From Ylistrum balloti (Eukaryota), in assembly GCF_031769215.1 (NCBI RefSeq), contig NW_026782088.1:1-64000 (forward strand): DNA of 64,000 nucleotides. Direction: 5' to 3'. The position numbers were made by a program, and so were the translations under genes. Below are positions 1-64,000 of the stretch, in pieces; the first letter of the stretch is position 1, and the number at the start of each line of letters is the position of its first letter. The notes beneath the pieces were generated by a model, which was given only the letters and a program-made list of their open reading frames with translations, had not been told where the DNA came from and searched no databases.

Positions 1-362
1 TAAGAGTACACTTGACCTGTCTCTATTACACATCAACCTACATTAAGAGTACATTTGACCTGTCTCTATTACATATCTACCGTCTCTATTACACATCTAC
101 CTGTTACTAGTACACATCACCTGGCTCTATTACATATCTACCCACACTAAGAGTACACTTCACCTGTCTCTATTACACATACCTACGTTAAGAGTACACA
201 TTACATATCTACCCACACTAAGCATACACTTGACCTGTCTCTTTTACATATCTACCTACATTAGAGTATATTTCACTGTCTCTATTACACATCTATCTAC
301 ATTTGAGTATATTTGACTGGTCTCTATTACATATTTACCTACATAAGAGTATATTTGACTGT
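1..362. repeat. Degenerate tandem repeat, unit about 43 bp (TAAGAGTACACTTGACCTGTCTCTATTACACATCTACCTACAT-like), about 8 copies, truncated by the window edge
   Basis: TAAGAGTAC/TTAGAGTAT and CTGTCTCTATTACA recur at roughly 43-bp spacing, with deletions in some units. Confidence 0.85.
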
Positions 363-899
363 ATCTTGAATTGATAATATATTCAATCTTAGATCATTTA
401 TGATAATCCATTGCATGATAAATATCATACATTTTTGTCTGATATTTAAACCACTTTGCCATTTTTAGGAATAGCTGGTCCTCTGCTTTTAGAGCTGAAC
501 ATCTACAACTTGTCAGAATCTTCAAGCTTGCCCAGCTGCCAGATGGCTCAAAGGATCATTGCTTTTTTGTGGATGTCACAAGGTGGTACCATCTACTGAA
601 GAAATGCTCCTTCCATTAACAATACATAGAGTTGGTGTTAAGGCTAATGAACCTGTACAGCCAGCTAGACCAGTTATACCCATGAAGACACAGGGTCACT
701 GGAGGCCAGACTCATATACAAGGAGCATTGGTTTACAGGCTTTTCAATTTTCTATATGGAAGATCTCCAGTGGTTGGAAATCATAAAACCTTCTGCAAAA
801 TGATATTCAGCTCTTCCTTAGAGCTCATACACACCAGCCTCCTTCGTGTGGTCAGCTTACTCAACTTTATTTTAAAGCAACTGCAAGTTATTCCAACTT

Positions 900-1075
900 A
901 CTATTATATATTAATCACTCTTAAAGCCTGTCACAGGTCATACTCACAGTAGGGGGAAACTGAATACTTGAGTAAAAAAACCCATGGTCAGGCAGGTGAT
1001 CCCATCCCTCATGTTAGAAAATCAAATCTCGGACGTCTAAGTGAAAGGTTAGTGTTTTACCAACTGACCATCTCT
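900..1075 (-). mobile_element. Decayed tRNA-derived SINE relic
   Basis: The minus strand reads GATGGTCAGTTGGTAAAACACT (A-box-like), then CCTTTCACTTAGACGTCCGAGATTTGATTTTC (decayed B-box region), then GGGTTTTTTTACTCAAGTATTCAGTTTCCCC. The last part resembles the GGGTTTTCTCCGGGTACTCCGGTTTCCTCCC core of widespread metazoan SINEs after CpG decay. Recognised from memory only. Confidence 0.5.
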
Positions 1076-3200
1076 CTCTATTTCTACAAAACTTTAAATC
1101 TGCTAAATACTTCTGCATAGGAAATATAACTAGTTATAATTACACAATATTGTGTGGGTGTTATTTTTGATACCAATGGAATGAGGAAGTCATCCTTTCT
1201 GAGAATTCTTGTTATATTAAGATAAAAGCCTTTTTTCCTTTCTAAAGACTCACCAATGGATAATAGTTCTTGCCTTTTGATTCATTCAGTCAAGGTAGTA
1301 AATATCAAAACAATCTATTTACTCCATACAGTATGAGCATTTTTATGGGCATATGTAAACCATATAAAAAGTATGTAGGCATTTCTCATAGTTTTCCATT
1401 ATATATATTATGTACATGCCCTGTATATGCTAACCACAAGTATTTCTGTGGTGTAACAGATGTGTTAAATACGGGCAGGATTATAACTAAACAGTCTATA
1501 TATATATATATATAGTATAGCAAGTATTTATAGATCTGATCAGCATTGTCAATCCTCTGGAGTAAAAACAAAGTCAGGAAAAAGAATAATGTCAAATTGT
1601 TTACAAGTCTGAACACTTTCGGTTGTAAAATCTCTGGCTCTTTTCCACGGATTATAAGTACATCTGAATATATCCACGTCTACAATGATTTTCAATCTGA
1701 AGAAAAATTTACCTTTAAACTTTGAAACCTAAAGCTTAATACATTTGCCATTGTCAGGGTATTATGTTGGTCTAGTGTACTATACACATACTAGGAATAT
1801 CTCGTCAAGGCTGAAAGGTTCAAAAACAAGTCAACTACCACATATGGACACACATCGACTGATGTTATCTAACGAGGGAGTTACACCGCCAATCTCCTGG
1901 CTTTACAAAACAGGCTTTAGAAGTACTGTTTAATTTCCATACCTGGTACTATTCACAAACATTGCTATCAGGGTTAAGTCAACAATTGTCCAAATCTTAC
2001 TATTATCTGGATGTGTGAATGGATAATATTTTGTAGATATTTAAAAGGAAGCGGTTCTTTGTATAGTTCAGTCAACAGTATTGTTGTAGAATGGTATTGT
2101 CTGAATAGACAAATGATTTTGATGACTACTGATTTTGTATTCAAGCACACATACCAAATATTACACACTTAGTAAAGTTCAAAGTTCATATACAAATACA
2201 CACACATACACTGTACACAATCTATAATAAGTTTTTGATCAGACTGAGGTTGAGATCTGTTGTCCAAATCAATACATCTTTGTGTTAGAAACAACATGCT
2301 TAACCCTCACATGGAGAAGCTAGGTCGATGAGGATGCTGCACAACATTAACAACACCAGGGCCTGGATGGAGATATACATAGAAAAGTGTGAAGCAACAG
2401 ATCTAGTCAGCAGTAATCACATATACAATGAAAACTACTAATATACACCTATTCTTACTCTCATCCCTGTTTTCAATTTACACAATATATTTGAAAATCA
2501 ACAAATATATATAATCATGGTGATATTTGCTTGATAATATTCCTATTTCTACATCCAATATATAAATAAAGTAACAACTACACAACACCTACAATAATGT
2601 GCAAATGAGTCGTGACATGGAAGGAGAAACAGCGTAAATAAATCAACAGTCTGGTTATATTGGGAAGGAATCAATAGGACCAAGTCAAAATGTTTTATTA
2701 TTTCAAGGCCAACAGTCCATAATACAGTTTGTACAGTCTGTATCAAATCACAATTGTAAAATTAATATAATATATTACAAACACTAGACATTGCAACTTT
2801 CGATATATCTCTCACCCTGTGATTCTTTACTCATTTGAAAACAGGTCATTAATTGTATTTTCTCTTATTTTTTTCCTCAAGATGTGTTGAAAACATGGAT
2901 CCAACATTGAAGTACATTAAAACCATACTCATCTTCAATAATTTAAAATTACAACTAAATAAACCAAGATTATTTATCCTATCTATGAGCCTTGTTCATA
3001 ATGCATCATAAGCAATTTTCTGGTTCAATTGTGCTTTTAAAATCATCATAAAATAACTTGTCCAGTATCACATTCTTGAATACAGTACTCTTTTCACTCA
3101 CTAAGTGAAAAGGCTATGAAAAAAATACATAAATAACAAACTTCATGATAAATCCATATCAATGAAATCTGAATATAAGACATTTCTTTAAAAAACCATA

Positions 3201-3383
3201 GTCAGTGTTTATACCTGAAGACAGTCTGTGTTTTTACCTAATGACAGCCAGTGTTTATACCTAAAGACAGTCATTGCTTTTACCTAGAGACAGTCAGTGT
3301 TTTTACCTAAAAACTGTCCATGTTTTTACCACAAAATAGTCAGTGTTTATACCTGAAGAGTCTGTGTTTTTAGCTAAAGACAG
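3201..3383. repeat. Minisatellite, 23-bp unit (GTCAGTGTTTATACCTGAAGACA), about 8 copies
   Basis: Direct tandem repetition with substitutions. Confidence 0.85.
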
Positions 3384-4569
3384 ATGGTATTCTTTTATTT
3401 GTAATAACAAGAAAGTCTTGACCATCAGAAACATTTTTGATGGATTGGTCAATTCATTATCCATCTTTGTCCTCATGACCTCAAATAACCGACATAAAAA
3501 AAAATGCTTTTGAAATCTTCCCCATCAGCAAACATGCTTAGTTCACATCTCAGCAGTTCCAGCCATGTATAGCACAGGAGTCCTCCAGGTGACTGACCAG
3601 GTCAGGGGTCAGCGATGTAGAGCCTCTGACATTGCCCATCACAGACAACAATGATCCTGCTAACATATTACCACCCTAACACTACAAGTCTAGCCTCCCA
3701 TCAGCAAAATCCTGATTGTATCTGTGACACCATCCACTAAAATCCTGTCTGCTAGATGACCGGTCTATTCATACTGAAATATTATAACCTCGTATTGAAA
3801 TTTTACAATTATAAATTAATATAACCTTTCTTCCAACCTGTTTTTCATTTCAATACCACTATATTTGCCAATATCAGAAATATTCATTTCACAACAACCA
3901 GGAAACTTATTCAACAAACACAGGCAAATTTCATCAATAAACCATGTAGTGAGTCAAAAAATACCAAATTGGAAACCTTTTTGGGCACCCAGCCACATTA
4001 ATCATGCACATTCTTCTGGTTTAGCACATGAAACCTGTCAGCCACAGAGATTTATTTAAATGGCTTGTAAAAGAATGGGACAGTGATACTTTGAAGTATG
4101 ATCACATCCCTTCGTGTTAAGCTATAATACATAAACAATCTGAACCAGAAGTCCCTCATCCTTCACACTGGATCCAGATTGAATTCTTTCCCAGCATAAA
4201 CATGGTCTGCAATTTGTATAATGAGATATACTTGGGCTATATTTCTGGCAATTTTATGAATATACCTAGTTACTGTAACTAGACAGGTACACAATCCAGC
4301 TTGCAGTGACCTACTTTCATGTAATGTACATGTCATTATCACTGTATTACTTATCTGTACATTGTATCATACAAGAATAGACTGACCTTCAAAAGGTTAG
4401 AGTCAGCCCATATATATATTGTAGTTAACTAAATCTTTACATTTAGACCATGTGTAATATGTATGTGGTGAAATTGATCCAGGATTTATCAGTGCACTAA
4501 GGTTAAACAAGGTTAAGCATAAACATCTCACAACAACAATATTGCCAAAATATCTAACTGCTGAGTCTA

Positions 4570-5235
4570 TTGGTGTGACACTGGCCTAAACGGTTTAGTG
4601 GACTATAATTTCTATGGTTGAATATTTTAACAGGGCCTATCTATGTCACAGCTGACCTCATTTCCATGACAGGATATATTTCAGGACCTGTCTATCAGTT
4701 TGGCCTATGTTCTATGGTATGATATTATAGGGCCTAGCTATGCCATAGTGACCTGATACTTTGATAGGACATTACAGGTACTATCAGTCACTGTCATGCG
4801 GCCTAAATTCTATGGTAACAGATATGAGGACCCATATTTCACTGTGACCTAGATTCTATGGTATGAGATTTTAGGGCATATCTGTCACTGTGGCCTAGAT
4901 ACTAAGGTATGAAATTTTAGGGTCTATCTGTCACTGTGGCCTAGATTCTATGGTATGAGATTTTATCTACGTGAAAGTTGCCTTGTTTCTATAGAGGGAT
5001 ATTACAGGTCCTATCTATGTGACAGTGACCTAGTTTCCATAGAAAGATATTACAGATCCTATCTATGTGACAGTGACCTAGTTTCCATAGAAAGATATTA
5101 CAGATCCTATCTATGTGACAGTGACCTAGTTTCTACAGAGAGATATAACAAGTCCTATCTATGTGACAGTGACCTAGTATCTATAGAATGATATCACAGG
5201 TCCTATCTATGTAATAGCTGCCTAGTTTCTATATG
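4570..5235. repeat. Minisatellite array, 46-48-bp unit (GGTCCTATCTATGTGACAGTGACCTAGTTTCCATAGAAAGATATTACA), about 14 copies; diverged on the left, homogeneous on the right
   Basis: Exact 48-bp period at 5041-5136; it produces the repetitive pseudo-ORF 4955..5191. Confidence 0.9.
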
Positions 5236-6247
5236 ATTATCAGATGTATGATATTTTCTTTTCTTAAACTGAGTTTGACAATCTTTTGGCAACAGAAAAA
5301 GAAAATCACAGAATATTTTGTTTTATCTTACTAAAAGTGAGTCGGAGTCCATTTCTGTATGCAATACAGGTTAAAACCCCAATACAGGTTGCCTAATCCA
5401 GGTGATTCACAGCCCAATTAACTAAGAAATGTTTCAGGTAACCCAGGACATTGGGGATGCAACAGAAATAACTAAAAAAGTGTTATAAATCACAAAATGG
5501 CTAGCTCCTGTTATAAATAGAACATTTAACAAAAACTAGGTGTCAATCAAAACAATCTTTTTATGAAAGAAAATGCAGAAAAAATAGTGATCCCTTCACA
5601 CTGATATTCATGTTTCATAGGATTAATACCTATGAAATAAATACAACTGCATTTTAATTAAGAAGTAGATTTACACTTACTAGTGGATTTACAGTTCTTC
5701 AGCAGTCATTTAAGAAATTATTTTTTTCTATATCCATCAAAACTTAAATGTTTGACTAACAGAGAGTTCATGAATTGAACCAGACTCAAATTCAGGAATG
5801 ATTTTTTACTAATCTTACTTTAAAAGTTAAAATATAACAAATTTATTCTAAACAATTTGAATAAAACCAGGACAAGGAAAACCCAATTAATCCAATCTAA
5901 TACTTCACAAAAGAAACTTCCATCCAGGATATATTTAACTTAATTATATTTTCTTTTTTCTTCATATGTCAGTAAATATGCAAAGTAACATGCACATAAT
6001 ATATATAATATCAAAGTCTGTGTAAGTACGAAGTATTTTTTAAAAAGTAATGAAATCAATTTTTCAAATGTATCTTAGTTTTGTGATATTTGTTTTATAA
6101 AGCTTCAGGTGTATTCTTGTGATTAACTTGCTCCCATTCATAATTTAAACACCAAACTGCTGTGAAAGATATATTTTGAGGTCAGGACTTGGATCATTTA
6201 ATGTATTTAGCATACTTAAATACATAGTATGCATGGAAAATCACAGG

Positions 6248-7150
6248 GATCTAGTTCCTATAGAAAGATATTACAGGTCCAATCTGTGACAGTGGCCTGA
6301 TTTCTATGGATAGATATTACAGGTCACATCTATATGACAGTGATCTAGTTTCTATCTAGACAGAAAGAACAGGTCCTACAGATGTAACAGTGACCCAAGT
6401 TCTATCTAGACAGAAAGAACAGGTCCTACAGATGTAACAGTGACCCAAATTCTATCTGGACAGAAAGAACAGGTCCTATAGATGTAACAGTCGCGTAAAT
6501 TGTATCTATACAGAAAAAACAGGTCCTATAGATGTTACAGTGACCCAGTTTCTATCTTGACTTATAGCACAGGTCCTATAGATGAAACAGTGACCCAAAT
6601 TCTATCTTGACAGAAAAAACAGGTCCTACAGATGTAACAGTGACCCAAATTGTATCTAGACAGAAAGAACAGGTCCTATAGATGTTACAGTGACCCAAAT
6701 TCTATCTTGACAGAAAAAACAGGTCCTACAGATGTAACAGTGACCCAAATTGTATCTAGACAGAAAGTACAGGCCCTATAGATGTTACAGTGACCCAGTT
6801 TCTATCTTGACAGAAAGTACAGGCCCTATAGATGTTACAGTGACCCAGTTTCTATCTTGACAGAAAGTACAGGCCCTATAGATGTTACAGTGACCCAGTT
6901 TCTATCTTGACAGAAAGTACAGGCCCTATAGATGTTACAGTGACCCAGTTTCTATCTTGACTGATAGCACAGGTCCTATAGATGTTAGTTACCTAGTTTT
7001 CTATCTAGACAGATATTACAAGTCCAATCTATGTCACAGTGTCTTAGTTTCTATCTAGACAAATATTATATTACAGAGAGATGTTAAAATGACCTAGTTA
7101 CTACCAAGATGGATAGGTCCTCTCTAAAACAATTTAGTTTCTATGGGAAG
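6248..7150. repeat. Minisatellite array, 50-bp core unit (AGGTCCTATAGATGTTACAGTGACCCAGTTTCTATCTTGACAGAAAGTAC) with about 48-bp edge units, about 18 copies; same family as 4570-5235
   Basis: Exact 50-bp period at 6781-6950; shares AGGTCCTAT, ACAGTGACC and AGTTTCTAT blocks with the upstream array. Confidence 0.9.
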
Positions 7151-10100
7151 GTTGACAACATGGCGTGGTGATAAAACATATATATAAAAAACTTCAACAA
7201 TTTGTGTGTAATTTCATAATCTTACATAATTTCACATGCTTTGTATTTCACTTACAACCACACATAAATATATGTATATATACATATGCATAACCCTCAT
7301 CCAAATTCTACTGATTGAATTATATAAAGTATGTATATAACTGTCCTTAATAACTTGACAGTAATATGATTCCTCTATGCAACCTCTTTTACAAGTTCAA
7401 GATATAATGATAAGAAAGCAATATAGTCAGTTTTAGCTAACTATATAGGACTTCCATGTCACTTTGAGTAAGATTTTACAAAATAATCAGTGCAAGCTTT
7501 TGTCACAAAACAAATTGTCATTAAACTGATTATCTTACTGACAAATTTTGCTCTTTTTTTTCATTGCAATATTAGAATTGGTGACTGTTGTCTTTAAGCA
7601 TAAAAGACTGATATCAGTTGTATTATCAACCAAAGATTGATTGATTATTCATGCAAAACAAAAATATTCACCAACCATCAAATAATATAATTTACATCAA
7701 ATGAACTGACCATTCAAGGTTTACCATCAACTTCATCCTTCATTTTCATGTTAACATTTGAAATACTATGATAACAAGTCATCCTTCTAAAATGTTTTTT
7801 TATAGAGATGCATGCATTTGCTATTTATATCCAAACACATGAATTTAAGTATGGAGTACTTAATAGCTACACAGAATTAGATCAAAACAAAAAAGCTGAG
7901 TTCATCTATACCTGTTTCATTACCAATGCATGATACAATTCACTAATACAAAAAATACAAACACAGTAAAAAAACCTACTTAATGTCACGTCTGTTTATG
8001 TCACTTTCCAGTTTATATCACATTTTCTTCAACCAGATTTTTTCCCTAAATTCTGTATTCCAACATCTGCTAAGGTCATTTACTTTCATGCAGGCAACAC
8101 TTAATATTATTTCGTTTTGCCAACGATCACAAAAAAACATGGGTAAATAACAGGCAAGTGAGGACAGGAACTATGGATTTATGCCCGAAGAGTCAAAATG
8201 CAATCAATGTTGAGGTGGGTGCCATGCTGCTAAGTTGTCTGATGTGTTATGAAAACAAGTCTTTAGAATGCATACCGGGATCAATTTCAAAACAAAAAAG
8301 ATTATTTTGCAAAGGACATTTCAGAAAATCATCAACCATGAACGTAATTCATTATAAATTGTGTGTGTGTGGTTTTTTTTTTTTCTAAATGATCCATGGG
8401 ACACCATACTGCATATCAATGTCATCATTACGAATGTGGCCATCTTTATGTTTACAAGAACACATTTCCAATACAAAGCTTAAGTGCTAAAATAACTAAT
8501 TTGAACTTCGGGTTTCCTGAAATGAAGTCTGGATTAGGCATAGTTGAACACAGAAAATTATCACACATGCCCCAAAAGGCTTCACAGAGCCGCTTATGCC
8601 TTTACTAATATGGTAACCATAACATTGGAAACCCAATTGGTTATAATATCAGAATGTCAACGTTTTAATATTTCTTCAAATCATCTATTGCTTAAATCAT
8701 CACAAGCACTGGTGACAGTAAAATATTCTGAAAACGGGGTTTTCCTATGCCTTGTTTCATGACATCTGATTGGCTATTAAAAATAACCACTAATTTTACA
8801 GCCAATTAAACATGGTGTTTCAAAGGCGAACAGTTCACACTCTGTTGGCTATTTGTGTCTGCCATGCTTGACCTGCGATCTTCATAAGAACACATTTTAT
8901 CAAAGTTGCAGGGATCCACATTCTATATATATCAACTTTGTGATGATGCACCATTATGAAGCCTATAAAGTAATGGATGAATAAATTATAGGGCAAAACA
9001 TCAGCTGATGACATGGTAGTGTCACATAGAAATCTGACCACGCGTGAACTGAATATGACATGAATTATGTAATGATCATTTGCAATAATTGATGATAGCA
9101 GTTTAGATATTTCATAGAAAGCTAAGGAAAATCACTGTTCTTATGGGAAAAAACACATCAAAATTCAAATTTGTCTTCAAACAATTTGTTAGAAATAATT
9201 CAGTTCGGCACATCAGAAAATTAACTTTCCAATGTAGATGTCCAGAAAAATGTGTCAACCATTAATGTTACATTCTCCTTATTATCACATTTCTCCCTGA
9301 TAAATGGAACATGATATTAAGTGGGTTATATAATTCACAAACAATGCTATTGAGTTGTATGTTTCATGAATTAAAAAAAAAACAAAACATTACACCATAA
9401 CTTATTTTGCAAAGTAGCCACAAAATGTATGGGTCCTCATAACACTTTTTTTTAGCTAATTTGCTAAGTGAAACCCTACAATTGTTGTCTCTAATACAAT
9501 TATTCCTGAGCAGAAAGCCACCATCAGTTTTGTAGTGTCAGACAATTTATGTACATTTCCTCCAGTTTACAGTGACAACAAGTCTGTGCCTCCATGTGTA
9601 CACACCAAAGATCAATATCAACTGCCTTAGCTTAATGTGTGTAGTAGTGTAATGCTCAACGGAACTACTTTTTGTTTGCCTTCTGAGATGGTCCCTGAAA
9701 TAACAGCTGGCCTCCTGCCAGCTTTGAGTGTTATGACCCAGATACATGTAAAACCCTAGTGGCTTTATATGGCTCCAGATAGCATGACTGTACTTGTAGC
9801 ATGGTTGAACAAATTACACTACCTTATTCTCCACTGTAGAGCATGTCACTTCATAATACTTTTACTTGGATTATTTTAAGTTGTCGTACATCCCTGACTA
9901 TTGGCAGTTGAAACCAAAGACTGTGCTTTAAAGCCGATGCAGGACAACTTCCCATCTGTCTAATCCAATACAATATTAGACACGAGAAACTTATGACAAC
10001 ACTGACAGATTCAATGATGACAAACTGCAGTGAAAATACATTTAATACCAACTTTCCCATCCACCATGTTAATCTTGATGATAATATCATTCAAGATGGA

Positions 10101-13100
10101 CTTGCGAAATAAATCACATTCATTTTTTGTAGTTGATTACATGTAACTAGGAAATCAAAGCTTCTCTCTTGAGAAATACTTGCTTCTTCAAAGCAAGGTA
10201 ATCAAAACACTTTATCACTCAAAGTTTTGTTTCTCTTTATTTTTATATGAAATTAATGATTTCTTGTAACATAATCTCAACAATATGAATACAATGTTTT
10301 TGCTGAAAAAAACAAAAGAAATTATTTTAAAACAATTTATATACCAATTTCTTTTTTTCATAACATAAAGCCATTATAAAGACAATCTGTGCATTTCACT
10401 TTGATGAAGATGCAATTTTATTGTAAAAGAAGTGTAATTCTACATCCTGAATTCCTGGTCAACCTTCTATTGGAAATCGATTAAATCTATTTCTGGATCT
10501 GTCCTCAATGTTTTTGGCATTTAAAAGCAACTATTTACTGTATGTTCTTTACATTTTAATTGTTTATTAACCACTTAAGATTTAATTAATTTTTTCTTCA
10601 CCCACATATTCTGTGCAGGAAAGATTCAGCCAGTCATTTGGCAACTGTGCCACATTTATATCTGTATACATGTATAAGCTGGGGGAAAATATTAGAACTG
10701 AAAGAGATTTTCATTGAATCTCATTGAAGTTTTCTACAACCTTTGTAAATGTGCATGAATGCATGAAGGTAAGCTCTTGCTCTGCTGATTTATCTATACT
10801 CCATCACATCAACCTAAATATATCGCAGTAGAAAACAACAGAGAAAGCCCTTGTCAGCACCAATACTTCATAAAACAGTCTAGTTGATACCAAGACCATA
10901 CAAAACATTGCAGGTGACATCAACACAATAAAAAATATTCCAGTATCAACATAAACACCTAGATATTCAGCGAAGATTTCTACATGTATGTAAGAAACTT
11001 TTATGTATACCTGATTCAATGACCTTATAAAGTGTCAAGATATAATTTACAAACACGTCATGCAACATTTTATTCTTAAGATAAAACCTAGCGACTGTAC
11101 TTGCATCCTCAGCTACAGTAATCTGTCCATGACTGATCTCAAACCCAAACATTCATTCAAGGTACATGCTATAGAAAAACTGTATGAGCAAGTTGAACCA
11201 TTAACTTTAAAATGTCACAAAGGTCAAAGGTCAGGTCTGTGTATTTGTTTATGTTTAGAATATGAATAAGATCAATCTGGCGGTTTATTAGTTTTTGATG
11301 TCACAAGTGGTCAAGGGTGACAACTGACTTTAACCTTGACTGATGACCACAACAACAGAATCTGGGTTTGTATCAAACATTTTATATGAAACAATTATAT
11401 GTATACATATTCTATTTAATTTGACAATGATTCCCTGCACATAACAGTGATTAGACAGGCTCCAGTAACTGGTATATATGAACAGCGTATTTTCTTTTTT
11501 GAATCATTTACTCAAAGTGAAAAAAATAATCTGAGTTACACGAAGTTTAACTACAATATGTAAAATAATCAAACATTTGGTACATTCCTGTTTTTTTCAA
11601 AATGCTGTCATATTTTGAATTCCCTAGCAATAAAGGAATACACACTGGAGTTAAATAGAGGTAAATATAACACAGAAAACATGAAGTGTAATATGTAATT
11701 TCTGGAAAGTCACCTCTTTCAATGATCCAAATCATCAACCAGTGTTCTCACTTATCTTTTATGAAAATAAGAAATTGTTTTTTGTAGAAAACAGCTCTTT
11801 GAAACACTTCTTTAAGAATTGGATTGATTCCTGACTTTTTCATCTTTGTTCAAGCAAACTAACAATTGAAGTACATTATCAGGTTTGTAAGTGGCTTATG
11901 AAATGGCAATTAAATATATATTTTTAAGAGCCAGTCTCTATTTCTCAATTTATAAATTAAAACATGGAATGGACTATAATGTGCAAACATGTATTCAAAC
12001 ATGTTGTCACTGGCAGATTTCAAAATGACTGTGCTTCTAGACAATGTGTCTACTTGGCATTAAGTCGCTGAAATATATTTACTGAATGTTAAAAAAAAAC
12101 TCAAGACATTAGTGGTTACTTTCCTGTTCAAACTGCCACCAAATGTGTTCCAGTTCACAACAAAAGTATTATTTGGAAATGTTTTATTGATGAGAAAATT
12201 TGAAAGGTTCAAAATAAGTAGCGACAGGTTCAAACTTTTCTATTGTGTAAGATAAAAAGTGTATTAAAAAAAGCCAAAGTGTCCGTATAATGTCCTAACA
12301 TTCCAAAAGTGTGAGTCTCATTCTCTGCATGAATTCCTGACACTAAATGACCTGAAACTATTATTATATGGGTGTGTGTCCTTCAGCCACACACAGTAGA
12401 GTGGAGAAACAGGTCTGTAATGGTCAGCCATCAGAATATCAAGACAAATAGGACTAATTATTACAACTTGTATACAACTTGGAATAAAATACAGTTTGGA
12501 ACAAAGACTTCATTCATCACCATTAGCCTATTTCAAGAATTTGACAGCACTCATGATTTATGTAAAACACACAAAAAAACAAATAGAAAATAACACTTAA
12601 TTTTCACAAAAATATATGGCAAATTTTAGAAATAATGCAAGTTATAATTGATGTGAAAATCTTTATATACATCCAAGAGAGGAAACATAACTGAATTCCA
12701 CTGTTATGCCACCTATCATTGATAAATACAGAATTTCACCTTCTTGATGTAAAAACTGCTGTTTCATTCTTATTAAGTACCCAATAGCACTGCAGGCTTA
12801 TACAATATTTTGGTTCTGTCGAAATCAGAAGTTTTTTACCAGTCCTGAAATACATACTGAGATAGACCTGTACACAATACCAACAAGATTGATCATAAAA
12901 GTTACAAAGGAATATAAATCAATAAATCAATAATCAATGGAAATTCATTAATATGTTAACAGTTCACCATGCATTACACTAACGAAGGCAGTAGTAAAGC
13001 ATTGGTTTAATAATTAAAGTGGTGTGCTAAAATCTTTATTGGTTGCTTGGCTACTAAAACTATGTATGCCACATTGACAGACTGGTCAATTCTTATTCCA

Positions 13101-14004
13101 ATTTTAAGGTCATAGTATTTTCTGTAATGACATTATCATTAGAAATACCATAAAAATTTATGGATAATTTTCTTTCTCCTTCTTTTGCCCAAAGGTTTGA
13201 ATAATATAGTAATACTTTTAATTGTAACATGCACACACAAAATAAAAACATTGATCAAAATATCATTTATGAATAAAATACTGATGAGCCAATATTAAAA
13301 ACTATATACTTCAAATCACTTTGATTTCATGAATACTTTGGCAAATTTACCTCTTCAGACATAATCATGAATGTATGGTTTGGAGAACAGTAATCTAAAT
13401 CACATTTGAAATTCACTACTGATGGCCTAATGGAGACCTGGATTCTTCAAGACTCCGATATTGGTAACAGACCCAACTTGGTTGCAATCCAGAGTTATTT
13501 TCTGACAAATTTCCAAAAGGGATTTGAATTTGTGATTGACACTCCTTGCATATTAACACAAAAATGAATTACATGAAACATGAGTGATAAACAGTATATG
13601 ATGGATTGTATTTATAAAGTCTCAACAGTGATTGATCATTTGTTTTGATGAATATTCATAAGCCTGTAATTCATCAACCAGTTGTTTTATTTAAATAAAC
13701 GGCACTAAAAACAAGATTATATTAATTACCACATACTTTACAAGTAAAAAGCTATATATCTAACAGTTCACCATAGTTCCATCTTTCTGAAAATACTGAT
13801 TGTTTTATGACATCCTTACAGATAGTTCCAACCCATCAGGGGGCTACTGGTTGGCCCCTTACATCGCCAAAACCCTGACATTTGTTGGTAAAAAAAGGCC
13901 TAGAGATAGGACACGACAGAGACAGAAAAACAGTAACAAACAAACAAATGTTCACAAAATCACACTCCATTAATTCTACCAAACTATGAATATTAATATC
14001 AAAA

Positions 14005-17000
14005 ATAGTTATACAACTAGTACAATGTTTGTTCTGGTACTGCTATAAATAGCTATACCACCACAGTACAATACTTGTTATGGTACTACTATAAATAGCT
14101 TTACCACCACAGTACAATATTTGTTCTGTTACTTCTCTAAATAGCTTTATCACCACAATACAATATTTGTTCCAGTACTACTATAAATAGCTGTACCACC
14201 ACAGTACAATATTTGTTCTGGTACTACTATAAATAGTTCTGGTACTACTATAAATAGCTATACCACCACAGTACAATATTTGTTCTGGTACTACTATAAA
14301 TAGCTATACCACCACAGTACAATATTTGTTCTGGTACTACTATCAATAGCTATACCACCACAGTACAATATTTGCTATACCACCACAATACAATATTTGT
14401 TCCAGTACTACTATAAATAGCTATACAATACAATATTTGTTATAAATAGCTATACCACCACAGTACAATATTTGTTTGTACTACTATAAATAGGTACAAT
14501 ACTATACTATAAATAGCTATACCACCACAGTACAATATTTGTTCTGGTATTACTATAAATAGCTATGCTGTCACAGTACAATATGTGTTCCTGTACTGTA
14601 CTACTATCAATAGCTATACCACCACAGTACTATATTTGTTCTGGTATTACTATAAATAGCTATACCACCACAATACAATATTTGTTCTGGTACAACTATA
14701 AATAGCTATACCACCACAATACAATATTTGTTCCAGTACTACTATAAATAGCTATACCACCACAATATAATATTTGTTCTCGTACTACTATAAATATAAA
14801 TACCACCACATTACAATATTTGTTCCAGTACTACTATAAATAGCTATACCACCACATTACAATATTTGTTCTGGTATTACTATAAATAGCCATACCACCA
14901 CAATACAATATTTGTTCCAGTACTGCAATAAATAGCTATACCACCACAGTACAATATTTCTTCTGGTATTACTATAAATAGCTATACCACCACAATACAA
15001 TATTTTTTCCAGTACTACTATAAATAGCTATACTGTCACAGCACAATATTTGTTCTGGTATTACTATCAATAGCCATACCACCACAGTACAATATTTGTT
15101 CCAGTACTACTATAAATAGCTATACCATCACAGTACAATATTGTACCAGTACTACTATAAATAGCTATACCACCACAATACAATGTTTGTTCTGGTGTTA
15201 CTATAAATAGCTATACCACCACAATACAATATTTGTTCTGGTACTACTATAAATAGCTATACCACCACAATACAATATTTGTTCCAGTACTACTATAAAT
15301 AGCTATATCACCACAATATAATATTTGTTCTCGTACTACTATCAATATAAATACCACCACATTACAATATTTGTTCCAGTACTACTATCAATAGCTATAC
15401 CACCACATTACAATATTTGTTCTGGTATTACTATAAATAGCCATACCACCACAATACAATATTTGTTCCAGTACTGCTATAAATAGCTATACCACCACAT
15501 TACAATATTTGTTCCAGTACTACTATAAATAGCTATACCACCACAGTACAATATTTGTTCTGGTATTACTATAAATAGCCATACCACCACAATACAATAT
15601 TTGTTCCAGTACTACTATAAATAGCTATACCACCACAATACAATGTTTGTTCTGGTGTTACTATAAATAGCTATACCACCACAATACAATATTTGTTCTG
15701 GTATTACTATAAATAGCTTTACCACCAAAGTACAATATTTGTTCCAGTACTTCTATAAATAGCTATACCACCACAGTACAATATTGTACCAGTACTACTA
15801 TAAATAGCTATACTGTCACAGTACAATATTTGTTCTTGTACTACTATAAATAGCTATACCAACACATTACAATATTTGTTCCAGTATTACTATAAATAGC
15901 TATACCACCACAGTACAATATTTTGTTCTGGTACTACTATAAATAGCTATACCACCACAGTATAATATTTGTTCTGGTATTACTATAAATAGCTATGCTG
16001 TCACAGTACAATATGTGTTCCTGTACTGTACTACTATCAATAGCTATACCACCACAGTACTATATTTGTTCTGGTATTACTATAAATAGCTATACCACCA
16101 CAATACAATATTTGTTCTGGTATTACTATAAATAGCCATACCACCACAATACAATATTTGTTCCAGTACTACTATAAATAGCTATACTGTCACAGTACAA
16201 TATTTGTTCTGGTATTACTATAAATAGCCATACCACCACAGTACAATATTTGTTCCAGTACTACTATAAATAGCTATACCATCACAGTACAATATTGTAC
16301 CAGTACTACTATAAATAGCTATACCACCACAATACAATGTTTGTTCTGGTGTTACTATAAATAGCTATACCACCACAATACAATATTTGTTCTGATTCTT
16401 CTATAAATTGCTATACCACCCCATTACAATATTTGTTCCAGTACTACTATAAATAGCTATACCACCACAGTACAATATTTGTTCCAGTACTACTATAAAT
16501 AGCTATACCACCACAATACAATATTTGTTCCAGTACTACTATAAATAGCTATACCACCACAGTACAATATTTGTTCTGGTACTACTATAAATAGCTATAC
16601 CACCACAGTACAATATTTGTTCTGGTACTACTATCAATAGCTATACCACCACAATACAATATTTGTTCCAGTACTACTATAAATAGCTGTACCACCACAG
16701 TACTATATTTGTTCTGGTATTACTATAAATAGCTATACCACCACAATACAATATTTGTTCCAGTACTACTATATATAGCTATACCACCACAGTACAATAT
16801 TTGTTCTGGTATTACTATAAATAGCCATACCACCACAATACAATATTTGTTCCAGTACTACTATAAATAGCTATACCATCACAGTACAATATTGTACCAG
16901 TACTACTATAAATAGCTATACCACCACAATACAATGTTTGTTCTGGTGTTACTATAAATAGCTATACCACCACAATACAATGTTACACTACTATAAATAG

Positions 17001-18230
17001 CTATACCACCACAATACAATATTTGTTCTGATTCTTCTATAAATTGCTATACCACCCCATTACAATATTTGTTCCAGTACTACTATAAATAGCTATACCA
17101 CCACAGTACAATATTTGTTCCAGTACTACTATAAATAGCTATACCAACACATTACAATATTTGTTCCAGTAGTACTATAAATAGCTATACCACCACAATA
17201 CAATATTTGTTCTGGTACTACTATAAATAGCTATACCACCATAGTACAATATTTGTTCTGGTACTACTATAAATAGCTTTACCACCACAGTACAATATTT
17301 GTTCCAGTACTACTATAAATAGCTATACCACCACAGTACAATATTGTACCAGTACTACTATAAATAGCTATACCACCACAATACAATGTTTGTTCTGGTG
17401 TTACTATAAATAGCTATACCACCACAGTACAATATTGTACCAGTACTACTATAAATAGCTATACCACCACAATACAATATTTGTTCTGGTACTACTATAA
17501 ATAGCTATACCACCCCAGTACAATATTTGTTCTGGTACTACTAGCAATAGCTTTACCACCACAGTACAATATTTGTTCTGGTACTACTATAAATAGCTAT
17601 ACCACCACAGTACAATATTTGTTCTGGTATTACTATAAATAGCTATGCTGTCACAGTACAATATGTGTTCCTGTACTGTACTACTATCAATAGCTATACC
17701 ACCACAATACAATATTTGTTCTGGTACTACTATAAATAGCTATACCACCACAGTACAATATGTGTTCCTGTATTACTATAAATAGCTATACCACCACAAT
17801 ACAATATTTGTTCCAGTATTACTATAAATAGCTGTACCACCACAGTACAATATTTGTTTTGGTACTACTATAAATAGCTATACCACCACAATACAATATT
17901 TGTTCCAGTACTACTATAAATAGCTATACTGTCACAGTACAATATTTGTTCTGGTATTACTATAAATAGCTATACCACCACAATACAATGTTACACTACT
18001 ATCAATAGCTATACCACCACAGTACTATATTTGTTCTGGTATTACTATAAATAGCTATACCACCACAATACAATATTTGTTCTGATTCTTCTATAAACAG
18101 CTATACCACCCCAGTACAATATTTGTTCCAGTACTACTATACATAGCTATACCACCACAGTACAATATTTGTTCCAGTACTACTATAAATAGCTATACCA
18201 CCACAGTACAATATTTGTTCCAATACTACT
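14005..18230. repeat. Large satellite array, 46-bp unit (TACTACTATAAATAGCTATACCACCACAGTACAATATTTGTTCTGG), about 90 copies
   Basis: 46-bp period verified at 16501/16547; no unique spacers between units. Confidence 0.97.
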
Positions 18231-21200
18231 TTAACTTCCAAGCATAAATCACATGTTATAGTATGAAAAACATGTTTTGATAATACCTTTATAAGCAACA
18301 ATCCTAAAGTTATGTTGCTTTATTAGTACATGTATATACATCTGTAGAAATACATGTCACTGATCAGATTAACCTTAACAGCATCAACAACAAATTGTCC
18401 TATAACACTCAAAATTTCATTGCAATAATTTATTGATCAGCTATGGTCAGATTGATTTGCTGAAAAAAATCAGTGTGAGAAAAAGTAAGCAATCATTATT
18501 TTTTTTCTTCTTCAATATTTCCAGGTCAACAGTAAAATCTGGATACCAATGGTAAATAATCAGTCATTAGTTTATGGTAAATTCCACTCCTACAATGATA
18601 AAATTACAAAAGAAATATCATGAACCCTGAGAATATTTATCCCATCTAATTTGTTACTTACATCTCCAAGAATCATAGATAATTATGACCAGTTTCATTC
18701 CAAGCTATGCTTAAAAGCCAAGAAGATGAAATGGTGTTCCCATTTTAGACTAAAAATACCTCAAACAATAAAAGATTTTTTTCATGTATGTTGTCTTCTA
18801 CAAACTATGTATAAAAGGAGTGCCAAACTACAGCTATTTGCCCTTGGTTTTTTCTCTTATCTACATAAAGTAAGTCTCTTAAAAAAAGTCTGTCTGTTTG
18901 CCGACATGAGTAATAAAGCAAGGGCAAAGGTTATCAAAATATTCCAGCATAAAAGATAATATTACAGTCCTCCTATCTAAAAATTTGTTGTTTTTTTTTT
19001 AATCAAACTCATCAGTCTACAGTTTAACTGTATAAAACTGATGGAAACTTTCATTTACAAAAAAAAACATCATTTATACTTTGACATAATGTTCATATCT
19101 TTATAGTTCCTGTTTCTTTGGCCACATGTGTTTCACTTTTTTCTCCAAAAGAAGATTATGAGTTTGGCAGTATCGCCTTTTGAGACCACCCCTCAGTGAA
19201 ACAAAGGAATGTTAGCATGGCAAAGGCCTTTGAAAACACACCTGATTACAGCAGACTTGTAATATTGATTCCTTACAGTAGAAAACTAGGACTGAACCAC
19301 ATGCTAAGGCAGGGAACCAGAGTAAACTATAGGTATTTAGGCTGTGAGCACTTGTCAGACAATCATTGTAAGGTCAAGAATTTGTGCTGAAAATTAAGAG
19401 TCAATGAGAATTTGTAACTTTGCTTCATACACTATAATAGAAAAGTGTTTTCGTCATGTAACTTAAATCACATTCCAAATACATGTCCCTATGTCAATGT
19501 GAAGAAAGCTTCCATAAAACTGCTGCACAAGTTTCTGAAGACCAATGTTGATTTTGTGAAATCTTAAGACTTATTTTTGGCAGAAAATTGAATTGCATGG
19601 TCAATGGGAATATTTCTTCTTTGTTTTACCTATGCAGACCTGTGTCTAACATAAAAGTATGAACATACATCATACAAATTCTATTTCATCTTTATGTAAT
19701 CAAGATATATTGCTATATTGACAGTACAACTGCTTTCCCATGATATAAATTTACCATAATAGCAACGCTTATGATATACTGGAAAAGATCATATAACCTG
19801 GATATATCTTAAGAACATAAATGTGGTTCAGTCAAATATTTATAAAAAATATATTAAATTTTAGAATAATTATTGACATGGAGATGATTAATATAGGCTC
19901 TGCATGTAACTTTATACATCAGTATTTATCTTTACACAACACGGGTGAACTGGACTGCAATATTGTTCAATTGAATTAATATATTTTTATCTTACTAAAA
20001 GTTAATCATGCAGATGTACAAAATATAACACAAACATTTCATCAAGAAATTATGTTTTCTATGTAACCATATGTATTACAAACTCCTCCAAAAAATTTAG
20101 TTTAACATTCCTTATGGACAATGAAGCCAGAAATATTGACAAAAACTGTCATTTTCTTGAAATTTGAGGTGATAATAGAAGAAGCTGTACGAGTTGAAAT
20201 TTAAAGATTTTATTTCACAAAAATGCAACAACTGCATACACATTGTCTTTTATTGTAGCCAAAGTTAATGCTAAATAAATTATATCATAAAAGTGATTTT
20301 TTAACATCTAATCTCACAAATATCATTTTTAAGCAATCCACATGTATATTTGTAATAAACAAATTTCTAACCATGCAAAAGGATTCAAATATGATATTTT
20401 GTCATTGTTTCAGACTTGAGTTAACTCTAAGAAACTGACTACAGACAACATCAGCTACAAGTTTTTTTATCATTATCAATTTTGGAAAATCATACATTTT
20501 TCTTGCATTTTTTTCTCAATGAAATAAATATAAGGTTTTACAGTCAAATAAAAGTTATATTTTTCACTTATCAAATCACAGTATTTGCAATGAAAATATT
20601 AATCCCCCCCACCCGAGTACATTGCTGTACCTATATATATATATATATATTGTGAAAATATAGCAATACATTGGGCTTATATGACGTTTGATAAGAGTTA
20701 CATGTGTCATACATATTTCAATTATTTGAAGACTTATGTCTTGGATACCACTGTACAGCAGAAAATTGATAACATGTAGTCAGAGGGACATATTCAAACT
20801 AACATCAAAGAAAGGTGAGAAAATGCAATGCATAGAATGTTCCTTGTTTCCTGATGAATAACAGTGATATTTCATCTTGTGAAATGGAATCTCGAATATT
20901 TTTCAGTCATGTGAAAGTTTCTACCCTACTGGATGAAAAGTAAGTCGTATTCATCCAGGAATAAAGATTAGCCTCTTTCATATTTTTTGCCGTGTCCTAT
21001 CAATTTCATATTCAGGAGTAATTGACTAAATTGTCTCTATGCAGAAAACAAAAATCATTAAAAAATCAAAATGATAATATATGTTTTCAGGGAATAGTTC
21101 CTAATATTTGAGTCATTGCAAATAACATAAAACATTAAGGTTTTTAAAAAATCAATGATGATGCTGTTAAAATATATCAAACAACATCAGTATTGATCAG

Positions 21201-24200
21201 CAGGTTTTAAAAGATTACTGATAGCACAGGAACTTTCAAAGATGTCTGTTTATCTATAATGTATGATTCTGTACTATCCTGATTAGTGGTTTTGACATCT
21301 GGCCAGGTACTCATGAACATGCTCAATAGAACAACTTATAACCTCCATACGCTCATTGGTAAAATCAAATCCCAAAATTTTCCGCAATCTTCTTTGTAAC
21401 AGTTAATGTAATGTTGTTACTTTTGAGCTTCGATTTTAAAAGTTTGTCTCTATATCATAAACTTTACACCAAAGAAAGGTGAATTAAATTACCAAAGATT
21501 CTGTTAAATACAGATATCACACAAACATCACACAAACTTAGAAAAAAGTACAACTCGTTTGGTTCATTGTATCACATATAAGATAGAAAGATTACAGAAT
21601 AAGCTGATTTGTTTAAACAAATTTTGAACAAGGGTTTATCTAAAATATGGGCAATACTACCCACTGTGGAAAAAGGGAGAATTTGGCCAAATTTAAGAAA
21701 TCAGTGATTTCAGATAGTCCATCAGGTCAGAATAAAATGAGGGAAAGAGTTTAAATCGATGAAATATGTGAAGATAACATGAATAAAACAGGGCATGAAG
21801 ATTAGATTTATATTTCTTTTTCATAATTTGCATAATTTAAAGAAATGTGAAGTAAAGATATATACTAATAAGCTTTGTTTTGGAGTATATTTTCCCTGTT
21901 TTGGGGAAATTTCCTCCTGTGTTCAGTATATTTTCTTGATGGGGAATCTGTTTATATTCAGTGGGGAAAACAAACTACCTTTGAAAAACTATTCTTTTCC
22001 GTCAGTAAAATTTGTCTGGATTAATCCTTCTTGGATATAACTAGACATTATAACATATTTAAAACTTTAGACAAATTCTGACCAGCAAGGGGACGGGCTT
22101 ATTACCAGACACAGACAAATTACTTTGTAATATGAGTTTTATAACTTTGATTTCCTATAAAATTATGACACTTTGAAAACACAATCATCAACAAAAAGCA
22201 ATGTAGGCTTTTCCACATTGTCATCGTGTACTTTTTTCAGGTATAACCCATAGGACTTGTGAAGCATCAAATATTTCCTTATATATGTATTAGATTAAAC
22301 ACAGAGAAACTGCTGCATGCATTAGTTGCACAATAATTTACCCTGGAATACTCCTGATCAGAGTGGTTTGCGGACAGAAGCTTACTGTGAACATAGCAGC
22401 AGCTGTCTCCTACAAGTTGGTAAAATCTTATTATACTCTGGTATTGAATTTATGATCATATAAGCCCCAAACCTTTCTCTGCTCTACTTCCTACATGTGT
22501 GAATTTTCCTTTCTTATGTAAAGACATCCCAGTCAACTCTGTCATCACCTAAGGTGTTGAAGAAAGAGGAAAATTGATTTTTCCAACAGAGACAGAGTAG
22601 AAAGCTTCTTTCTCTACAGCTGAGTCATTTGAAAAGACAAAATGTGTGTGACTCTATGCATGGATCCTATGCAAAACCAAGAAGCATTTTGCATGGCAAA
22701 AACACCAATGTTGTGGAGTATTCCAGGAACTCTACAACCTCCCCCTAAATCAATACTACCAGTACATCCACAACTGGTCCATTACAATTACTGGTGAAAG
22801 ACATTAGACAAAAATACCATTAATTTTGTGACTTCATTTGCATGTGAAGTAGGGTAACCATGGATATACAAAGGAACTATATTTAATTTAGCGGAAAATT
22901 TCTTCTTATGTACAGAGATCTAAAGAAATCCTTTGACTTTGGTCTACATTACTGCTGTTTTCTAATTATGATGCCTTGTGACAGTTGCCTTGTGACAGTT
23001 AAGTATAACATTGTCCCCATCTTATTATACATATATGAAAAGATGGAAACAAGACAAATCTCCACCACTGAAAAGCAATAAGGTTGTAATTGTGGACATA
23101 AAACCTGATAAAAGACATTTATAAAATAAAGAAGAATCACAGAAAACATAATTGAGTATAAAAGAGTATAAAATATCATTTATGCCCCAATATCATTTTA
23201 ATTTGATTAAATGCAATCTAAACACAGAAGACCTTTCTTGGCCATGGAATATGATTTCCTACAAAATTATCTTCCACTTTTAGGCATGTTTTTTTTTTAT
23301 TTGTTGATCATCTGTGTTTAACACGTCTCCAACATTTTGTATAGAAAATATATTGTGCTTTCTATTCTTCTTTACAAGATTTTAACAAGAACTATAAATT
23401 AAGCCCTATATAATATGTATTTATTTAATTTTCAATATTTCCAAGTTCTAAACACAACAAACACTTGAGGAGAAACATACAGCCTTAATCCACAGACTAC
23501 TTGTGACTGGTAGGGTAATAACCTCATCACTCATAACTATGGTCATGGCCATTAGCCTACACTGCCTGTGAACCAGCATATTTACCATACATAACAGACC
23601 ATGTCTAGAGAGACTGGTTTCAAATACACACACTGACTTTAACAACTCACTGATCTGGGGATATCACCAGTTGTGATTATTGAAATTAGGCACAATATAA
23701 ACATTATGTTGAAGTGAAACTAGTCAGCTTTCAAAAGTATAAAAGGACATACATTCCTCAAATCTACTAATGTTGAACAAGGACCAATTAATTACTGATT
23801 ACTAATACCATAGTCATAGATTCTATATTCCTGTAGTAGGTTAGAACTCTTTGTTTGGAGTAAATTATACTCAGACTGCTTTGTTTGACTGTAAGCATTA
23901 ATTTTCCACAAGGTGATGAACCAGGAAGCAATATGTCTTTGGATAATTGGAACTCCTTGAATGTTACTTACTAAACTGAATATGTAAAATACAAAATGAT
24001 GTATCAGCATTACTGGTATCATATATAATATTACATTGCTAAAAGCTAGAATTTCAATATGAAATTAATAGGGTTTTAAAAGCAGTTGATAGGACAAAGC
24101 TTTGATGCATGTCTTCTAGTCAATGGCAATAAAGCAACAGGAACCTGACAGCAAAATTAAAAGATCAAGGCAGTCAAGTTACAATGCCTCATCAAACTTG

Positions 24201-25664
24201 TGTGGGTTAGTTGACATGCAGTGAATAAAGCAATGGTGAAATACTTTCTAATTTGTTCTGGACATATCACTTTCATCTTGCAGAAGTTCCATCATACACG
24301 TTGTCCCTGTTTAGACCAAAACTAGGTCAGTTTAATTAAATGAGAAAATAGCCAACTCCTACAGTCCTGGTTATGTAAACTGTACATCATAAACTATGTA
24401 CTATGTAAATGTTCACAAAATCCAGTTAACTTTGCAGCATTAGAAGTGATATGGACTGGAATGTTGTTTGTAATGAGTGTGAAAACTTAAGAGAAGTTGG
24501 TCCTCCTACCCATTCCCCACTTGATTACATATCTGACATGTGCAAATCTTAAGAAATCACTGACATCCAAGTGTTTTACAATAGTCTTTATGGTAACCTT
24601 CAAGACCTTCCAAAACATGATGTCCTGGTCTTGAATTAAATAGCTTGATACCTTAAACAGGTAAAAAAGTTTAGTTATTCTAGGTGGTTAAAACCTATGC
24701 TGCAGGGTGACCTTAGATCTATAAAGCTAGTACATTGGACATCACAAAATTCACAACAAACAGCCTAAATTTTTACATAGATCACTATATGCATTAGTCT
24801 GATTTAACCTGGCATTTTATCTACTATCTTATATTGGTCTGGAGTCAATGAAAGTCAGAAACCTGGCCTTATAAAAAGTAAGGGAAATAAGCAACTAGCA
24901 TCTGGATTGATATTCAAATGACAACTGCAGAAAGACATTGTTATTTTCATATGCATGCCACACCGACTCATTATCTTTGCAAATTAGCTTATATTTTCCC
25001 TACTTAATGGGGGAACACACATTTTTTCTCATTTTCACATTGAACAAGCAAACAATATCAAAATATCACCTTTGATAATTCCAATACATTTTACATTCAG
25101 TCACTTTTGACCAATAAAAAAGAAGTTCCGAGGAAATACTAGTTTTAGACAGTGAAATTTAGAATGAGACTTGGTCTTCTGTTGCCTTACATAGTAAACC
25201 AATGTTTGTCAGTGCTTTCCCAGATGTGACGACATACAACACCCACAAAGATGTTACATGTTTTAAAAACATATCCTAGATACTTGCGCATTCCAACCCT
25301 TAGGAGATTTTATCACTAATTATAGCTGTGGAATTCTCTTTTGAGTAAGTTTTTATTTCTATAAGCGTAATGAAGATAGTAAGTATATGGGCCAGTCAGT
25401 TTTTTGTATGTGCTAGGAAAATTATTGAGAACAATACAACTTGCATTTTAAATGCATAAAATCTACATTAAATCAAAGATGATGTCATCATGTGTACCCA
25501 CATGTTATGCTGACAAACTAAATATAAAAACAATCAGATGACTAATTCACCTGACATGCTTCTTGTTTTGGCATATTTATTGTCGATAAAATGAAATTAA
25601 AGAGAAGAGGTAAAACTACCCATTTTGAGACAAGAGTCTCTTTGAGTTCTTATCTCAATAAACA

Positions 25665-25790
25665 TGGGAAGTGTGTTGCATGCCATCCAGAGCAGCTACA
25701 TCAGGTAAAGTGTCTTGCCTGAAGACACCACAAGTACAAGTACAGAACAGTCATGATTTTATCTCCCTGTTACAAAAAACATCATAAGTA
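25665..25790 (-). mobile_element. Possible CORE-type SINE relic
   Basis: Minus-strand TGGTGTCTTCAGGCAAGACACTTTACCTG resembles the CORE-SINE motif GACCTTGGGCAAGTCACTTAACC. A similar decayed motif occurs at 35171-35200 on the plus strand. Confidence 0.3.
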
Positions 25791-28585
25791 GGATCATATG
25801 TTTGATATGAAAAAAAAACAAAAGAGAGAGTGAAAAAAACTATGTCAACTAAAAAATAAATAAAAACAACGTTGGGATCTACATCATAACAAAAAAAAAA
25901 AAACAGGTCTTTCAAACTATCTTCAAACTTCCAGAATATTCAAAACACCATACCAATAAGAAATGCAACCCAACCAAAAAGTGACTAAAGGTTTGATTGA
26001 CTAAGGACATGTGTTTTACTTAGGTGTCTGTAGTGGTAGAATTCTTTTATTTACTAAAGAAAAACAAAACAAAATACTGACTTCCAAATTATTACACTTA
26101 CAGAAGTTCCCCGTTTTTTGAAGAATAACTTTGAATTATGTGATTATATAGCCAAACATTTTAAGTGGGAATTTGTTACTTTTCTCTTTTATTTTTATAT
26201 AAATCAGTTGATACATAATAGCCTTGCCCCAATATCTCATCTACAATTAGCTAGGCAACAGGTAAGATTCCTCAACATTGGGGGTCATCTCAAAAGGGTT
26301 TCATGCCTTCTTCTGAAGCAGTCTCTAGAGATTATAAACAGTTCTTCAAAAGGATCATTTACTATGATCCACTGAAAGGCTGTAACAGTGGACCTAAAAC
26401 CAGTTAGATAAAAGAAAGTAATGAGATCATTTCACATTCTCCACTTGTCGGGTAAAAGAACAATTGAGATATTAACATGAATTTCAGTATCGCCCTCAGC
26501 CCAATGTTTTTGTTTTGTTTTTATTACAAAATTAAACTGTACTATGGAATACTTTCCTTCTTTCCCAATTCAAAAGTAAGAACCAGTGTCATATCATTAT
26601 CAATTTCATATCTGAAGATATTGTATCATAATTTGGGTCTTTGCACTTTGCAGTCTAACTCCTACAAGCAAATTATTATTATTTTTGTAACTCAGTTGAT
26701 GCAAATCTTTAGTCTATTGAAAGAGCAACGAACCCAGGATTTCAAGTACCAGTTATATAACCAGGACAAAGTTCAGCTGCAATAACCTTGCAGTCTCTGT
26801 ATAGGCAATGCATCTGATCATCACACTTAATGTATCATCTTAATATATTACCGGAACCTCTGAAGAGGTGAAAGCGCTAGGAAACTCCTTTCTATTTGCT
26901 TGTTTATTTTATGTAAATTTGTTATTTAATGTCCCCTTTTTTGTATTTCTTTTATCAAACTCTGTTCCAAATTACAAATTAGACATAAAAATTAACCATA
27001 TTTTCATTAAGACCTTTATTTTTGAACATCAAAATTACATATATTATTTTCATCACCTTCAAGTTCTCAATTAAAATGTCTCAATTAATATTAATCAATA
27101 ACTTATATGTATTACTGAACTGCTTAATTTTTACACCACATTTTAAAATCATAATAAATTATAATTATAATCAAATATAAAATTGTGCATGTTAAGAGTG
27201 TAATTATATATTAATGAAAAGCCAAACGATATTGCAATACAAGAATGGTGTACCTTCACGAACTCACTGATCAAAGCTAATCCATACTGCAATACTTTCA
27301 CAAAACTAGTCCAAACAATCAGTGAAATGTTTTGGTGGTTTCATAGAATAAAAATAGAAGTGTTAACCCCTTCTTTTGTTTGATAATTGATGAAATACTA
27401 AAGTTTAGTGAATATATAAAAATCACCCTTGGTTCAAAAAGAAAACAAAAGGGCTGGTTTACAACTAAACATATCCTTGTAGATATATGTAGTTTTTCCA
27501 TAATTGGCAATATGAGTTGCTTGTTGCAACCTTTCAGACACAGTATACATTCATATATGAGGTGCAATCTATTTTAAAAATTAACCCCCCCCCCCCCCCT
27601 TTAAATTTGGAAAATGATTGTTAATTCATTGATAACAGTTTCTCTATAAACTTTACAACATCCACCATTTGTTTGCTCTTATGCTCTTTTTTGTGTTTAT
27701 GAGTCGTTAAGAATAAGTTACTCCTTTTTAAAACAAAATATTTTGGAATTCTTAAGTGAAAAATTCAGGCTATCAGCTTCATCAACAGAAGCTCTCTTAA
27801 ACAAATCTCTTATCAACATCACTGGTAAGTCTGAAACTGCCTTTCAGCCCTCCAGCAGATAATGTGAAATAAGATGCTGATATATGTAGCATATATATTT
27901 GCAAATAAAACTATTATCAAAATACATGTATACAATTTATGGGTGAAAACATACTTTACTTTTAATTATTACCAAATTGCAAATTTGCAATTTAAATCTG
28001 TAATCTGTTGCTCAAACATTCCTATTCTAGTAGAAAATGTAAACAGAAAAATCCTTGAAAGAGCTAACTATAATCTGATGAATAAAGTTTTCACGAGATC
28101 CGTTGCTTTGTGTTGATTGTAATCTCGATATGGAACCCTAAGTAGGTGAAATACACACACTGACTAGGATTGTCCGAAACTCCAATGAACTTGGGACGAG
28201 CCACACCTTCTTTAGTTTGCCCTCTTCGACCATGCACCAAACAGCTTAAGTTTTCTTTTAACAGTCGATGCCAAAATCATTAGCTATAGTGAAAACATCA
28301 CCAAGCGACGAAACATATGAAAAATCAAACACAAACAAATATTACAAAGACCCGTCATACTGGAACATGGTCCATACCGTAAGTGCCCGGTCGTGTCAGT
28401 CACACAAAAAACCCAATGCCTGCGAACACATGACCTGGTACAGTAGTAGTATACAGGCACACATGTTTGAAGGCATAACTTGCACATTATAACTGAATGT
28501 ATGCTAAAAATGCACGATACGTTTATTCAAGTTTACTGTTATACAAACAACACACTCTTAACATAAAATGTACTTGTACACTTAC

Positions 28586-28741
28586 CGAGACATCGGGGTT
28601 ACTGGTATCTTTACCAGTAACTGCTCGTACAACTCCACTCCGCCATTCCCAATCGACAATTTTGTTAAGTTTTAACTTCCCAGAACACCGCACAGAGAGA
28701 AATCTTTTCCCAACTATTTCCTCTCTACTCTTATACGCCAT
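28586..28741 (-). CDS. KDM3/JMJD1C: First coding exon (52 codons) of a KDM3/JMJD1C-family JmjC histone H3K9 demethylase; the rest of the gene lies beyond the left edge
   Basis: Translates to MAYKSREEIVGKRFLSVRCSGKLKLNKIVDWEWRSGVVRAVTGKDTSNPDVS, matching the recalled human JMJD1C N-terminus (MAVETRAELVGKRFLCV...WRAGVIRAVSHRDSRNPDLA). Good Kozak context (GCAATGG). A phase-0 donor TCG|GTAAGT sits at the position equivalent to the JMJD1C first intron. Confidence 0.9.
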
Positions 28742-29411
28742 TGCTTCACAATGTATCCATTTTTGTTGTTTCACATCACTCCAAATATTAGGAAACTTTT
28801 AACAAAATTCCTATGTCTCCTTTCTCCAGAGTACTGCGCATGAATACATAACACAAAGTTTGACATTTGGGGTCATAAGGTCATGAGTTATAAACAAATA
28901 TCCTCAAGATAAAATAGTGCGACGAAAAATGAATCCTTATTCCATACAAGATGACAAAAACAATAAAGAATGAATTACAAGATCACGATCAAAGTACCTA
29001 CCGATGTTTCCTACAGAATAAAACAAGATAATCATACGGAAAAACAAAAGTAAAATAGAATGAATTTTGTTCCAGTTTCAAAAAGATGACAAGACACTTT
29101 CGGATAATATTGACTCCTTGTAAAAGACTTTAAATTATTAATTATGCACTTATATTTTAGACAAATATTATACTAACCAAACAACGAACAGCATTTTATA
29201 TTGAAATTGACCGATAGGTTATTTTTAGGATGTGGTAAGCTAATGTTTACATTGTTGTTTCGATATACAGATTGGGAGTTGTTTCCCCTAGCGATCACCT
29301 GCTCAGAGGGCGCTTTGAACAGAAAGACATTGCTTACTAGGATTGATTTCGAATTTCACCTATCGTGATGTTTTATTTCAACGTTTATTCATAGGTGTTA
29401 CTCAAGAAGCA
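28742..29411. promoter_or_regulatory. Putative bidirectional promoter and 5' leaders between the divergent KDM3 and REEP start codons (670 bp)
   Basis: Divergent ATGs at 28741 (-) and 29412/29415 (+). CpG is visibly retained here compared with the flanking introns. NRF1-like TGCGCATG at 28835-28842. Transcription start sites cannot be placed from sequence. Confidence 0.7.
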
Positions 29412-29446
29412 ATGATGGTGTCCGCCATTTTATCAAGATTTGTCAT
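29412..29446 (+). CDS. REEP: REEP coding exon 1 ([12 protein letters not shown])
   Basis: Matches vertebrate MVSWIISRLVV; donor AT|GTGAGT, phase 2. Confidence 0.9.
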
Positions 29447-32400
29447 GTGAGTATATGAAGTGTATAAACGACCCCATCGGTCGCGGCAGTTATCGAAGGC
29501 AGGGTACAAAAGTTGTGTAAGTTTCGGATGAAATAGGGACAACTTGTGAGAATGATAAATCATAAATATGAAAGTAAAAGCAACATTTTTGAATAATCAA
29601 TCATATGACTAATTAATTAGACTTTCAAGGCCTGCTATTATCCGTGGACAAATTACAGGTACATGTTTATGTTTTCTGAAATGATGAATATACCAAAGAA
29701 CATACACACGTCGTACAAATAACCCCCCCTCTCTCTCCTTTGTATGAACTAACTGGACCAAATTGTCCATACAAAACTATTTGATATTGATGATAGATAT
29801 TGATATATATATATATATATATACATATCATATACATGGATATCAGAAAGCAGATGCAGATAGCAGCTGAAGGAACCTTGACCTGCTTCCAACATCGTGT
29901 AACTAGGGAATTTCAGGAAAGATTTTCCAGCTATGGCACAAGTATGAAGCTAATATCATCCAGTCATATACCTGAGTGTCATTACAAAGATGGAACATCA
30001 CTTTATAGAGATGGGAATCAGTTTCACTTTACTTCCTTCATCTCTTATAGAAAACACAAAATCAATACATTTTTTTATTATTTGTTTTCTAAATTTAGTA
30101 CAACTTTGCACTTTTATAGAAAATGAACACAGGGAGTAGTATCATCAGGTATACCATCTGCCATTTTGATTTGTCTGTATTTTTTTATACCTTGGAAACT
30201 ACTTGTCACATTGGTTATGTACACACATTACGTAAACAGCCAGTGAAACAGTGTTTTAAAGGTGAACAGTTCATCACTAGGTTGGCTATTTTTGTTGGCA
30301 TTGCCCAATGAAAACGATCTTAAGAACATATTTTATTGAAGTTACAGAGATACACACTATATATATCAACTGCACTATGATGCCCTAGTATGGAGCTTGT
30401 ATTGGACAGTAATGGATGAAAAAATTTTGGTAAACCTTCAGACAGTTCAAACAAAAATAAATATAGTCAAACTTCAGTGTTCGAAGTTCAAGGGACTACC
30501 AAAAAAACTTTGATACTTCGAGACTTCAAATCATTCATGGTGGGTTATATAGACTTTTTCATGTTCATGGCTATAGTTAATGAAACAATATTTCTACCTT
30601 AAAAAACACAACAAATACCAAAACACAAGTTTAAAGCCCCAATATACGTAACATGCACCAAAAATTTAGTGTAAAATCACACATAATTATTGAGATATTT
30701 CTCTAAGATGTAGTTAGAATTAAGTTATTCAAACAATAGTTACCATGACTTTGTGCATAAAGTATTAATATATGAGCAGTTGAAACTCGATATTTGTAAA
30801 CACACACACATTTTAAACACGCCGCCATCGAAATTACGATTGTTGCCGAACCACGTCGGAAAGTTCATGACCTGATCTCCGGAGAGTTGAGGTTTCTACT
30901 TATAGAGGAAGCATATGCAGATATGTCTACGGTAAGATTTTGTTTACAAACTTTGTTTGCGAAGTCTTGTTGTAGACTTGAGGTATTCCTGTGATAAACA
31001 TTCAGTTCTTAGGAAATTATTAGAAGGAATAATTAGTTTAGAAACGATACGGTGCACAATTATAACGTAAAAATTCAGAACTGGCCTGATGTATGATTGG
31101 AAAAAAAGGAAGCGACTGGTGGACGTCTGCACTGTGCATGCGCAATGTATGAATTATTGTGGGTCCCACATTGTTTATTTTCCGATTTTTTCAATTTTTA
31201 TTGAAATTGAAAACAGTTTTATTTTCTTTAATTAAAGGAAAGTATTTGTTTTGTTACATATATTACGGGGAAAATAAGATAAAGTTTTTTTTTTATAGTG
31301 ATTTTTACGTATATTGGGGCTTTAAATGAAAAGATACATTTTTATCTTAAGACAGACATTTTCATTCATGGAAAAAAAACCATATGATTCAATAGAAATC
31401 AATTAGAAATTGATAATGCATGCTTACCTTTACATGCCTGCCTTCATGTCACACAGTATATATATTTTACACATCAATTTTAAATGAAATGACACGCAGC
31501 ATTAAAGTGGTCTTCAAGTGTTATAGTAATTATTTTAAGACTGCTACATAAGTGTTATAGGCACTAATGAGTTTTAAAGAAAGCAAATTAATAACATAAT
31601 GTATTCTGTCCAGAAACGACAGCACTAATAAGACACATCTTCAGTCATAGAAATTACAAGAGTGTTTGCCAATATTCTGACAACAGCTAGTCTGAATCAT
31701 TAAGAGAATGCATGATTGACGAATAAATCAATATATTTCTCATATTTTAATACTTAAAACAAAAAAGAGACACATTGTATCATAAAAATGATTTCCTTAA
31801 CCTCAAAACACAGAGCCAATGACAGCAAGCTCCCATTGTCAGACAACACTCTTTGTTGAAATGTGTGAAATTTTTGGCACAGGCGAAAATACCTGTACAG
31901 TACAGGTCAATGTTTTGTTTGAATGATGAAGTGTCATTGACTGTGTTGTCATATAGCTTTCGGTCTGTGAAAAAACATTGATACATAAAAAAGTTCTATT
32001 TATAAAACTTCATAAAGGAGTAAGTTGATAGTAATATATAGGAATAGAATTCAGAACTGGCAAAAAACTTCAATAAATTGAGATGTTTTGAATCATCAAA
32101 GTTTGATTATAGAAGTTTCACTGTTTGAATTATACAGAGTTATGCTTGTGAAAGTAAATTAGAGTTCAGACTATTATTGTCAACATTGTCCAAAACCAAG
32201 AATAATTATTTGAAAGAGTCATAGGCAAGGCAGGAAACTACAGGTCAGTAATGGCATTTTCATAAAAAAAAGTTGATTGTGAAATGATTATCTTTTGAAA
32301 CACTGTACTGTAATACATGCATTTTAACTGACTGTTAAGAAATCACAAGTTTTGTTCTTCATCATGTTGAAATTGGCTACGAAGAAATTATGTTAGATTA

Positions 32401-35400
32401 GCTTGAAAAAAGCACATGTCTGCTTGTGTATGGTGGAAGTTAGTGTTGAAATATCAGTATGCAGAGAGTGGCATTGCTTAAAATCTCTATGACAACAGTA
32501 CTTATTTATTTGACATAATACATAAGGATAGTTTTGACGTGATTGTCTTATGAGGTCGAATTTGGCATTATAAAATATTTGTTACATCTGAGGCAACCAT
32601 TTGAAAAATTAAAACAAGGTGAACACCCTGATGTAGTAGATTTCACATCATATAATATTGTTGCATCCTGACCAATAAAGGAGAAGATAGTTCTGCTTTG
32701 AATGATGGAGAAAATACAGCTGTTTATGTAGAGTTCCTGGAGGTAACAGGACACGAATGACTATTTGGGAATATATTTCCATCTCGAGTACGTTTAATTG
32801 TAAGTAAGGTATGGCCATGAATATTTGTAACTTCAATTTTAGGCCATCAAATAAGTTTATTGACAAAAATAAATAGCGGATTTAACAGAACCCCAATTTT
32901 GCAATAAACAAGTATTTTGGGTACTAATAGATGAAGATGAATTTTTCTATATTGCAATTCAATTAAATAATAACTATATAGCTTTTCAAAATCATGTTTA
33001 AAGAACTTTATCTCTTGACAATGATTTCATTCACCAATTGCAACTATGGTGTCCTGCATTACATCCAGTTCAGATTGCAAGTCAATGTTACATCTCGGGC
33101 ATATCATGTAAAAAAAAATAGATACACCTGGCATACACTAGAAAGCTTTAATGTTAAATGAAATGTTATGCAAAGTTTTTTTACATTGAAAATTGTCTAT
33201 GCACATTTCATCATCAAAATAGTAAATCTATTGCAGAATAGAAAGACGTAACAAAGACACCAAATTTTGTTTGGTGTTATATGTGTCCTTGGAACAACTA
33301 TCAATATAATATGCCAGGTTCTTCATATCTGCCATATATTAAATGGGGTATTTCTTGTATATTTTAGGTTTTCTTGTGTTACATGATGCTAAGAATAAAA
33401 CTTATCAGTCACATTTCAGGATGTAATGATGGATGCTAAACTGCATCAAACAATATACCAAACCTCTGTTAAAATTGGTCATATTACTGCACAATATTTC
33501 GTTGGTGGTCAATCTTCAACTGTCATTTTATGGTAAAATATATCAAATATTCAATGACTTTTTTTTTTTGTTTATTCCCAATAAGTTCTGTAATTTCAAA
33601 CAACATTTTCAATAGTTGGACTATATACCCCCCAGTATTCATCTAATGTCTGGTATGTAACATTGGACTTGTATCGTGGCCATTCCAGTATAAGGTCATC
33701 TTTTGCATCATAATAGTGCAGACGTACATTAAACAGCTAGAAACCAATCACCTCAAAAATGATGTTTTAAAACATGTAAACCAACGTAGTCGTAATAAGA
33801 GATAAATCACTTTTAGTCTCAATGGCCAGACGTAACATGACATGATTTACACAGGTGCTAAATGGTTTAATTTTTTAAAGCAGTTTCAGACGTTTTTTAC
33901 TACATTTTCTGTTTGAATGTTACATTTAAGACACGAAATGTTACATCCAGGTGCTAATTTTTCAATATGTTATAAATGTAAATTGAGGAATATTTCTGAT
34001 AAATACATTTCATAAATCTTTTCAATCTTTATCCATTAAACTGTTTCATGACATTAAAAGTCACATATGTCAACATTTCTGCTTGTGAAAACACCACCAC
34101 TCAAAGACTTAAAATAGAAATTGTAATGCAATTATTTTGTAATATTACAAAATGTTTTGGTAGTTATATCCTTGTTTGAGGAACTTCCAATTGATATATT
34201 GATGTTTCAGTCAGCAAACAAGATTTGCAGTTATATTCAAAAGGAGCAAATGTAACATCTATTTTATGATGCTGAATTCCTCCTCTTATCAAAATGTGAA
34301 GTGAAAATGTCATGTTCTACTTAGTGTCACATTTTCTTTTGAGAAATGGAACATGACATGACATGAGGTTTCCATTGTATTTGCAGTCTTGTCTTTACGC
34401 TTTTTAATACTGAACACAAATAACAATTTAACAGTTGCAACAGTTTTTTTTCTGAATCAATTGTAAAATATCAATGGATATGATAGTAAAACAAATGATA
34501 GAAATAAAGACATCTTCTTGTTTAGGTTAAATTACAAAATACATGAGTTTCATGACGCAAACAGTGAAATTTATGAACACTTCTGGACATTTTCGATGAA
34601 TTCACTTTTCAAAATTGTCATTAATTTTCAATCATTGGTCGACCAATATCTCTTTCTATACTGGTATCATTTGCCCCTTAACACAGTCATGGTACAACCC
34701 TTCTGCTGAAATCAAACCAAAGAATAATACATTTAATGTTGTACCTGTATTGGTGTTCAGATCAATTAACTTTGTCAAGTATTGTATTAGTTGATAAAGC
34801 CATTATTATGATTTATTGATCACAGAGTCAATTATCAATTTTCATGGGAATATTAATTGTGTATGTATGGGATTTTCAGGAAGGAAGAGGTATTATGTGT
34901 GATGATGAATATGAAAGTTGCAGGCATTATACCTTCCAGCAGTCTTCCTTTGAGTGATTAAAACCCATGTTGGGTTCTTGTATACTCGCCTGTTAGTGGT
35001 GCATGTCTTTTTCAATATTTGGTTGAATGTAATTGAGATACTTTTAACATTTCTGCCATATTCAGTCATGTTGTCATTGTGGCAGTCATTCCTCCCAATT
35101 ATACCATGTAGAGGCATGTGGATCAATCAGATCAATGGGATCAGTGACCTACACACTTGATGTCTTAGGGTGATGTCTTCAAGCAGGAGATCTTACTCCA
35201 GCCTGCATAATTCTAGATTTACTTGACTTATTGTAATCTGTAAAGAAGTTATGTATTTCACATGAAATGCACAGCATTGCTCGTATACTTTTAATGTTTA
35301 CAATTTTTTTTTCTACAGTTCTGATTTATAAAATATCACTATAAGGCATAAGCTATTCTAGTACAGTATGCGTTGGGAGAGACACCTAATCACTAAATGT

Positions 35401-38400
35401 TTAATCATTTTGTTTGCTTTCAATTTATCCAAGCCTATCTAGGCAATCATTACAAACAGTCCTAGAAAGCATATGTGGGTGGTCTAGATATGATGATCTA
35501 TAGGACCTCTGTGTCATCAGATTGGTCTATGGGCAATAGATATGAGTCAACAGAAGCCAAGTATGTGAAGTTTGATGAAAGTATCCAGTAAAACTTGGTG
35601 GTAAAATCAGATATGGCATTGTGGACATTTGATTTAATGACAAGCATGTTGGCAATGATGGTCAGTGATGGGTAATCATTTAGGTTCATCTGATGTGGTC
35701 AGTTGAAATTTTTCATAGTCACTCATTGGTACCTTAATATTGTCTCGGGATTTAGCAAAAACATGATTCAGATGATACATAATCAAGATTAATATTCATT
35801 CTTATGTTATTTCTAGATAAGTGGGGTGTTTTACATTAAATTCACAAAAATAAAATATTATGTAATCCATTAACTACACCGAAAGTCTATCTGATTTTTA
35901 ATTGATAATCGTTTATAGCCCGTTACTAGTCATTTTACACATTACTGGTCAGCCTGATCTACATATAATCCTTGTATTGACAACGTTGTGATATATAACC
36001 CTGATGTTAACCCCCAGATAATTAAACTATTTTACCAACATCTTTTCATTCTCTACATATTTAGATTTCATTCTCAATCTTAAATATATGAATCTACAAC
36101 TTCAGGGACGAAGGCAGCCATAGATAAGTTGTTTTTTCCACTGATTTTTTTGGCTCAGGACATTTGAGTCCTGGACTCATGATTTTCCTTTGGGATTTCC
36201 TCAAATTTTAGGACCTACTTTATCTCTTAGTAGTGGGACTCCTCATGGAAGTCTTGGAATTGGTGCTCTGGTCTCGCCTGAAACAATCCTTGAAAATTTT
36301 TTAATCTTCTACCAGAATTCAGCATTCATTTTCGACAGTGCAACAGCATCGTTGTAACATCAGACCAATACCTTTAAGGTATTTGAAAGTTAAAAGCAGG
36401 ATATAGGTGTAGAAAGATAAAAACAAAAACTTTTCTCAAATAAATGTTGGAACTTCTTTGAAGTGTACATATTGAAAATTAACATTCAGAATTCAAGTTA
36501 TTGAATCCTTTGAATTACAAGGATGGTTTATAAATAATACATCATATACAGAGGCTAGATAAAAAATCTTTCTGCTTAATTCCATGAGAAGTATTTTCTT
36601 CTTATGTATAAAATGTTCATTCTTGTTTTTATTTTTCCCTTTCTTCTGTATTTTTGATCATTGATAAATTTTAGATATTTAAACTGTGAGCTCTGTGTAA
36701 TGGTCCCTATTACAATTACAATACTGAGCTCATTCTTGGGGACATGTGTAATGGTCCCTGTCACTATTATAAAACTCATTCTTGGGGACATGTGTAATGG
36801 TCCCTGTTAGCTACAATCCTGAGCTCATTCTTGGGGACATGTGTAATGGTCCCTGTTAGTTACAATCCTGAGCTCATTCTTGGGGACATGTGTAATGGTC
36901 CCTGTTAGCTACAATCCTGAGCTCATTCTTGGGGACATGTGTAATGGTCCCTGTTAGCTACAATCCTGAGCTCATTCTTGGGGACATGTGTAATGGTCCC
37001 TGTTAGCTACAATCCTGAGCTCATTCTTGGGGACATGTGTAATGGTCCCTGTTAGCTACAATCCTGAGCTCATTCTTGGGGACATGTGTAATGGTCCCTG
37101 TTACAATTACAACCCTGAGCTCATTCTGAGGGATATATAATCAATGCTTGTTTCAATAACACATTGTTTTGTTTCTCTGTTCCGTTCTTTTTATATAATC
37201 TACAGAAACAAACAAAAACTCTCTCTTAAGTTTAGATGGACACACCTCAATGACCAATGTTAAGTGTAAAAATTACTGCATATGAGTATTCAAGCATGAA
37301 GACGCAGAACTTCCGGGTGCACCTTTTCCAGATTAACAGTGCATTTCAATATTTTCCCTCCAAAGGGGAATAACTCTTAGAAGTTGGCATTGAGAAAGTT
37401 AACAATTTTATGTACATATACTGGGTACTTCGATAAGATAGACAAAATCAAAGCACCTAATGTTATATTGTATTTTGAAACCTGAGTTCAAAATGTATGG
37501 AGAAATAAAGATGAAAAGCCACATGTCCAAATTGATAAACTTCATTTTTCATTGTACAATCAGTGCTAGAACATGTATAGTTTTCTGTTAGCAAACTCCG
37601 TGCACAGCTGAAACCCGAGTTAGGTAGACTGAGAACATACCTGACTGGTCTCACACAACTTACTTATCAGTTCCCATATTACCATCATGTAGAGAGATGG
37701 TAAAAATATTGTTTCCATGGCAATGTTTGATGTGGGCTGTGCTCATTTTCAGAGCTGCAATTGTAAATAATGGTATGATAGAATACATAGAGGTAGGTGG
37801 GTGAGTGAAAGTTGGTATCTCCCACACATTTCCAGTGTCTTTGTTTACTATAGACAACTGGTGTTCCCAGTTTCAATGGGGTAATCAACATAATGTTATG
37901 AGCCCCTGCCAAGTTGTTAGAAAGTGCAGCTGGAATAATTTGGCTGAGGTTTGATGCTTGGGATACAAGTTGAAGAGGTGGCTGGTTTCATCATTGGTAA
38001 TTCTGTAGAACATATGACCCAGGGGTTCTACCAAACTTCTACTACACATGCTGTGCTGATCTTGATTTTCGAAATGTGTGGATTTAAACTCTTGGCTCAG
38101 TATGACTTGGTTGTAGAAGAGATGGATTGAACAGTGTTTGGATTTGCTTAGACATCTTTAGAATGGCAACCACTGACTCAAACTTTGATCAAAGTTTCTT
38201 CTTACTTCTGACGTGATTTTACAAATACTGATCTGTCTGGCAGGATTTGTCACAACAAAGTTGCATTGTGAATTATGAACTGGAAATTGGAGATGATTGA
38301 AAGGACAAGATTATATATAGTTACTAAATAGCAGAATATAGGTCAAACAAACATGGACTTTGAAACTGTTTTACAGTAATAAGTAGGTCAAACAAACATG

Positions 38401-41400
38401 GACTGGTAAAGTTATAGTAGAAAGTAGGTCAAACAAACATGGACTGGTAAAGTAATGATAGAAATTAGGTCAAACAAACATGGATGTGAAACAGAATTTC
38501 TGTGGACTGAGAAGTATGGCAGTATTTCACAGCTGAGTCAATAGGACAATTGTGTAATAATCCAGAATGTTTTGCTCCAGTTACCTGAGGAATGTAACCG
38601 TTTAAGATGTGTACACAGTAATATGGACCATGAGCCACAGTCACATATCATCCTTAGTTTGCCTAGTATATATACATGTATTATATATGTACTGTTCTTT
38701 ACCGAAGTTCATGAATCTGTATATCATCATCACAGAGGTGTTGTAGAACTTGCAAAATCTTACTTCCACATTGTAAATAGGATTATTAATATGTTTCATT
38801 TTAAGGATATTTATACAGTGTGTAAACAGCAATGGATATATTTAATTACTTGAGTAATTATACAGTGCCATTAGAGGTAATTAACGTATCACGTCACAAG
38901 GTAGGATCAGACAGCACCTAAAAAGTCTGTTTTGTGATTTCGTGTTCAAAAATGTATGGATACATACAGGAGAAACCAGTGATACAAACCAATGGATTTA
39001 TCACTTTATAACAGGATGTCTGGGTTTGACTTATGAATGGTAAAGCCATCAAGTCATGTTTGGTCTGGGGAGATCTGTGGAAACATGTTGACGTCACTTT
39101 ACACATCAGCGGTGTCTGTGTTAAAACAAGCTATCTATGAAATCCTCAGTCAAACAAGTCCCTACCTTTATACTATTTGTAGATTGGTGTGTGGGACACT
39201 GTATCCAGCCTACGCCTCTTACAAGGCCATCCGCACAAAAAATGTTAAGGAATATGTGAGTATTTACCTCATCATTACTCAAAAGAGTGTTTCACAGTGA
39301 TAGATTGTAATACTGTTAGATAAAAAAATTGTCAAGACTTATTACTCAAAATAGTGTGCTACGGTAATAGATTGTAAGATGGTCAGATAAAAATTGTCGA
39401 GACATATTACACAAAATAGAGTGTCATAGTAATAGACCGTAATACTGTAAGTAAAAGAATTGTTAACTTATTCAAAATACCCGGTAATGTGTCACAGTAA
39501 TAGACTTTAATACAGTCAGATAAAGAAAATATTGCCAAGAAGTAAGTTCCTGATATAAACAAAGATTTTCAGAGCTGATGATGAACATACGAGATATTTA
39601 TGTCTGCTGACGAAATGGATCAGTTATTAGAAAAATAAGTACCATTTCCAAATTTCTTGTTTTTCAGGTAAAATGGATGATGTACTGGATTGTATTTGCC
39701 ATTTTCTTGTCAGTGGAGACATTTTCCGATGTGCTTCTATCATGGTATGTATTCAAAGATCTTGTATTTGACGCCTTGATTTTTTTTGTGTTTTCACTGA
39801 AATTTTAACAAACGGTCTTGGGCTGACTTAATTTTGGATTTATTTAAGTATCAATAGTGTCATCAGCATTATTTCACTTGAAGCATGCAATACCTCTCAT
39901 GTACCTGTTGATTTCTATCAAATTTGTCTGATTAACATATAAAGAAACCGGTTACCATCCGTTCTGGATCACCAATGTTTTCTTTCATGAATTTTAAGAC
40001 AATGGGGTCAGATAGGTCTTAGAAGAAGGGCTTATCACATGCATAGGTTTGATGTGTACTTTGTGTTATTCTGTTTTTTATCTAATTACATTTTTTTCAG
40101 GCTTCCATTTTATTACGAGATAAAGATGGTATTTGTGATTTGGATGTTGTCTCCTATTACCAAAGGGTCCAGTTATCTTTACAAGAAGTTTGTACATCCA
40201 CATTTGGTAAAGAGAGAAAAGGTAAGAATTTCCGTACACTCATTGAGGTTACATGTCTCACAGCTACACTCAGATTGGTAGATGACATTAATTTGGTTAC
40301 CAAAGTTATTTCTGTACACTCATGGAATTTAAATGTCTCACAGCTACACACAGTATGGTAGATGACATTATTAGGTTTCCAAAGTCATTTCAGTGGGGTT
40401 ATGTGTCCCAACTCATCACAGACATGACATGAAGCAAGCATTTCTGACAAACTTAAATTTTTGCCGGTCTTCCTCCTCCTGTTTTAAGACTTAAGAACAA
40501 CATGGTTTTGTTTTTCAGGAAATAGATGAATACATATCCCAGGCAACAAAGCAGGGCTACTCTACTTTAATGAACCTGGGTCAAAGAGGCCTTACCTATG
40601 CCACTAATGTGGTGGTGAAAACAGCTATAAAGGTAGGTATAGTGGAACTATACAGGTAATGTACAGGTAGATGGTCAAGTCAAGACCAAAACATTTATAC
40701 AGGTAGAATGGTCATGAAATGTCAAGACCAAAACATTTATACAGTCTGATGGTCATGAAATGTTAAGGCTAAAACATTTATACAGGTAGATGGTCATGAA
40801 TTTTGTGTTGTGTTGTATAAACAGTGTAGTACATATTACATGTTCATTTCTTTCAATCTCGGGGGTAAAAATGTAAACAATTTTCTTTTTTAAACTAACT
40901 ACCAAAGAACAGAAAAAAAGGAAAATATTGAAGCCAACTTGGATTATGAATTCTGGTTAATTACTTTAATATGGTGCACAAACCAGGTACTAAACTTAGA
41001 TGATGAACTACAGTAATGAAGCTTGAATTAGTAGGAAACAATTGACCTATTTTTGTGGTGATAACAATGATTTACCATTCCTTTTTTTCGTTTTTCTAAA
41101 GGGGCAGTCTACCCTTGTAGAACATGTACGTAAGAGTTATAGCACCAACGATCTAAGAGTTCCCGACGACTCTCAGAACGCTGCTGGAAATCTGATGGAT
41201 AGTGACGAGGAATTCGGTGAGTGAAGCCTTAAAGTTTGTATGGCTCTCACTCAAGCATTCATAATGACAGAGAAAATACATTTATACATAATAGAGGGCC
41301 ATTACAGAATGATATAAACATTGGCAGTGGGATATACAACATTTGTAGTAACAGTGTTTTCAGTTTTAGACAGTAGAATTGCTTTGAAGCATGTATATAT

Positions 41401-44400
41401 GACAACACAGTGTGTCTTAAGATTTTGATTGAATATCATTTGACTTACTGATCATTCCTCAGCTTTTGACAGATTTAATCTTGGTTTGAAAGATAATAGG
41501 CTGTCTCACTGGCATATCATTCTATCATATGATTGCTTTGTTGTTTAGTAAATATACTCATGTGATATTTTTACATCTTACATACGTAATATAGCTTATT
41601 GTGACGTCATCTTAGATAATGGGAAAACACGCAGCTGTGTGGCGTAACAATGATGAACATAGATATTGAGCAGACATGACTTTGTTTGACATATAAATGT
41701 CAGTTTCTGCCATATTTGCCATTTTATTGCTCATTTACTTAAAAGGAAATTAAATTTGTTTCCATTTCATATGTGATTTATGAAACTAATCACAAATCTC
41801 TCATTTGAGCTTGTCTAAAAAATAAAAAACAAATTTACCTATCAGCCTGAAACTTATGTAATACAGGACCTGGTGTATATTATCATATGTTTGTTTGGAC
41901 TAATTTACTTGCAAGTTGCATTTGAAAGTACAACATTAATCTCACATATATGTTATTAGTAGTTTAGATCATATCTAACATTCCAATTTTTTTTTTTTTT
42001 GTTTGATTTAGATATACAAGATGAGAACATTAACGGTAATAGTTTAACACTGCGGCCATACCTCAGTTGGTTTACTCATCTCGCATGCTACCTCACAGCC
42101 CTAATTCTGTACTAAAACTGCTTTCTTTAAAAATAGGTTATTACATACATTTTATGTGAATTTGTTTATTTTGATCTTTTAATAATGAATAAGAACCCTT
42201 ATTAACATTGTTTAAAATCCCATCACCATAATAGTATACGTTTATCTGTAACAAGTTTCACTGCTGCTAACATTATACAGAACTACTAGTAGGAAAAAAG
42301 AGGAAGTAAATAGGCTGATAGGATACATATACAGTGTTCAATTTCTGATAGAGGTAATCACCAATCACAAACATCTATCAGATATTTACCGTAGGTTCTG
42401 AAATGTTAAAAAAATGCTCATCACTACCATTTATCATTTAATCCGATGTTTGCCTGAAGTGCTGTGTCACTTCCTTCTGTACCAATAAACAAGTATTGAA
42501 GTTGAGAGTCATTGTTTCAGGTCATAGCCATCTGATATATTAACAATATTTACAATCTTGTAAATTCAGAAAAAAATTGATTAGCAAATCTATCAAAATT
42601 TGCATGTATACTGAAGACATGTTTTATAATAACATAGAAGAGCTTTTGTCAGAGGTCAGTAAAAAGTACTGGTAGAGATTTATCAAGATCCAGTATACTT
42701 TTGGTTCATTATTTCATTTTTGCAGTGCCCTTGTCAACATGTTTTTATCAGATTTTAATAATAAAGGCCCTTTTCTGTGTATCCTAAACCCTTTCTATCC
42801 CCTGGAATCATACAACTTGGTCCTACAACAATGCATGATGACTCCCATCCTGGTTAATGGCTCATTCCGTTTTGATACCCGGGTTTGTAGAAACTGGTTC
42901 TTAATTCTTAAAAATGAGATAGGGATTGAATAATTAAACAAAGAATGATTATCTCTAGGAATATAGTTTAGTGGTTATGTTGACCTAACACAATTTCTGT
43001 TTTTAGAACTTGGAAGTTGAGTGTATTCCACTCTATTGTATTACAAGTGAATCATAGAAACAAGAAATCTGTTTCACTTACAAAGTTTTATTGAAAACAT
43101 ATCCAAACTTCTACCATCTTCCCTTTCATCTTTTGCCTTATAATTCATTACACCTGTTGGCGTTATGGTTATAGAGGAACGACTTTCTCAAGATAACAGA
43201 GAGATAGAGAGGAGGAAAGAGAAGAGAAAATTACACAGAAGTACGAGTGATGTCACAGATAGCCGGTCTGTTAGACCACAGAAAGCTTCAGGTACTAAGT
43301 CCTCTAAACTATCAATGATTCTGAATGATATCTCTCCCTGTAAATTTTGACAGGTTTAAATGTATCACTCCCTGTAAACTTTGATAAGTTTAAATTTATC
43401 ACTCCCTGTAAACTGTGCCAGGTTTGCATGTATCATTACCTGTATACTATGACAGGTTTACATGTATCACTTCCTGTAAACTTTGATCGGTTTAGATGTA
43501 TCACTCCCTGTAAATCTTGACAGGTTTACATGTATCACTTCCTGTAAATTTTGACAGGTTTAGATGTATCACTCCCTGTAAACTTTGATAGGTTTAAATG
43601 TATCACTCCCTGTAAACTTTGATAGGTTTACATGTATCACTCCCTGTATACTATGACAGATTTACAGGTATCACTCCCTGTAAATCTTGACAGGTTTACA
43701 TGTATCACTCCCTGTAAACTTTGATCGGTTTAAATGTGTCACTCACTGTAAACTTTGATAGGTGTAAATGTATCACTCACTGTAAACTTTGATAGGTTTA
43801 CATGTATCACTCCCTGTGAACTTTGATAGGTTTACATGTATCACTCCCTATAAACTTTGATCGGTTTAAATGTATCACTCCCTGTAAATCTTGACAGGTT
43901 TACATATATCACTCCCTGTAAATCTTGACAGGTTTAAATGTATCACTCCCTGTAAACTTTGATAGGTTTACATGTATCACTCCCTGTAAACTTTGATAGG
44001 TTTACATGTATCACTCCCTGTAAACTTTGATAGGTTTAAATGTATTACTCCCTGTAAATCTTGACAGGTTTACATGTATCACTCCCTGTAAACTTTGATC
44101 AGTTTGAATGTATCACTCCCTGTAAATCTTGACAGGTTTACATGTATCACTTCCTGTAAATCTTGACAGGTTTAAATGTATCACTCCCTGTAAACTTTGT
44201 AAACTGTGCCAGGTTTGCATGTATCATTACCTGTATTTGACAGATTTAATGTATCACTCCCTGTAAACAGGTTTACATGTATCACTCCCTGTAAAATTTG
44301 ATAGGTTTAAATGTATCACTCACTGTAAACTTTGATAGGTTTAAATGTATCACTCTGTAAACTTTGATAGGTTTACATGTAAACTTTGATAGGTTTACAT

Positions 44401-45995
44401 GTATCACTCCCTGTAAATCTTGATAGGTTTAAATGTATTACTCACTGTAAACTTTGATAGGTTTACATGTATCACTCCCTGTAAACTTTGATAGGTTTAC
44501 ATGTATCACTCCCTGTAAACTTTGATAGGTTTACATGTATCACTCCCTGTAAACTTTGATAGGTTTAAATGTATCACTCACTGTAAACTGTGCCAGGTTT
44601 GCATGTATCATTACCTGTATACTATGACAGATTTACATGTATCACTCCCTGTAAATCTTGACAGGTTTACATGTATCACTCCCTGTAAACTTTGATCGGT
44701 TTAAATGTATCACTCACTGTAAACTTTGATAGGTTTACATGTATAACTTTGATAGGTTTACATGTATCACTCCCTATAAACTTTGACCGTTTAAATGTAT
44801 CACTCCCTGTAAACTTTGATAGGTTTACATGTATCACTCCCTGTAAACTTTGATAGGTTTACATGTATCACTCCCTGTAAACTTTGATAGGTTTACATGT
44901 ATCACTCCCTGTAAATCTTGACAGGTTTACATGTATCACTCCCTGTAAACTATTTGATAGATGTCTTAAACATTCTTTGTCATCAGGTCTTTCGAAGTTA
45001 GAGGAAGAGGAGGAAGAAGAACAGATCTCATATACAGAAGAAGTCTATTATACAGAAAGCTACTATAGTCCAAAGGATGTAAGTGTTATTCAGTGTCAAG
45101 GCCAAAAACACACTTACCTCATCTCTCCTATACACACACACAGTACAGGAGTTTTTGTACTAACTGCTTTGTGTGTCTGTCCATTGTAAAAAGTTCTGTG
45201 AGAGTAATCTCGTCAACTTTTCAACTTAATTGTTTCAGTTGAATTATCTTGACCAAGTATAAAGGTCTCTAGTCGTGATACTATAATATAAAGTAATGAT
45301 AATTTTAGAGTTATTGTTTTACACTAACATAGTAATAACTCAATACAAAGAAAATGTGATCCAATATTCAGCTAATTGTTGGCAGTCTTTCAGGGATGAA
45401 TTCCTAATGGAACTCATAGTCCAGTTCCTAAACCGTTATCAAAGTTAACGGTATGACCAGACAATCAACATCTGTCACAAGTTGTTAATTATAGATCCTG
45501 CTGAACTTTCTGACAGATGTTGTCTGGTCATATCTACCATTAACATTCTCAAGTTAGGTAAAGATAAATTTTAGATTTTTCTTGTGTGAATGATATACAG
45601 AAATGAGATTGAAAAATATAGGAGATAAGATGAGAACCACACATGGAATAAAGACAGATATAGCAGTAGTGTAATAGAATCACACCTAATCACAATTCAC
45701 TTGACATTACTTCATTTTCTTTGTTTAATACATTATGGATACTTTACAGTGATAATGAAAATGGAACACTTTTTTATGGGCAACATAAGTTGAACATTAC
45801 AAAGTGTGGTTTGGACTAGCCGTCTTTCTGCTTTTTGTGTGTGACACGTGTTCTATGTTTGGTAAGCTTGTTTAGATAAAGGAATACTAGACATGCTTAG
45901 TTTGGGCTTTATTGTTATTGTTTCAGCACAAGAATGATCCATATGGAACGCTACCTCGCACTCGAGCTAGAACAAGAGCAAAGCTTCATCAGTGA
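29412..45995 (+). CDS. REEP: REEP1-4 subfamily ER-shaping protein (TB2/DP1/HVA22 domain), about 278 aa: join(29412..29446,39183..39255,39668..39744,40101..40221,40519..40632,41102..41216,42012..42035,43175..43291,44987..45078,45927..45995)
   Basis: The spliced ORF reads (M)[48 protein letters not shown]...LPFYYEIK...[15 protein letters not shown]...EIDEYI.... All introns are GT-AG and phases are consistent. From the second ATG, the first five exons are 32/73/77/121/114 nt (cumulative 32,105,182,303,417), the exon sizes recalled for human REEP1. Confidence 0.93.
29422..29431 (-). promoter_or_regulatory. YY1-type consensus site (AAAATGGCGG on minus) inside REEP coding exon 1
   Basis: CCGCCATTTT on the plus strand is an exact match to the CCGCCATNTT YY1/Pho consensus. 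Confidence 0.4.
30464..32109. mobile_element. Possible old TA-flanked MITE (Tc1/mariner-like ends) hosting the younger Kolobok-type insertion
   Basis: Left end TA|TAGTCAAACTTCAGT; right end reverse-complemented TA|TAATCAAACTTTGAT. Both have an internal AAAAAACTT motif, and some differences fit CpG decay of a CAGTCAAACTTCGAT consensus. Confidence 0.3.
30635..31321. mobile_element. Non-autonomous Kolobok-type DNA transposon (MITE), 687 bp
   Basis: Perfect inverted repeat TTAAAGCCCCAATATACGTAA at 30631-30651 and its complement at 31305-31325. This parses as a TTAA target duplication plus 17-bp TIRs starting AG, the RR termini typical of Kolobok rather than the CCC of piggyBac. CpG-rich interior, no ORF. 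Confidence 0.8.
35171..35200 (+). mobile_element. Possible CORE-type SINE fragment
   Basis: TGATGTCTTCAAGCAGGAGATCTTACTCC aligns by eye with the minus-strand motif near 25705-25735. Confidence 0.2.
36688..37132. repeat. Near-perfect minisatellite, 49-bp unit (GAGCTCATTCTTGGGGACATGTGTAATGGTCCCTGTTAGCTACAATCCT), about 9 copies
   Basis: 49-bp period verified at 36900/36949. Central units are almost identical; both terminal units share a TTACAATTACAA variant. Confidence 0.95.
37450..38300 (-). mobile_element. Possible degenerate LINE (CR1/L2-like) ORF2 3' fragment
   Basis: A minus-strand frame open for about 80 codons contains [19 protein letters not shown], reminiscent of the MFYKIxN motif downstream of LINE reverse transcriptase domains. 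The flanks are broken by stops and frameshifts. Confidence 0.3.
38335..38484. repeat. Four-copy tandem repeat (41-45-bp spacing) with core TAGGTCAAACAAACATGGA
   Basis: Core starts at 38339, 38384, 38425 and 38466. Confidence 0.9.
39183..39255 (+). CDS. REEP: REEP exon 2 ([24 protein letters not shown])
   Basis: TTTGTAG acceptor, GTGAGT donor, 73 nt; hallmark [10 protein letters not shown] motif. Confidence 0.95.
39274..39540. repeat. Degenerate tandem repeat, 65-67-bp unit, about 4 copies
   Basis: ATTACTCAAAA...TAGATTGTAA...AGATAAAAA recurs at 39274, 39341 and 39406. Confidence 0.75.
39668..39744 (+). CDS. REEP: REEP exon 3 ([26 protein letters not shown])
   Basis: TTTTCAG acceptor, GTATGT donor, 77 nt; hallmark KWMMYWIVF motif. 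Confidence 0.95.
40101..40221 (+). CDS. REEP: REEP exon 4 ([40 protein letters not shown])
   Basis: TTTTTTTCAG acceptor, GTAAGA donor, 121 nt. Confidence 0.95.
40228..40391. repeat. Tandem duplication, 80-bp unit, 2 copies
   Basis: ATTTC(C/T)GTACACTCAT...ATGTCTCACAGCTACAC...GGTAGATGACATTA at 40228 and 40308. Confidence 0.85.
40519..40632 (+). CDS. REEP: REEP exon 5 ([38 protein letters not shown])
   Basis: TTTTTCAG acceptor, GTAGGT donor, 114 nt; encodes the amphipathic helix region. Confidence 0.95.
40662..40800. repeat. Tandem repeat, about 41-bp unit (TACAGGTAGATGGTCATGAAATGTCAAGACCAAAACATTTA), about 3.5 copies
   Basis: Units start at 40662, 40698, 40740 and 40781. Confidence 0.8.
41102..41216 (+). 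CDS. REEP: REEP exon 6 ([38 protein letters not shown])
   Basis: Long pyrimidine tract then AAG acceptor; G|GTGAGT donor. [10 protein letters not shown] corresponds to vertebrate RSFSMQDL. Confidence 0.9.
42012..42035 (+). CDS. REEP: Candidate 24-nt REEP microexon (D-IQDENIN), symmetric phase 1-1
   Basis: Branch point CTAAC at 41975-41979, a long T run, TTTAG acceptor and G|GTAATA donor; frame-preserving with no stop. Confidence 0.65.
43175..43291 (+). CDS. REEP: REEP exon ([39 protein letters not shown]), phase 1-1
   Basis: TTATAG acceptor, G|GTACTA donor (weaker), purine-rich coding composition, in frame with both neighbours. Confidence 0.75.
43328..44960. repeat. Satellite array, 34-bp unit (TCACTCCCTGTAAACTTTGATAGGTTTACATGTA), about 48 copies, filling a REEP intron
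   Basis: 34-bp period verified at 44461/44495; occupies nearly all of intron 43292-44986. Confidence 0.97.
44987..45078 (+). CDS. REEP: REEP acidic exon ([31 protein letters not shown])
   Basis: TTCTTTGTCATCAG acceptor, GAT|GTAAGT donor, phase 1 to 0. Confidence 0.85.
45927..45995 (+). CDS. REEP: REEP terminal coding exon ([22 protein letters not shown])
   Basis: TTGTTTCAG acceptor, phase 0, Arg-rich tail, TGA stop; an AATAAA follows at 46215. Confidence 0.8.
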   Translation, partial: HKNDPYGTLPRTRARTRAKLHQ

Positions 45996-48900
45996 TTACA
46001 ACGCTTCCAGAAAACACTGTACTGAAACTATCAGGGACAACTGTCCCTACAGAACAGTAACCCGAAATAGCTGTAAACAGCAACAATAATAACATATTAT
46101 TTATATCTCTGTCGATGATGTTTCATCAATAGCTTTAACTACATTACATTTGATATGAGTGTATGAATATAATGCAATTTCTCACATAAAAATTATATTG
46201 AAATTCAAACCACAAATAAAAGAATGGCATTTTTATCCTCATACATAAAGAAACAGATAGAAGAACTTTTTGCCGTCTGCCTGAAACTTTATATATATAT
46301 TTTAAGGGTACATTATGTGAAGACCAAGCAAAATATAATGATGGCTGCAGTAAAACATAGCAACATTGTGATATGATGTGATATAGAATGAATTAAAAAA
46401 AAAAGAAGTACATGTAAACATGGCCCTGATACAAACATTTTTCTGATGTCAATACCAAGTACTGAAAATGATGTCATATATAGGGATTGTGCTTCTGTCA
46501 TGCCTATGGTTAGACCACTCCACAGCATATCACCCGTCAGCCATTCATACCTATGTACTGCTCAATGTTATAGAGGAATTCCAAGCAAAGCCTCAGGATC
46601 ATAGACTTCAGTCCAAACTCCAAAAAATTGAAAATTTAAATGTTTTTAATGCTCAAGTCCAGAGTCACAATCTACATGAAAGTTAAATCACTTTCTTATG
46701 GAAAAAGAACACAAAATTTTAACATGTTTAGATTCAGACTGAAGTCTTAATGTATTAATGCTCAAAAGCTAATACACTGGTAACAGGATTTGTGTATAAA
46801 GGCCTTGCATTAAGGTTGCCAAGGTGATGGAGCATATTTTGTACTGGACCAGGATGACTGTTGTGTTGTTGACGTGGTAATATAATTACTGTTGATGGAA
46901 GTTTTTGTGAGGTTCTGTTTTTGTGGTATTTTTCGTAACTGTCAATTTTGCATGAAAACTAACCTTAACAAAAATGAATTGTTATTTCGTACTGCTCCAG
47001 ATCTAAGCTTTTTTTTCACTGATTATATGTTAAAATTCAGCTTGACTGAATGTTTGTGATCTAAGACACTTTTACATTTACAGTTTGTAAAAGCATAATA
47101 TCATGTAAACACATTACCAAAAAGATTGTATATATCATCATTTTCTAACACAAATATCTAAATATCTCACAATTTCTTTAAAGATGTGATTTTTAAGAGA
47201 GCAAGTGATGTTTATGAAGTGTTTTTGCAGGGTGCTCCTAAACAAAGTGGAAGAAAGAAACATCAAAATTTCCTTAAGACACAGGAAGCAAAAACCTGAA
47301 TGACCAATTACAACACTAATGTTAACCTGGATTTATGATGGGATATATCTACCACTGTATACTGATCATCTTATAAATTGAATATTACACCTGAGGAGCT
47401 GTCATTTCTCAAATATACCTGTAATTGCTGATCAGACTGATGGTTTGTTGGTATAGAGCAGTTCTCAGTTTTGTTTTATGCATTCCTATAAGGGTATGAA
47501 TGTGACAAAATATGGTGTGGATACCGTAAACAAATTTATGGTGACTGTAATCAGTTTTCTATACTTCATGTGGTTGTAGTAGACTAAAAGAAAAGGAAAT
47601 TGTATCAATTTTGATTTCGCTATAAACAGGTATCTTTTCTGTATTAATATGATACAGGTAAGGACTTATTAAAATTGATTTGTTTACATTTTAAACCAGA
47701 AGAACATGACAATATAGAGGACTCAGTGTAATTTTAATATTGTAGGTAAAAGGTTCTTATTTACACGAGAGAAACATTTTAATAGTTATACTTTCCACAT
47801 GTAATGCAAGACAATAGGATGTAATTATCTCCCTTTGTTCCTCAAAAAGTTTGGTAGATGATAGATAGTATGTGGAAGTCCTTTGTGAATATGAGAGTTT
47901 ATGTATTTTCTATGTGTATGAATGTTTCAAATTTGGTTCATAGGAGTTAATAATGGTTGATCTCTCTTTTTTTTCTTTTCCTTTTTCTTCATTTTTTGGT
48001 TTTTAAATTTGACAATATATTACCTGACAAAACATGTTACCTAAACATTTTTTCTATACTACTTTTTTTAAAACTATTTTGCTGGTTCATCATAGTATGT
48101 TGATAATTTCTTCAATATTTTCACAAATTTAGTATCAAATACACTACAGATGACATAGATTTAATGTTTTGAGGATGGAAAACCCATTGAAACCTTTTTT
48201 CCCGTTTTCACTTGCCTAATATGTTATAAGATGACTTCAAATGTAGCAAACAATGCAGTATTTATAAAAATATATATATAATGAGATTTTTACCTACTTT
48301 GCTGATCATTTTTGTACAGTATAGTGTATAGAATGATATTGAAATGAGTTTGTTAATCATCTGTTGATTTTCCTCTGTAAATGATTTCATTCTTCTAATA
48401 ACATATCTCTATGGAATCTATTTTCTGCATATAGATATTTGTAAATCTGATTTGGTTGTTAACATTTTATATTTTGCCTTATATGCTTACTAATGAGCTG
48501 GATATTTTTAAAAAAAAACCAAATTGTTTGTGATGCATAAGTATAATTTTAATCCTCCTCATTTATTCTGGCACCTTGTACAGTCTAGAAATAAGTTGGT
48601 GATCTATAAGTGAGAGTGTAGGTAGGTGCTATTGTTGTAAGGTACATTTTAAATTATTATTTCTGTATTGTTGTGGGTCCATTAACGATGTGATCACATG
48701 AGTCTTCTTCCCAACACAGGATATTAAATACCATAAATGTGTGTTTTTTCAACATAAACAGTCTCATTAGCATCCTAGTCATTGAAATTATCTTTATTAA
48801 ATATAATACCAAAATTGAAAGTTAATACTGTATTTTTAAATGTAAAAGATACTAAACTTTATACACATGCCATAGAAGTTTAATTCTGTAGGTTTAGTTT

Positions 48901-51884
48901 AAACCAGTGATGAAAAAAGAAGGCATCATATTTTCCAAGTTAAATTACTAAACATGTACATGTATATGATACCATCATTAGTATTTAATTGGACTAAGTA
49001 AGTACCAACAATTCATGACCATACTGACCATGTTTAGTCCTCACTTCTTTTTTTTTTGCTATGTGTTTTTGATTATTTGCTCAATATAATCTTGTATTTT
49101 ATTTTGCACATTTGTTTTTTGACAATAATCTTTATATAAACAAACACCTTCTATAATCACTTAAACACATGGGAAGGGAGCATTTTTCTGGTATTCTCTC
49201 TATGATAGGCTTATTCTGTTATATTATACATAGATTAAGGAAATAATTCAGGAAATGTACGTATTACATAATTTAAAGAGGAGGCTTCCATTACATTTAG
49301 CATGCATTTTTTTAATGTTCTTTTTTGTTTTTGTGTTTTTGTTTTTTTTTTCCTTTTTGATTTCAATGATTTTCCCCATATGACACGTGTTTAAGGTTTT
49401 AGTTTCCCTATCACAAAACACATTCCAGCAGCTTGAACGACTCTATATCTGTCCTTATACAATCATGCATTGTTCTCACCACATTTGCTTCTATAACTGA
49501 CTGAATCTCAGGACATGTTTATCACTCTTAATTTTGTTGACATTCACTGTTAGAAATGGAAATTTAAATTTAGTGTGCTGTGTACAGATGTGATCATTGA
49601 AATTAGCAATTTCTAATGTTTTCCTTAATGAATTGTTGTTCTTATTTTGAATACCTATCTTGTACGTTATACTTTAAAACCTTAAACATCATCATAATGT
49701 CTTTATTTCAAATAACATAATTTTGCTATAAACTTTTTAAAAAATCTCTAAAACTGGTACATCAGGAGAGATACTTTTTGGTTTAGTTTATGTTGACTAA
49801 AAGTCACTTGTGTTCGGAAGTGTGAGATAATCAAAAGATTTTATTTAATGATGTTGGAAACAAGACCTTCATTTCGCTGAGACTGTCTCTATTATCTCCA
49901 CATGATTGAGGCTGTTCTGAAAAAACAAGTTAAGGGATACATTTTATCTTCTGTCCTTTGTTTTCTCTGAAAGTAATTTTATAGTGACTCTGGCGTGGAT
50001 ATACAAGTATTATGAAAGTCAGCATGAACTAGTCTAGAGAAGTGAACGCTAAATGTATGTTGTAATATATAGCATTAACAAAGCTCCAATACAGCCATAT
50101 TCTCAACAGTGTTTTTCTTTTTCTTCGTAGTATGTTTTCAAAAGAGAAAACGATGTTATAAAAGATAAATATTGTTGGTGAAGCATGTGTTGCCTATATA
50201 TACTGAGATTGTTTATTTTTTGTAAGGGATGTTGCATAATGAAGTAAAAGTGTGGTCTTTCATTGCCATTGTTATTTGCCAATGCTGTGTCTTCCATCTT
50301 GTGTATGAAGTTAAGGCCGTTGTGCTAGTATAGGGTAGTTTTGTACAGGTCTGGCAATAAGGTGTAAACTTAAATCTTTGTCAAAGGAGTTGCTTCCCTT
50401 CAAATATATTCAAGAAAAATTGTGAAAAAAAAACACTTTTTTCTGATTTTATGAGTAATGATAGCAAATATAGTGATGACCTTTGACATTTTAAAACATT
50501 GTTACTGACTTTGATCAGGATTATTATTAATTGTTCAAGTTTTATAAGATTTAATTGAAATACTATAAGTATACTTATCAAAGTTGTACTGATTTGCTTT
50601 AGTATGTATGCACAGGGAAACATCTGTCTTATTCCGTTAAATAGGGAGATGTAACATTATCCCGTTTCTGGTACATGGTTGTAAATCTTACTGTGCTGAC
50701 ATAAATATGCTTATTGTATCTTGTTCATATTGGATAAGTAGTTACCCAGTGTTTATATACCTGTAATACATGAAATGGAAGCACTGTTGTATTAGAATCA
50801 GTTGTTTTCATTTCACTGTAAATTGTTGTAAGCTTACAGAGGACCAGAGTATAGTGATATGGGGATCAGTGTAAACATAACTTTGGTGTATTTTGGATCC
50901 TCACAGGGTAGTTTCTGGTATAGCATATCAGAAACCAGCATATCACAAGTCTAGAGATGGGAATGGAAAGAAAAATGTGAACTGAAGTCACAATTTTTTT
51001 GAACAGGTTGTGTGTTTTGGTTTTTAATATTCAACTCTTGATCATTTAGCTTTAAAGGTAGAAGATCATTAGAACAAAGACATATCAGCATTTCTTATAA
51101 AAACATTTCTTCGTGTCAACTTCTGATACAGAAAAACCATAGCATTCCCCTCCCCCAACTCAAAATCATTGTCTTTGCAAAATTTGAAGCCTGTCAAGTT
51201 GCAATAATTTTTGTTGGTTTCCACCCCCCTTTAAATCAACTTCTTTTGTATCACATTTAACAATTTTTCTATATTCCTTGCTGTGATAAAACCTTTTCAC
51301 ACAGAAGATAACCCCATGGACTAGTGTTGTGACCTGCAGTTGACCCTTGACCTTTGTGATATGTACATATTGAAGGACTTGTATGATCAAGTGCCTGTTT
51401 TTATAATGCAATGTTTCAGAAGTCTAGTTATAAGTGTCAGGAGATCTCAAGAGACCTGGGAGCACCCCCAGTTTAAATACTGCATGCAGATATTTCTGAT
51501 GAAGCCAGGATTGTATCATGTACCCACATCAAGAACAGTGAACATCTAGCTTAATTACTTACCAATATACTTAATCATAATGCATCAAGCTTATTACTCT
51601 CATCTCCTAAGAAAAAGAATAAAAATATTAAAGAAATAACTATTACATGTCTACATTGGATTGATGTGTTAAATTTGCCTGGCACATTCATTTTTTATTA
51701 TTTCTTGGTATTGGGTTGAACAGGAGTGACACACTAAGCATACATTGTAATCAGCACCATGCTTTTAAGCTATATAACTCTGTTGAATATAATTGTACGG
51801 GTGCTTGAGGGATTCATTTTCTATAAATATTAGTGAAATAAATGCAACAATCTTGTTTTAAAACTGTCTTGTTCTTGTTTTCTT

Positions 51885-52720
51885 TTAGCTGACATTTACA
51901 GATGATAGATTATTAAAATCACCCTGCATCTGGAGACACTCATCTGTTAGTCATTAGTCCTTAAACATTTATTATTATGGTTATTTCTTGAGAAGTACTG
52001 GATGCATCTTATTAAAATTGGGACTGACTGAAGGCAATCTCAGATTTTGATTTTGATGGATTGTTTACAGCATTTTTTGAGAGTTACTAAATCAATCTTC
52101 CTTAAATTGGGTTCCTCTTTGTCCTTATCATTGCCTTTTCCATTCTGAGACCGAGTAGATGTACAAGATGGCTAAAAGGTGGCCATCTTGGATTTTTATT
52201 GTGGTTACCCATTGGTCACTAGTTATGCTCAAAATGACTGGCAAGTGACAGTATCAGGTTTCAACAATAAATGTTTATTATCGCCATTTCTAAACAAATA
52301 CTGGATCAATCTTTCTCAAATTCTCTCAAATTCATAGTGGTTCCAAGTTGTTCCCTTTTCATTTTTTATCGATCAGGAAAAAAACTAAATGGCTGCTGGA
52401 CAGCCATCTTGGAATCTGATTACCTAAGATTATTATGGCTAGTTTTGAAGAATGAATCATTAAAAAAATATTACATTGAGCTCTCCTACACTCCCATATT
52501 GTGCCTATTTATATTGAGACTGATCAGAAAAGCAAAAGAACCAACAGGTGGCCATGTATAATTCCAACCATTGAAAACTGTTAATGCTATTTCTTGAGAA
52601 GAAGTCTTAAGGATCTTGGTCCTCCGCGTTTTGTATCATGGGACTGATGGAAAACCGGCTGATAGGTGACGTTCTTGGATTTTTGACAGGTACCTTCAAG
52701 ATGCATCATTCAAAAAATTG
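51885..52720. mobile_element. Decayed dispersed repeat, possibly a Helentron/HINE-like family of the kind common in bivalves
   Basis: Recurring GGCCATCTTGGA/AGCCATCTTGGA/GGTGGCCAT and TTCTTGAGAAG motifs. TGACCTT-rich relics nearby (about 51320-51360 and 53615-54000). Family assignment is from memory only. Confidence 0.3.
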
Positions 52721-55542
52721 TTGATAGGTTCTACTTGTTCCCTAGACTAGTTGTGCAAAGCCCATAATAGAACTGAAAAAAACACTAAATGATAGACAGG
52801 GGACCATATTCAATTTCACAGTTTAAGATTACCGCACGGGTATAGCTTTTTCTTGATTTGACAATTCTCAAATGTCATTTAATAAAGAGCAAATAAGTGG
52901 AAAGGGGGAAATGTTTGGCGATTGCTATACCTACTTATTGATGGGTGCAGGTCAATCTGAAAAGAATGCTTACTCAAGACTGAAGAATAGTGTTGTTGGT
53001 TTTGTTTCGTCATGGACGACCAATCATGGCATTTGATACAAATGTTAAAATCAGATAACAGTATGTGGAAGCATGACACTCTCACCAGACCCTAGGTGTA
53101 ACTGTATAGACATTGACAATTCTTACGATGTCCAAGGTAGAAGTGTTTTTTATGTATAATGAATGATCAGTGTTTGAAATAGAGCTTTGTTTCTGGATTC
53201 TGTTTCTATGGCCAATGTTTGACTATAAAACAAAACAAATAGTTTTGGTAACCTTTACGGTGATGCCAGAAAGTAATGGGTAGACCAATCAGAGTGATGG
53301 TACTTAAAACCTCTAAGTGACGTTTCATTGAAATCAGATATGGATCCAGTTGTACCTCTGTAATTGCTGAATGGAAATTGGCAGTTTGTACCTTGATTAT
53401 TTAGAGTGTGAAATCAAACATGAGAATTTTCGAAGCCGTCTTTATATTGAATCCTGTTATTGTGTGACGTAATTCAGATGAGCAAGTGAGCAAAGTCACG
53501 ATTTTAACCATGATCATAGAATGTAATGATTGAGGTATGTTGGCTCAAAACATTGAAGCCATTTAAGTGCCATTTCATACATGTGACTTAGATGTCAGAA
53601 TCACAGTTGCTCTCATTAAACCTTGACCTTAACCTTGAAGCTGGACCTTGATTGATCAATCAACTACATATGTAACTCCGATTTTTTTCATGTTGCTGAC
53701 AACTAGGAACTGGAAAAGCTATTTTCGTACCAGTGACATCGGCTTTGACGTAGAAAGTTAACGCACACTATTATAAGCCAGAAGTACCCGAACTGCTGTA
53801 GGGAGTTTCATTGGGATTGGAAAAGAATCTCTTTCACCAGGAACTTTATTGACTGTGACCTTAACCTTAAAGCAAAGAATGCTGGTATTCAAACCTGATC
53901 ATGCTGTCTTAGAAGTGAACGTGTTATGTGATGGTGAAACATAGACTATTTCAGTAACTGTGACCTCGATCTTAGAGCGACGACAGTGACATCGAATCTT
54001 GATGGCCGATATGAGAACGCGTTCATGCTTGGTTTTGAACAATCATATAACATAAAAGAAGTGTGTAAGAATTACAGTCATTTGAGCGATAAATAAATGT
54101 GAACATTCGGACACCGCAGGGTATATTTAATACCTGTTAACCCAGAGTGACAGAACACACTACAGGTCGATGAATAGTCATGTCATCACTGAACAAGGGC
54201 AATAAATGTGGATTAGTTCGACGGACATTTGGATCAACTGTCCTTGATATGGTTCGTATGTGGGGCTCCTTCCGATCATGTCAAAAATATTGGTCACTCC
54301 TCTTACTTAGAATAAAATATAATTTGTGATTGTTACACTAAAATCAATTTGCCTACAAAGTAAATGGCACGTTATCTGACGTCTTTTTCATCACTTATCC
54401 TGAAGTCTGGTGGTGCTACGGAGGCCGCCCAAGTACACCGGGAAATGGTTTTGGGTGAAGATTTGGGTATGGAAAGGGTCATTTCACTGGGAGATGTGCC
54501 ACCAATCATTATCACAATTTATCAAACTCTCCTGAACTGTGGAAAAGGGTTGCTTATAGTCATTTTATGAATATTTCTCACATTGTTAATAACCTGTGAA
54601 GAAAAACATGGTGCTTCAAATTTCCTTCAATTACTGAGAGTAAAATTAGTTCCCCGGAAAAAAAGTGAAGAGCAATATAACCCGCCGCTGCAACTAATTG
54701 TAGCATGGAACATCCTCAAGGAGTAAAATACACAATACTACCCGCGAGTACTTCGGTAAGTGCCCTACAAGATAGCGCCAGGCACCTGCCACAATATCCG
54801 AGTTTAGATGAATTTAGTTGGAGTCGTCGAGAAATACGAATCAACACAAAGCCTTAGTTTCAGACTTCTGTATTCAGAATCGTCAACATACATGTAGTGT
54901 AATCGTAACAGTTCACGTAGACAGCACACACCATCACTCTCAATGATATTGGGTAAAATCCCGCTACAATCCAAAATAGCAAGACCTACTCACTCGAGCT
55001 CCCTGAACTAAAATCTCGCACTCATTTTATTACCAAACCCCGTAGGACTGACAGATATTCATATAACCTTTTACATAATCTTGTCGTATCCTGTAGAAGA
55101 AGTCGGACAAATTGACGTAATTACGTGTATAAAAATACATGTGAACATTTAGAAAAACAATTAGCGATGAGATAAACCGTGAATGATATAAGATAGAAGC
55201 GGCACCCTATCTATAAGTATGGTATATAAAACAAATCTCTTTAAATGATAGACAAAAAAAAAATACTTCAGACTAATAATTTTTAAAAGTAATCCAATTG
55301 TATCTGAAAATCAACGTATGCTGGCATGATTTTGAACAATGATTTGAATAGTAAAGAGTATTAAAAGTGAGTTCCAGCCTTTCAAGGCCTTGTCAGGTCC
55401 CAACGTGTCTTTCTTCCTACTTGACCGCGAGTCTGATGGATTACGAATCTACCTGGGCCTACCTAAAGGTTTTGTTTTGATGAAAACTGAAATGAGAGGA
55501 AAAATCAGTAAAAGCCGTAATGTAAGAGACAAATTCGGTTTC

Positions 55543-55778
55543 ATCACGTGATCGTTATCGATGTGATAAGTGTCAGTAAAACGAAAGTACAATACTATAT
55601 AAAAGAATCGGCGAGCATCGATTGTTTTTGTGCCAATTGAAAGTATGTTACTATTTTCAAACTCAAAACTTTTTGTATTTTCTAAAATTTAACATAGAGA
55701 TTCGTGAAATCCTCTCTCATCGCAGGGATTCTGTTAAGAGCGTTTTCTTGACGCTGACTTTGATTGTCATCACGTGAC
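55543..55778. promoter_or_regulatory. ARL proximal promoter with two TCACGTGA E-boxes (CLEAR/MITF-TFE/USF-type)
   Basis: ATCACGTGAT at 55543-55552 and TCACGTGAC at 55770-55778, 20 nt before the ATG, in a CpG-rich region. Confidence 0.5.
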
Positions 55779-55797
55779 AACCTGACAACAAGCTAGC

Positions 55798-55956
55798 ATG
55801 GCACTGGTATGGCTGCAGCAAACTTGGAATGCTAACCGTGTAGTAATTTCGGTGGCAACCAGTGTAGCCACAGCGGCTATCGCTTACAGCATATACAAAG
55901 TTATCTTCAACGTAAAGGAGGAAGAGGCAGACGAATATTTTGAGACAATTGTCCTT
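55798..55956 (+). CDS. ARL9/ARL10: ARL exon 1 (53 aa, includes predicted TM helix VVISVATSVATAAIAYSIYKVIF)
   Basis: Kozak AGCATGG; donor CTT|GTAAGT, phase 0. Confidence 0.88.
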
Positions 55957-58570
55957 GTAAGTATATGTAACATGAACGTGTCTCGACTAGTTTACAGAGG
56001 GAGACAGGTCGACGGCATCATCTCAGTTGTGAGGATGCACAAGAACTTCAACGCCTCCCGTTTAACTAGTTGTGTTAAACGTGCCGTATCACGAACAGGT
56101 TGGGAACATCATCGTATTTGAGAGGATGCTTTGGAACTGTTCTTAACTTGACAAATAATCATATCACGCCGTTTTCGGTTATACCAAGCATACATTTTGC
56201 GGCATACATGTCCGGTAGGCTAATTATAAGTTATGATTTCACAGCTAGTGCAAACAACAGTTCAGTTATAAAGCTCAGCTTTGTCTTGATACTTTTCTTT
56301 CATGTACCAAGTCTCAACACCACAACGTCTGGGATTTGGTGGTCATGGTACCAAATCTGTGATAGGAAAGACTAATTTAAAATATTCAGACCACAGTGGT
56401 GCTCAAACTGGTAACCTCTCACAAAACCAGCTGGGGATGTATGTTGTCCTGTGTTCTCTCAGCTATGTTTACATAAATTCATCAAATGAGTACTTTATAC
56501 TTTCAGTCAAAAGATCCTCCAAATAAAAAGATTCTAGTGATTGGATTAAATGGGGCAGGAAAGACCAGCTTTGTGAGGTGTTTTGGGAAAGGCAACAAAG
56601 ATGGGAAAGCCTATGATGAGCCTCGACCTACAGTGGGATTTAATGTTAAAAGTGTCAACATGGGATCAGCTCTGTTTGATTTCTGGGACGGTAAGTAAAG
56701 ATTCACAGTAGAAGGCTTTTAATGTGTAATATGTATGCAATTAAAGTTGTTTACAAGATGGAGTAATATAATGTACATGATGCATATAATGTTCAAAATC
56801 TCTATCAGTACCAGTAAAATGCCTAGTAGTACTAAAGTTTTCATGCCTCATCTTCCTTTTTTTTATTTCAAGTCATGGTAAAAACTCCAAGGTGAACTGT
56901 TCATTTCAGAGTGATTTGTGCCTTTTTACCACTTGTGTTCTTTTTCCAGTTGGAGGATCGGAGGTATGCCGTGAATACTGGAAACAATTTCTCCAGAGTG
57001 TTAACTACATTGTTTGGGTAGTAGATGCTTCAGACCATGAGAGAATTGGTGAATCCAGAGAAGCCCTTATCAAATTTCTACAAAATGATCGGGAGATACG
57101 CCCACTTCTCATAGTGGCAAATAAACAGGTAAATTTAGAGAGCACAGCAATCCTACAGACATATTTTATTAGGGATTATATGTTGACCCCCTGTGTAGCT
57201 TCTTTTCTTTTCAGAATATTATATTCTAATGATTTTACAGACAAAAAGAACGGGGCTACAGCCTATGAATGTCCTCTCCTTGCTATTATAAACATTTATT
57301 GAGTCAATGATGTGTTAGTCCCTTATATGACTTCGAGTCAATGACGCACTGTCCTCTATATGACTTTGAGTCGAGGATGTGTTTTCCTCTGTATGACTTT
57401 GAGTCAAGGATTTGTTGGTCCCCAGTATATCTTTGAGTCAAGGATTTGTTGGTCCTCTGTATGACTTTGAGTCAAGGATTTGTTGGTCCCTGGCATGACT
57501 TTGAGTTAAGGATATGTTGGCCTCCTGTATAGCTTTTAGTCAGAGGTTATGTATTAACCCCTGGGGTATATGAATGATAAATACAATATTGTGCTGGATG
57601 GAACTCCAATAAACAGTAAGAATGGTCTGTGTATAATGTTATGGGATCAGATAATCATTATTTGATCCTGAATGTTATTAAGTTTTGTTGAAATTACATA
57701 TAAATGTTGAAGATGATTTGTTCATGTTTAAAAAATACATTTATTATCTCACTGGAATAAATTCGAGTGTCACAAATCTGCTGTGTAAATCATACTTTTC
57801 ATCTCTGATGTTGTGATTTGTAATGTGATTGAGCATTGTATCCAATTCAATCTCTATATATTGTCAGTCATACAAGTATTGGGTGTAATATATTATACTG
57901 TTAAACCCTTTCTTTGAGTTGGTGACTGAATGGATTATCATATATCAGTTATAGTGAAATGAGTTCACTGCAATCTGGTTCTAAACTGAAATGAGAGGCC
58001 CATAGATTCTCATCTATGACCGTTTTTTAAAAGTGAATTGTTTTAATGAAAGCAAAGTCAATTTGACTTTCATTGGACAGTACATTGTTACTAAGCTCAA
58101 CCAGTTTTCACCATTCTTACGGCCATCTTGTACATGATTTTCCACCTGAAGTGTACTTAGGATCATCAGTATGGTTACATCTGAAGATGACAAGATAGTC
58201 ATTGAAATGTCACAGATTTTGTAACATGTTGTGATATATCTATTCAGTTAGTTATAGGTACATTATTAAAATGTTTTTGTCAGAACTAACAAACATCTGA
58301 TGTTCCACAAAATGTACTAGATTTGTATACTAGATTTAAACATGTCATTCATGTTTTTTCTACTTTCTAAAATTGATATTCTTGATCTGATTTCAGGATT
58401 GTAAAGGTGCTATGAAATTATCAGAAATAAAAAAACATCTTGAGGTGGATACGTCAACTGTGATAAACAAGTCAACTAGAGACATTGAAATGGTTGGAAC
58501 ACAGACCCCACATGGTGGCAAAAGGAAGGGCATCTGGGCTGCATACAAAAGCATTCTGGAAATGTCTTGA
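55798..58570 (+). CDS. ARL9/ARL10: ADP-ribosylation factor-like GTPase, ARL9/ARL10-like, 231 aa: join(55798..55956,56507..56690,56950..57128,58397..58570)
   Basis: G1 GLNGAGKT, G2 PTVGFN, G3 DVGGS, G4 NKQD (split across an intron). N-terminal hydrophobic helix and no Gly2. All introns are GT-AG and the spliced length is 696 nt. G3 GGS plus an N-terminal anchor matches ARL9/10 rather than ARF1-6, ARL8 or SRPRB. Confidence 0.9.
56507..56690 (+). CDS. ARL9/ARL10: ARL exon 2 (P-loop and switch I)
   Basis: TACTTTCAG acceptor; KILVIGLNGAGKTS...PTVGFNVK...FDFWD; G|GTAAGT donor. Confidence 0.95.
56950..57128 (+). CDS. ARL9/ARL10: ARL exon 3 (switch II to NKQ)
   Basis: TTTTTCCAG acceptor; VGGSEVCREYWKQF...IVWVVDASD...LLIVANKQ; CAG|GTAAAT donor. 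Confidence 0.95.
57300..57546. repeat. Minisatellite, 34-bp unit (GAGTCAAGGATTTGTTGGTCCTCTGTATGACTTT), about 7 copies, in ARL intron 3
   Basis: Units at 57401, 57435 and 57469 are spaced 34 bp apart. Confidence 0.88.
58397..58570 (+). CDS. ARL9/ARL10: ARL terminal exon (DCKGAMKLSEIKKHLEV...MVGTQ...GIWAAYKSILEMS*)
   Basis: GATTTCAG acceptor supplies the D of NKQD; in-frame TGA at 58568-58570. Confidence 0.9.
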   Translation, partial: DCKGAMKLSEIKKHLEVDTSTVINKSTRDIEMVGTQTPHGGKRKGIWAAYKSILEMS

Positions 58571-58757
58571 ATTATTGAGATTATTGGATTCATACTAGTG
58601 TGGATGGCAGAATATGTTACTCATCAACTCCTTGATAGAGGTAAAAAATGGGTAGTTGCAAAAACTGTATATGCTTTCTTGAATATATTTTTTTTGGCAA
58701 TAGTCATGCTGACTGCAGACTGCAAGTTAGAAAAGATGAATTTGAGAGGGAAAGTAA

Positions 58758-58915
58758 AATAAAACTTGCAAAAAAAAAAATTTGAAAATCACAAAATTCG
58801 AAATGAAAATATCATAATGGAAAGAAATCTAGGAAGAAGAATTATGGAGAAGACTTCCATAGATATCCAGGTTTTACCTGATCATGTTGAATTGTTTGAA
58901 TGTTGCTGCAATAAA
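58758..58915 (+). terminator. Candidate ARL polyadenylation signals (AATAAA at 58758 and 58910)
   Basis: Canonical hexamers 190-340 nt after the stop codon; frequent by chance in AT-rich DNA. Confidence 0.3.
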
Positions 58916-59276
58916 ATTTGTTGAGATAGAATTAAGGTAAATTCCTTTAACTGTGATTAAAATTTATTTTATTTAGAAAGTTTTATACAGCAGTTTACAT
59001 GTATGTATATAAAATTTGGAAACTGAATGCAATATAATTCTCAGAAGATACTGAATATGTTGGAAGGCACAGTCTGTATCACCTAGTTTGGTAGAGAAAT
59101 TTGATTGGATATTTATTAATGTATTTATCAGTTAAGTGCTCTTCAGTACCAGATAATGTATTTCAGCAGACTTATTGTGTGAGTCTTTGCTCTTCAAGTC
59201 TGGAAACTATGATGAGATACATAGATACATTATGTAACTTCGTGGCCCCTGCCATTATAAGTGGGAAGGTGATGTA

Positions 59277-59453
59277 CTGTCAAACCTGTCTTAAAGGTCA
59301 CCTTCATTTAAATGTAACTTGTCTATAAAAGCCAATTTTTTGGTTTCTTATGTAATGCAATTCATAGTAATTGAACTCATTATAACGGTCACCTGTGTAT
59401 AAAGGCCACTTTTCTGAGCTCTCTTGAGTAGCCTTTATAGACAGGTGTGACTG
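59277..59453. mobile_element. 177-bp TA-flanked MITE (Tc1/mariner/pogo-like ends)
   Basis: TA|CTGTCAAACCTGTCTTAAAGG ... CCTTTATAGACAGGTGTGACTG|TA. The TIRs differ by 2 mismatches and 1 indel, and there are internal sub-repeats TGTCTATAAAAGCCA and TGTGTATAAAGGCCA. Confidence 0.75.
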
Positions 59454-61700
59454 TAAATAGTATTTTATTTGTCTTTCTTGTCCACAATCTATGTCATTGC
59501 GCCAGTAATATCAATCTTCTTTGATGAAAGTTGAGGCAAAAGTGGACGAGTTTTCACTAGATAACAAAACGCAAGCTGTATTTAAATCCTGTAGACTTTT
59601 AAAGGTTATTGACCTTGAGGAAACATAATACATATCTGTATGAGTGTTTAAGATTGATAATTTTTTAGAAAACTGTCAAAGTTTCAATTAGCTGCTCTCT
59701 TGCAACAGGGTGCCAAGTCTTCCTCCTTTTAATAGTATGAATGCATAATTGTCAGTAATTCAGTACTACTGTAATATCTATTAGACCTCTTTCCTCTATA
59801 ACACTTCATTTATTGGTATTTCTATAGCAGTTTTATTGCCCAAGAACGACACTTTTTGTGACTCAGAAAAAAAATCCTATCATTGTTTCAGAAATAGCAT
59901 GAGTAAATGTGAGACTTGTTTACTATCTGTTGTTTACTGTTTGATAGTGTTTATATGATGGTATTTGTTTTGATAGCCCTTGTTAAGTAATCTCGATTCC
60001 AGATAACATGAGGGCTGGAATCACACTATCTTGTACACAAAGTAATAAAGTGATACACAAATAAATTAAATCACAGTTGTTATCTCTAATACATGGATAT
60101 TAATTTGTTAATCATTATTTATGATTGTTATTTTAATTTATTCCTCTTAAATGTAGAATGGATTTGAAGAAAAACAGCCATGTAATGAATCTAACCTAAA
60201 TTAATGCCAGGTGTTATCATTATAGTTGTATAAACCTTCATCTTTTATCTTGAAGTGTCTCAATAATATTGTAATTATTACAGGGAAAACTTGCCGGAAA
60301 TCATGATGATACATGTATTGTGTTTTACTGGTTTTACATTTGGAATGAATTAGAATATCAATTATCACATGACAAATCATATATACATTATTTATTACCT
60401 TTATTATCGGTATCAAATATTGGATGTGTGACATATTTGTGGAGTGTTAGAGGAACAGATGAGTTGTGACTAGGTACATCCACTGATTAAAGCATTTCTA
60501 AGTCCATGGTTTATGTGATGGTTTTATATCTACTTTTTTGACAGATCTCTTATACATTCCTTACATTATATGTTGAAAGAGTGTATAAAACATTTCTTAA
60601 TTAACGTTACACAAGTTTCAAACTCTAATTATGATTATGATTATGAAGTTCTCTCTGACTTTAATGCATGCTTCTAAAATCAGCATAAAAATATGTGTGT
60701 TTTAACTGTGTTGTTATCATTTGTCATGTTAAGTTGTTAAATACTTAAAGTATTCTGGACTGCCAGGAGATATATAATAATCATGTTAAAATTTCATCTA
60801 TATTAACTCCTTATGTAGTTGGTCTATTTTAAAGTTAATTTGGATTGTCTCCCTTTACATGACTTTATATTCATTTCATGAAGTAAATTACATTTATTTT
60901 CTTTTGATCTGAGAGATGTATACGTTGTCATTGTACATGTAAAATTTTGTGATATTGATTTATACATTTGAACATGTTACACTCTAAATAAATTTATCAA
61001 AATCAACTACTTGTCTATAATTCTTAGTTGATAAAATGTTTGGAATTGAGTTTTTTTCTAGTAAATGTGAAACAAAGATGGAACAAAACAATAAACAAAC
61101 AAGACAAGACATGACAAAGGTCAGCTTCACAAGCTGTATTGGTTACAAACATGAATAGATATGAATACACAAGATCCCCTTTTTGTTTATATGAGGTTGG
61201 CAGCTGAAATGAACAATGCTTGGCAAATACCTTGTATGAATTGAAAACAAATTTAAGTTACTTTTTATCTCAGATCAGAGCAAAAACAATTAGATATTGT
61301 CCTTTTTTGATATTACGCAAGTTTTAACAAAATATGTGTGATATAGATGATGGATGAAATAACAATAGTATGGACAAGTTCATTGTTGTATCCAGCCATT
61401 TATCAAGACACAAAATATAACACAAAATATATTGTATACATAGAACATGGAACAAGACAAAGCTAGTGAAGAACAACAGAGCAATATGAATTAACCATTT
61501 GGCTTGATAGATGCAGTACACCCTTTAAAAACAGCATAAAGACAACATATAGTGATGTTTTACAGATGACCATAGCCAAATGTTCTGATTAAAAGTTGTA
61601 TGAATACTGGGAAAAGATCAATAGTAACTGGTGATTATTGGTTATAAAGTGTTTAATATTCTACTGGCAAAATATGGAGTCAATTCATAGGTATCAAATG

Positions 61701-64000
61701 TGACCTACAGTGATGTGTCTATCTCATTCAAATGTCTCCTCTGTGACATACAATGACGTATGTGTCTATCTCATTCAAACGTCTCCTGTATAACCTACAG
61801 TGACGTACGTGTCTATCTCATTCAAACGTCTCCTCTGTGACCCACAGTGATGTATGTGTCTATCTCATTCAAACGTCTCCTCTGTGACCCACAGTGATGT
61901 ATGTGTCTTTCTCATTCAAACGTTTCCTCTGTGACCCACAGTGATGTATGTGTCTTTCTCATTCAAACGTTTCCTCTGTGACCCACAGTGATGTATGTGT
62001 CTTTCTCATTCAAACATCTCCTCTGTGACCCACAGTGATGTATGTGTCTATCTCATTCAAACGTCTCCTCTGTGACATACAATGACGTATGTGTCTATCT
62101 CATTCAAACGTCTCCTGTATGACCCACAGTGATGTACGTGTCTATCTCATTCAACCGTCTCCTCTGTGACCCACAGTGATGTACGTGTCTATCTCATTCA
62201 AACGTTTCCTCTGTGACCCACAGTGATGTATGTGTCTATCTCATTCAAACGTCTCCTGTATGACCCACAGTGATGTGTCTATCTCATTCAAACGTCTCCT
62301 CTATGACCCACAGTGACGTACGTGTCTATCTCATTCAAACGTCTCCTCTGTGACCCACAGTGATGTATGTGTCTTTCTCATTCAAACGTTTCCTCTGTGA
62401 CCCACAGTGATGTATGTGTCTTTCTCATTCAAACATCTCCTCTGTGACCCACAGTGATGTATGTGTCTATCTCATTCAAACGTCTCCTCTGTGACATACA
62501 GTGACGTATGTGTCTATCTCATTCAAACGTCTCCTGTATGACCCACAGTGATGTACGTGTCTATCTCATTCAAACGTCTCCTCTGTGACCCACAGTGATG
62601 TATGTGTCTTTCTCATTCAAACGTTTCCTCTGTGACCCACAGTGATGTACGTGTCTATCTCATTCAAACGTCTCCTGTATGACCCACAGTGATGTGTCTA
62701 TCTCATTCAAACGTCTCCTCTATGACCCACAGTGACGTACGTGTCTATCTCATTCAAATGTCTCCTCTGTGACATACAATGACGTATGTGTCTATCTCAT
62801 TCAAACGTCTCCTGTATGACCCACAGTGACGTACGTGTCTATCTCATTCAAACTTCTCCTCTGTGACTCACAGTGATGTATGTGTCTATCTCATTCAAGC
62901 ATCTCCTGTGACCCACAGTGACGTATGTGTCTATCTCATTCAAACGTCTCTTGTATGACACACAGTGATGTATGTGTCTATCTCATTCAAAAAGTCTCCT
63001 GTATAACCCACAGCGACGTACGTGTCTATCTCATTCAAACGTCTCCTGTATGACCCACAGTGACGTACGTGTCTATCTCATTCAAACGTTCTCATTCAAA
63101 CGTATGACACACAGTGACGTATGTGTCTATCTCATTCAAACGTCTCTGTGTCTATCTCATTCAAACGTCTCTTGTACGACCCACAGTGACGTATGTGTCT
63201 ATCTCATTCAAACGTCTCTTGTATGACCCACAGTGACGTATGTGTCTATCTCATTCAAACGTCTCCTGTATGTGACCCACTGTGTTGTATGTGACATACA
63301 ATGACGTATGTGTGACGTATGTGTCTTTCTCATTCAAACGTCTCCTGTATGACCCACAGTGACGTATGTGTCTATCTCATTCCAACGTCTCCTCTGTGAC
63401 ATACAATGACGTATGTGTCTATCTCATTCAAACGTCTCCTCTGTGACCCACAGTGACGTATGTGTCTATCTCATTCAAACGTCTCCTGTATGACCCACAG
63501 CGACGTACGTGTCTATCTCATTCAAACGTCTCCTCTGTGACCTACTGTGTTGTATGTGTCTATCTCATTCAAACGTCTCCTGTATGACCCACAGCGACGT
63601 ACGTGTCTATCTCATTCAAACGTTTCCTCTGACCCACAGTGATGTATGTGTCTATCTCATTCAAACGTCTCCTCTGTCACATACAATGACGTATGTGTCT
63701 ATCTCATTCAAGCGTCTCCTGTATGGCCCACTGTGTTGTATGCATCTATCTCATTCAAACGTCTCCGGTATGACCCACAGTGACGTACGTGTCTATCTCA
63801 TTCAAACGTCTCCTCTGTGACCCACAGTGATGTATGTGTCTATCTCATTCAAACGTCTCCTGTATGACCCACAGCGACGTACGTGTCTATCTCATTCAAA
63901 CGTCTCCTGTATGACCCACAGTGACGTTTGTGTCTATCTCATTCAAACGTCTCCTATATGACCTACAGTGACGTATGTGTCTATCTCATTCAAACGTCTC
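61701..64000. repeat. Satellite array, 45-47-bp unit (GTGTCTATCTCATTCAAACGTCTCCTCTGTGACCCACAGTGACGTAC/TGATGTAT), about 49 copies, truncated by the window edge
   Basis: 47-bp period verified at 61809/61856; produces pseudo-ORFs 62972..63226 and 63509..63820. Confidence 0.97.

Follow-up and report, generated by a model that had tools for sequence, protein, structure and literature searches.

Why should two unrelated genes, one a histone-demethylase gene of the KDM3/JMJD1 family and the other an ER-shaping gene of the REEP1-4 type, lie head to head with less than a kilobase between their start codons, and how old is this arrangement? The question is raised by a 64-kb stretch of DNA (the window), with which contig C231 opens. 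The KDM3 ATG is at 28741 on the minus strand and the REEP ATG at 29412 on the plus strand, with 670 bp between them (28742–29411). A preliminary description of the locus had reported these divergent start codons and the 670-bp gap, and the coordinates are exact. It had also proposed that the locus is an invertebrate counterpart of a vertebrate gene pair, that the pair was inherited from the bilaterian ancestor, and that it has been held together by a co-regulatory constraint. The closest protein matches are consistent with a mollusc as the source of the DNA. Coordinates of the features are collected in Table 1.

Table 1. Features of the KDM3-REEP locus, in window coordinates
Feature	Position	Strand	Length or extent	Details
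KDM3 intron 1, window part	1–28585	−		whole intron approximately 47.3 kb, extends onto contig C1052
KDM3/JMJD1 coding exon 1	28586–28741	−	52 codons	DUF7030 N-terminal domain; phase-0 donor GTAAGT
KDM3 5′ UTR	28742–28861	−	minimum extent	contigs of four runs reach 28836, 28838 and 28861 from 28584
Transcript-free stretch between 5′ ends	28862–29310	.	at most 449 bp	candidate shared promoter core
CpG non-depleted island	27900–29900	.		single island over both first exons and the spacer
REEP 5′ UTR	29311–29411	+	minimum extent	contigs 29324–29446, one with 13 extra letters that match 29311–29323
REEP coding exon 1	29412–29446	+	35 or 32 nt	from ATG 29412 or 29415; M(M)VSAILSRFV, then GTGAGT
REEP exon 2	39183–39255	+	73 nt	AG/GT boundaries and frame; teleost REEP with the same boundaries
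REEP exon 3	39668–39744	+	77 nt	gene model; Pfam TB2_DP1_HVA22, 28.7 bits
REEP exon 4	40101–40221	+	121 nt	gene model; Pfam TB2_DP1_HVA22, 46.8 bits
REEP exon 5	40519–40632	+	114 nt	gene model; aligns with Capitella and Conger REEP
REEP exon 6	41102–41224	+		gene model; aligns with Capitella; region aligning with vertebrate 14-3-3 ‘lynchpin’ site

Identity of the minus-strand exon

The minus-strand frame opens at 28741; this is its first ATG, as a stop codon precedes it in frame at about 28799. The exon closes at TCG/GTAAGT, with the donor at 28585–28580. Over its first 51 codons it matches profile positions 1–44 of DUF7030 (PF22989) with a score of 64.6 bits, the cut-off being 27. When these 51 codons were searched against 1.84 billion representative proteins, 167 matches were obtained at E ≤ 0.001, the majority of which are exon-sized open-frame calls that run through the exon 1 splice site. 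Six longer matches were scanned with Pfam, and KDM3 domains are present in five. P0011 (2589 aa) and P0108 (2289 aa) have the complete architecture of DUF7030, PWWP_KDM3B, Tudor_KDM3B and JmjC; N-terminal KDM3 domains are found in P0118, P0084 and P0052. P0053 was rejected as a KDM3 relative, as the scan reveals an unrelated cadherin. Intron 1 is in phase 0 after codon 52, both in the window and at six loci from other species, and this confirms the phase given in the preliminary description.

No KDM3 exon beyond exon 1 was found in the 64-kb window by tblastn with five KDM3 homologues, full-length P0011 among them, because the gene runs off the start of C231. The continuation is on contig C1052. 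Positions 1–6477 of the window are the reverse complement of C1052:12819–6363, with 99.4% identity, and this overlap is flanked at both ends by tandem-repeat arrays. Therefore C231 and C1052 represent one locus left unjoined by the assembler. The first part of C1052 (1–6362) has no counterpart in the window.

A genome-wide family search shows only one other DUF7030 piece, on the plus strand of C1052 at 31507–31557, which covers profile positions 44–60; exon 2 begins at C1052:31513 by tblastn with P0011. The genome's only Tudor_KDM3B matches are also on C1052, at 53553–53666 (54.5 bits) and 70757–70843 (37.2 bits). A PWWP region on the same contig matches residues 53–145 of P0011, by tblastn alone. 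In the zinc-finger region (C1052:140196–140486), every cysteine that aligns with P0011 is retained, as is the histidine, the alignment being judged by eye. JmjC (PF02373), one of the genome's JmjC matches, scores 50.6 bits at C1052:150140–150346. The iron ligands HxD...H are retained, as HLD and a later H in the alignment with P0011, and the corresponding tblastn region extends over approximately 148.6–150.5 kb of the contig.

Transcripts tie these parts to the window. In four public runs, transcript contigs pass from 28584–28861 into exon 2 letters at C1052:31515. The transcripts are from a related organism and were traced through exon 2; at the join between exons 1 and 2 they agree at 27 of 30 letters and encode the same amino acids. 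From the contig overlap and the transcript join together, it follows that intron 1 is approximately 47.3 kb long and that the KDM3 gene spans approximately 166 kb. The minus-strand exon is part of the genome's single KDM3 orthologue, whose DUF7030, PWWP-like, Tudor_KDM3B, zinc-finger and JmjC parts are linked by transcripts and by the contig overlap; the orthology proposed in the preliminary description is upheld. A practical correction is that the assembly divides KDM3 between two overlapping contigs.

The REEP gene

All exons of the six-exon plus-strand model have AG/GT boundaries. REEP transcript contigs go on from 29446 into exon 2 at 39183, with 29 of 30 letters in agreement. For each gene of the pair, the first exon (28586–28741 and 29412–29446) and its donor are thus borne out by spliced transcripts. 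If CDS numbering starts at the second ATG, the coding sequence is interrupted by introns after nucleotides 32, 105, 182, 303 and 417, in exact agreement with the positions first listed for this gene. Exons 3 and 4 pass the threshold for TB2_DP1_HVA22 (PF03134).

Two adjacent ATG codons open the REEP frame. Transcript contigs of the related organism have T>A at 29413, a change by which the first ATG is lost, as well as A>C at 29411; with the first ATG lost, the conserved start would be 29415. The second ATG is probably the true REEP start. The peptide read from it agrees with exon 1 of Pomacea and Capitella (MVSAIISRVV).

REEP proteins fall into REEP1-4 and REEP5/6 types, and the preliminary description had placed this gene with the former. 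The domain begins at the extreme N-terminus (MVSxxxSRxV) and is not preceded by the additional segment that REEP5/6 proteins have there. The genome's only other TB2_DP1_HVA22 locus is on contig C93 and has REEP5/6-like exons. Upstream, this paralogue has a segment in the style of REEP5/6, and it also has a KAIES motif; which motifs mark a subfamily is judged here by the human proteins. Introns after CDS nucleotides 32, 105, 182 and 303 are identical in position and phase in a Conger conger REEP gene that lies beside a KDM3-family gene. Some exons are fused in other species, exons 4 and 5 in Capitella and exons 3 and 4 in Papilio. The N-terminus and introns, together with the separate REEP5/6-type gene on C93, bear out the earlier assignment, and by its predicted protein and exon structure the plus-strand gene is the genome's single REEP1-4-type gene.

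REEP1-4 proteins have a 14-3-3 ‘lynchpin’ serine in the C-terminal region, which REEP5/6 proteins do not have (Tinti et al. 2012, PMC3411107). In an alignment, VRKSYSTND of exon 6 stands opposite RLRSFSMQ of human REEP4, and one serine appears to correspond. There are two options for the 3′ end of exon 6: the reading frame may run to a stop at 41222, or the exon may be spliced at 41216, where a GTGAGT donor is found. A basic- and serine-rich open frame without a Pfam match is found 3′ of exon 6, at 43144–43347 on the plus strand. If splicing does occur at 41216, this frame could be one more exon for the C-terminus of REEP.

The same layout in other genomes

Loci from other genomes were fetched with 10-kb flanks by way of the KDM3 N-terminal matches among the representative proteins; P0052, P0145 and P0066 were left out of the comparison, being either on contigs that are too short or a transcript. 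At all loci with adequate flank, REEP is upstream of the KDM3 ATG and on the opposite strand. The distance from the REEP start to the KDM3 ATG is 682 bp in Pomacea canaliculata (GCA_003073045.1), 869 bp in Papilio xuthus (GCA_001298345.1) and 2202 bp in Capitella teleta (GCA_000328365.1). It is 1598 bp in Conger conger (GCA_029692045.1), where the canonical REEP exon 1 reads MVSWIISRAVV, and 2020 bp in an insect-like assembly (GCA_030347285.1), where an unannotated exon with a donor reads MISSIVSRLV. In the paddlefish Polyodon spathula (GCA_017654505.1) a TB2_DP1_HVA22 gene on the opposite strand starts approximately 9.8 kb upstream, beside a divergent KDM3 paralogue. Apart from the insect-like assembly, the species names, like that of the whale shark, follow papers in which the accessions are cited. 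The REEP exon-1 motif followed by GT in the right phase occurs exactly once per 10-kb upstream flank, and the chance rate of the motif with a donor is at most 3e-4 (3000 shuffles per locus). The record of a whale shark JMJD1C-like gene lists no neighbour within 10 kb upstream; it comes without DNA and is uninformative.

The public annotation calls for correction in three of these genomes, where the true REEP first exon is missing. In Papilio xuthus this exon (MISSIISRLV, at L029:9131 on the minus strand) is unannotated, with exons 2–4 further along the same strand, and the public model begins elsewhere. The Conger conger REEP model opens at another exon, 543 bp from the KDM3 ATG, and the true exon is at L020:8402 (minus strand). 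For GCA_030347285.1 there is no REEP model in the public annotation; the true first exon is at L022:7980 (minus strand).

That the adjacency would extend beyond one species was part of the original proposal, and the head-to-head layout does recur, in one gastropod and one annelid as well as in two insects and in two fishes. Adjacency and orientation are kept, among the loci fetched, in Mollusca, Annelida, Arthropoda and Vertebrata. Independent convergence on this layout was considered and ruled out: exon structure, orientation and position are common to the loci. Since the layout is common to spiralians, insects and fishes, the pair dates to at least the protostome-deuterostome ancestor. The proposed inheritance from the bilaterian ancestor is thus supported by the recurrence of the layout in protostomes and fishes. 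The spacing between species ranges from 0.7 to approximately 10 kb, and therefore a strictly shared promoter is not universal.

Relation to the published record

The linkage of the two families is already in print. Human REEP1-4 are in four paralogons that also contain KDM3A, KDM3B, JMJD1C, HR and EGR1-3, and amphioxus pro-orthologues of both families have been named (Tinti et al. 2012, PMC3411107, Fig. 4 for the paralogons). The human linkage of KDM3-family and REEP genes given in the preliminary description agrees with the literature at the level of this published paralogon. The window and the vertebrate paralogon have the same two gene families linked, but the window has one unduplicated pair with a 670-bp spacer. 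Tinti et al. use the linkage as evidence for whole-genome duplication, and do not deal with orientation, spacing, a shared promoter or protostomes (PMC3411107). In the teleost Conger conger, the canonical REEP exon 1 is 1.6 kb upstream of the KDM3-family ATG and on the opposite strand.

A catalogue of microsyntenic blocks also contains the pair. Block 631, classed as ‘Bilateria novel’ and dated to the bilaterian ancestor, joins the JMJD1C/KDM3B and REEP orthogroups (Robert et al. 2022, PMC8851819, Additional file 4). It has neighbouring gene ids in Mizuhopecten yessoensis (T17174, T17175) and in Lingula anatina (g12807, g12808) and is also entered for Acanthaster planci; the brachiopod and echinoderm cases of KDM3-REEP linkage are taken from this catalogue alone (PMC8851819). 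It should be pointed out that block 631 is an entry in a catalogue whose blocks hold three genes or more, and that this entry carries no orientation or distance and no insect among the rows consulted (PMC8851819). The block as entered includes a SWIB-domain neighbour, present in the scallop and in Lingula; none was found beside KDM3 here, on C1052.

Conserved ancestral microsyntenic pairs are mainly 5′-5′; their spacers are short and their co-expression is raised (Irimia et al. 2012, PMC3514665). KDM3-REEP resembles this 5′-5′ class in having unrelated divergent genes, a short spacer and an orientation that is kept across phyla. For HSPD1-HSPE1, a pair of this class, a bidirectional promoter has been demonstrated, and the two genes are co-expressed and have a function in common; KDM3-REEP differs in being known here from sequence and transcripts. 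A literature search found no paper on the KDM3-REEP orientation, on a promoter common to the pair or on a JMJD1C-REEP3 bidirectional promoter. The pair belongs to a well-described class and not to a new one; the linkage itself is not new and raises no new question. What is added here is how the pair is oriented, its sub-kilobase spacing and its occurrence in insects.

The spacer and its CpG island

The 5′ limits in Table 1 derive from assembled transcript contigs and so are not exact start sites. The CpG observed/expected ratio of the island is 0.8–1.1, compared with 0.31 for the window as a whole and with a median of 0.21 and a 90th percentile of 0.66 for 700-bp windows. No Rfam match was found in the 26–32 kb region of the window. 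Run X8 has a KDM3 contig without a REEP contig, which does not show that REEP is absent there.

A k-mer and motif scan showed no element common to all six spacers. The perfect CRE palindrome TGACGTCA is present in four of the six KDM3-REEP spacers, from different phyla (L019:9436, L023:7910, L022:8131 and L020:9498). In Pomacea, Capitella and the insect-like GCA_030347285.1 it precedes the REEP ATG by 112–151 bp, in Conger it is elsewhere in the spacer, and it is absent from the window and Papilio spacers. Approximately 0.03 copies would be expected per spacer, a rough estimate and not a shuffle test. The palindrome may be regarded as a lead and not as a universal element. On the unlikely reading that one shared promoter couples the two genes, the copies upstream of REEP in the snail, the worm and the insect-like genome could be remnants of an ancestral shared element.

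A second CpG-non-depleted patch is located within REEP intron 1 at 30600–31500 (observed/expected approximately 1.1). Short contigs of run X8 with odd joints pile up at 30630–30877. A repeat could account for this patch, as could a transcribed element that is not annotated.

Why the pair persists

The locus is a clean and compact divergent pair of two unrelated genes, of bilaterian age, and what is to be explained is its persistence. We favour, at a probability of roughly 0.85, the view that KDM3-REEP is a conserved ancestral 5′-5′ microsyntenic pair that has persisted as its spacer is nearly all promoter, and that the two genes probably share regulatory input. A single KDM3/JMJD1 gene and a single REEP1-4-type gene, both of them expressed, are transcribed divergently from one compact CpG-non-depleted island, their presumed promoter. 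If the spacer is almost wholly promoter, a breakpoint within it would harm one or both genes and would be selected against; the layout would then have persisted because of the promoter content of the spacer. The uncharacterised co-regulatory constraint suggested in the preliminary description can be put forward as a hypothesis. The pair is of added note in that vertebrates have retained the linkage in all four duplicated copies, and it may offer a test case for telling apart two reasons why such pairs survive, shared promoters or merely a small target for breakpoints.

Active coupling of the two genes and passive retention appear roughly comparable in standing, and a bystander constraint ranks lower. 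Under passive retention, an ancestral pair survives only because a 0.7–2 kb spacer presents a tiny target for breakpoints and rearrangement is slow, with the genes themselves uncoupled. This is a possible, if doubtful, account of the locus. The spacer is short in most species, no motif is common to all spacers, and most bilaterian blocks are kept in lophotrochozoans anyway (Robert et al. 2022, PMC8851819). Yet the pair persists in insects and vertebrates despite the loss of 50% and 84% of bilaterian blocks, respectively (PMC8851819), and none of the four vertebrate paralogons has lost the linkage (Tinti et al. 2012, PMC3411107). The raised co-expression of conserved 5′-5′ pairs as a class also speaks against uncoupled genes (Irimia et al. 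2012, PMC3514665).

The strongest form of coupling is unlikely, namely that one shared promoter couples the genes and has been under selection for more than 500 million years, through both vertebrate duplications, with four ohnologue pairs still linked. If true, such coupling would imply a link in dosage or timing between H3K9 demethylation and ER shaping.

A regulatory block is slightly less probable again. Here the enhancers of one gene would reside in the long first intron of the other, which is a bystander, and the two promoters would act independently. The mechanism has been described for many conserved pairs (Irimia et al. 2012, PMC3514665) and both first introns are long (approximately 47 kb in KDM3 and 9.7 kb in REEP); in the paddlefish the linkage is intact with a spacing of up to approximately 10 kb. 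Against this, KDM3 and REEP are not developmental regulators of the typical kind that has enhancer deserts, and the shortest spacers favour promoter sharing. There is next to no likelihood that the exon on the minus strand is a fragment, stray or duplicated, and the adjacency an assembly artefact at a contig end: the window does open at a contig end with a single KDM3 exon inside, and C1052:1–6362 is unmatched there, but this exon is the genome's only N-terminal DUF7030 match, transcripts of four runs join it to exon 2, C231 and C1052 overlap by 6.5 kb, and six other genomes have the same layout.

Other features of the window

Minisatellite-like tandem arrays with repeated open-frame peptides are found at 6400–6950, 14000–18300, 36650–37140, 43340–45000, 57300–57530 and 62800–64000. 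The 14–18 kb array is within KDM3 intron 1 and has a GC skew of approximately −0.4.

An Arf-family small GTPase gene is present on the plus strand at 55786–58600, with two exons that match Pfam Arf at 33.5 and 56.6 bits. A possible upstream exon of this gene (55786–56118) has a hydrophobic opening stretch and no Pfam match. The Arf gene has its own non-depleted CpG island, at approximately 54.6–56.2 kb.
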